A stretch of 64,000 nucleotides of DNA from Eledone cirrhosa (Eukaryota). Position 1 is the first letter of the stretch. Each line of letters begins with the position of its first letter. The DNA lies in assembly GCA_964016885.1 (NCBI GenBank), contig OZ024741.1:329282001-329346000 (forward strand), written 5' to 3'. Shown here one piece after another: positions 1 through 64,000 of the stretch. A model generated the notes under the pieces. The model had not been told where the DNA came from. It did not search any database and saw nothing but the letters and a program-made list of their open reading frames with translations. A program made the translations under genes and the position numbers.

Positions 1-478
1 TGGTACATATAGAATTATCCGAAATACGATGAAGGGTCACTATTAATTTATATATGGGTGAATGTAGGTTTGTATATATATATATATATATATATATAAA
101 CATACATACGTATATATATATACGCATGCACAGATTTTACACATATATACACATATATATATACTTATATATTTGTATCGTTATATATATGTGTGTGTAT
201 GGGGTCGTGTTTGTGTACTTCATCTCCACTAGTTATTTTTGTCTATATTAATCAAATATTTGGCAGACGATCTATCATTTTCACATAGAAAATATACATT
301 CGTCGATTATATATATATACTTCAATGTTTTACCATCTGCACTATGGTAGAGGACACGTTTCTAAGATTCCACGGAATTGAACGTGGGAGTTGAAGTCAG
401 CGAAGAGATATTGCTAAACCATTCAACCATGTCTAACATCATATTCACACGCTCGCACACAAATAGAAAATACATATA

Positions 479-692
479 CGAGGGTCAGCTGAAAGGTTCA
501 TAGGCTTAATAGTTTACAGACCGACCAACATACTCTTACGGAATTACCAAATAAGATTTATTTTTTAACACAGCCCATAAAAAGGAACAATGCAGTTATT
601 AATAAGGAGGGTTGAAATTAATGCATGCAAGAATTCATAACTCTAGCATCACTTCTTCATAGTCTGTCTATGAACGCTTCAGCTGACCCACG
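479..692. mobile_element. Tc1/mariner-type MITE
   Basis: TA-flanked TIRs cgagggtcagctgaaaggttcatagg / ctatgaacgcttcagctgacccacg; related copies at 2004 and 19738. Confidence 0.8.
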
Positions 693-1002
693 TACACATA
701 TATGCGCTAGCACTGACACACACATGCAAGCATGAATACATATACACTCACACAGAAACATAAGCAAAACACACACAGAGAGACGTAGTTACTCACGTCT
801 GCATACAAACTTTTACAAACATGCATACAGCCATGCCTGTTACCATATTTACATGCTCTTACACAAACAGAAAATTCACATACACACAAATGCGTGCGCA
901 CAGACACCGACACACACACTCACATACACACATGGACTTACACACAACTACACATAGAAACAAAAGTAAAACGCTCATGTGTATATGTCGTGTTGTGGTG
1001 AG

Positions 1003-1350
1003 GTGATGCAGCATGATCGAATGGTTAAGAGGTTTGATTCCCTATCATTAGGTCCCGTGTACGATCCCACTATGTGACATCTTGGGCAAGTGTCGTTTAC
1101 CGTATCCTCGGGTCTACACATAGCCTTTTGAGTGAAATCGGGTAGACGGTAACTGTTTAGAAGTCCGTCAGTTTCGAGTATGCCTGTAATTCAATGAGCT
1201 AACCTTGTCACAAAGTGTGTCACGCTGCTAAAATGTCACTGATAATTGTGGTGCTTGTGAAATGCTCAGCCACTTACACATGAATTTCATAACCAGGCTC
1301 TTCCCTTGATCGAACAACTTGATCACTCATCGTCGAAACCGACGGAAGAC
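1003..1350 (+). mobile_element. tRNA-derived SINE (family 2, degenerate)
   Basis: A/B-box-like head, cttgggcaag core, tail ending cgtcgaaaccgacggaag shared with copies near 20000, 60330, 60720 and 62600. Confidence 0.55.
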
Positions 1351-1968
1351 CATTATTTTCGCCGTTGTGATGTATGTTGTTTGCCCCAAAACTTTGACTC
1401 GTCAGACACATTCTGGCTATTATCACACTCACTCCTCTTCCAAAATATATTATCAGTTGGTGGCATTCTTCTTCTTCTTCTTCTTCTTCTTCTTCTTCTT
1501 CTTCTTCTTCTTCTTCTTCTTCTTCTTCTTCTTCTTCTTCTTCTCACCCCTCCCTCAACTTCTCCTTATTCTCCCTCTACTACTCCTATCCCACTTCTTT
1601 TTTTTCTTTTTCTTCTTCTCCCTCTCTTTCCTTATTTTTTTATTTTCTTATTCTTCTGCTTCTTTCTCTTCTCTTCCCTCCTCTTTTTCTACTTCTCCAT
1701 CTCTTCCCTCCTCTTTTTCTTCTCTCTCCACTTCTCATCTTCTTCGTCGTCGACTTCTTCTCTTTCTGCATCGTCTTTTCCCCCTCCCCCTCCTCCTGCT
1801 TGTCCTCTTTCTATGGCAAGAGAAAACATTCGAATTCATTTAAAACGGTATAAATATTCATTGTATTTTATGTTGAGTTTCAAGAAAATGTTTCCCTCTT
1901 CGCAGAAACGTATAACATATAAACATGTTTTAACGAATAAATATATATAACAACAACCATGTATGATA

Positions 1969-2003
<35 letters not shown>

Positions 2004-2004
<1 letters not shown>

Positions 2005-2327
2005 GTTGATCGGCTGGAAAGTTCATAGGCTGACTATGAAAGAATGATGTTGGAGCTTTGAAATCTTGTATTTCAACTTTTCTTATTAACTACATTTCTT
2101 CTTTCCAGGGACTAAGTTTAAAAATAAACCTCATTTGGTCCATGAGAGTATCTTGGTCAGTCTATGAAGGAGTGATGCAGGAGCTTTGAAATATTGCATG
2201 CATTAATTTTAACTCTTCTTATAAATAATTGCATCGTTTCTTTCCATGGACTATGTTGAAAAATAAACCTCACTTAATCATTCCATGAGTATCTTAATTA
2301 GCCTATGAACCTTTCAGCCGCCCCTCG
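2004..2327. mobile_element. Tc1/mariner-type MITE with internal ~115 bp duplication
   Basis: Same TIR family, TA flanks, duplicated ggagctttgaaat...aaaataaacctca unit. Confidence 0.75.
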
Positions 2328-2381
2328 TATATCTGCCTATAATTCTTTAAAATTTACTATCACGAAAGAACATACGTGAAG

Positions 2382-2630
2382 CCGCATGGCCTAATGGTTA
2401 CGATGCTTGACGTATGATCGCAATGGCATCGGTTCGATTCCTGCATTGTGTTCTTCAGCAAAGTATTTTACTTGGCGTTGCTACAGTTTACTCAGCTGAG
2501 AGTGAGTACAAGCAGTAGCTGAAGAGTTAATCCTGTGATAGACTGGCCTCCCATCCAGGGAGAGTCTCGTACTTTCAGTCGCTTACCGCCAAAAAAACTG
2601 GGGATAAACACGGGCCTGATGAGCCTTCGG
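2382..2630 (+). mobile_element. tRNA-derived SINE
   Basis: gcatggcctaatggtta (A box) ... ggttcgattcc (B box) followed by the core region. Confidence 0.6.
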
Positions 2631-2966
2631 CTTAAAACAAACATTTTAAAGGTGTATACGCATATTGCATACATTTAAACCAGAATCCCATACAGCATTG
2701 ATTTAAAACCACACACCTGTCACATACCCACTACATACCTGCTATATACCTGAAACAGCCACTCCAGTATGCGTGGCCCCCCTCTTCCGCCCTGATAGCT
2801 GTGAGTAGAGATGTGATCCAGGGAGGCCAAAAATGCCGGAAGTCTCCATTGCCACAGGCTGAACCACAAATCTATCGGAGAGCGACCGATACGTCAACAG
2901 TTTGCCCTCTTTGGCCTAACGACCATTACAACCGGTTATACAGGTTTCTGATTTATATATTATCTA

Positions 2967-3190
2967 TTCTTCTTCTTCTTCTTCTTCTTCTTCTTCTTCT
3001 TCTTCTTCTTCTTCTTCTTCTTCTTCTTCTTCTTCTTCTTCTACGTCGCCCACTTATTATTGGAAGAGTCGAGGGTAGTTTCCCGAAACACTTATTCCAG
3101 CGGGTCATGTCAGAAACCGCCGTATCCAATTAATCTAATTGGATCCCTAAGTGAGACCAGCCAAACTCATGAATATTGCTCGGGGTCTAC
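2967..3190 (-). mobile_element. RTE-like LINE 3' end with (GAA)n tail
   Basis: Reverse complement matches 35760-35885, which follows an RTE-like C-terminal peptide; ends in a trinucleotide tail. Confidence 0.55.
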
Positions 3191-3705
3191 ACTTGCTTAC
3201 TGATTAATTAATTAATTTATCTACTTTAGTACATTGTCTGTGAGTTCAAGGATTCTATGAAGAAGTCGGAAATATTTGAGTTGAAAGAACAAGTTCATAG
3301 TATAGCTAACGCGAAGCAATGTGATATATGTAATAAATTACTGACATGTTTCAAAATGCTGAAATGTTTTACTCAATATATTTCAGGGCTAATACCTTGT
3401 TTTCAAATGTTTTTGTTTCATTTGTCATCATTTACCCTTTATATATTTCTACTGCATTGTGCCTGTTTGTTAAGCTTATCAGTTATTTATAACAAATACA
3501 TAATTGTTTTAGAGCTGAATCAATATAGATCGAGGAACTGAAGTATTAGATTGTCGAAATTGACGGAAGACCCAATTGGTGTTTCATACATTGGTGTTTC
3601 ATACATCGCCTGCATGCATCTACGGGAAGTTGTGCGTGTGTTTGCACTTTTATACAGGGTTCAAAGGTGAGCGTGTTTAATTCCATGTAGGTGTGCATGC
3701 GTGTT

Positions 3706-3741
<36 letters not shown>

Positions 3742-3745
<4 letters not shown>

Positions 3746-3896
3746 AAAATGTTTGACCCCGACGGCAGAAATAGCCGTCGAAACGGCTTGAGCTCTGCCG
3801 TCGGGGTCAAACATTTTCCTATTACCCACTCTACTACTTAGGGTAGTAGAGTGGGTAATGGTCCATCTGGTTCCTTACCACACCTCCTTCGTTATA
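3742..3896 (+). mobile_element. Naiad pLTR fragment (variant B) with two internal inversions, in (TA)n
   Basis: Matches 51460-51591; inverted arm 3742-3768; perfect hairpin 3821-3859. Confidence 0.85.
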
Positions 3897-4202
3897 TATA
3901 TATACAAATATAAATTACCGAGAATCGCATTTCGGCTTTTGGAAATGAGCGAAAAACAACTTCCGAGATGTGTGGCAAGCGCTCCATAGAAACTAGTGAA
4001 CTAGACCAACAATGTACCTTAAAAGTCCAAACACACTGAGACGATGGTTAAACATTATCCGCAAAGCCATAGAAACGACCAAGCTATTCGGGTCAAACAA
4101 ATAATAAAATATGATTGAAAATTATACCCGGACCCTTGGAAACGGTGGTAAAATCCAATATGGGGTTTCTGCAACTCCTAAATCAGGTACTGTCTGCTTA
4201 AA

Positions 4203-4388
4203 CAAATAATTGTTTTTACGTTAGGCACAAGGCAAGTAATTACCCAGTGCATTACTGGTACTTTATTTTATCAACCCCCGTAAAGATGTAAGGCAAAGTT
4301 AACCTTGGCGGGATTTGAACTCAGAATGGCAAGGGCCGTAACTCTATACGTCAAAGCATGGCGTCCGACCCTCTACCAATACTGCTAA
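4203..4388 (-). mobile_element. tRNA-derived SINE (family 1)
   Basis: Matches consensus ggcagtatcggtagagggtc...gagttcaaatcccgccgagg...ggccttgtgccaaaagtagaaacaattat. Confidence 0.85.
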
Positions 4389-4649
4389 ACAAATAATGTT
4401 AAGCTTTTGGTATGATGATCGAACAAGGAAGTCACTTTTTGAACAGGCATTTAGTTCTATGCAAAGCTAAGGACTGACCGTTATCTGAACCCACGTGGGG
4501 GGTTAGAAGGGAGACAACCCATAGTCTTGGCGGATGAATTCAGTATGTGTGGTTATTGCAAAATTGCAAAATATCACGAAACGAATTAAGCTCTCAACAG
4601 AATAGTTTTTTTAAATTGACATATATTTAAAAATTAACACATATATCTT

Positions 4650-4706
<57 letters not shown>

Positions 4707-5034
4707 GCGTGTGTGTGTGTGTTGAATGTGTATGGTCTTATTGTTAATGCTTCTGATGTCTCGTCTTTATCTATATAGTTATAAAGATTGATATCTTGGG
4801 GAAACGTAGAGTTCGCTTCCCGCTTCCAGCAATAATTTCTCGTTGTCTCATGCAAACACCAACAAACACTCAGACGAGATAAATCACAAACACACATACA
4901 TATACATACACATATACACACACATATACACTCACATACTCACACACAGAGACTCATGTCTATGTATGTATATGTGAGTGTGTGTGTGTTTATGTGCATG
5001 CGTGTATGTATGTATATATATATATATATATGTG

Positions 5035-5079
<45 letters not shown>

Positions 5080-5100
5080 ATGTATATATATATATATATA

Positions 5101-5132
<32 letters not shown>

Positions 5133-5781
5133 ATATGTAAATATGTATGAGGGTGCTGTGTGTGTATGTAAGTGCGTGTATATGTATTCAGATTTTTTTT
5201 TGTTGTATTTTTCTGTTCTATATTTTTTCTATTCTAAAACAAAACAGACAAATATTTATCTGAATTATTCGAGATTAAACTTTCTATTGTACTATCTCGC
5301 TTTGGGGCTAATAAAAAAATATATCTCGCTTTACACACACACATACATATATACATACATGCACACATACATACATACAGAGACATACAAACACACATAT
5401 ACGCGCATGGATACATACATACGCACACTCACACATGCACATACACACAGTAAGAGACGCACGCGTGCTCAGATAGATGTATAGATGGATAGATGGATAG
5501 ATAGAGAGATAGATAGAGAGATAGATAGAGAGAGAGAAAGAGAGAGAGGGAGAGAAATTTATGTTTGTATAAATATATATATATGTGTGTGGATGCATAG
5601 ATATGTGTGAATATGTGTATCTATCATTTCTTCTTTTCAGCGTTAAACTAATATACTGTTGTAAGGTGTTGCTTCTTAGTGCATTCCGTTCATATTTTTA
5701 CGTATAGACATACACACTCACACACGCACACATACGCACATACGCACGAATATATTCTCTTACATACATACACATTATATA

Positions 5782-5836
<55 letters not shown>

Positions 5837-5837
<1 letters not shown>

Positions 5838-6040
5838 CGAAAGAATTGTGGTAAGGAACCATGGACCATAACGCACCAAAGTACTCAATACTTAGGGTAG
5901 TAGAGTGGGTAATAGGAACAAGTATGACCCCGACGGCATAGCTCAAGCCGTTTCGATGGCTATTTCTGGACTGAAATAGTCCAGAAATACCTGTCAAAAC
6001 GGCTTGAGCTCTGCCGTCGGGGTCATACTTGTTCCTATTA
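5837..6040. mobile_element. Naiad pLTR head-to-head insertion in (TA)n
   Basis: Minus arm 5837-5972 and plus arm ~5976-6040 of the same module. Confidence 0.85.
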
Positions 6041-6054
6041 TATATATATACAAA

Positions 6055-6245
6055 GGGCGGTGGATTGGCAGTATCGGTGGAGAGTCGGACGCCATGCTTT
6101 CCAGCATAGTTACGTCCCTTTACGATCTAAGTTCAAATCCTGCCGAGGTTGACTTTGCCTTTCATCCTTACGGGGGTCGATAAAATAGAGTACCAGTAAT
6201 GTACTGGGTAATTGCTGGCCTTGTGCCTAAAGAAGAAACAATTAT
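6055..6245 (+). mobile_element. tRNA-derived SINE (family 1)
   Basis: Full consensus match with A and B boxes. Confidence 0.85.
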
Positions 6246-6565
6246 ATAATATATATATATATTTACGCGCAGAGACAGGGATAGATGTCTTTCTTTATAA
6301 ACAAAAAATTACACATATACACACATGTGTATATATGTGTGTTTATATGTGTGTATGTATATGTTTGTGTTTATGTTTGTGTATGAGTATGTGTATATGT
6401 ATATATATATATGTAAATATGTACTCGTGTGTGTTTGTGTGTATATGAGTGTATATGCGTATGTTAGTGTGTTTGTGTTTGTGTATATATATATATGTGT
6501 GTGTGTGTGTGTATGTGTGTACATGTCTGTATATATATATATATGTGTGTATATGCTTGCGTATG

Positions 6566-6656
<91 letters not shown>

Positions 6657-6658
<2 letters not shown>

Positions 6659-7123
6659 CGAAGGAAATGTGGTAAGGAACCAGGTGGACCATAACGCACC
6701 AAAGTACTCAATACTTGAGGTAGTAGAGTGGGTAATAGGAACCAGTAAGACCCCGACAGCTGAGCTCAAGCCGTTTCGACGGCTAATTCTGGACTCAATT
6801 AGCCGTCCAGAATTAGCCGTCGAAACGGCTTGAGCGCTGCCGTCGGGGTCTTACTGGTTCCTATTACCCACTCTACTACCTCAAGTATTGAGTACTTTGG
6901 TGCGTTATGGTCCACCTGGTTCCTTACCACATTTCCTTCGTTATCTAGCTCCTACTCCCGTAGTAGAGCACTTTCTGACCCTACCACGCCGTATCCAGAC
7001 TTTTCCGCTAAGCTCAATTCATTTCACCCGCACCATGCGAAAACACAACATTGACTTCTCTACCAAGAACATCCCAATCCCACCGAAAAAACTTTACCTT
7101 CGGATGCTCACGCAAAAAATCGA

Positions 7124-7126
<3 letters not shown>
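6657..7126. mobile_element. Naiad pLTR inverted repeat with 3' extension into the ORF start
   Basis: Minus arm 6657-6795; plus arm 6807-7126 nearly identical to 51453-51774 (MRKHNIDFSTKNIPIP); (TA)n on both sides. Confidence 0.9.
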
Positions 7127-7220
<94 letters not shown>

Positions 7221-7390
7221 TACGCGTATATCTGTACGTGTATAAGTGTGTGTCTATATGTGTGTGATTGTGTTTTAAGTATGCGTTGAATTATTTTTAT
7301 CAGCAATATTTCATTTTAGTCTTTCAGAAAAAAAAACATTTATCAAACTAGAAGCAATAATGCTGCAATAATTCTAATAATTATTATTAT

Positions 7391-7575
7391 TGGCAGTATC
7401 GGTAGAGGGTCGGACGCCATGCTTTCCAGCATAGTTACGTCCCTTTCTATTCTGAGTTCAAATCCCGCCGAGGTTGACTTTGCCTTTCATCCTTACGAGG
7501 TCGATAAAATAAAGTACCAGTAATACACTGGGGGATATTTGCTGGCCTTGTGCCTAAAGTAGAAACAATTATTAT
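7391..7575 (+). mobile_element. tRNA-derived SINE (family 1) followed by (ATC)n-like low-complexity tract; further copy at 8075-8232
   Basis: Consensus match. Confidence 0.85.
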
Positions 7576-7851
7576 TATCATGAATATCATTCTCTTTAAT
7601 ATTATTCTTATCATCATCACTGTCATCAGCATTATTGCTATTATTACCATCATCCTTATGATAATCATCAGCATCAACATCATTAACACTATCAATAATA
7701 GCGTTAATGTTATCATTATCATCATTATCATCACTATCAACAACATCATCATGATCACCATCACCACTAATACCATAGTTATCATTATCACCATCATCAT
7801 TAGTTTCATCATCATCATTAACATCTTCATCGCCATTTTCATCAATAATAA

Positions 7852-7882
<31 letters not shown>

Positions 7883-9670
7883 ATCGTTATCACTGTGATC
7901 ATCATCACTATCATCAACACTATCGTTAGTATTGTCCTTATCGTCATCGCCGTCATCAACATCATCGTGATCATCATAATAATCACCATCACCATCACCA
8001 TCATTACCATCATTATCATCTTCACCATCGTCATCATCATCCTTTTCATCGTTGTCATTATCATTATCGTCCAGCATCGGTAGAGGGTCGGACGCCATGC
8101 TGTGTAGCCCCTTGACGATCTGTGTTCAAATCCCGCCGGAGTTAACTTTGTCTTTCACCGTGGTCGATAAAATAAAGTACCAGTAATACACTGGAGTAAT
8201 TACTGGCCTTGTGCCAAAAGTAGAAACAATTATTATCATCATTATCATCATCATCAACATTACCATTATGCTTATGTTCATCATCATAGAAATGATCATA
8301 CTCACTCATCATACTCACTCATCATACTCACTCATCATACTCACTCATCATACTCACTCATCATACTCACTCATCATCAACATCATCATCACTTTCATTA
8401 TTAACATCCCCATCATCATCATCCTCACTATCTCATCACCATTATAATCACTCTCGTCTTCATCATCGCATTCGCCATCGCCATCTTCATCATCATCATC
8501 ATCATCATCATCATAACCATGGCTATCGTCATCGTCATCATCATCATCATCATTATCGTCGTCGTCGGTGTTATCATCAACATCATCATCATTATCATTG
8601 CCATCATCTTTATTAATATAATGATTGAGCCTCGGTGTCAGTAACAATGATGTGCTCTCATTATTCAGTACGTAAATTACAAACCATTATCATTACTGTT
8701 ATCATTGATGTTGTTGTGGTTGTTGTTATTCAATAAAATATCACGAGAATGGGATAAAACTAATGGTGGTCTGTATCGGTAAAAACTAATTTGCTAAAAG
8801 TTCTAAACATGTTGGACCTGTTCGTTTGTTATTACTTAATTAATTTTAAAAAAATCTCTCTACGATAAAGTGTGTTTTGCTCGAAATATCAGCAATCATG
8901 CCCTTCCCATGATATGGTATTGAAACTTATTCAAATTTTTAAGCTTTACAAAATGATGTTTGCCGACACAGACATTGCCACTTCTGCATTAGATTGTATC
9001 ATTTGCTATTGCTATTCTTTTATTCTTTTATTCTTTTATTCTTTTATTATTGAATTGACGGTATCGGGAGAGCGTCGGACAACTTGATTTGCGGTATAGA
9101 GTTTTTGATTTCAAAACGAACTTCTTTATCTTCAGTCATGTTGCGGGACCTATATGGTCTACTGAGAGACTCTATATAAACGTTTAAGCCCAGGAGACAA
9201 TTAAACAACTATATATACGAATGGGCGTCTATATAAACGAGTGAAACCTTGAAAGTAGGGTCCCCTCTTTACACACACACACACACACACATAGACACAC
9301 ACACTTAGCAGGATCGCAATAAAATGACTAAATCAATAAACGAGTGTAAAGGAATATAATATGGAGAGGAGTCTTTTGTACATACACGTATAATACAATA
9401 CATCTGTGGCATCTAATTATATAGGGGCAAATGGCTGTGTCATTAGGACATCGAATGGAATGCTTTACAGTGTTCACTTCGGCTATCAGTGCACTAAGCT
9501 CAAATCCCGTTAAGATCAGCATTGCTTTCATCTTTTTGAGGTCAATAAATACAGTACCAATCTTGTGTTGGAGTCGATTTTTGTTCTATATTTCTTTGTT
9601 GTGTCTTCGCTCTTGCTCTCTCTCACCCACTCACTCTCTTTTCTCTCTCTCTCTCTCACCCACTCACTCT

Positions 9671-9753
<83 letters not shown>

Positions 9754-9794
9754 TTCTCTCGCCCTCTCTCTTTCCCTCCATCGTTCTCTGAAAG

Positions 9795-10742
9795 AATTCG
9801 GTTGTGTCCAGACCTGGAATTAGAAATGGTTTCTGACAGATCTTAAATACCTAAGGCACTCTGAATGTTACATCGGAATCCTTATAACTCCGTCAGGAGA
9901 TAAGGCCGTGGATAAATGGATATATTTAGAAACATCAGATGTTTTCAGACCCGAAAAATGGATAGACTCCGCCGTGTTTTAAAATGACAATAAGGCGACC
10001 CTACGTCTTCATCATGAGATAAGGGTTAATGGACAGATATATATATAGTGACATAAAATAACAAGGGCGATTGGTTACTCCTTCCTTACGTTTATTGGTT
10101 GGTGACGCGCGTTTCACCACTGATCAGCTCAAGGTTAGATCTGTATCGATGTGACTCGACTCTGTAATCCGCGGCTCGTCAGACCTCTTGTAATGGTAGT
10201 GGAAAAAATGGGTGAACCTACAGTAACTCCAAGTTACACTCCCTGGACATATATATATATAGAAACATTGGTTTTGTTCGGACCTGGGGAGGAAGAGGTT
10301 AAAACAAGTTTTTTAAATGACAATGCACACTGTTATGTTACAACAGAAAGCCCACGACACCATCGGGAGTTAAAGGTTCATGGATGGATATATTTAGAAA
10401 TATCAGATGTATTCAGAGCTGGAAAGGGATAGGCTCTGCCACATTATGAAATGATAGGATGGCGACCCTACGTTTCCATCAGGAGTTAAGTGTTTATGGA
10501 TGGATACATAGAAATATCGATTGTGATCAGACCTGGAGAGGGATAAGTTCCGTCATGTTATAAAATGTCAGGGTGGCGACCTTATGACTCCATCAGCAGT
10601 TAAGGAATCGTAGATGGATATATATAGAGAGAGAAACATCGTTTGTGTTCACTCCCGGAGAGGGATAGCTTCTGTCATGTTATGATATGTGTAGATAGCG
10701 ACCCTACATCTCCAATAGGCGTTAATGGTGCATCGATAGATA
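9795..10742 (+). repeat. Diverged tandem repeat, ~120 bp unit, ~6 units
   Basis: Recurring ggatatat..agaaacatc..ttcagacc.gga..ggata..ggcgaccctacg..catc..agttaa; interrupted at ~10045-10195. Confidence 0.75.
10101..10185 (-). ncRNA. Type I hammerhead ribozyme, minimal stem III, long loop II
   Basis: GGT CTGACGA GCCGC [~50 nt] GTGGT GAAA CGCGCG TC ACC; degenerate copy at 37182-37266 (+). Confidence 0.75.
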
Positions 10743-11089
10743 TATCTTTTTACACACATTTCTATGGGAGCTATCATTAATCTTCAGTTAAGGGAATGAA
10801 TTGAAGTGACAATGGGAGGTCGTTTTAGCAAATCACTTCTGATTAGAAAGCAGTTATTGAGCAAAACATCTACCATGAAGATAGATCGATTCCGGCTGAC
10901 TGGACATCCGCTCAACATCATTTATTATTAATGAACCAGTGATTCAGACAATGGTCACATTACATATATAAATTATTCTTGTGAAGATAAAGCAGCCCAC
11001 CTATTTGACATAACAACACAGGAACACACATAGAACCTATTTGTACGTATATACATCATAAACAATTACACATCCTCACACACACACGC

Positions 11090-11167
<78 letters not shown>

Positions 11168-11875
11168 GCACATATACACTCTTATACAGATAGATGTAGA
11201 TATATTTGTTTATATATATGTATATAGACTTATTATATATGTGTGTGTATATATATGTATATATATATGTATATATACATATATTATAAAGACCTACACA
11301 CACTCATTTATATATGATGGTGTGTGTATGTGTGTGCTTACTTGTGAATACATACATGTGCGTGTTTATAATGTATATATGTGATTATATTTTTATGTTT
11401 GTGTGGAGACAGAGAGAGACAGAGAGTGAGTGTGAGACATTTGTACATAACGAAATATTGGGGTCGATATAATTGCTATTAAAGTCGGTGCTCCAGTATG
11501 GTCACATACCAATGACGTAAACTCGATCGAAGAAGAAAATATACATATTCTTTTGTTCTTTTTCTTGGGTTCAGACGTTGAACGGTGGCCATGCAGAGTC
11601 ACAACTTACAATGGTTTTAGTCTATCATGCCATCAGCAGTTCTTATTTCAGTCTCGTATTTATTTTATCAATCTCTATTTATCAAACCACTATGTCACAA
11701 ACCATAGAAAAACACAACAGAGAAAGAGTTTTAGTCCGTTATAAAGATAAACACAGATATAGTACACACATATAATGAATTTGATAATACCACAGTCGTT
11801 CTCTGAAGAAGCTTAGCGAACTATCTTTGTAGAAACGTCATTGCTATGTTGTAAGAAAATGAATAAATAAACATG

Positions 11876-11979
<104 letters not shown>

Positions 11980-12280
11980 AATCTACCAAATAAACGGTAG
12001 TGTCCAATTCGTATGAAGAACTCAATGTAATCCAAATATAGAAGATATCATGAAAAGAGAAAATGCATTCAAAACGATAAAAATCATAGGAAAACAGAGT
12101 CAAGATAAATTAATAAAAACAATAAAATAAAAACAAAGAACAGGTTTCTTATATTGAAAAAATCCTCATTTTACGATCGTTTCTGGGATATATATATGTG
12201 TGTTGGTATGTATATCATGTTAAAGATCTATGTAAAAAAATATTATAAATTATCAGAGGATAATTTATATATATATATAT

Positions 12281-12664
12281 AACGAAGGAGGTGTGGTAAT
12301 GAACCAGATGGACCATAACGCACCAGAGTACTCAATACTTAGGGTAGTAGAGTGGGTAATAGGAAAATGTTTAACCCCAACGGCAGATCTCAAGCAGTTT
12401 CGGCGTCTATTTCTGGACTAAATTAGAATATTTAGCGTGATAATAAATAGCCGAACTTTTCAAGGGGTAATTCCTTATATGGAACGATTGTAGTTGTCAA
12501 AAGGATTGGTCAAAATTTCTTGTAAACATCATTCTCCACGCCAGGAAGACAGTCCTTCTTTTCGACAACTCCAAGTGGATAAAGAGAACTCCCGACAACC
12601 CCTTCTAATTTAGTCCAGAAATAGCCGTCGAAACGGCTTGAGCTCTGCCGTCGGGGTTAAACAT

Positions 12665-12668
<4 letters not shown>
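12281..12668. mobile_element. Naiad pLTR (variant B) head-to-head insertion in (TA)n
   Basis: Minus arm 12281-~12600, plus arm 12603-12668. Confidence 0.85.
12362..12474 (-). ncRNA. Variant-core (UUGAAAA) extended type I hammerhead, partly mutated
   Basis: GGAA tt ACCCC TTGAAAA gttcggctattt..aaatagacgcc GAAA ctgc..gccg TT GGGGT taaacatt TTCC. Confidence 0.65.
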
Positions 12669-12721
<53 letters not shown>

Positions 12722-12757
12722 TATTGAAGTTTGCTTGAAGCATTGTGGAATAATCTC

Positions 12758-13024
12758 CGGATAACAAGATCCGGTGGTGGAGAGAGAGAGATGTAAGTGG
12801 GTGTACGTTGAGATGCGTGGCGTGTATAAAACGTGTAGAGGAATGAAGGAAAGAGCGTAAAGGATAAAATTAAAAATAACAACACGAGAGAGAGTTACCT
12901 TGGGAGAGATTTAATTCTCCCTTTACGCTCTTTCCTTCATTCCTCTACACGTTTTATACACGCCACGCATCTCAACGTACACCCACTTACATCTCTCTCT
13001 CCACCACTGGATCTTGTTACCCGG
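12758..13024. repeat. ~105 bp near-perfect inverted repeat at the 5' junction of the Naiad element
   Basis: 12758-12863 is the reverse complement of 12919-13024. Confidence 0.85.
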
Positions 13025-13041
13025 AGATTTACCCATTTGCA

Positions 13042-14863
13042 TTGTCGAGGCTTCCAAACGACTTAAGGAAAAAGTACAAGGTAGCAAGTAAGGACGAACT
13101 CGAAAAACTGAATACAGATGCATCTTGTATAATGCATGAATTAGACGTTGAGAATAAAACACAACCCTTCATGCCTAGGAAACCCAAGATCAATATGAAG
13201 GATCACAAAAGAAACTTTGAAAATGATTTACCAGTCAGATTAATTGCACCATCTAAATCTGACCTGGGAAAACTTAGCAAAAATATTCTAGACAGGGTAA
13301 TACAACAAATTATAAACTTACCTAATTTATCTAACTTAAAATTATGGAAAGGGACTAGTGAGGTTATTGATTGGTTTAAAGAAATTAAATATAACTATAA
13401 TAATAAGTTTATTCAGCTGGATATTGCTAACTACTATTCATCTATCACTCCTAATCTACTGAATAAGGCACTAACATACTGACCTAACTAGCAATGAAAT
13501 GCACATTATATTATCGGCAAGGAAAACATTGATAGAATTTAATAACCAACTCTGGACTAGGGCAGATAGAAATAATAATTTCGACATAACTATGGGATCA
13601 TCAGACTCAGCTCAGGTAACGGACCTTGTGGGCCTATTTATAATTAATTCGCTACATAGAAAAATACCAGGTGTAACCGGAGGATTATATCGTGATGACA
13701 TGATTTTACTTGTAGAAAATAATAGCTGTGAACTAAATAGAAAAAGAAAACAAATTATACAATTTTTTAATTACCTTAATCTAAAAATAGAAATAGAGAA
13801 TAACCATAGAATAGTTAATTTTCTTGATGTAACACTAAATCTCAACACATGTCTTCATTATCCATTTCACAAACTAAATGAGAACTTGAATTATGTCAAC
13901 TTTAACTCTAATCACCCCAGATCTGTTAAAAATACTATAGTGAACTCTGTTCAAGAACGAATTTCAAGAATTTCATCTAATAAAAATATATTTGATGAAA
14001 AAGCGGAGTATTACAACGAAGCGTTAGGTAGAGCTGGATATAGAAATAAATTAAATACATCGATAATAATAATAATAAGCAAACTAACCAAAATAATAAC
14101 AATTTCAATTACGGTAACAACTTTAACAACTATAATAGAAAACATTACAATAATTCCAAAAGCCGAAAAAGAAATAGAACTAGAAATATATTATGGTTTG
14201 CTCCCCCTTTCCCACTAAATATTAAAACCCCTATTGCTAAACTATTCTTTAAAGCTCTTGACAAACGCTTCCCTAGAACACATAAATATTACTCAATTTT
14301 TAATAGACACACTATAAAATTAACTTACTCGTCCACCAAAAATTTAGCACAAAATATTAACAGAATTAATAATAGGAATTTAAAACCTAACCAAAATACC
14401 AATAATAACCCAAACAATATTCAATTAAATAACTGTAACTGTAGAAATAAATCTAACTGTCCGTTAAAAAAACAACTGCTTAGCTAAAAATGTAGTGTAC
14501 AATTGTAATGTTAAAACTAATTTAAATTCATTTAACTATGTTGGTTCCACCTCTACAGAATTTAAATTTCGCTTCAATAATCATAGGAATTCTTTCACAG
14601 ATCCAAACAAAAAATCTTCAACTTCGCTATCTAGCCTACTATGGGACCTAAAACGAGATAATATTAAATATTCGATGAATTGGAATATTATTTCATAAGC
14701 TACTCCTTTTAATTCCTCTTCAGAAAATTGTGATCTTTGTATTGAAGAAATATTCTTTATATTAAATTCCAAAAATTCCCTTAATCTAAGGAATAATTTA
14801 TTCAGTTGCTGCAGACATAGATTGAACTCAACGTTTAAATATAAATATAAATTTAAAATGTAG
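13042..14863 (+). pseudogene. Penelope-like (Naiad-type) RT + GIY-YIG polyprotein, 5'-truncated, frameshifted
   Basis: KDHK, PVRLIAPSKSDLG, FIQLDI, MGSSDSA, LYRDD, NFLDVT, SNHP, CNC..CPL, VYNC..YVGST, CDLC..E, CRHR motifs. Confidence 0.92.
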
Positions 14864-16422
14864 TATAATTAATTAAGTAATTTAGTTAATATATGAAACC
14901 TGTCGATAAATCATTAGATTCCTTCACCTTTTTCTTTTTAAACTTTCTTCCTAAATATAAACATGTATATAATAAACTACTCTAAAATGTCTATACTTCC
15001 AATGTATTAAATAAAATATACGTAAGATAAATTTCTATACTAAATATAAGGTTATCGTAGAATCATGGGGTTTTTTAAATCTTTTAAATTATTTTTTATT
15101 TATTTGTTTTGATTCTGATAGCTTCTCATAACTTTCATAAGTATACCCTTTCAATATCTTGATTGAGATATACGTAGGATAAATTTCTATACTAAATATA
15201 TAAAACATATTATTTTAACTTAAGATACTCTATGGTGTTTTAAAGATATTTAATGCTTTGATATTTCTAGATTTCTTTTGACCAGACTGATATAGTTGCA
15301 TTTCCAAAATATATTCCTTTGGTATTTTAAATTTATATTGTTATGGTTATATTTACAAGTTATAATCCTTTAGTAATATATTGATATTTGATTATCTCTA
15401 TACAAATGCAAATGTGTGTATTAGCATGCATATAAAGTGTTATAGGTTTTTTGTGTTTGTATATATGTCTGTATATATACATGAGCGATGCGGGAGGACG
15501 CACGCAAATATTTATTTATGAATATGTATGTGTATATATGTATGTATATATATCTATGTGGGTGAGAGGTATGTTGCAGATATGCATAATATTAAATACA
15601 TGATTGGTAATCGTATATATGAGGACATGAATATTAATAGTATATATTTATGTATATATACTGTGAACTTTTTATAACACAAGGAATGTATAGCAGTGAT
15701 TAAGAGAAATCATTTAAGTTTTGTATGGCTATATTATTGGCTTGAGTAAACATAATTTCTATTTTCAGGACGTGCGTATGTGTGTGTATATATATATATA
15801 TACATATATATTTGTATGTCTTTGCAAAAGATACTGATCTCTATAGCAAGGGTACATTTTGAACGATTTAACTCAGATTTTGGTATATTGATCTCAAGTT
15901 TTTAAACTAAACATATAGTCATTATTGAACAATGTTTAATTTCTCACATTATATATCTATGTCCCATTCACGAATATTGATATTTATATTTTTATTATTC
16001 ATTTCATATAAATTGTTAACTCAACTTAATATGACATGACGTAAAGTTTTCATTGTCTCCCCCTCTCTCTATATAGTATTTCTCTCTCTTGAGTTTTTCT
16101 ATCTGTATGATGACTTGATATCTCTCTGTTGCTTTCCTTTGTTTTTCTTATTTCTTCCTTTTTTCTTTCTTTTTTATTTCCTCCTATCTTTATTTATCTC
16201 TTTCTTTTCTCCATACATTTCTCTCTCTCTCCGATATTTCTCCAGGTTTTCTTTCGCTCTCTCCGTTTTTTTTTTCTTTCTCTCCGTCTTTTTCTAATTG
16301 TGCTTAACACTATGACTTATTAAAATAATATAAACAAATCACTATCCAGACAGCCTCCAAAAGTAATGGTTGCATTTTAAAAGAGTACGTCAAAGCTATT
16401 TGTAAAACTGTTATATATTGTA

Positions 16423-16483
16423 TTTTGTCTGATGAAGGCATACCATAATTTAATGTGGTATCCCTGAAATATGTATAATGAAA
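16423..16483 (+). ncRNA. Minimal type I hammerhead ribozyme
   Basis: tttgt CTGATGA agg-c-atacca..tggtat-c-cct GAAA tatgta TA atgaa. Confidence 0.75.
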
Positions 16484-16524
16484 TAAATATGGTTTTATAA
16501 ATATAGTTTCCATTTATTAATATC

Positions 16525-16594
<70 letters not shown>

Positions 16595-16602
16595 TTATAA
16601 AC

Positions 16603-17240
16603 GGAAAAAATGAAACGAAATTTCATTTCCCACTCTTAGTACGGCTGTTACTTAAATATAAGTATGTACACGTACATACATATATGTATACAGACATACA
16701 GTAGTATGTATATATATATACATACATGCACACATATATATATGTACGTATGGATTCACCGAACATTTATTATAATGCTCGGTGTGTTTGTAAACAAACA
16801 TCCCGTATTGAGCCGTAGTGTCCAGCAACCATCGCTGCTCGTTTGTTCAACACTGACAAAGGAACGCTGTACTAGTTTCAAGCTTATTAGCTATCGTCAG
16901 CAACGTATACCTTCCTGCCAGATTGTTGAACGTATATACTTACCTTATGCATATTAACGGCTGAGTAGCCCAATTTGCATATCGAGTGGGTTAATCGATA
17001 GTTAATTAGCTTGAAACTAGTACAGCGTTCCTTTGTCAGTGTTGAACAAACGAGCAACGATGGTTGCTGGACACTACGGCTTAATACGGGATGTTTGTTT
17101 ACAAACACACCGAGCATTATAATAAATGTTCGGTGAATCCATACGTACATATATATATATGTGTGCATGTATGTATATATATATACATACTACTGTATGT
17201 CTGTATACATATATGTATGTACGTGTACATACTTATATAT
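16603..17240. mobile_element. PLE pLTR family D, head-to-head inverted repeat
   Basis: 16655-16895 inverted at 16996-17238; same family at 31861-32672; contains an HHR. Confidence 0.75.
16865..16905 (-). ncRNA. Minimal type I hammerhead ribozyme
   Basis: cgttg CTGACGA t-agct aata agct-t GAAA ctag TA cagcg; mutated copy at 32360-32400 (+). Confidence 0.7.
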
Positions 17241-17373
17241 ATGTACTACCAAAATTAAATTAAAGATGTCATGTCTGAGAATATCAGAAACAGAAACATG
17301 CGCCATACCACCTGTTGAATAAGCTCAAAGATTCTAAGGAAACAATCTGAGCATTATATATATAACTAGCTGA

Positions 17374-19013
17374 GGTACGCAGCTTCACTAAGGTTAACAA
17401 ATGATAAGAGAAGACCGGCAGAAGAGAAAACGTCTGTATTGAATGCATTGTCTTGTTTACAGTGTGTGTGTATGTGTGTGTGTGTGTATATGTGTGTGTT
17501 TACTTGTGTGAGTGTTCGTGTATGTGTGTGTGCGTGTGCGTGTGCGTGTGCGTGTGTGTGTAATCCACCACCGTTGGAATCGGAGACAGGCCGCGAAACA
17601 CGATCATCACTGACAACGAACTCGCAGAGAGATTCCCTTATGGTTGATTCCCAACCTGCTAGAAATAGTAGTCAGGTTGGTTAGCATACGTGGTATGTCT
17701 TCTTCTTCTTTGGTGTTATAAAATTAGTATCAATAAACTTTCATGGATATATTCTTATCCCAATCCTGTACATACTTTTCGTTTTTTTTCTTTTCGTGCA
17801 ATATGCGAAGGAACCAACCAACAAACATCTTTCTTTTATATCTCTTTTATTTGTTCATTCAAAATATTTTTCAGCTAATTCTGTTGTACAATATACATCA
17901 GCAATCGTTATCTAATGTTTAAAACATGAATAGCTGCGATATATGCACCATATCAATCAAAAACGATATGAGAATTGAATACCATACTAAAGCGCCAGTA
18001 AGCTTGCTAAGAACCTGCAGAAAGAAATGTTAATAAATTCAACATTTGGCTTGGATAAACTTTAAGATGTTCTTTCATTGTAGGTTTATTTTCTCCTTCT
18101 CTCCTTCCTCTCTTCTTCCTTAGCTCACCCTAGAGCATCCCACATACAATTGACCATGGTTTTCCCAGATGAATGCCAGCCACTTTTAGGGTTTGACCCT
18201 GAGCTTTGTTGATGGTAATCACGAAGCTTAGTCTCTCTGTTGCTCTAGTAACATTTTTTCTTCTGGAAAATCTGATCTTGCGGCCAGGCTAAGACTTTGT
18301 GGGTGGCATTTCGGCAGTAACAATGACGATAAGCCGTCTGTGCTTTCGTGAAATAAATACGTTTGTTTATATTTTGTTTTTGTGTATGCAAAAATATCTG
18401 TACACGAATATATAATTATATATATATATTAAAATAACAGATTAAAGTTTAAGCAAAGAATCGCTGCTTTCACCCTTAACGGGATCTTCTGAATCTAAAA
18501 AAAAACAATCTGTGAACGCAGAAGTAAATATTTCGAAAAATGTTGTAACCGAAATAAAACAGGAAGATGATACTTTGGTTCATGAAGACGTTAGAAATGT
18601 CGTATAACCGGAAGTGTTGACATTTGAAATGTTAAAGAGGTGAATATTTAAATAATTGTTTCTACTTTTGGCACAAGGCCAGCAATTACCCAGTGCATTA
18701 CTGGTACTTTATTTTATCGACCCCGTAAGGATGAAAGGCAAAGTTAACCTCGGCGGGATTTGAACTCAGAATGGAAAGGGCCGTAACTCTTTGCGTTAAA
18801 GCATGGCGTCCGACTCTCTACCGATACTGCCAATACACCGCCTATATTGTGACTATTTAAATAATGACTTTAATCTATTAACAAAATTCAGTAGACAAAA
18901 ATACCCTCACTTTCTTACTTGGAAAAAGTTACATCTATGGTGCAAATTTGGTGCCGTTTAGTCTTGGCGGAAAGTTTGTTACTTACATACGGCCGTCAAC
19001 TTTATAGTATAGA
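17374..19013 (+). mobile_element. Helentron/DINE-1-like non-autonomous element (HINE) with nested SINE
   Basis: 5' actagctga, internal aaccggaagtg..tgacattt shared with 58466, 3' gtgcaaatttggtg...ctttatagtatagat. Confidence 0.45.
18652..18843 (-). mobile_element. tRNA-derived SINE (family 1)
   Basis: Full consensus match. Confidence 0.85.
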
Positions 19014-19737
19014 TATATATATACAATAATTATCAATGAGTTCTGTCTTCTTTGTGAATAATCACGATTGCTATATCTGAAAATAACAGATATGTATGTA
19101 TGTATGTGACTTTTTCACGTGTTTTTGTGTGTGTATATAAATTTCAAACATTGAATTTTTTTACTAAACGACAGATCTTAGTGGTGATACATGTTGGTGG
19201 TAACGGAAGCTATGATGGTGTTATTGCGGGTGATGGTGGTGTTGGTGGTGCTAGTGATGTTGGTGGTGTTGGTGGTGTTGGTGGTGGTGATGGAAGTTAG
19301 AGAGGTGTTGGTGGTAGTGATGAGTGATGATGGTTGTTATGGTGGTAGTAATGGTGGTGGTGATGGTGGTGGTTATGGTAGTGATGGTGGTGTTGGTGGT
19401 CTTATTTTGATCTCTAGCGTTCAGAGATAAAACAGGAAAATAAAATAAGTGTGTATAAGCATAAATATCAGTAACCTATATCAACGCTGCTTCCATGTCT
19501 AGACAATGTGAAAGTACCGCTCCCTGATGGGCAACACTCTAGACGTCAACTTCTTCATGGCCCCAGCAACTGTTTGCGATGGATATATGTTTTGCTCAAG
19601 AACACAACGCAGCAGCCTGGCCAGCAATTGAACCAGCGACCTTACGATCATACGTCAAGCATTCTAACCATTAGGCCATACGGCTTCCCGTATGTTCTTT
19701 AGTGGTTGTAAATTTTAAAGAGTTACAGTCACATATA

Positions 19738-19945
19738 CGAGGGTCGACTGAAAGGTTCATATGCTAACCAAGATACTCTCATGGAATAACAAAATGATGT
19801 TTACTTTTCAACATAGTCCCTGGAGAAAAAACAATGCTGTTATTAATAAAAAAAAAAAAAAGGGTTGAAATTAATGCATGCAAGATTTCACAGCTCTAGA
19901 ATCACTCCTTCATAGCCACCCCATGAACTTTTCAGTCCACCCTCG
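19738..19945. mobile_element. Tc1/mariner-type MITE
   Basis: TIRs cgagggtcgactgaaaggttcat / atgaacttttcagtccaccctcg, TA flanks. Confidence 0.8.
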
Positions 19946-21383
19946 TATCTTATAAATCTGCAAACACGTTTCGACTTTGCAGTGCACTTATTGTTGGATT
20001 TAGTGTAGGCACGTATCTTACTGTCTAGGATGTTCGCCTCTTGATCGCAAGGCCATGAGTTCAATTCCTGTTTGTGCGTTGTGACCTTGAGCAAGACATT
20101 TTATTTCACGTTACTCTATATCACTCAAATAAAAAGAAAATTGTGATTGTAATTCAAAAAATCAGTCACGCCGAATCTCACTGAGTATTACGTTAAGGGT
20201 ATACCTGTCTTTGGGTATACCTCAGCCACGTGGATATGAGCAGTCTATTCCGTCATTCAAACGCCAGAAATAGTCATAGTGGTAACCGACGGAAGTCCAC
20301 ACACACATATATAAGTGTGTTAATGTGTATATGTAATGACATTTCGAGGGAATACAATCAGATTTACGTAAACCACAGTGAACGTGACATCAGCTAGCAT
20401 TAGTCTTGTCATATCTCCAGGGAAATTCATCCTGTTAGCACCTATTTTGTCTTCTTATCAATCTACCTAGCTACTTATCTATCTATCTAGCTAGCTAGCT
20501 AGCTAGCTAGCTATCTAGGGGGTTCAGTCACTCACCCTTTCCTTCACTATCTATCTATCAATCTACTTACATACTTATCTATCAATCTATCTACCTATCT
20601 AGTTCCCTCTCTATCTATCTACATTAAAGAAATATATCTATCTACATACCTATCAACTATGTGGCTATATGTTTTTTGTATATATTTGGGGAGGGGTTTA
20701 CATAGTTACGTTTCTGCTTCTTGGTTATGGTATCGTTGAATATCTGTCTACATATCTGTCTATTTAGATATCTACCTATACAACACACTCTCTCTCTCTC
20801 AATATCTCTCATTTTGCCCCTCCCTCTATCTCCTTCACTCTCCCTCCCTCTCATTCTTTCTCTCTATCTCTCTTTGTCTCTCTCTCTATATATAGGATAT
20901 TACCCACAGAGCCGTTTAATTGAATAGTCTTTTGCTTATTTATATTCTTATTACACGTGATACCGTGTGTGCGCGCGTGCGCGTATGTGATAATTTTCGA
21001 TATGAGTGTGTGTGTGTATGTATATATATGTGTGTGATAGTGTGATACTTTTGGCATGTTATTGTGCGTGAGTATCAATGGAATTGCTCATCGTCATCCA
21101 GAAACTTAATAAACTATACATCCTCTCCAACATTTAATTAGCTGCAATATCTATGAAGTGTGTTTAAGTTGTCAATAAATATAATTAAGTGTAAAGCGTG
21201 AATATCTGTGGGAAGAGGTGTTATTATCAGTTTCGTCTTCAACTGGACATAACGAAGGCACTGATCATCAGTCATTACTTCCACTGATCAGCTATTGCAA
21301 ACACCCACAGCACACATCAGACTTTTGGGAAGTCATTGACTCTTTGCAGGAATATCAGGAAAATAAGGTGGGTTGTGTACCCA

Positions 21384-21461
<78 letters not shown>

Positions 21462-22358
21462 CCCGCACCGGATGTTTCGAAGCAGTACAATTTAAAGTTG
21501 AAGTCCGGTACAAACCTGGAACTTATACCACAGGGCATTCTATCCGATGTTCTAAGTTAAAGTCTGTTCTAAACCAAAGGCTCATCAGGCCAGCGTTTAT
21601 CCCTGCTTTCCTTGACGTTAAGCAATTGAGAGAACAAAGACTCTCTCAGGATTAACACTACTGCCAATTGGTCGACTAATATAAGAAGATCTCTTCAAAA
21701 TAACTGACTTAGTACGTTCATGTTTTTTTTTTCTCATTTCTTTTTCTGTTCCTTCCTCTTCTCGCTCTCTATCTTTCTATTTCATCTATTATTTCTCATT
21801 CTATCTTCTTATGAAAGACCGGTGCCCGTAACGTTAAGGTTCTTTTCCTATTATTTCAAGTGTTAAACTAATATATTTCTTCATTGTACTGTGTCGTTTG
21901 CTTTGTTATTTCTGTTTATTTTTTACATAATATATGACGATACTGACACTTATTTCTAAAGGGAGATGCGTGAAGATACTATAAAATCGACTACATTCAT
22001 TCAATAGTCTTTTTTATTTCTAAAAAGCCTGAAATCGGCGAAGAAAAATATAAGAGATGTTTTTTAACGTTTTATCCGCCTCCATTGTCAAAATAGACTT
22101 CGACTCAGAAATAAATTTTAAAAAATAATAAACAGTAAATTCAAACACGTGAATAACGCAATCAAAAATCAGCTCGTAAACATTTCATGATATGATACAT
22201 AAACCCAAACACGTCCATACACACAAAGACACATACACACAAATACTCATACACGCACAAGCACGCATACACACACACATACATACATATATAAACACAT
22301 ACACATACACACATACATACAAACACACATATAAATACACAAACACATTCATATATAA

Positions 22359-25300
22359 CTTTCTTTTTATTTGCCACCAGGGCATCAACAAGTGGGACAA
22401 TGGGGGGGGAGTTTACATAAAAAGGCGTCCTCAATAAGGAGGAGGCAATAACAAAATATAAAAAATAAAATATAAAATATAACAAAAATAAATTTAATAA
22501 CAAAATCCTCAATAGGGAGGAGGCGCTTTGGGGGGTCGCACACACCCCCGAAAAAAGTGTGCAACCCTTCTCCCCAGGAGCACAGAGAGGGGGTGTTCCC
22601 TTGATCTTTCAGCTTCCTCACCTATAGTCTGATGTAGAGTGAAGGCCCATTCACACGGGCCATTCTCGCCACTTTCACCCATCTTTCATAAAAACGGCTG
22701 GGGTGGAGCACATCTCTCTCCATCCTGATCCTTCTTCCGAAATGATATCGGAAGAAACGGACCAGTTGTTGGCCAGAGAGAAAGGTGTCTGACCTCAGTG
22801 CTTTCAGACGCGTCCACCATACAACCTCTTTCGCCATGAATATTACGCACAGAAACACCGCCTCTCCTTCGTTTTTGAAGAGGGGAGGCGGCTTGATCGT
22901 TACAATAGACTCGGTGGTCAACCGGATCGGTCCCACCCTTGACAGCAGTCGTTCGACATAGCCGCACAGATCGGCAATGCCCGAGCAGTGTACCAATGCG
23001 TGTGCAACGGTTTCCTCGTCGCACGCGCATCTGGGACAGATCTTTTTCGAGGGGTCCCTACCCGGGCGCCCGTGTCTGTAGAGCCTTTCTCGAACGGGCA
23101 AAGCCCCTCGGTAGCACTGCCAGGCCAGGGACCTCTGGAAGTTATCTATCCCAGGCTGAATGTCCTACCGAACAGGTTGGCCAGTTCGTCTTCCTCCATG
23201 CCTAGGGCTTCTCCAAGGGCGTCGTCGCACCTGCTAACCACCGGCCCTCTATAGAATGACGAGGTGGATTCTCCACTGACAGCCGGGTCCGCCTGCCTGA
23301 GAGCCGTGGGCGCCTGGGTACACTCGGTGTGCCAGTTATCTCGGTCTTTGCTTGACCCAGGATTGCAGCTCGGTGAGCGAAACGAGTCTGGGAAAGGCTC
23401 GCCTCACAAACGGGGCCCACACCGGTTGACCGGTGAGGAATACCTGGAGGTGCCGTAACCTTAATGCGTGTTTACGTATCATTAGCCACGGCATCCCCAG
23501 CCCTCCGTAAGAAGGGTGTTGACACTAGATGGATCTCCTCACCATAGGAGCCCGCTTCTTCCAAAGGAATCGGAAGAGTGCGCGCTCCATTTTGGCGAGC
23601 GTTTCCCTTGGGCAAGGCACGACGGTCAGGCGGTAGTAGATGACGGGCGCTATATAAGTGTTCGCCACCTCCGCCCGACCTTTCAGGGACAGTTTGCACT
23701 CGGCCCACTTCTGGGTCAGTGCAAACACCCTGTTCGTTACCTCACCCCAGTTCTTCTCCACCTGAAGGTCTGGTCCGAACCAGACCCCGAGCAACTTCAC
23801 CGGGCTCTCCGCCCAGTGCCCGACGACGCCATGTGCCGAGTTGCAGACCTATCGACTTGTCCCGGTTTAGCTTAGCCGCTGTAAACCTTTCGTATTCCTC
23901 CAGTAAGGTGCTAGCGCCCCGATTTCCGAAGCCGTCGACACCATTACTGTTACGTCATCGGCGTAGGCCGACACCGCTTTCCGCAATCCCGGTTCCAACG
24001 GGATGCCCTGCAACAACTCCAACTTCCGCAGCAGTGGCTTTAGAGTCATTACATACAGAAGGGAGGAGAGAGGGCACCCTTGAGGAATGGACCGCGCGAT
24101 TTCGAACGGCTCCGAGAGGTAGCCGTTCACCTTGATCCTAGAGCAGATGCGGCTGCTGTGCATGGCAGTGATCCAGCCCCTGAAAACGGGTCCGAAGCCT
24201 GCCGCCGCTAGCACCGCCTCCAGATAACCATGGTCGACCTTATCGAACGCCTTAGATTGATCCAAGTTGATCAGGGCTCCACCAAAGCGGGGTTCGTTCC
24301 GAACCCTCTCTATGATGTAACGCATGAGGTGGAGGTTGTCATGGCTGGACCTGGACGGGATAGCACATGTCTGCGCATCTCCCACCAGGTTGCCCACGAG
24401 AAGCGCCAACCTCTTTGCTAGCACCTTGGCCAAAATCTGTAACTCTGTATTTAGCAGAGTTATGGGCCTGAAATTATTTATATCGTCCCCCTTGTTCTCG
24501 TCCTTCCTCACTAGCGTGACTACACCCTTGGTCACAGCACAGGGAATTCTCCCGTTCTGTTACCAGTTGCAGTAGACCGCCTCGAGGAGATCGGGGAACA
24601 AGTCCGGCATAGCTAGATATAGTTCGTATGGAAGACCATCGAGACCCGGGGATTTGCGTTTGCCGCATTGGCTCAGCACGTCCTCTATCTCAGTGGCTGA
24701 AATAGGCTCCCGAGAGACGCGGCAGGCCGTCGAGGTATGGACCGAAGTCCACTTCCCCAACCGGTTCCCCGCCCCTTCCGAACAATCTGGCAAAGTGCTT
24801 TTGAAAAGCCTCGCACATCTGCTTAGGTTCAAGGATCACCCGTCCATCCTGGTCTCGCAAAGACCGGATAGTGGATCTACTCCCTCTTTTGGCTTCTGTC
24901 ACACGGGCCCAGCTAACAGCTTTGGTCCCCTCGTTTCCCAGAGGACGTATTTTGCTTCGGACAACGCAGCCTTCGTGTTTCGCGTCGAAGAACTGGTTCA
25001 AGGCCGTTCTCGACGCTTGCACTCTGGCCACGTTGCCGCTTCTCATTGCCTCTTCAACATTAACTACCAACTCCCTTTCCTTCCTATTTGAGGCTAACTC
25101 CTTACTAAATTCTATAGAGACTACTCTAATCTCTCTTTTGAGAGATCCCCACCACCTGCTGTTGACGATGGCGCCCGTCAACCGCTCCTTAACTAAAGTG
25201 TTAATCCGGTCCCAGTAAGCCTTACTTGCCGGTAGGGACAAGTTGAGCTTCCAGTAACCGGGTCCCTGTCTATGCGTTCTGTCAACGTTGACCATGCAGG

Positions 25301-26475
25301 TCACTAACTTGTGGTCTGAATAGCCAACCATGAGCATTTTTGAACAACTTAAAAAGTCCTTATCCTTATTTCTAACTAAGAACCTATCTAGGTACGACCT
25401 AGATGATCAGCTGGGGTTTGCCCAAGTCCAGGTTGGCGCAGTCGGAAAATCTAGTGGATATCTATCGGCCAGGTCAAATCGGCCGATTAACCCTTTGAGG
25501 CTGTTACACCCCTCTCTATCGGGACAGGCCCCTACGTAGGCCCAACGTGCATCTAGGATACCATTTCGATACCGGGACGTCCCTAGAAAAGTCTCCAGAC
25601 GATGGAAGAAGTCCGGCTACGTTGACCCGAAATCGCCGTAGACAGCTACCAGCCTAAACGCTCCGCCTTCACCACTGCCAAGGTCCAGAACCACTAGTCG
25701 ACCTTCCGGGTCCAAATGTACCGTCTGTGTTGCGAGACCCAGATGTTTTTGCAGCAGAACGACAACCCCGCCCCCGCCTTCGCGCTGACAGAGAGATGCG
25801 TGCATCTCAAAGTCATCAAAGGTGGGGTCCAGCTGTCGTACGTTGCTGATCCGGGCCTCGCAAATAACCACCACATCTATACGTTGTGACCTGAGGTAAT
25901 TTAGAAGCATTGCTTGCTTCCAAGTTGAGCCCAGGCCACGCGCATTTAGACAGCCTACTCTTAGCATAACCATGTTGGTGGTGAAGAGAAAAGGCACTTA
26001 CCTCTCTGCGTCCCGGGTATCGGGCTGCACAATTTCCATGGGGGTGGGGGATGGGTTGTTGGGTGGGGTGGTGGTTTGTGGAAGTGTAGGGGCAGCAGTG
26101 TGTTGTGTGGTTGGGGTGTTTGGAGTTGTGTGGGTGTTTGGGAAGTGGGTGGGGAAGTTTTTTAGGAGGACGCGGTTAATGGGCCCGACGCAGGGGGGGT
26201 GGGGCACGTCCTCTTTAAAGTTGTTTTTTAGTGTTTTATATGTGTCCTCTGGGGCCTTAATCATTTTGAGGTGGGGGAAATCCCCTGCCTCGGTGAAGTT
26301 AGGCCCTTGGGTTTTTACTAAATTGTTGTTGTATACAATGTTTAGCAGTTTTTTATTTCTTGTGTTTATGTATGTGTATGCATGTTTTTGTTTTTGTGTG
26401 TTTTTTGTTTGCTGTTGTGGTGTGCTCTTTTGTGTTGGTGTCTGTGTTATGTTTTGGGGCGGGGTTGTTTTCATT
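22359..26475 (-). mobile_element. Tx1/L1-like non-LTR retrotransposon, 5'-truncated in ORF1
   Basis: ORF1 C-terminus (..PTPMEIVQPDTRDAER) directly before ORF2; 3' UTR ends aataaaaagaaag. Confidence 0.88.
22622..25973 (-). pseudogene. LINE ORF2: APE endonuclease + RT + C-terminal zinc finger, multiple frameshifts
   Basis: CLNARGL, SDHK, GYWKLN, KSPGLDGLP, FRPITLLN, DQSKAFD, QGCPLS, YADD, CPRC..EETVAHALVHC. Confidence 0.92.
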
Positions 26476-26584
26476 TATACATATATAGATAGATAGATAG
26501 ATAGATAACGCACACGCTCACACCTCTTTCTCTCTCGGTGTATTTATATATATATATATATATATTTACATACATGTGTGTGTA

Positions 26585-26616
<32 letters not shown>

Positions 26617-26621
<5 letters not shown>

Positions 26622-27180
26622 ATACTTTGGGAGGGTCATGTTGCCAATAAGAAACACACGCACCAGTTGCTTTCACTTCAATTTATTATAATAAATTTAT
26701 AAATTTAGGAATTTATAAATTTCTGGTTGGTTGGTTGGTTCCACAACCAGATGGTTGTTTATATATTGTCAAAGTTCTTTCGTCACACATTCTGTGACCT
26801 CTTCAGTGACTGGGGATTCTTTTCTTTGTTTTTTGTGCCTCTCCTTTGGTCTGTCCTACGCCATCTCGTTTTTGTGGCGTAGGACAGAACAAAGGAGAGG
26901 CACAAAAAGCAAAGAAAAGAATCCCCAGTCACTGAAAAGGTCACAGAATGTGTGACGAAAGAACTTTGACAATATATAAACAACCATCTGGTTGTGGAAC
27001 CAACCAACCAACCAGAAATTTATAAATTCCTAAATTTATAAATTTATTATAATAAATTGAAGTGAAAGCAACTGGTGCGTGTGTTTCTTATTGGCAACAT
27101 GACCCTCCCAAAGTATAACAATATCGGTTTCAACACACGTTTTCAGATAAAGACTCTTGCTAAACAAATTTAGAAACGAA
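26617..27180. mobile_element. PLE pLTR family C, ~250 bp arm inverted repeat in (TA)n
   Basis: 26617-26865 is the reverse complement of 26874-27121; family also at 30925-31565, 32742 and 54677-54905. Confidence 0.8.
26768..26811 (-). ncRNA. Minimal hammerhead-like motif (family C); mutated plus copy at 26927-26970
   Basis: gtca CTGAAGA g gtcaca..tgtgac GAAA gaac TT tgac. Confidence 0.6.
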
Positions 27181-27211
27181 ATATATATATATATATGTGT
27201 GTATATATGTA

Positions 27212-27267
<56 letters not shown>

Positions 27268-27292
27268 CACACATACATATACATATATACAC

Positions 27293-27326
<34 letters not shown>

Positions 27327-27635
27327 GTATATCATATACATCTTTATACATATATATTTACATATATGTATAAGCCTATAAACCTATGTATATGTGCATA
27401 TATCTACAAATCTATGTATTTACGAGTTTATACACATAGGTCTGTGTATATGTCTGTATATGTACGTGTGTATAAATGTAAGATAACAAATAATACAGAG
27501 CAACTAGGAAAGAGAGCTTAATGTGCGTTCCTAATAGAACTTGAACATGATGATGATGATGATGATAATAATAATAATAATAATTGTTTCTACTTTAGGC
27601 ACAAGGCCAGCAATTACCCAGTGCATTACTGGTAC

Positions 27636-27682
<47 letters not shown>

Positions 27683-27688
27683 GATAAT

Positions 27689-27754
<66 letters not shown>

Positions 27755-27770
27755 CGGCAGCAGTAGTAGT

Positions 27771-27847
<77 letters not shown>

Positions 27848-27857
27848 CAGGAGCAGC

Positions 27858-27904
<47 letters not shown>

Positions 27905-27917
27905 CAGGAGCAGCAGC

Positions 27918-27961
<44 letters not shown>

Positions 27962-28509
27962 AAGTAGTAGTAGTAGTAGTAGTAGGAGGAGGAGGAGGAG
28001 GAGGAGCAGTAGTGTTTTATATGAGATATCAAAAACAAAATCGCCTTATAGAGGTAGATGTATAGAGAGAAAGAGCGATAGAGAGTGACAGAGAAAGAGA
28101 GAGAAATTGATACAGAGAGAGAGAGAGGGGGGGGGGAGAAAGAGATACAGAGGGAGATATATGGAGAGAAAGAGATATACAAAGCGATAGATAGATGGAT
28201 AGAGAGAGAGGCTGAGATGGCAGAAAAGCAGAGGAAAAGGAGAAATTGAAGAAAAAAGAATTGGTTTGAATCAGCAAAAGATGAAACGAAGATATAAAAT
28301 GTGTAGGTGTGAAAAGTAAAACCAACTTACTTATCACATTTTCACTTCATGCACATTACAGTAAATAGTACTAATACTACACGCACATACACACACGCGC
28401 ACACACATACATACACATACAAACACACATACACGCGCGCGCATATATGTATATATATGTATGTGTGTGTGTGCGTGAGAGAGAGAGTGTGTGTGTGTGT
28501 GTGTGTGTA

Positions 28510-28692
28510 GTAATAAGTGTTTCTACTTTTGGCACAAGGCCAGCAATTACCCAGTACATTACTGGTACTTTAGTTTATCGACCTCATAAGGATGAAAGGC
28601 AAAGTTAACCTCGGCGGGATTTGAACTCAGATCGTAAAGGGACGTAACTATGCTGGAAAGCATGTCCGACCCTCTACCAATTCTGCCAATCC
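28510..28692 (-). mobile_element. tRNA-derived SINE (family 1)
   Basis: Consensus match. Confidence 0.85.
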
Positions 28693-29254
28693 TTTATGTG
28701 TGTATTAATAATGAATACAAAGCCAAAATCCGAAGAGGTTTCGATATTGTATGAAATACTTGGCAAACTGGCGTATACCTCCTAGGTACTCCGAGTTTCC
28801 TGAAGCAAGTGACTTTCCAGTGACGTTTAAGTTGCTGAAGAACTAAGTAAGACCAACTTACTTCGGAAAACTCGCCAGTTTGCCTTGTATTTTACACAAT
28901 ATAGTATTTACCTCTACGATTACATATTGAGGGTTCTTTCTTTAATGATCACAATCACACATTCAGGTCGGCTCGCTGCTCTTGGAGTTCGAATCCATCC
29001 AAGGTCATCTTTGCCTTTCATCTTTTCGAGGTCGATAAAAAAGTACCAGTCTAGTACTGGGGTCGATTCTTCCTCTATATCTCTTTCTCATTTCCTCTCT
29101 TTCACTTTCTATCTTTCTCTGGAAGACATATGCTGTACTCACGCCTGGAGAGTGAGGGGCTCCGCCAGGCTTTAAATGCCCAAGAAACGCTGTATGCCAA
29201 TACGGCGCCCTTACAACTGTATCATGAGTTACGGGACCATACAATATATATATA

Positions 29255-29400
29255 GGCGCATGGCTTAGTGGTTAGAGCATTGGGCTTGCAATCGAAAGGT
29301 TGGGAGTTCAATTCTCGGACCGGGTGATGTGTTGTTTCCTTGAGCAAGACACTTTATTTCACGTTGCTCCAGTTTACTCAGCTGTAGAAATGAGTACCAG
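29255..29400 (+). mobile_element. tRNA-derived SINE (family 2)
   Basis: ggcgcatggcttagtggttagagc...gagttcaattct head; ccttgagcaagacacttt...ctcagctgtagaaatgagtacc core. Confidence 0.75.
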
Positions 29401-29889
29401 CCTGCTCGCCCAGCCAGTGGGATGGCGTTATCTTATGGCTAAAACAGCACGACGTGCTGTGACCAGCTGCGCCGATTGGCGCCCGACAGACTGGTCGGTC
29501 AAGGTGATCAAGGTGATAATAACATTAATAAAGATGCTGATGTTACATAAATCGTTTATTCATTGTAATTATTTCAACGGTTCCCCCATGCAATCAAGAT
29601 TTAATTCGTGCATTTGTTGTTGTTATGAGAACGGTATCCTTAGATGAAATTCGATTTTGTGATATGCCGCCGGCAGGAAAAACACAACCTTCTGCTCGTA
29701 GGTCCAGCAGTTTTCTCTGATGATCTGATTAAGCTAACATCGTATTTGAAATTGGGTGGCACTGCTTCTAGTGTTCAGTAATTTTTAGACAACTTAATCA
29801 GTGAAACAATTGTTAGACTGTAAATAAATCCCTTTTTTTGTACTGTTGACCATGTTATTCTTCACTTTTTCAATGTTATAATATTCTTT

Positions 29890-30298
29890 CTATTTTCGGC
29901 ACAAGGCCAGCAATTACCCCAGGTCATTACTGGTGCTTTACTTTATCGGCCCCGTAAGGACGAAAGGCAAAGCTAACCTCAGCGGGATTTGAACTAGCAA
30001 CCATAACTCCATACTACAAAGGTGTCTGTCTTACGCTCTACCGATACTGCCAATCCACCACTCTGATATATACTTATAATATTGATTTCTAGTATAGGCA
30101 CAAGGCCAGTAAGTTGGGGACATGGGGAAATCGATTAAATCGACCCCAGTACGTTACTGGTGCTTTATTTTATCGACCAGTAAGGATGAAAGGCAAAGTT
30201 AACCTCGGCGGGATTTGAACTCAGACCGTAAAGAACCATAACTCTATGCTCCAAAGCATGGTGTCTGACTCTATACCGATACTGCCAATCCACCACCC
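29890..30298 (-). mobile_element. Two tandem family 1 SINEs
   Basis: Consensus matches at 29890-30062 and 30085-30298. Confidence 0.8.
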
Positions 30299-30664
30299 TT
30301 ATATATTCTTATATATACTTATAATATTGATAAGTTGACGAAATCATCACAGCACGATGTGATTCACGCAATGTATGGTACTGCATTATCGAGCTATTTA
30401 CTGTTCTAGACAAGACTATCTGGCAGTTGTATGATATATCATTACAGACTTCGGTAGTGAGGCGGCAACATTGAATAAATTCCTCAAGGCAATCAACAAT
30501 AGTTCAATAGGATCTGCGACTTAACGATCATCAAATCATACAATAAAAACATCAAAGTTATTGATATAACCCCCAAACTAATTATGGCCATCAACAGAAA
30601 TTAATACAGCTTACATTAAACCATAGATAATCGGGTCAGTCAGTAAAAAAGAACAAAGAAAATG

Positions 30665-30711
<47 letters not shown>

Positions 30712-30873
30712 TTATATACGAATAAAACAGCTCTAGTCAGACAGAAGTCATTTCTATATAAAATTAAGGTTTCTATACTCTACGAACGATTTGAGTAATG
30801 TTTTAACTTCCGATATATATATGTGTGGTCACTTTCTGATACCCATCAGGAATCCACCCATAATTATATGAAC

Positions 30874-30924
<51 letters not shown>

Positions 30925-30927
<3 letters not shown>

Positions 30928-31563
30928 CAAATTACAGAGGCAGTATATATATATATATATATATATATAGGCAAATTACAGAGGCAGTAAGCATAAGAAA
31001 AAAAAAAAAAAAAAAAAAAAAAAGAATTACAACCAAAATTAAATAGAAAATATGAGTGGAACAGCAACATCACAACTTAAAACTAAGGACAAAATGAAAA
31101 CACACACACACATAGAACAAACAACCAACCAACAATAAATAAATAAATAAATAAATAAACAAATAGATAAATGAACACAAACACACACAGACACCCGGAT
31201 GTGGCGCATGCGCAAACTGAGCACACAACACACACACAGAAACAAAATGGCGTAGGACAGAAGAAAGGAAAGGCACAGAAACAAAGAAAGGAATCCCCAG
31301 TCACTGAAGAGGTCACAGAGTGTGTGACGAAAGGACTATGACTATATATAAACAACTATCTGGTTGTGGAACCAACCAACCAACCAGAAATTTATAAGTT
31401 TGTAGATTTGTAAATTTATAAATTTATAAATATATAATAAATTGAAGTGAAAGCAACTGGTGCGTGTATTTCTTATTGGCAACATGGCCCTCCCAAAGTA
31501 TAACAATATCGGTTTCAACACACGATTTCAGATAAAGAATCTTGCTAAACAAATTCAGAAACG

Positions 31564-31565
<2 letters not shown>
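30925..31565 (+). mobile_element. PLE pLTR family C fragment in (TA)n
   Basis: Colinear with 26874-27180; contains an HHR motif. Confidence 0.75.
31299..31343 (+). ncRNA. Minimal hammerhead-like motif (family C)
   Basis: agtca CTGAAGA g gtcaca gagtg tgtgac GAAA ggac TA tgact. Confidence 0.65.
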
Positions 31566-31648
<83 letters not shown>

Positions 31649-31860
31649 TATCATATCATATCATATCATATCCTCTTGGAGATGAGGGATCACTGCCAAG
31701 CATTTCTAAAGCCAACTGAATGCTATGATGAATGAACAATCCAACGTTTAGAGTGGCACCTCGATGACTTCTTTCACCAATAATGTGAACATTACATACA
31801 TAAATTACATACCTATATATACATATATAAATATTGATATATATATATGCATGTGTGTGT

Positions 31861-32668
31861 GGAAAAAATGAAACGAAATTTCATTTGTCACTCTTAGTAC
31901 GGCTGTTACTTAAATATAAGTATGTATACGTACATACATATATGTATACAGACGTACAGTAGTATGTATATAAATACATACATGCACACATATATATATA
32001 TATGCACGTATCGGTTTACCGAACATTTATTATAATGCTCGGTTTGTTTGTAAACAAACCGAGCATTATAATAAATGTTCGGTGAATCCATACGTACATA
32101 TATATATATGTGTGCATGTATGTATATACATACTACAGTACGTCTGTATACATATATGTATGTACGTATACATACTTATATTTAAGTAACAGCCGTACTA
32201 AGAGTGAGAAATGAAATTTCGTTTCATTTTTTCCATTTATCGTTTTCGGTGCGCCCAGCCGATTAACTCACTCGATATGCAAATTAGGCTGCTCAGCCGT
32301 TAATATGCATAAGGAAAGTATATACTTTCAGACGTTCAATCATCTGGCAGGAAGGTATACGGTGCTGGCGATAGCTAATAAGCTTGAAACTAGTACATTG
32401 TTCCTTTGTCAGTGTTGAACAAAAGGGCAACGATGGTTGCTAAATACTGTACGGCTTAATTCGGGATGTTTGTTTACAAACAAACCAAGCATTATAATAA
32501 ATGTTCGGTAAATCCATACGTACATATATATATATATATGTGTGCATGTATGTATATATATACATACTACTGTACGCCTGTATATATATGTGCATGTACG
32601 TATACATACTTATATTTAAGTAACAGCCGTACTAAGAGTGAGAAATGAAATTTCGTTTCATTTTTTCC

Positions 32669-32672
<4 letters not shown>
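31861..32672. mobile_element. PLE pLTR family D: palindrome (31861-32236) plus tandem forward copy
   Basis: Palindrome centred near 32052; three copies of the same 3' terminus. Confidence 0.75.
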
Positions 32673-32746
<74 letters not shown>

Positions 32747-33103
32747 ATACTTGGGGAGGGTCGTATTTGTGTAATATTGCCAGAATTAATAACAGAACAC
32801 ACTCACTGTTTGGTTGGTTTTCGCTTCTCGCTGTCTTTTATATCTGCGATCTAACTTACTCGGTCCTCAATGTTGCCATTGACTGACCGACGGTCAAAAA
32901 TAATACAGATACAATATAGACACAAACACATATATATAGTTTACATAATTTACATAAATCTTTCGTTGCACATCTGCAACATCGTCAGTGGTGTTATTTT
33001 TTTGGTGTATTATTTTTGACAGAGCGGTTGCCGGTCCAGCATTTTCGGTTGCCGAAACAAATATTTGTTTCGACACACGATTTCATATAAAAAAACCTCG
33101 CTA

Positions 33104-33151
<48 letters not shown>

Positions 33152-33190
33152 TATGTATATGTATGTATGTTTGTATGTACGTATACATCC

Positions 33191-33261
<71 letters not shown>

Positions 33262-33633
33262 TTAATCCGGGTCCAATCGGAGGTAACCACAGTAAGTAAG
33301 GTACTCAATACATAGCAGAGTATAAATGTTTGATATAGAAAAGCTTCTACAGGACTAGAGCTGTTTCATTCATGCGAAATCATTCTTATGATTTCGCATG
33401 AATGAAACAGTTCTAGCCCTGTAGAAACTTTTCTATATTAAATATATATATACTATCAGGCCCGTCCGGCTAGCGCCCGCCTAGGTATACCGGCGTTTTA
33501 TCCGTCCCTGGCTAATAAATGATATTTAGAAGAAAAAATATGACGTTGAGTACTTCTATCGAATTGCATTATTATTTACTGATTGGTGCGTTGCATACGC
33601 AACACCGTTTAGTCAATACATGTATTCTATACA

Positions 33634-34549
33634 TGAGGTGTGTCAGAAAAGTTCCAGGGCTGATGTCACAAAAGATTTATTTCGAACCCAAACTTCACAC
33701 TAAGAGGTTTCTCCTTCAAAGTAATCTCCCTGGAGTCTAATGCACTTTTCATCCTTTTCTGCCACGCTTGCATGCACTCCTGGAAAGATTCTTCCGGGAT
33801 CCTCCGCAGTTCCGTCGTCACTGCCTTTTTGATGTCGTCCACGTCTTCAAAACGGGTCCCCTCCGGGTCGTACTCGAAGATCCATGAATCATCACCGGTG
33901 ATGACTGTCCCTAGCAAGTCTGGTTCGGTTTAAAGACGCTCGAGGATGTCCTGGCACAATTGCATGCGTCGACCCTTCTGGTCATCGTTCAGCAGTTCTG
34001 GCACCATCTTCAGACAGACTTTCCGCATGTCCAAATCTTGAGTGAGAATCTTCCAGACGCTGTCCCGATTCATGCCCAGCTCATTTGCCATCAGTCGAAC
34101 AGTCAGCCGACGATCCCTACGCACCATCTGCCTGACGCGCTCAACGTTGACCTCAGTCCTGGTTGTTGAGGGCCTTCCGCTCCTGGGGTCATCTTCCACG
34201 TCCTCGCGTCCTTCTGTAAACCTCTTGCACCACTCAAAAACACGCGAGCGTGACATCGTCTCATCTCCATACACTTGCTGCAGCAATCCAAGTGCTTCTG
34301 ACGGAGTTTTCCCCAACCGTACCAGAAACTTCAAGTTTGTTCGTTGCTCTGTGCTCTGTGCTTGACGACCTGAAACAGAGGACATGTATATAAAATTATG
34401 AAGAAAAAAGTTTGATCGCTGCAGAGAGCTAAGATTACAGTTACATACACCAGAGAGATTTCTTTGAAGGAGAAAACGCTTAGTGTGACGTTTGGGTTTG
34501 AAATAAAGCTTCTATGACATCAGTCCTGGAACTTTTCTGACACACCTCG
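33634..34549 (-). mobile_element. Mariner DNA transposon, internally deleted
   Basis: TIRs gaggtgtgtcagaaaagttccagg.ctgatgtca; HTH region EQRTNLKFLVRLGK..DDPRSGRP; ITGDDSWIFEYDPE fused directly to GTRFEDVDDIK, so most of the DDD domain is missing. Confidence 0.92.
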
Positions 34550-34682
<133 letters not shown>

Positions 34683-35019
34683 CATATCTGTACGTAGAGA
34701 GAGAGATAGAAATAATATATGCATATAATATATAATGAATAAGCTTTGACAGAGCGGTTGCCGGTCCAGCAAAAATTGAAAATTAGAATTGGTGCTCTGA
34801 AATAGCTCTGTATAATCAGTTCCTGATTATTACTGGAATTCTATAAGAATCAAACATCCATAATTTTCAGCAGGCAGTACCAACCGTAAGAAACAGAGAT
34901 CTGTCAGCTTATCTCCCTTTGTTTGCTGAAAAAAGAAGTGACATAGTCACTACTTTAAAACAATAGCGTAAGGTCTTCAAAATGCTTTTAATTAAGCATA
35001 CAGTGTATTGTAAAATACA

Positions 35020-35093
<74 letters not shown>

Positions 35094-35559
35094 TTGAACG
35101 AGTTTGTGTTAAATCCAACGGAACTTAAGTATCTGTATAACGCAACTTCTATAAGCGATTATATATAAATACATACATACATACAAATATACATAGATAT
35201 ATACATACACACATAATATACATGTATATGTATATACATATATACTTACACACGCGCGCGCGCGCACACACACACACATATATATGTGTGTGTGTGTGTT
35301 TGTATGTATGTATATATATATACATAGGTTAATTTCTAATGTGCTACTTACGTCAGAATTGTCGTCATTGCATGTATTTTGGCAGAATACATTCCATGCA
35401 CATGTCACTACATGAAACAACACAACGGTATGGATGTGTGCGGGAGATGTGTAGGTTGTGTATAGTTGTGTTGGTGTATATATGTCTAGCTGTGTATATT
35501 TATTATTGTGTAGGTGTACATGACTGAGTTGCTGGATTATGATTAATGTTGTGCTAGGT

Positions 35560-35888
35560 TAACCCGTGTATTCAGTGCACACGTTCTTCCGCAACAATTC
35601 TCAAGGTCTATCTGAACAAATTTTGTTGGTTAGGAGTCATTTATGTGATTTAGACTGTCTCGGGAAAGAATCCCTGGACAGATTTTATGATCAAAACTAA
35701 CTGGCAGAAGTTCAGTGGTAGACCACGAACATGATGGTTGGATAACACCTATTAACTTGGCTAGTCTCGCTTGGGGATCCAATCGGATCACTTAAAGACG
35801 ATTCTTTCTAACCAGACCTGCTGGAAAGAGTGTTTGAGGACTCAGCCTCCGGGACCCTTCCAGGAATAATTGGGCGAATACGAAGAAA
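35560..35888 (+). mobile_element. RTE-like LINE 3' fragment
   Basis: Degenerate WLG.HL..RLSRERIPGQIL..LTGR...GRPRT.WLD, typical of the RTE C-terminus. Confidence 0.55.
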
Positions 35889-38363
35889 CATTTATGGATG
35901 TTTTTACTATTTCCGACCATATTGCAGAGTTTTGGTCGTCTCATTTGCGCCGGTCACCAATTTGGTACTTTTCTCAGACCCGCGAAGACTAGGTTTTTTT
36001 AGAGGCGGCCCTTTCTCACCTCATTGTAGCTAGTCGTAAAATATTTCTTGGGATTTGACAGAGTCACCCATTGTTCCGTCTCCCATTGTTTACCGTTGTT
36101 GGTCTGAAATTGCTTCTTCGTCCAGCAGCAGCCCGCTTATATTACAACTAACCATCATATCTGGTGGCCCTATCACTATCAGCCACCTGTGAACCGTTCT
36201 CTGATAGAACAGCCCTGCCGAGAAAGGATGAAAGACGAAACTAACCTCGAAGAAGAAGAAGAAGAAGAAGAAGAAGAAGAAGAAGAAGAAGAAGAAGAAG
36301 AAGAAGAAGAAGAAGAAGAAGAAGAAGAAGAAGAAGAAGAAGAAGAAGAAGAAGAAGAAGAAGAAGAAGAAGAAGAAGAAGAAGAAGAAGAAGAAGAAGA
36401 AGAAGAAGAAGAATCATTTATCCGAGATATTCTCGTGTTGGCAAGATACACAATCGAATGAAAATTCCACGAAGTGCTTCTTCATCCCTAGATCAGATGT
36501 CTCCAGGCTCCTTGCCTGTTTTTAATATTCTTCCATTATGTAATGTCGTAGATTACTTATCTTCTCTCTCAAGTTCTGCACACCTGATACATTTATGTTG
36601 TGTTTCGTGCATCTTCTTGTAAGCAGTGTTTATCAGGACTATTTTGTTAGAGGTAGAGTAAATACAAAACATTATTTTTGAGTGAAATCTAAAAGTCCAT
36701 ATCAATGTGACACCGCAAACGTCATTAAATGTACATACATACATACATACATACATACATACATACATACATACATACATACATACATACATACATACAT
36801 ACATACATACATACGTACAGAGAGGGTATAAAAGAAGCCCGATGCCCTGCGGTTTTGACTTGTATTCGCCAAGCTGATGCATATAAGGTATCTGCATATA
36901 GGTGTATATATATATATGTGTGTATGTGTGCGTGTGTATGTGTGTGTACACGCACATATATATTATATATGTATATATACACACATACCGACATATATTA
37001 TATATATAGAGAGAGAGAGTGTAACTTGGAGTTACTGTAAGTTCACCCTGGTGAGCACTCGATGCTTAGGTTCACTTCTGTATCGAGGTGTAGAGATATA
37101 CAGAGTGTATTATATTGAACAGATAACAAAGACGATTGGTTACTCCTTCATTACATTAATTTTTCTACTAGCATTTTAAGGGGTCCGTCGAGCTGCAGAT
37201 TACAGAGTCGGGTAAGATCGATACAGATCGAACCTTGAGCTGATCAGTGGCGAGACGCGCGTCACCAACCAATAAATGTAATGAAGGAGTAACCAATCGT
37301 CCTTGTTATCTTTTTCAATATATATATATATATTGAATAGAAAACGAAAAATCATCTGAACTCAATTTATTGTGTGTTACAATTGTTTCGCCGGCGGACA
37401 GCTCGAGACGCGATCATTGTGTGGATCTGTCTGATTCTGGACCCGCAGGTTCGACGGACACGTCTAATGATTTCGGAACATATTCTCTCACTCTCTATTC
37501 TATTATACTCTGCTCTGTAAGAGCATAGATTGCTCAACTGGCATACTACCTATGGAAGCATCTTATCTACCATCAGACACATATATATATATATATATAT
37601 ATCGACATTCATCAAATCGGACCGAGGAAACAATGTTTCCATTGGTCTTTCCAGTTGCTAATACTATAGATGCTCTATACCGATATTCAAAATCCCTAAC
37701 ACTTCTAGTCGTAAGAAGTAGATCCCGAGCGCTTTAAACTGCGTTTAAAAACAACTCGTGAAGCTTCAGTTGGGCGAGTGTATAGAGTACGGAAAAAAAA
37801 GATGGAATATCCATGTGGTCTACAGTTAATTTCGTCGTAGGGAGGTCTCAATAAGGTCACAATAGTGGGTGGTGGCAGGTTTTGATCGTTCAACAACAGG
37901 TACTAACAGAGATCACATATTCCTCCTGCATATCGCAGTTTCTACCTGAGACGTTTTTCTTTTGTATATATCGAACGAATTCAACGTTTCTTCTAGATAC
38001 TGTCTGGGGAAGTCGTGTTGACAGTTGCGTGATGGCAGCAATACGTAATTATTAACGCCTCAGAAATATGTATTACGGCAAAATATAAATGAAATTAAAT
38101 ATGAACATCTACATCTGGCTTTCGTAATTATCCTAATTGTATTGATTATTACTCCTGTATATGTATGTGTGCGTGTCATTATCATTACTACGTGATGAGT
38201 CTTGTTACTCTGGAGTTTCACCTGTGTGCACACAGGATCATCAGACAAGGTTGGAATGCCTATTGATTACGTACATACTCAGGTGAAACTCCAAGGTAAC
38301 AAGACTCACAACTGACCGAGAATAAAAATCATGATTAAACACTCTACTTCGGTATATTCGGTG

Positions 38364-38459
<96 letters not shown>

Positions 38460-38590
38460 TGTGTAGGATGTGAGTTTTATTGTAGTACAATAAAGCAATG
38501 CAGATATCGGATAAGAAGCACTCTACAGTGTGTAGGACTGGAGTATACATAATATATAAGATCAAAAGATGGTTAAAGGAGTTCCATGTA

Positions 38591-38657
38591 TTTTATTATG
38601 CGCATTTCAAAAACAAACATCATCATGCAATAACATTTGTGTTTTCATCAGATAAAA
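38591..38657 (-). ncRNA. Minimal type I hammerhead ribozyme in the 3' pLTR
   Basis: ttttat CTGATGA aaacacaaatg..gtttgttttt GAAA tgcgca TA ataaaa. Confidence 0.8.
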
Positions 38658-39470
38658 CAGGAGGACATGATATGAAGGCTAAAAAACGCTTGTGGATAGT
38701 GCAGTTTTAAATCAACATATGAGAAGTAGTTTTAGATTGATGTGTGATATTGGGAAAAATATTTTATTTAGAGAGGGGGGTGGAAAGGATGAAAAAAAAG
38801 GGGGAGGAGATGAGAGTGAAGGTGGAGAGGGAGAGATGGGTGATAGAGAGAAAGAGATAGTTTTTATAACATAGAGAGGTTGAAAACCGTTGGAAGATAA
38901 TGTATAAATTAAAAGAATTTGAAAATTAACGAAGGGAAAAATATGTACGAAGAAGGAGAGGGAGTTAATATGTATTGAGATTAAAAAGTTTGATGGAGTT
39001 AATATGTATTGAGATTAAAAAGATAATAGAATAATGAATTGCGGATGAATATTCTAACGTCAAAAAGTGTGTGTGTTTACAAGTATTATGGAAATTTGAA
39101 AATTAACGAAGAGAAAAAAAATTATTAAGGTTTGTGTATTGAAGGATTTGAGAAAAATAATGTGAAGTTAAGGTTTGTATATTGAAGGAATTGATAATAT
39201 GTGCGAAGAAAGAGTTAATATGTATTAAGAATGAGTTAGATGATGGGGAGAAAAAAATAATGAGTTAAGGATGAATAATCTGGCGTCAAAACAAATGTAT
39301 ATGTTACGAAGGATTTTACAAGGTGAAGATAGAGTAAGGGTAATGAGTAAACAAGTATTATAGAGTGTATAATACCCTTTGAAATAAGGTAGGAAGATGG
39401 GTATATTTTAAAAGAGGTGTATGTATATGTGCCTTTGAGAAAAGATTCTAAATTGATAAAGAATTGAATA

Positions 39471-41854
39471 TTAGCTGTATACTTTGTGAAATGTCTTATG
39501 GAATTTATACAAGCAGATAGAAAACAAATCTGTTCGTCTATTTATTATAGAATCTAGATTAGAGATAATGGTAAATTTTTCATTTAGGCAGAGATTACAG
39601 ATTTTAGATAGAGAGCTGTTCAAGAAACCTTCTTCCAAAAGATGGTATATTTAATGTTTTTGTCTTTCAAGGACCATATGAGTTCTGAGAGGGCCGTGTT
39701 GGTTCTTTTAAGTTTGTATTTAAAAGATGAATGATGATTATAGAGACGAGCTTTAAAAGAGGTGGAAGTGGAGCCAAAATAGGTGAAGGAATTGGTGCTA
39801 GTTATAACTTTACATTCATAAATTAAGTTTTTATCAAGACAATGGTTGTTGAGAGGACATTTATTTTTAATAGGGCAATTGCAATTGCAATTAGAGAGAT
39901 TATTAATGAGTGACCTAGTGTTATCTATAGAAGGAATTGGATTGGAGAAGTTGTTTGCGATAGGAATAATAGTTTCTTGATTTAGAGTTGGATTATGAAC
40001 ATTTAGCGAAGTTGTGTTTGACGTTGTATTTGGGTTTACAGAAATTAGCCTAGGGTTTACAATGACGTCGGGAGTACTATTACTGTTATTATGAAATTCA
40101 GTGTTGGAAGGAAGAGATTTAGTATTTAGTATTTTATTGTTGTGTTTAGAGATAATGTTGGAAATATTGGAGGATGTAGAATAAGAAAATTTTATGGTGT
40201 GTTTGTTAAATATTTTACTATAGATATGTGAGGGAGGGAAGCATTTATTTAAGGCACTAAAGAATAATTTAGGAATATTGTTATTAATAGAGATGGAGAA
40301 AGGAGCATTATACCAGATTATGTTTTTGTATCTAGATCTTTTATTAAAGTTATTGGAATGATCATGATTAATTATTCTACTGTAAGTTCTTCTAGAATTT
40401 GTTTCTTTACTATATTTGATTTTATCAGGATAGCCGGCTTTAGAAAGTGCGTTATTATAGTAATTGGCGTTAGCATCAAAGATGTTTTTATTAGAAGATA
40501 TGTTAGATATTCTTTTTCCAATATTACTAACTATAGCATTCTTGATATTGGTAGGATGGTTAGATTTAAAGTTAACATAATTTAGGTTCTCATTGTTTTT
40601 ATGGTAAGGGTAATATAGGCCAGTGTCAAGATTAAGAGATACATCCAAGAAATTAGCTAGTTTGATACTGTTATCAAATTCAATTTTTAGGTTATGTTGG
40701 TTAAAGAGATTACGTATATTGTTCTTAATAATATTAAGGTTAACTATATTGCAATTTAAGATAGTAAAGAGTCCATCGTCACGATAAATTCCACCGCGAA
40801 GTTGAGGAATGTTCCGACTCAAAGAGTTCAAAATAAAGATACCAATTAAATCAGTCAATTGGGATGAATCGGATGCCCCCATTGTGATGTCGAAGTTGTT
40901 AGAGGTATCGGCTCTGGTACAATATTCATTGTTGAACTCTAGGATGGTTTTACGTGCGGTGAGGATGATGTGAAGTTCATCTGTGGTGATGTCAGAATAT
41001 TTAAGTGCGAAAGATAGAGCATTATTGAGAAGTGAAGGCCAAATGGAGGAATAGTAGCTGGCAATATCAAATTGAATAAATTTTAGTTTGTTTTTATTAT
41101 CCAATTTGTTGAACCAGCCAATCACTTCAGAAGTACCAAACCATAAATTTAGGTTCAAAGAAGAGCAATTAGAACGAACCTGTGGGATAATTCTATCCAA
41201 GATGGCTTTACTAACAACCCCCAGATCAGATTTAGAGGGGTCGATTAATCTAACAGGTAGTTCAGTGCGAAAATTGTTTTTGTGATCCTTGAGATTTATC
41301 CTCGGAGTTCTTGGGAGGAATGGTTCGGTCTTTTTTTCAATGCCAAGTTTTGACATAATCTCAGAGGCTTCAAGGTTTATGTATTCTAAATTTTCATGGT
41401 TGGTTTTACGATATTTTTTCCTAAGTTCTTTTAGGATAAGGTTGTTATAATTATCCTTGGAAATACCATATAAGTTATTGATTTTGTCAGAGTGGACTAA
41501 AACATTTTTTGAGGAATTTAGGTTAGAAATTGTGTTCTTGAGATTTACAAGGTGCTCTTGTCCTTTGTAAGGGTATCTCTTGAATTTAAGATTTTTTATT
41601 ATTTTAGTTAACTCTTCCTCGAATTGCACTAGATTTTTGTTGGAAGGAGGATTTCTTCTAGAATTAAATAGATGATCGAGGAAGTTATGTTCTTTGGTAT
41701 AGAAGTTCCCTTTTAGGCGCTGGTCATAGAAATAGACTATCCATCTAAGTCTTCTTACGAAGGAGTCAGTTTTTTCAATTAGAAGTTTGGTGAATTCAGA
41801 TTTACCAGGTATAGGAATGTCTTTAGTTGAATTGGTTATGTTGTAATAATCCAT
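39471..41854 (-). pseudogene. Naiad-type RT + GIY-YIG polyprotein, one frameshift near the C-terminus
   Basis: NSTKDIPIP, FVRRLRW, HSDK, KDHK, FIQFDI, IYRDDG, CNCP..CPL..C, LIYEC..YFGST; after WKKVS the protein continues in a shifted frame (CNLCLNEK..) to a stop at 39471. Confidence 0.92.
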
Positions 41855-42099
41855 GTTGTAGAAGAAGAAGTAAAAGACCATCAGAAGGTATCCAATATGA
41901 GAGTAAGCGCTCAACCGTTAAGGAGCAAGTTAATGTAGGAGGTGAGTTTTATTGTACTACAATAAAGCAATGCAGATATCGGATAAGAAGCACTCTACAG
42001 TTTGTAGGACTGGAGTATACATAATATATAAGATCAAAAGATGGTTAAAGGAGTTCCATGTATTTTATTATGCACATTTCAAAAACAAACATCATCATG

Positions 42100-42208
<109 letters not shown>

Positions 42209-42301
42209 AATGTGTAGTTTACTTGAAACATTGTATATGGTATGAACAATTCTAAGTTTGAAAGCCATGACAATGTGGCTTTAGATGGAAAATAATCAAA
42301 T

Positions 42302-42512
42302 CGTAAGAAACAGGGTTTGTTTTTTTATCTTAATATATTAATGTCCTGATATTTCGAGATTAATATCTCGTCTTCCGAGGAAAATAAAGGAACAATTGCA
42401 GTGACCTATGTGGCTCGCTATACTTGTATTTTCCTCGGAAGAAGAGATATTAATCTCGAAATATCAGGACATATGAATAAATTAAGGTAAAAACTAACCC
42501 CTCTTTCTTACC
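42302..42512. repeat. Inverted repeat carrying two hammerhead-like motifs (core CGGAAGA)
   Basis: tcct CGGAAGA a gagat atta atctc GAAA ta TC agga at 42432-42469, with the reverse complement at ~42344-42381. Confidence 0.6.
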
Positions 42513-42563
42513 GTTTAATTATTTTCCGTCCAAACCCGCATTGTCGTGGCTTTCAGACGTCTT

Positions 42564-42690
<127 letters not shown>

Positions 42691-42864
42691 ATATATAATT
42701 AGTTACAACAGTCACATATACAGGTACTTAAGTTTCATTCGGTTATACATGCCAACTTATTCAGCCTCTTATATAAAGAAAGGTGGCCACTATAACGGTT
42801 GAATGTAATTTCTTTTGGAAAGAATATATGAGAGCTCTTCTAGTTTACCAAACATATACTACAG

Positions 42865-42937
<73 letters not shown>

Positions 42938-43513
42938 GTAGAAGGGGTATTTAATTTGTTGGAAGTCCGACATATTCTTATTAACTCAGTTAATTTAATT
43001 TAATTTAACTTCATATTTATTTACATTAAATACAAAACCAATATCCCTCATAACTCATTAGAACAATTATCTATAACATGATACCCATCTATTTATTTAT
43101 TTATTTATTTATGTATTTATGCATTTATTTATTTATTTATTTATCTACTTATAACAGAAGAAAAATATTATATTATAAACAAATTTTAAACAACTAATAA
43201 TAGTAAATACACGTACTATTAAGATATATACTTAGTATATATTTCCCTCAAATTAACGTTATATGAGTTTTTATTCATCTTCTCTTGTTTCTTTCTTCTC
43301 TCTCTCGCGCTATTTTATTCTTCTCCTCTTATCTCTTCTCTCTTTCCATAGTCGTTTTAATAAACGGTTGTTTTTCAATTATTTACATATTCATTTGCTT
43401 ATTCACACATAAGTTTGAAAAACCCCTAATATATTTCCACTATCCAGTGAATATCCAACCGATAAGGTATGATTTTCATGGGTATGTCTCTATTTATAAA
43501 ACAAACTTTGTAT

Positions 43514-43570
43514 ATTATCTGATGAAAGCGTACCAATGTGTCTTGGTACCCTTGAAATATATATAATAAA
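43514..43570 (+). ncRNA. Minimal type I hammerhead ribozyme in a PLE 3' fragment
   Basis: attat CTGATGA aag-c-gtacca..tggtac-c-ctt GAAA tatata TA ataaa. Confidence 0.75.
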
Positions 43571-43780
43571 ATAAAAATGGTATTATAAATATAGTTTCCA
43601 TTTATTTAATATCATTGTATATATACATGTAAGTATATATATATATATATATATAGTGGTAGAACGCTGGAAGGTAATATCCGTATGTATATGTATATAT
43701 ATCTAAAACATATCACTTCTAAAAAATTAATTCCATGTCCTATGCTCAAGGTATATATATATATATATATTTATATATAT

Positions 43781-43938
43781 AGGAACGAGTAGGACCCCGA
43801 CGGCTGAGCTCAAGCTTGAAACGGCTTGAGCTCAGCCGTCGGGGTCCTACTCGTTCCTATTACCCACTCTACTACCCTAAGTATTGAGTACTTTGGTGCG
43901 TTATGGTCCACCTGGTTCCTTACCACATTTCCTTCGTT
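43781..43938. mobile_element. Naiad pLTR head-to-head insertion in (TA)n
   Basis: Minus arm 43781-43815, plus arm 43816-43938. Confidence 0.85.
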
Positions 43939-43941
43939 ATA

Positions 43942-43986
<45 letters not shown>

Positions 43987-44193
43987 TTATATAATATATA
44001 TACTGCCAATTCTAATACATTTCCATTAACAGGGATTTCACATCAATGCTTTTAAAATATGCAATGCCAAACTCTTTCTGAAATTCATCTCCTCGTAGCG
44101 AGGTTCTTCCACACCTGTTGCGTGAAAAGCAATTTTGGATCAGACTAATTAAGAAATTTCATTTCGTCTTCATTGGCAATTGCTGCAACCTCT

Positions 44194-44244
<51 letters not shown>

Positions 44245-45321
44245 ATTTATTGTATTTGTGTGTTTATCCTTTTTTATCTTTTACTCTTTATAAAGTTGTT
44301 GTTTGTTTGCTTTTTATTTTTGTTTTGTTTTTTGTTTTTTGTTTTTTGTTTTTTTTTTGTTTTTTGTTTTGTATTTTGTTTTTTTCCAAGATGTCGATGC
44401 AAATCAAATAGGGGAAAATATAAGATTATATAGAAAATGGAACGAACCTCTATTCACATGTGAATAACTCAAACTTGACATTAGCAAACACACACACCTG
44501 TACAGTGCTATATTTTCTAAACGAAATTAAAACTAACACCGTGGACATGTTATACTAGCAGCTGTTTACCAGTCCTTGCAAATCCATATAATCATCATTG
44601 TATAGAAAAAAAATAGAAGTAGAAGGGTCTCAGTGTTACCCTTGTTGAGACGTTCAGTGTCCTGAGTTCCAATCATGTAATTTACTTGCCGTTGTTGCGC
44701 AGCCAGACTTGGTCTATGCGTTATCTTTATACACATAGATGATGTAACACCGTCGAGTAAGCTGCTGTTCCAGCGTTATCTGTCTGAGTTCAAGTCTTAC
44801 AAATGAATTAGCAGAATTCCACATATGTCGTTGTACAGGTGGCTGTTCTCCAACCAGGGGTTGATTCATACATCTTTGTATACAGAGAAATACAGTTGAC
44901 TAAGTCGTTTGCTGTTCCAATCCCGCTGATAGAGTCTTAAAAATTAGGAAATAAAATCGTTAGAGCGTTAGTATTGGTTCGAGCTATCTCTGCTCTAAGT
45001 TCAAATCATGTTTAGGTTACCTTTATCTTCATTCTGTCGAGGTTGATTGAATAATATTACTGATCCAGGGCGGTGGAGTATTTGAGGTGTTAAAGCTTCG
45101 AACGAGAAAAGTTGCGGTATTTGTTCTGGTTCTTTATGTTCTGATGTCAAATAATTCTGCCATGGCATATTTGGATATATTTCGGCGTCCAGTTTAACCC
45201 CACCACATTGTCATAGGATGCCTTTAGCGGAATCCCGTTTTGCAGGTAGATTCTTCCTACGAACAAGACTTTGTGACCTTAAAAACACTCACGGTACGGC
45301 CCTTCTCTTCCTGAATAAACA

Positions 45322-45367
<46 letters not shown>

Positions 45368-45371
<4 letters not shown>

Positions 45372-45520
45372 AAGGGTGTGGTAAAATACCAGGTGGACCA
45401 TAACCCACCAGAGTACTCGATATTTGGGGTAGTAGAGATGAAAAGATTCAGGACCCCGACGGCGTTCGGATTTAGCTGTTGAAACGGCCGGAGCTCAGCC
45501 GTCGGAGTCTTGAATCTTTT

Positions 45521-45522
<2 letters not shown>
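45368..45522. mobile_element. Third sequence variant of the Naiad pLTR module, head-to-head in (TA)n
   Basis: gaaacggc..gccgtcgg.gtc and the downstream ctctactac..gagtac..ggtcc acctggt..tacca are conserved despite divergence. Confidence 0.7.
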
Positions 45523-45611
<89 letters not shown>

Positions 45612-45651
45612 ATGTGTGTATGTGTGTGTGTGTATTGAGAGTACCAATTTA

Positions 45652-45708
45652 TTCTATTATATATATTTCAAGGGTACCAAAATTTTGGTACGCTATCATC
45701 AGATAAAA
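45652..45708 (-). ncRNA. Minimal type I hammerhead ribozyme
   Basis: tttat CTGATGA tag-c-gtaccaa aatt ttggtac-c-ctt GAAA tatata TA ataga. Confidence 0.7.
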
Positions 45709-46000
45709 TACGAAGTGTGTTTTATAAATTTTGACATAACCAAGGAGAATATACCTTAACGGTTCAAGGTATCCTTGGATAGTGAAGGGATAAGAGAAGA
45801 AAAGTCAGATATTTCAAATTATTAAGATCAGTATGCAAATGAGGTTTAGGTAAAAGGGTTGAAAAAACGTTATTTTAGACGCTATGTATTTTATATGATT
45901 CAAGTGTATTCGAAACATTTCCTAAGAAATTAACAGTTACCATTTTCAGACGTGCGCACACACGCACACGCACACACACATACACACACACAAACGCAAT

Positions 46001-46055
<55 letters not shown>

Positions 46056-46409
46056 CTAAGTAGGTGCGTATGTGTATATGTATGTATGTAATATATATAT
46101 ATATATGTATGTATGTATGTACGTACGTACGTATATATGTATGTATGTAATATGTGTATGTATGTATTACGTACGTATATATGTATGTTTGTACGTGTCT
46201 ATGAATCTATATTTTTATGAATACATTTCAAATGTTTTACATTCTCGAGGAAACCTTTGTATTCTTCAATATGTCAATGTTGTACTTTTAATATAATAAA
46301 ACATATTTGTCTTGAAAGAAATTATACAGGAAACTTTAAAGACAATCATTTCCATGGCAACAGTAAACAGAATGAAATATAGAAGATAAAGAGACGGATC
46401 TATAATAAT

Positions 46410-46825
46410 AATTGTTTCTACTTTTGGCAGAAGGCCAGCAATTATTCCAGTGTATTACTGGTACTTTATTTTATCGACCCCGTAAGGATGAAACGTAAAG
46501 TTAACCTCTGCCTTTAATAATAATTGTTTCTGCTATTGGCACAAGGCCAGCAATTAACCAGTACATTACTGGTACGTTATTTTATCGACCTCGTAAGGAT
46601 GAAAGGCAAAGTTAACCTCGGCGGGATTTGAACTCAGAATGGCAAGGGCCGTAACTCTATGCGTCAAAGCATGGCGTCTGACCTTCTACCGATACTGCCA
46701 ATTCACTGGCCCTGCCTTTAATAATAATGAAGTCTGATTTAGGCGCAAGGCCAAGAATTTTCGTGGAGTGGAAACTCGATTAAATCGACCCCAGTGCGTG
46801 ACTGGTACTTTATTTTATCGACCTA
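46410..46825 (-). mobile_element. Cluster of three family 1 SINE pieces
   Basis: Partial 46410-46510, full 46520-46715, partial 46735-46825. Confidence 0.8.
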
Positions 46826-47605
46826 GTAAGTATGATTGATAAATAGATAGATTGTGAGAGAGAAAAAGAGAGAAAGAGTGTGTTTGTATATGTGTGTATG
46901 TTTGTTGTGTGTATGTTTCTGTGTGTGTTTGTGTGTGTATGTTTGTTTGTTTGTGCATGTCTATGTGTGCCTGCTTCTGTGTGTATGTTTGTGTGTGCAT
47001 GTTTATGTGTGTATATTTGTGTGTGCATGTTTAAATGTGTATGTTTGTGTGTGCGTGTTTAAATGTGTATGTTTGCGTGTGCATGTTTAAATGTGTATGT
47101 TTCTGTGTGTATGTTTGTATGTACATGTTTATGTGTGTATGTTTGTGTGTGCATGTTTATGTGTGTATATCTGTGTGAGCATGTTTATGTGTTGTATATT
47201 TGTCTGTGCATGTTTCCGTCTTTATGTTTGTGTGTGCATGTTTATATGTGTATGCTTTCATTTACACATCTGTGATGAAACGCCACTATGTTAGTGCCAC
47301 TTTTAATTACCTCCTTTTAACAATTCAATTACGCACTATATGCAAATGAGCAACCCAAGCCTATGTTACATACACAAAATCATATATGATTTTGCCTATT
47401 TTTGACTCATTAGCGAGTAAGTGAATGTCACCGATGACGAATAAAAATCCAGAAATAGCTATCTAGCATTTTCCCTGCCACTGAGATAGATGGTACATGA
47501 TCACTGCTTCTAAAAGATATCATTGCGAGAGTCTCGTGAGTTTATCATACATAAACATGTCGCATGTCCTTTTATATATACCCCTAAGATAGATAGATAG
47601 ATATG

Positions 47606-49324
47606 TTTCTTTATTAGCCACAGGGGCACAAAAGAAGGGGACAATTACAAAGGGGGGAGTTTACATACAATAAAAACGTGTAAAATATTATCACAATTGT
47701 AAATTAGAAGTTAATCGATTTTCCCCAATAGGGGGAGACAGTTCATATGGGTAGCACATACCCCCGAAAAAAATGTGCAACCCTCATCTCCAGGAGTACG
47801 AAGCGTTTGTACCCCTTTCCTCTCTTCCTCTTTTTCCTCAACCTACAGGCTGATATAGAGAGAAGGCCCATTCACTCGGGCCATTCTCGCCACTTTCACC
47901 CACCTTTCATAAAACTTGTTGGGGTACAGCATCTCTCTCTCCATCCTGATTCTTCTTCCAAAGTGGTATTTGAAAAAAAGAATCAGTTTTGTCGGAGAGA
48001 AAGGTGTCTAACCTCAGCCCTTTTAACCTCGTCCACCATAAACCTCTTTCGCCATAGCTATCACACAAAGGAAAACCGCCTCTCCTTCGTTTTTGAAGGA
48101 GGGTGGCGGTTTGATCATGACAATGGACTCCGTGGTCAACCGGATTGGTCCCACCCGCAACAATAGTCGTTCTACATAGCCCCACAGGTCGGTAACGCCC
48201 GGGCAGTGTATGAATGCGTGCGCGACGGTTTCTTCGACTCGCACGCATCTCGGACAGATCTTTTTCGAAGGGTCCCTGCCCGGGCGCCCATGTCTGTAGA
48301 GCTTGTCTCAAATTGGTAGAGCTCCTCGGTAGCACTGCCAGGCCAGGGATTTTTGGAAGTTGTCCATCGGTCCCGGACGGGAGGTCCTACCGAACAGACT
48401 GGTCAGTTCGTCTTCCTCCACGCCTAGAGTTTCTCCGAGCGCGTCGTCGCACTTGCTGCGGATCAACCCTCTATAGAATGACGAAATGGAGTCTCTACTG
48501 ATCGCCGGGTCCGCCTGCCAGAGAGCTGTGAGCGCCTGAGCACATTCGATGTGGCAGTGGCCCATTTTCCTCGGTCTTTGCTTGACCCGGGACTGCAGCT
48601 CGGTAGCGACACGAGTCGTGGGAAGGCTCGCCTCACGAACGGGGCCCATACCGGTTGTCCGGTGAGGAATACGTAGAGATGCCGCAGCCTGAGCGCGTGT
48701 TTGCGCATCGTCAGCCACGGCAGCCCCAGCCCTCCGTTGGAAGGGTGTTGGCAGCAGATGGATCTTCTCACCAAAAGAGCCCGCTTCTTCCAAAGGAATT
48801 GGAAGAGCGCGCGCTCCATTTTGGTGAGCGTTTTCGCTGGACAAGGCACGATGATCAAGCGGTAGTAGATGACGGATGCTATAAAAGTGTTCGCCACCTC
48901 CGCTCGACCTTTCAAGGTTAGTTTGCACTCGGCCCACTTCTGGGTGAGTCCAAACACCTTGGCCGTCACCTCGTTCCAGTTCTTCTCAACCTGGAGGTCC
49001 GGACCAAACCAGACCCCGAGTAGCTTCACCGGTCCTACCGTCCAGCGTCCGACGACGCCATCGGAAGGCATCGGTATGCCTCTCCACGGTCCGAGTTGCA
49101 AACCAACGGACTTGTCCCGGTTCAGCTTAGCTCCTGTGAACCTTTCGTATTCCTTCAGTAAGGTGCCGACTTCCCCGATTTGCGAGGTGCTCGACACCAT
49201 TACTGTCACGTCGTCGTCCTAGGGCGACGCCGCTTTTCGGAGTCCCGGTTCCAGAGGGATGTCCTGCAATAGCTCCAACTTCCGCAGTAGTGGCTCGATA
49301 GTCAGTACGTACAGAAGGGAGGAG

Positions 49325-49325
<1 letters not shown>
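47606..49325 (-). mobile_element. Tx1/L1-like LINE, 5'-truncated, related subfamily of 22359-26475
   Basis: Homologous RT C-terminal half (LLGVWFGPDLQVEKNW, GGLGLP, CPRC); 3' aataaagaaa. Confidence 0.9.
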
Positions 49326-49401
<76 letters not shown>

Positions 49402-49578
49402 GGACAAAGAGACAGAATGAAAATTGGCACTAAATACTGAAAAAAAATTAGAAAGAGCGTAAAACTACATACATACATACATACATTTATATGTACAATA
49501 AATAAACGGAAACAACAAAGCAAACAACACAGTAAAATGAAGAAATATATTAGTCTAACGCTTGATACAGTAGGAAAA

Positions 49579-49614
49579 TCTTCACGTTTCGGACACTAAT
49601 CCTTCATCAGAAAA
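49579..49614 (-). ncRNA. Hammerhead-like motif, probably inactive (GUG triplet)
   Basis: tttt CTGATGA a gga ttagtg tcc GAAA cg TG aaga; more decayed copy at ~21805-21840. Confidence 0.5.
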
Positions 49615-49714
49615 TAGAATTAGAAACACGAGATGAAAAAGAATGATAGAGAGTGACAAGGGAAGGTAATAATAAATATAAAGACCAAAATGTACAGAAA
49701 ACTCGATAAGGTTG

Positions 49715-49757
<43 letters not shown>

Positions 49758-49836
49758 CGGAAGAAATGTGGTAAGGAACCAGGTGGACCATAACGCACCA
49801 AAGTGCTCAATACTTAGGGTAGTTGAGTGGGTAATA

Positions 49837-49950
49837 GGAACGAATAGGACACCGACGGCTGAGCTCAAGCCGTTTCGACGGCTAATTCTGGACTAAATGA
49901 AAATTGTTATCCTGGAATTTTAATAGCCGAGCTTCTCAAGGGGTAATTCC
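49837..49950 (-). ncRNA. Variant-core (UUGAGAA) extended type I hammerhead
   Basis: Same fold as 51396-51509, with one stem I mismatch. Confidence 0.7.
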
Positions 49951-51395
49951 ATATATGGTAAAAGGGATTGTCACAAGGATTGGTCAAAAGTTTGTTGTTG
50001 AGACATAATAATTCTATGATGGCAATTTGTTGAGGGAAGGGGTAGCTGAACCTGCCAGTAGGAGAAAGAGGGAAAGGGGGGAGGAGACCCAGTCATGCGT
50101 TGATAGTGCCGACTACAGCTGGGCATGAAGTCAAAGAAGATACTAGGGAGGGGGAGGGGGAGGAAGTCGAAACAATAAGTAAAACAATATGGGGTAAATA
50201 TATAGAAAAATAACGAGAGTGTTAAAAAGCAATTAACACAGATTGCGTAGGACTTACCTCGCCCTCAAACCCCATAATGACCCGGGGGGGTAGACTAGGG
50301 CTATAACACCCCACTTGCCGATTTTGTAATGGGTAACCCCTGCTTGCAAAGGTAGATGTAAGATCTTCTTTTATATCTTTTTATCGCTTCCTCTATATTT
50401 CCTTCTCCCCCCCCCCCATTCCTCCCTAGTCCTTCCACCCCAGTCCTCTTTCTTTGTCGTCGTCCCTTTCATTTTCTCGCCCACCCGAGGCAGCCCCTCG
50501 GTCCTTTGTAGCCTCAGTACCCCCACCCCCTTCCCCTATTCTATGATAGATTTGGCCGACTCCGCTTTTTATTGCAGATGTGTTAGACCCCGGATACTTG
50601 CCTTCTTATCCGACCGCTGCCCCTTTTCCGTGCTTTCTATATTTCTTAATGGTATCTTTGCTTTAATTTCTCGTATATCAGTATTCATTTATTTATTTGA
50701 GGGGGGGGGGGATTAATTTTCCGTATCAAATTTTACATATACTTCGTACGAGCATTTATGTTGTTTGCACTAGAAATTTTGTATCGTGGCGGCACCCTTA
50801 GAGATAGTATTAGTATTCTTTTTCGGGATTCTGAATTATTATTTCGTATTAGTTTACTTTTTTGCACTGGGTGGTTGCTGGTCTTGTGCCTGGGGTAGAA
50901 ACCTTTATTTATTATTTCGTGATAGTTTCTTTAGTATTTTGGCCCCTCACTTGTTGACCCGTCACCGTAAGATATACTCGGTTTATTACTTATACCTCTT
51001 AAAAGGGTCTCATTATAATTCCGTCCCACCTAGTAAACCTTTCTTTAGCCTAGCAATACCAGTGAGAGACTTAGGTCGTAGTAACCAGAAATTGTTTATT
51101 TTTTTACATTTAATTGCTTTTTAACACTCGGTATTTTTCTATATATTTACCCCATATTGTTTTACTTATTGTTTCGACTTCCTCCCCCTCCCCCTCCCTA
51201 GTATCTTCTTTGACCTCATGCCCAGCTGTAGTCGGCACTATCAACGTATGACTGGGTCTCCTCCACCCCCTCTCCCTCTTTCTCCTACTGGCAGGTTCAG
51301 CTACCCCTTGCCTCCACAAATTGCCATCATAGAATTATTATATCTCAACAACAAACTTTTGACCAATCCTTGTGACAATCACTTTTACCATATAT

Positions 51396-51509
51396 GGAAT
51401 TACCCCTTGAGAAGCTCGGCTATTCAAATACCAGGATAAAAATGTTCATTTAGTCCAGAATTAGCCGTCGAAACGGCTTGAGCTCAGCCGTCGGGGTCCT
51501 ACTCGTTCC
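51396..51509 (+). ncRNA. Variant-core (U3-A8) extended type I hammerhead ribozyme
   Basis: GGAA tt ACCCC TTGAGAA G ct CGGCTA..TAGCCG t C GAAA CGGCT tgagctc AGCCG TC^ GGGGT cctactcg TTCC; predicted cleavage after 51492. Confidence 0.75.
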
Positions 51510-51682
51510 TATAACCCACTCTACTACCCTAAGTTTTGAGTACTTTGGTGCGTTATGGTCCACCTGGTTCCTTACCACATTTCCTCCGTTATCTAGCTCC
51601 TATTCCCGTAGTAGAGCACTTTCCGACCCTACCACGCCGTATCCAGACTTTTCCGCTAAGCTCAAGTTCTTTCACCCGCACC

Positions 51683-53838
51683 ATGCGAAAACACAACATC
51701 GACTTCTCCACCAAGAACATCCCAGTCCCACCGAAAAAACTTTACCTTCGAATGCTCACGCAAAAAATCGATCTATTTGCGAAAAGACTTAGATGGAGAA
51801 CTTTTTTCTACGACAGATATTGCGACAATCAGGACTTCGGTACCAAGGAGAGATTCGGATTTACTACCTACAAATCTCTCCCTCCGAACCCTATGCTCTC
51901 ACCCTTCGAGAATGACCTTTTCCAACTGGTCAAGAACATTAAATTCAAACGCAGACACAACCGATTCCTACAAAAACTCCGTAGCAACTTAACAGAGTAT
52001 GATAACACCAATGACATCATGGTGCACTCGGATAAAACTGGTAACCTCTACTTTGTCAACCCCGACAGATACCACACACTGATCAGGAGCAGCCTAAACT
52101 CCACCTATAAAAAGGCTAACCACTCATGCATCGAGGACATAAATCGAGATGGACAACAAATTACCTCTAGCCTCGGGGTCGCCGACCGCACGAAACCTCT
52201 AGATCCACTGACACCCTACTTCACACTGAAGGACCACAAATCCGATTTCGACCGTAAACCTTCTATCAGGCTTATAAACCCAACGAAGTCCGACATAGGG
52301 AGAATCAGCAAAAAAAATCCTAGACCGCGTTATACCAAAAGTTAAGCAACACGTCCGACTTAGCCTATGGGTCAACACCCAGGAAGTAATCTCATGGTTC
52401 AGCAATATGGAGGCAAAACGAGACACTAAATTCATCCAGTTTGACATAGAGAGTTACTATGCTTCAATTACCTTACCACTACTTACGGCTGCCTTGGACT
52501 TCGCCGAAGCACTTGTGCCCATCACCGACCAGGAAAGAAACATCATCCTCCACGCCATGAAGACAGTCTTACTCTTCGACAACTCCAAATGGATAAAGAG
52601 AGCTCCCGACTCACCCTCCGACGTCAGCATGGGCGCGACGGATTCGGCTGAGGTCACAGATCTTATAGGATTATTCCTAATAGCCAAACTCACCGATATG
52701 TTTCCTGCATTCGGCGGTGGATTGTACCGTGATGATGGGCTCCTTACCATTAAAGAGTACAACCCCAGTAGTACAGATCGGGTCCGTAAACAATTAATCA
52801 GCTTCTTCCGCGACTGGGGATTTAAAATAACCCTACAAACGTCCCTGACCCGAGTAAACTTCCTGGACGTTACCCTTGACCTCGATAATGATCTGTACGA
52901 CCCATACAGGAAACCTAACGACAACCTGCACTACATCCACCGCAGGTCAAACCATCCTAGGAACATCACCAATAACCTGGTTAAAAACATCTCCCTCCGC
53001 ATATCCCGTTTGTCAGCTAATGATCAGATATTCGAGGAACATGCGCCTTATTACAACCAGGCCCTCAAGCGGGGTGGTTTCCGGGAGGAAATATCCTACT
53101 GTCCAGCTTCCATTAGCGGAACCAGCAGGCGACACCGCCGCTCACGCTATGTAACATGGTTCAATCTTCCCCCACAACGCCGATGTGACAACTCCTATCG
53201 GGAAAATCTTCTTTGGGCTCATTGAAAAACACTTCCCACTACAACACCGCTACCACAACATAATTAACAAAAATACCATCAAACTCTCTTACAGCACCAC
53301 ACCAAACTTTGCACAAAACGTCGTCTCCTCTAACAACAAAAAACTCAACCCCTATGGAAGAAATAACCTAAATAGCAGTGGAGAGCCGACCAGGAGGTGC
53401 AACTGTCCTGATGGATCCATTTGCCCCCTCGACAACAGATGCCGAGATCGTAATGTGATCTACCAGTGCAACGTGAGGACGGACACCTCCAACAAAACTT
53501 ATATAGGATTAACCGCATGTGACTTCAAGACCCGGCTATACCAACACAGACATACCTTCCGAAACCCGGCCCGGCGTCACGCCACTACACTTTCAGGCCA
53601 CATATGGGACTTCAAGGATAACAACATTACCTATGATCTCACTTGGAGCTTACTGTCCAGAGCCAACTCTTACACGGGAGGACGCCGTCCGTGCAATTTA
53701 TGCTCGGAGGAAACTTTACAAATGCTGTTTTCGACGGACCAACTCCTAAACAAGAAAGATGAACTGGTTACTGCATGTAAACACAGATTGCGTAGGACTT
53801 ACCTCGCCCTCAAACCCCATAATGTCCCGGGGGGGTAG
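51683..53838 (+). pseudogene. Naiad-type RT + GIY-YIG polyprotein with two homopolymer-associated frameshifts (~52315, ~53170)
   Basis: FSTKNIP, FAKRLRW, HSDKTGN, LKDHK, RLINPTKSDIG, FIQFDIESYY, LYRDDG, CNC..CPL..C, VIYQC..YIGLT, CNLC..E, LLNKKDEL..CKHR. Confidence 0.93.
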
Positions 53839-54676
53839 ACTAGGGCTATAACACACCACTTGCCGATTTTGTAATGGGTAACCCCTGCTTGTAAAGGTAG
53901 ACGTAAGATCTTCTTTTATATCTTTTTATCGCTTCCTCTATATTTCCTTCTTCCCCCCATCCCTCCCTAGTCCTTCCACCCCAGTCCTCTTTCTTTGTCG
54001 TCGTCCCTTTCATTTTCTCGCCCACCCGAGGCAGCCCCTCGGTCCTTTGTAGCCTCAGTACCCCCACCCCCTTCCCCTATTCTATGATAGATTTGGCCGA
54101 CTCCGCTTTTTATTGCAGATGTGTTAGACCCCGGATACTTGCCTTCTTATCCGACCGCTGCCCTTTTCCGTGCTTTCTATATTTCTTAATGGTATCTTTG
54201 CTTTAATTTCTCGTATATCAGTATTCATTTATTTATTTGGGGGGGGGGGGGGTTATTTTTCCGTATCAAATTTCACATATACTTCGTACGAGCATTTATG
54301 TTGTTTGCACTAGAAATTTTGTATCGTGGCGGCACCCTTAGAGATAGTATTAGTATTCTTTTTCGGGATTCTGAATTATTATTTCGTATTAGTTTACTTT
54401 TTTGCACTGGGTGGTTGCTGGTCTTGTGCCTGGGGTAGAAACCTTTATTTATTATTTCGTGATAGTTTCTTTAGTATTTTGGCCCCTCACTTGTTGACCC
54501 GTCACCGTAAGATATACTCGGTTTATTACTTATACCTCTTAAAAGGGTCTCATTATAATTCCGTCCCACCTAGTAAACCTTTCTTTAGCCTAGCAATACC
54601 AGTGAGAGACTTAGGTCGTAGTAACCAGAAATTGTTTATTTTTTTACATTTAATTGCTTTTTAACACTCTCGGTAT

Positions 54677-54905
54677 TGTTTGTTCTATGTGTGTGTGTGT
54701 TTTCATTTTGTCCTTAATTGTAAGTTGTGATGTTGCTGTTCCACTCATATTTTCTATTTAATTTTGGTTGTAATTCTTTTATGTTTATTGCCTCTGTGAT
54801 TTGCGTGTGTTTCTTATTGACAACATGACCCTCCCAAAGTATAACAATATCGGTTTCAACACACGATTTCAGATAAAGAATCTTGCTAAACAAATTCAGA
54901 AACGA
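54677..54905. mobile_element. PLE family C fragment with inverted 5' part
   Basis: 54677-54804 is the reverse complement of ~30968-31122; 54805-54905 matches 31462-31563. Confidence 0.75.
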
Positions 54906-55039
54906 TATATATATATATATGTATATATATATATTTATATATATAAATGAAGTAATTCCGTAAGAAAGGTAAAGGAAAGGAGAGTGCTCTATGTAGGCTA
55001 CAGACCTTTTTAGTTATGTAATAAACAACATAAGATAAT

Positions 55040-55916
55040 TTACCAGTGGAACAATACCTACAGGTTAGCAATTAAATAGAAAAAAGCTAAGTCAGAATCA
55101 AATCTCTGAATTAGAGTTTTAAATTACCAACCTTATAATTCAGAGATTTGATTCTGACTTAGCTTTTTTCTATTTAATTGCTAACCTGTAGATATTGTTC
55201 TCCATACAGTAACGGTTAAACTCACATGTAATAATCCTTTATACACATCTCACTGTGTAACACACTTCTCTCTGTGTAATATATTTGTATTTGAGCTCAG
55301 ATGAAAATTATCTGTTCTTCTTTGAGCTAATATTATTATTAGTGTGAACTGCGGAATACTTTAATTCCGATCTTTGTATATTTAATGAGCTCCAGTTTGT
55401 TGAGCTAATAAATTTGAATGGTTCGGCTGCTCTCTCTCTAGCATTTTCCCCAATCCATGAGAGCCGTTATTTGATGTAAATAAACACGTGATTTCGCCCC
55501 ACTCTGGGCAGCGTGTATATTAGCTTTCTCTCTACCCATTAGGCTAGATGTGTTGTGAACAACACCCATACTTGCTGATTGAGGAACCTGTGCGCTGTTA
55601 CACCGCACATTTCTGTGGCGAAAGGAACTAGATTCGTATCCGCAAGCTTATAGTTATAAGGTTGGTAATTTAAAACTCTAATTCAGAGATTTGATTCTGA
55701 CTTAGCTTTTTTTCTATTTAATTGCTAACCTGTAGGTATTGTTCTCCATACAGTATCGGTTAAACTCACATGTAATAATTCTTTACACACATCTCAATGT
55801 GTAGCACACTTCTCTGTGTAATATATTTGTATTTGAGCTCAGATGAAAATTCTCTGTTGTTCTTTGAGCTAATATTATTATTACTGTGGACTGCGGAATA
55901 CTTTAATTCCGATCTT

Positions 55917-55918
<2 letters not shown>
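55040..55918. repeat. Unassigned element with inverted (55040-55200) and direct (55135-55378 / 55678-55918) repeats, between (TA)n tracts
   Basis: Repeats visible directly; the architecture resembles the PLE pLTR insertions. Confidence 0.6.
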
Positions 55919-55973
<55 letters not shown>

Positions 55974-56044
55974 CTATGTGTACAGAATGCAAAAAAGATC
56001 GTGTTAAAGAGTAACGAACAGGAATTACATCACATCCTAATATT

Positions 56045-56440
56045 AACAATAGCAACAGCAACAAAAACAACAACAAGAGTACCAACAACAACAACCTCAG
56101 CCACACCAGACCAATTGAACAACAACAACAACAACAACAGCAACAACATCACCAACAACAACAACCTCAACCACACCAGAACAGTTTAGCAACCAGCAAC
56201 AACAGCAGCAGCTACAAGAACAATAACAACAACACCAACAACAACAGCAGCAACAACACCACCACCACCAACAACAACAATAACAACAACACCACCAACA
56301 ACAACAACAACAACAATCTCAGCCACACCAGAACAATTTAGCAACCAACAACAACAGCAGCTACAAGAACAATAACAACACCAACAACAGCAACAACAAC
56401 CTCAGCCATACCAGAAAGATTTAACAACCAGTAACAACCC
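56045..56440 (+). repeat. (CAA)n-rich degenerate minisatellite
   Basis: Recurring ctcagccacaccagaaca.tttagcaacc unit among CAA/CAG triplets. Confidence 0.7.
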
Positions 56441-56720
56441 AATGAATCGTAGTATTATGTTCAGATCGAAAATTACAATGGCGGTACATCCGGCACAGGA
56501 TGGTGCTGTCTATCTCGGATGTTTTGTTACGTTACAAATGAAATAGCCACACCATCATGCCATCCTTATTCTAGTGTTTGCTGTATTTTTTTAACACTAT
56601 TATATTCTATAAATTCTTCTATATATAACAACACCCTTTAGAAAATGATTCGATTCTGTAACTGTTTGATAAACACCTACAGGCAGCTAAGAGTAACAAT
56701 TATATTATTTCAATTTATAA

Positions 56721-56914
56721 GGGCGGTGGATGGCAGTATCCGTAGAGGGTCAGACGCCATGCTTTGCAGCAAAGAGTTACGGCCCTTGCCATTCTGAGTT
56801 CGAATGCCGCCGATGTTAACTTTGCCTTTCATCCTTACGGGATCGATAAAATAAAGTACCAGTAATACACTGGGATAATTGCTGGCCTTGTGCTAAAAAA
56901 GTAGAAACAATTAT
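56721..56914 (+). mobile_element. tRNA-derived SINE (family 1)
   Basis: Consensus match. Confidence 0.85.
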
Positions 56915-58129
56915 TTCATTTTAATACATACTTGTTGTTTGTTTTTTGTTTTGTTGTTGTTGTTGTTTTTTGTATTTTTGTGGGGATGGGGGAATGTTTG
57001 TTGCTGTGACTATGATATTTGTTGATGTTGCTGTTGCTGTTGTATTTGTTTTTGTTGATTTTTTTCTTTTTTTTTTGGCTCTTGTTATGGATGTTACTAA
57101 TATTAAATAAGCATAATTGCGTTTCTATAGTTGCTGTCGTTGTTGGTGTTTCTTCTTCTTCTTCTTCTTCTTTTCTTCATCATCATCTTCTTTTTCATCA
57201 TCATCTTCTTCTTCTTCTTCTTCTTCTTCTTCTTCTTCTTCTTCTTCTTCTTCTTCTTCTTCTTCTTCTTCTTCTTTATTCTTCTTCTTCTTTTTATACT
57301 TCTTCGTCATCATCTTATTATTATCATTATCCTCCTTCTTGTAAATGTGGTTGTTTTTGCTTTTGATATTAAATTAATGTTTGACATCGACTTTCCTATT
57401 CATCCTTCCGAGGTCAATAAAATAAAGTAGCAGTTACGTACCGGGGTTTTTTACGGTCTGAGTTCAAATCTCGTCGAGGTTAGCTTTGCCTGTCATCCTT
57501 CCGATGTCGATAAAATAAAGTACCAGTAACGCACTGGTGTCGATTTAATCGACTTTCCCCTTCCACAACATTTCTGTCCAGTATCTAAATCAAAAACTAT
57601 TATTCCACATCTAGATTTTTATATTTTATATACTTTAATTCGTTTCCCTTTGATTGTATTTATTTACTTGTTTTCGTTGTTGTTGATTGTTTTGTTCTTT
57701 TTGTTAAATTCATGGATGTAAATAGTACAATGAATGTTTCTGACATAGGTACCGGGCAGATATTTCTTAGGGGAGGGAACAGGCGAACAAATAAACCCCC
57801 ACTTTTGTTTTTAGTGGTATTCTATTTTATCGATCCCGGTGGTTGAAAGACAAAGTTGATTTCAATAGGATTTGAACTTAGAATGTAAAGAACCGTCACC
57901 AAATACTTCAAGGTATTATGTCTAACATTCAAACCATCCTAGCTATTTCGGTAAGTAACGGTTTTTAATTTTGGCACATGGCCAGCAATTTGAGGAGGGG
58001 AACAAATTGATTATTACATTGACTCCTTATTTCGCGACTCCGGATGAAACGCTAATTCAAACTCGGTGGAATTTGAACTCAGAACGTAAAGGTCTGGAAT
58101 GGTAACTAATACAAGTATTTATTACTGAG

Positions 58130-58201
58130 ACTAGCAGAAAAACCACCCATCGGGTGGTTTTCTGCTAGCATGTGTAGTGTGTATATTGATATTATACGCA
58201 A

Positions 58202-58274
<73 letters not shown>

Positions 58275-58878
58275 GATATGATACATCAAATAAAATCGTA
58301 ATTGACAATATATAATACATAGAAATTGAATGAAGACTGCGTTATGCTGTCTTATTTAATCAGTAACGTAATCCATGATACATTAAAAAAGACGATATTA
58401 TATATAGACTGCATTAGCAGAAAATTAGTGACAGAAAATTAGTATGTTTATTTAAGCGATGGTCAACCGGAAGTGGTGACATTTCAGAAATTTTAAAGCA
58501 GTGAATCTTTAAATAAACAAAATATATTTAATCAACAGCCACGAAATTTAGTAGATAAATTATATAATAGTCATTCATTATTTATTCAAAGGAATTCAAA
58601 GGGCGGTGAATTGGCAGTATTGGTAGAGGGTCAGACATGCTTTCCAGCGTAGTTACGTCCCTTTACGATCTGAGTTCAAACCCCGCGAGGTTAACTTTGC
58701 CTTTCATCCTTACGGGGTCGATAAAATAAAGTACCAGTAATGTACTGGGTAATTGCTGGCCTTGTGCCAAAAGTAGAAACAATTATTTATTCAAAGGAAT
58801 CCAACTTATTTTACTAATGGGATAAAAAATTATAAATCGTACGCAATCCCGCGCTCCTTACTTTATTATAGTTTAGAT
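58130..58878 (+). mobile_element. Helentron/DINE-1-like HINE with nested SINE (58600-58788)
   Basis: 5' actagcaga with perfect hairpin, aaccggaagtggtgacattt, 3' ctttattatagtttagat. Confidence 0.45.
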
Positions 58879-59682
58879 GTTCAATACCACGTGATATATT
58901 GGGGTATAGCGTCATTAGATTATATAATTACCTGGTGCTGTGTGATGAGGTCACGTGGTGAGGTTAGGTGGTGGTTTCAGGTGGTGGAGTTATGTGGTGA
59001 GGTTTGGTGATGAGTTCAAGTGGTGAAGTCACGTGGTGAAGTCACGTGATGAGGTCACGAGGTGATGTACGGTGGTGAGGTTAGGTGGTGAGGTTATGTG
59101 GTGTAGCAGTTACTGTCTTTAACTACAGATACATAATGATGGAGATTTTCTCATCTTTTCTTTTGTTATAATTGTCGTCGGCGGCGGCCATGAGGGTGGG
59201 AGTATGATGGTGTTCCGCGTGATAGTCAAGAAATTTATTATGTTGCTGATGATGATCATGGTGGTGATGATGATGATGATGATGAAAATTATGATGCGGA
59301 TAATCATAATGATGACGAAGAAGAAGAAGAAGAAGAAGAAGAAGAAGAAGAAGAAGAAGAAGAAGAAGAAGAAGAAGAAGAAGAAGAAGAAAAAGAAGAA
59401 GAAGAAGAAATGGTTGTGCAGGAATGCGGATCATTTACATCTAAATATAACGTCCACATATAGAATTATATTTATTGCTCCAGTGTGGAGAAATTTCTAT
59501 TTAAAAACCGATTCTGGTGAAAGAATTAACCTGCTTGGATATATAAAACCAGAAGACATCGGTGTTGGGGCATAATTTCAAACTCTTAGCCTTTTGGACA
59601 TGTCCGAGATATTCACTCGCTATACGAAAGTAAAAACCCCTCTCTCTCTCTATATATATATATATATCGCTTGCTTGCTCTC

Positions 59683-59809
<127 letters not shown>

Positions 59810-59818
59810 ATATACACA

Positions 59819-59901
<83 letters not shown>

Positions 59902-59988
59902 ATATACACATATATATATATATATACATATATATATATTTATATATATATATATATACACATATATATATATATATACATATATATA

Positions 59989-60032
<44 letters not shown>

Positions 60033-61561
60033 CGTTTATATATATATATATATATATGAGTATAAATTCAGCGAGAATCGCATTTCCGCGGGTAGAAATA
60101 TATATATATATATATAGTTGATAAATGAAACAAACAAAACACAAGAGGCAATTTTCACACAGTTATATTACGCTTGGTGGAAGTGGGGAATATATAAACG
60201 TTTTAAATATAAACCCTTTGTACGCAACATATTTTGGGTTGTTGTTTTTGGGGGGTTGTTTTTTTTTTTTCTTAAGAAGCTAAAGACGATTGATGTGAAA
60301 CATCTTTAGAGCGTCGGACCATGGAGGTGGGGGGCTTAATGGTTAGCCTTGTTTGAGTCATGTTCGGAAGGTGGTGATTTCGATTCTTGGACCGGTCAGC
60401 GCGTTTACCTTTCGTTAAGCAATATATCTCACGTTGCTCCAGAGACATTTAGCGGGTAAATAAATGAGTTATATCTGTAATTAAAAATGCCAGTCTTTTC
60501 ACACACGGTTTCACGTTTGATCTCCCTGAGAACTACATTAAGAATACACGTGTCTGTGGAATTTTCAGCCACTGGCACGTTAATTTCTAAAGCATGCTTT
60601 GTTTTTGTTGTTGTTGTTTTTTTTTTGTTTTTCTTCTTGTTCCATTGCTCAAAGAACTGAAAACCACATCGACGGAAACGGCGAAGTTCCAACACACTCT
60701 CATATATAATCTCTATGAAGCCATGTGGTTTAGATGTTAAGGTGTTTGGTTCATGATCGTTAGGTCGTGAGTTCGATTCTCAACAGCGCGTTGTATCCTT
60801 GAGCAAGACACTCTATTTCACGTTGCTCCAGTTTACTTAGCTGGTAGAAATTAGTTGTTACTGTAGTTCGAATAGGTTAGATAGCGTTGTTACACATCGT
60901 GGAGTGCTACATCTCCCTGAGATGAAAGAAATATGTGTGTTTTTAATGTTTAGGCACTTGCACGTTCAATTCGCTATTAGGGTGCATCGTTGATAGAATC
61001 ACCTGAAAGAAACGTGACTGTAGAATGCTCAGCCATTTACAAGTTAATTTCCTGGGCAGATTGTTCATTGATCGAAAAAAATAGAAGACACAGCGTCGGA
61101 ACTAATGAAACGCCAACGCACACACAAACATAGGCTCAAGCACACATAACACACACACACTTACACACACTCACACACACACTCACACACGCGTGCACCC
61201 ACTCACGCATACACGCACACAACGATATACTCACACACACAGCACACACACACACTCCCACACAAAAACACACTCCCACACACACACATATACTCACACA
61301 AACACACCCTCATGTACACACACACTCATACTTACAAAAATACACACTCACATAAACACACACAAACACACACTCAAGTCCACACGCATCACACACGCAC
61401 AGACACATGGGATAATTCTCTGAACTAACTAACCACTGAACAGGAAGTTCAGAGGCAGGTCTCATTTTATGAGATAAAAGATAGGATCAAGATATAAAGA
61501 GAATCGACCATCGTTTTAAACCAGGTGCACAAGACAATCCTCTTTTAGTTTCTTTGGTTTT

Positions 61562-61646
<85 letters not shown>

Positions 61647-61758
61647 CTATCTCTCTATCTCTCTATCTCTCTCTTTCTCTCTCTCTCCATATATATATAT
61701 ATATATATTATAACCGTATATTAATATATATATATATATATATACATATATATAATAT

Positions 61759-61796
<38 letters not shown>

Positions 61797-61836
61797 TACA
61801 TATATAATATTATATAAATATATATATATATATATA

Positions 61837-62035
61837 ACGAAGGAAATGAGGTAAGGAACCAGGTGGACCATAACGCACCAAAGTACTCATAACTTAGGGT
61901 AGTAGAGTGGGTAATAGGAACGAGTAGGACCCCGACGGCTGAGCTCAAGACGTTTCGACGGCTAATTCTGGACTTAAAAAGAAAAAAAAATTACCCGTTG
62001 AAACGGCTTGAGCTCAGCCGTCGGGGTCCTACTCG

Positions 62036-62039
<4 letters not shown>
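61837..62039. mobile_element. Naiad pLTR head-to-head insertion in (TA)n
   Basis: Minus arm 61837-61974, ~23 nt filler, plus arm 61998-62039. Confidence 0.85.
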
Positions 62040-62101
<62 letters not shown>

Positions 62102-62159
62102 ATATATTATATATCATATATATATATATATATATATTATATATCATATATATATATAT

Positions 62160-62220
<61 letters not shown>

Positions 62221-62280
62221 CATATATATATATTATATATTATATATTATATATATATATTATATATTATATATATATAT

Positions 62281-62321
<41 letters not shown>

Positions 62322-63504
62322 CTTCATTATAGTTATCTTTTTTATAGGACTCCAGGTTTATAGCAATTCATTCATTCATTTTAATCATTCATAGTTCTTT
62401 TTATTTATCTATTTATTTATTGATGTATTTCTTTATTTCTTTATTTCTATATGGTTTTCCATTCCAAATGATACGTTATCGGCGACGATTAACTTCACAG
62501 CTTGAGAAATCATATGACATTTTATATGAGCAAAGGTTACTGATCGTTGATAATTATCTGCTTTTCTCATTTCATGCGGATCTCGTAGGTGGATGCAGCC
62601 TGGCTGAATGTTTAAGAGATTCTCTTAGTAACAATTAGATCCCGTGTTCGAACCCCGAGCGTTGTATGCTGGGCAAGTGTTTTTACCATAACTACGGGTC
62701 CACCCATGCTTTGCGAGTGAAATTGGGTATATTGAAGTTATGAGATTCGCTTAACAATCATTAGTTCACGAATTCGATTCCAGAGAGTTTCATCTTGAGC
62801 AAGTGTCATTTATTCGGGTCGACTCATACATTATGGCGGAAGTTGGGTGGACAGAAACAGTCAAACGGACTGTACCTGTAGTTCAAAGGGGACTAACGTT
62901 GTCACACAGTTTGATGTTGAATATCCGGGGAAATTATGTTGAGTGTATACGTGTCATTGGAAAGATCCGTCATTTTTACATATGAATATTCACTCCACAT
63001 AGGTCTCGGTCCAGCGGCACTTTGGACAAGCTAGTCTACTATAAAACTTCGAATTGACCAATGCCTTATGAATAGAATTTGGTAAATAGAAACTGCAGGT
63101 GCCCATAGTATATGTGTGTATGTGTTTGTTCGTGTGTATGTGTCTGTGTCTATGTGTTCTGTATGTGTGTCTATGCATGTGTCTGTATGTGTGTGCATAT
63201 GCATTTGTATTTCTGTGTGTGTGTATGCCTCGTAACACAACAGTTCGACAAAAGGTGATCGATAAAATAAGTGGCAGACTTGAAAAACATAAATACTGGG
63301 AAGGAGGGAGGTCATTTTTATTCATTAAATCAAGGTGGTTTGATGACTGAACGAAGTAAAAAATATAGAGGAATAAAAGAATAAGAAATATAGAGCCGGT
63401 GTTCTACAGGCTAGATTTAATGCCTGAATTCTGAGCTAACAACGGCCATCACATCATGTAAGCTTTTTGTAACACCACAAACAATAAAAAAAATTGAAAT
63501 GTCT

Positions 63505-63695
63505 AATAATTGTTTCTACTTTTAGCACAAGGCCAGCAATTATCCCAGTGTATTACTGGTACTTTATTTTATCGACCCTGTAAGGATGAAAGGCAAAGTT
63601 AACCTCGGCGGGATTTGAACTCAGACCATAAAGGGCCGTAACTCTTTGCTGCAAAGCATGGCGTCAGACCCTCTACCGATGCTGCCAATCCACCA
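63505..63695 (-). mobile_element. tRNA-derived SINE (family 1)
   Basis: Consensus match. Confidence 0.85.
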
Positions 63696-64000
63696 ATTCT
63701 CTCTAACATTGACACAAGGCCATCAATTTTGAGGAAGGGGAAAGTCGATTAAATCGACCCAGTACCACATACCACATCCCTACTCACAGCTATCGGTGTG
63801 AAGTTGACTACCCAACGAGCCAACTTCACAGGTGCGAGCCCTGCGAGGTGAAGTGACTGTTCCAGCGCGCCCCCCTCAACATTCTCCGGGGCAATGTCTT
63901 CTCCATCTTGTCCGCCGAGACCTCGTGGTTGACTGACCCTTAAGCTTTATTTATGGTGGTTGCCTGTGGAATATATATACTGAGGCTTTAGCACATAGTA

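Follow-up and report, generated by a model that had tools for sequence, protein, structure and literature searches.

Why Penelope-like elements keep hammerhead ribozymes is stated to be unclear by Craig et al. (2021; PMC8557442). The same paper defines the Hydra clade by motifs that include DKT, RW[KR], a CxCX5C linker, CxxC and CxH, treats a length below 3 kb and a canonical hammerhead as general rather than diagnostic traits of these elements, and describes Naiads as having an N-terminal GIY-YIG endonuclease joined to the reverse transcriptase (RT) by a CxC domain, together with a change from DKG to DKA. According to Cervera and de la Pena (2014; PMC4209133), the in vitro activity of Penelope hammerheads is low, and Penelope hammerheads with a U3-A8 core pair occur in the Cercyon elements of Schistosoma mansoni (~1,300 matches). 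In vitro, insertion of the Poseidon element PAc of Anolis carolinensis did not depend on its hammerhead, which was found to need protein (Frangieh et al., 2024; PMC11167929).

The locus considered here lies in a window of 64,000 nucleotides from Eledone cirrhosa (the whole stretch of DNA that was analysed, to which all positions refer unless a locus is named). A type I hammerhead motif with a U3-A8 core sits near the 3′ end of a young, high-copy retrotransposon with Hydra-type motifs. From comparison of its sequence with the rest of the genome, we consider it likely that this motif cuts the RNA of the element in the germ line, at the bond between C51492 and G51493; such cleavage would probably be weak and mostly dimeric. 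An earlier note on this DNA had placed the host element among the Naiads, an identity that is ruled out by the order of the domains and by the Hydra motifs, since the RT is N-terminal, the endonuclease C-terminal and the RT motif DKT rather than DKA. Judged by its protein motifs, with reference proteins compared by eye, the host is a young Hydra-clade Penelope-like element, whose parts in the window were delimited by sequence comparison:

51683..53838, plus strand: ORF with RT and C-terminal GIY-YIG of a Hydra-clade Penelope-like element, 93.9% identical to an intact copy
50235..51595, plus strand: upstream partial unit (pLTR) bearing the complete hammerhead
53780..54680, plus strand: downstream repeat of 50235-51138, 98% over 906 nt
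49751..50236, minus strand: inverted arm, equivalent to 51110-51595, which abuts (TA)n and has a second hammerhead with a stem I mismatch
61831..62043, no strand assigned: example of a short inverted pair of 3′-half copies starting in loop II

Two 1-nt insertions, near 52310 and 53169, disrupt the window ORF. An intact relative (L121) has a single ORF of 717 aa, with the RT first and a GIY-YIG-type endonuclease, recognized by motif only, last (YIG at residue 606); it displays RWR at 37 (R for K), DKT at 117, the CxCX5C linker at 572, CxxC at 670 and CxH at 698. The motifs of the Hydra clade (DKT, RWK, CxCX5C, and CxxC plus CxH round a conserved E and N) are all present, with RWR replacing RWK, and insertion into (TA)n is found as well, in a genome of 3.0 Gb that is rich in (TA)n. 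The general traits of the clade are not shared, the unit being 3,531 nt long vs less than 3 kb and the hammerhead having a U3-A8 vs a canonical core. Pfam gave no match above noise for the element protein or three homologues. A homologue search (E<=1e-30) returned 2,049 proteins, the best full-length matches being ~40-43% identical; these matches come without genomic context and therefore provide no outgroup hammerhead. Many of the 150 best protein matches are open frames of ~784 codons, several of them in head-to-tail arrays, and one tandem array consists of four 3,531-nt units differing by 0-1 base, with one hammerhead each, 1.1 kb past the stop. By these open frames and near-identical tandem units, the family is young. 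The downstream repeat in the window stops short of its own hammerhead, and further short inverted 3′-half copies are found at 3766-3898, 5831-6038, 6652-7128, 12608-12657, 43778-43943 and 45377-45509.

Other repeats share the window. A second, AT-rich Hydra-type element at 38499-42108 on the minus strand has an ORF (39620-41881) 38% identical to the protein of the hammerhead family, together with a hammerhead of the canonical CUGAUGA type (38589-38659). The upstream copy of this element begins within loop II beside (TA)n, as do 5 of 23 matches in the loci compared, and fragments of its kind are seen at 13132-14218. Beyond these 5 of 23 in the sister Hydra family, loop II starts in the window's other hammerhead families form no clear cluster. 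The 64-kb window also contains at least seven additional hammerheads of the canonical CUGANGA type. They derive from several repeat families and mostly occur in multiple copies in the loci compared; the following seven are absent from the Rfam matches listed:

16421-16485, 43515-43569 and 31299-31343, plus strand; 45650-45710, 26768-26810, 38201-38249 and 16864-16906, minus strand: further CUGANGA hammerheads, found by descriptor

Two broken non-LTR retrotransposon copies with endonuclease- and RT-like frames (22686-25973 and 47747-49222, minus strand) and a frame resembling the N-terminus of a mariner-type transposase (33930-34385, minus strand) were named by eye. Long perfect or near-perfect inverted repeats at 55052-55197 and 26614-27124 are probably foldback or inverted Penelope arms.

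The hammerhead itself, and the elements of its predicted structure, are as follows:

51396..51509, plus strand: type I hammerhead motif with stem I extension, subfamily a1, U3-A8 (sequence reading, descriptor, folding, alignment)
51407..51413, plus strand: 5′ half of the core, U3 U4 G5 A6 G7 A8 A9 (TTGAGAA; sequence reading, genome counts of the 3/8 states)
51414..51469, plus strand: stem II (G10.1-C11.1 and a 6-9 bp helix) and long loop II with an inner hairpin (reading, folding)
51470..51491, plus strand: GAA core, stem III and palindromic loop (GAGCTC, 51480-85), a predicted dimer interface (folding, conservation)
51463..51478, plus strand: rival 6-bp hairpin, mutually exclusive with stems II and III (folding, pair probability 0.50 in the window copy)
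51492..51493, plus strand: predicted scissile bond C17/G1.1 (genome-wide copies starting at G51493, A-rich inserts)
12362..12474, minus strand: decayed hammerhead copy of the older subfamily b, N7 = A (descriptor, alignment)

On re-reading, the helices and core all fall where the earlier note had placed them. Stem I corresponds to 51402-06/51493-97 and its extension to 51396-99/51506-09; stem II pairs G51414 with C51469 and then CGGCTA (51417-22) with TAGCCG (51462-67), enclosing a loop of 39 nt; GAAA is at 51470-73 and GTC at 51490-92; and stem III (51474-78/51486-90) reaches 6 bp when A51473-T51491 is counted. The distance of ~190 nt from the motif to the ORF ATG is likewise confirmed, the predicted cut lying 190 nt from it; the palindrome in loop III and the rival hairpin had not been mentioned. 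Three helices surround a core that is open at stem I, as in a type I hammerhead, and the core has U4 G5 A6, A9, G12 A13 A14, A15.1-U16.1, H17 and G10.1-C11.1, with position 7 free. A descriptor allowing any Watson-Crick 3-8 pair found 21 loose matches in the 64-kb window, among which this motif is the only one with stems I>=5, II>=6 and III>=5; the strict-stem version matched in 0 of 30 dinucleotide-shuffled windows, looser matches numbering 0-6 per shuffle. Its folding energy alone is unremarkable (z -0.19 to -0.99). Rfam gave no hammerhead match for the motif even at E<=10, which bears out the expectation that standard searches would miss it. In alignments inspected by eye for canonical pairing, no base pairing of the stem I bulge with loop II, as a candidate tertiary contact, holds across subfamilies; a loop II-bulge pseudoknot fits subfamily a2 only, by eye, and is not claimed.

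That this motif is a hammerhead under selection is supported by the way its copies vary. In 13 subfamily-representative rows, stem I, U4-G5-A6, A9, G10.1, stem II, GAAA and stem III are 0.92-1.00 conserved, and the loop III palindrome is 0.99 conserved while the surrounding bases vary. Less conserved in the same rows are position 7 (0.38), where each of the four bases occurs in one subfamily or another, the stem I bulge (0.72) and the 5′ part of loop II (0.76). Three stem II pairs are altered on both sides, all in two copies of the oldest subfamily, d. Together, the free position 7, the 92-100% fixation of core and stems and the double-sided changes agree with the selection on the fold that had been proposed for the motif. 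As to the stem conservation or covariation across genomic copies named as a criterion at the time, the stems are conserved; covariation over the whole structure is modest (its score was reached by 20 of 500 shuffles), and none is seen at 3-8. The second variant to which attention had been drawn, at 12362-12474, does contain TTGAAAA, but this copy is decayed: its C17 has become T, and stems II and III contain mismatches. An observation in the same region is that 12276-12657 is a chimera of an inverted subfamily b arm, an RT-internal piece (equivalent to 52538-52610) and a 3′-half copy, which suggests template jumps.

The 3-8 pair is not strictly compensatory, as had been supposed. Exact genome counts in a fixed flanking context gave 4,220 copies that, like the window copy, have the Watson-Crick pair U3-A8; 1,537 copies with A8 and a base other than U at position 3, this base being C in 97 of the first 100 matches listed, hence ~1,490 mismatched C3·A8 copies (~26% of complete copies); and 49 copies with G8 (39 U3, 9 C3 and 1 A3). 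No 3-8 covariation was found within the family, C3-G8 being no commoner than chance (9 of the 49 G8 copies vs ~13 expected if independent). The older subfamily c, which the count pattern undercounts, has the mismatch U3·G8, and the most divergent subfamily, d, has A8 in two decayed copies. The tree being unrooted, the subfamilies were ordered by shared characters and divergence (d, c, b, ab, a0, a1, a2); the rooting rests on these because d was left out of the tree and true c out of the first tree, and the ladder alignments (119 copies each) are non-random as their loci were picked by similarity or pattern. On this ladder, C3·A8 copies sit between older (b) and younger (a1, a2) U3-A8 copies, and the existence of C3·A8 and U3·G8 subfamilies indicates that the 3-8 pair drifted through mismatch states in lineages still amplifying. 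The effects of 3-8 swaps are judged from general background and from the C3G/G8C data for anole PAc (PMC11167929). Two further observations concern particular copies. Subfamily d (L269:663-790 and L228:1784-1911, minus strand) has a 10-bp stem II with compensatory changes and altered stem III flanks, keeps the same palindrome and has a similar start word at an equal distance from GAAA. Eleven identical copies with G5 changed to T (L007-L017; G000:C20 3.5-4.9 Mb and C27), nine of them on C20 in ~100-kb steps, are probably a segmental array rather than the result of transposition.

Monomer competence, which had been attributed to the window hammerhead, is doubtful on folding predictions because the rival hairpin competes with it and the conserved palindromic loop III favours dimers. 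The hammerhead fold is indeed predicted, but its share is only 0.04 in the window copy (0.31 in a2 and 0.30 in b); it is the predicted minimum fold for subfamilies a2 and b, and the rival hairpin is that for the window copy. For the stem III region, the predicted homoduplex has -30.7 vs -7.1 kcal/mol for the hairpin, and the predicted co-fold minimum is a strand-swapped hammerhead, also when a complete motif is combined with a half motif starting at A51452.

The termini of the copies were mapped relative to the hammerhead. The 194 copies with a complete hammerhead form two main groups, one terminating at 51510-19 (63 copies) and one at 51590-99 (96 copies), almost always at (TA)n; among the remainder, 21 run off the locus and 5 end at 51490-99. 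The 3′ termini and the main 5′ terminus are:

51506..51513, plus strand: short 3′ terminus, which joins (TA)n, a putative reverse-transcription start (start 1)
51514..51595, plus strand: 82-nt tail with the long 3′ terminus at ~51591-95, a second putative reverse-transcription start (start 2)
51450..51455, plus strand: putative capped transcription start at A51452, in an initiator-like word inside loop II (5′-end cluster, preceding G)

Since the element ends ~17 and 99 nt downstream of the predicted cut, cleavage does not define its ends, and the templates must have had an intact or rejoined cut site. The idea that the ribozyme cuts tandem transcripts into unit lengths is therefore possible only via religation or circles.

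At the other end, the 3′ half of the motif, counted as an exact 28-mer, occurs 50,701 times in the genome, the 5′ half ~5,800 times. Of the tail-anchored matches, the first 100 listed comprise 60 that start at 51446-61, 6 that start at 51492-94, 2 that start at 51400-45 and 9 that are complete. As many as 4,066 copies start at A51452, with non-template bases preceding. All 30 loci checked for this start are true junctions, the G being clearly untemplated in 8, and a G directly precedes A51452 in 64 of 100 copies listed (binomial p 4e-10 vs one third). An extra G is the expected mark of a copied capped RNA end, and the site has what we take to be a resemblance to an initiator. A51452 is thus likely, from these junctions, to be a capped transcription start inside loop II. 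The tail-anchored sample also contains a minor cluster of 5′ junctions at 51448-49, and 51465-51476, +18 to +29 from A51448, presumably resembles the Drosophila downstream core-promoter motif.

A junction test for G51493 was defined before it was run, with base 51490 as the matched control, the only control base used genome-wide. The G51493 pattern has 262 genome matches, the first 30 of which comprise 16 true junctions and 14 G-run insertions, and the control pattern has 32 (28 true junctions in 30), so that true junctions at G51493 are ~4.5-fold over this control base. Adjacent bases were compared in a sample of 100 only, in which 1, 2 and 3 copies start at 51492, 51493 and 51494, respectively. 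From the first 100 G51493 matches listed, 68 were examined, the other 32 beginning with CG and probably being G-run insertions, as were 14 of the 68. In 21 of the 68, both inverted arms start at G51493; C17 is present in none of the 21 partner arms, and the spacer between the arms is a single A in 13. Three copies (L438, L448 and L457) have an A-rich insert exactly between C17 and G1.1, and in five others (L343, L362, L432, L434 and L439) G51493 is, by eye, joined to ORF-internal sequence, as a template jump would be expected to give. The 30 control loci lack both features: none of their partner arms begins at the control base, 18 of the 30 beginning instead in the loop II cluster, and A-rich inserts are absent. 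The identical inversion joint recurs in one contig from a separate run set. Contigs from four sequencing runs of a single study add nothing beyond the DNA picture. No footprint copy could be assigned to the window copy's own branch, and enrichment of the footprint in the best-folding subfamilies is not significant (17:3 vs a background of 41:16, p = 0.37); a subfamily bias seen against control junctions (17:3 vs 9:19, p = 4e-4) was gone against the unbiased sample. The G51493 copies are best read as derived from a second kind of RNA, the uncapped 5′ end of which lies at the scissile bond; the 5′ product could be A-tailed, and these starts are likely a DNA record of germ-line cleavage in vivo.

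These data outline a model in which transcription would begin at A51452, so that the transcript would open with a coreless 3′ half, the complete ribozyme being confined to its far end or to the tandem unit that follows. The RT would start internally at two sites (51513 and 51595) on two (TA)n nicks and run off the 5′ end of the RNA. Capped RNA would give the ~50,000 half-ribozyme copies, and the less frequent copies that begin at G51493 would stem from a minority of templates, those cleaved at C17. Through the palindromic loop III, a complete ribozyme could cut the site in a half copy or a neighbouring unit. Without rejoining of the ends, such cleavage would leave the upstream ORF and the RT start sites on different RNAs, and it is for this reason probably a side or regulatory route and not a required step, which would explain the continued amplification of U3·G8 and C3·A8 lineages. 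This side route might yield unit-length circles that seed tandem arrays. More speculatively, the distal ribozyme would remove the cap and circles would form; a circle route was proposed for Penelope elements by Cervera and de la Pena (PMC4209133), and circularization with RtcB was shown for retrozymes (PMC7229834).

A bolder version of these ideas, which we put forward tentatively and would not rely upon, is that the element has its promoter inside its own ribozyme and that its transcript opens with a coreless half-hammerhead. The complete ribozyme at the far end would dock onto this half via palindromic stem III and remove the cap; the unit-length RNA released in this way would be circularized and copied into tandem arrays. 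The genome would then be a base-exact fossil record of the capped start and of the cut, i.e. of Penelope cleavage in vivo, and of a drift of the 3-8 pair via U·G and C·A back to U-A. It is unlikely, although this deserves consideration, that the motif is a dead or near-dead hammerhead relic, the 3′ half of which serves as promoter and RT-binding structure, and that the G51493 starts are due to a stalled RT at the base of stem III or to cutting by a protein nuclease. The amplification of C3·A8 and U3·G8 lineages would be in accord with a relic, but the lineage appears to regain U3-A8. The best-conserved stretch coincides with the inferred promoter region, but conservation also extends upstream of the inferred start, to the 5′ half-core and stem I (97-100%), with position 7 free. 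The 3′ strand of stem III does end one base from the junction, the subfamily bias of the footprint is not significant and anole hammerhead mutants insert unimpaired in vitro (PMC11167929); nevertheless, stalling is a poor explanation for two arms that stop at the same base with C17 absent (21 of 21) and for A-rich inserts exactly at the scissile bond. Very improbable is the scenario of the earlier note, an efficient monomeric ribozyme routinely cutting tandem transcripts to unit-length RNAs for transposition, which draws on a stem III (5-6 bp) longer than in most Hydra hammerheads of File S2 of PMC8557442, on one hammerhead per 3,531-nt unit in tandem arrays and on the fold predicted for a2 and b (share ~0.3), but is at odds with ends downstream of the cut, so that most templates were uncut or rejoined, with ~6 of 100 tail arms starting near the cut vs 60 of 100 near A51452, with the conserved palindrome and rival hairpin, and with the amplification of mismatch cores.

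The junction record is the part worth following; the U3-A8 core of a Penelope hammerhead, the headline of the earlier note, is in itself already known (PMC4209133). The insertions seem to preserve two kinds of RNA 5′ end, one at the predicted cut and the other at a capped start within the ribozyme, and so offer a genome-only assay for ribozyme activity in vivo that is applicable to other high-copy families. The 3-8 core pair provides a natural allelic series (U-A, U·G and C·A) usable for kinetics. All this bears on the open question of ribozyme function in living cells. In the literature covered, which included few subscription papers, genomic junctions at the cut of a Penelope hammerhead, or a start site inside one, were not found.

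Among described systems, the Eledone family is close to the Hydra clade (Craig et al., 2021; PMC8557442), with which it shares a C-terminal GIY-YIG, the DKT, RW[KR], CxCX5C linker, CxxC and CxH motifs, (TA)n targets, a hammerhead ~100 nt from the 3′ end, an inverted 5′-truncated arm and a tail. In contrast to its U3-A8, the Hydra families in File S2 have CUGANGA cores in 25 of 25 cases and short loops II and III, which makes the U3-A8 core new for this clade as far as the table in File S2 reaches; it further differs from the Hydra set in its loop II of 37-41 nt, stem III of 5-6 bp, 6-nt palindrome, 3.53-kb unit and thousands of complete copies. Identity with Hydra-1_Obim was ruled out, the hammerhead being different and the 3′-half motif absent from the supplement text of the same paper. 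With Naiad (Craig et al., 2021; PMC8557442), it shares pLTRs, inverted arms and a (TA)n preference; the N-terminal endonuclease, DKA and lack of a canonical hammerhead described there fit none of the protein features of the Eledone element. In Cercyon (PMC4209133), the hammerhead likewise lies in a Penelope pLTR and has U3-A8 in its core; helix I is short, the long helix II has additional nucleotides at its base, the helix III region is palindromic, and dimer action and a circle route have been proposed. However, Cercyon motifs are minimal, without a stable helix III, which is long in Eledone, where moreover loop II holds the inferred transcription start and 3-8 mismatch states form whole subfamilies; long-loop variants like those of Eledone may appear in the supplements of that paper. 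In Penelope of Drosophila virilis (Schostak et al., 2008; PMC2377424), there is also an internal promoter with an initiator in the pLTR, but its start lies upstream of intron and hammerhead, whereas the inferred start in Eledone splits the hammerhead. Finally, PAc (Frangieh et al., 2024; PMC11167929) resembles the Eledone family in having two internal RT starts downstream of the hammerhead, which give rise to a tail, in the nicking and extension of both target strands and in that cleavage is unneeded for insertion. Its C3-G8 core overlaps the ORF start and its tail is 30-40, vs 82 nt in Eledone, and no RNA ends were found at the cut of PAc, whereas genomic copies of the Eledone element do start there.
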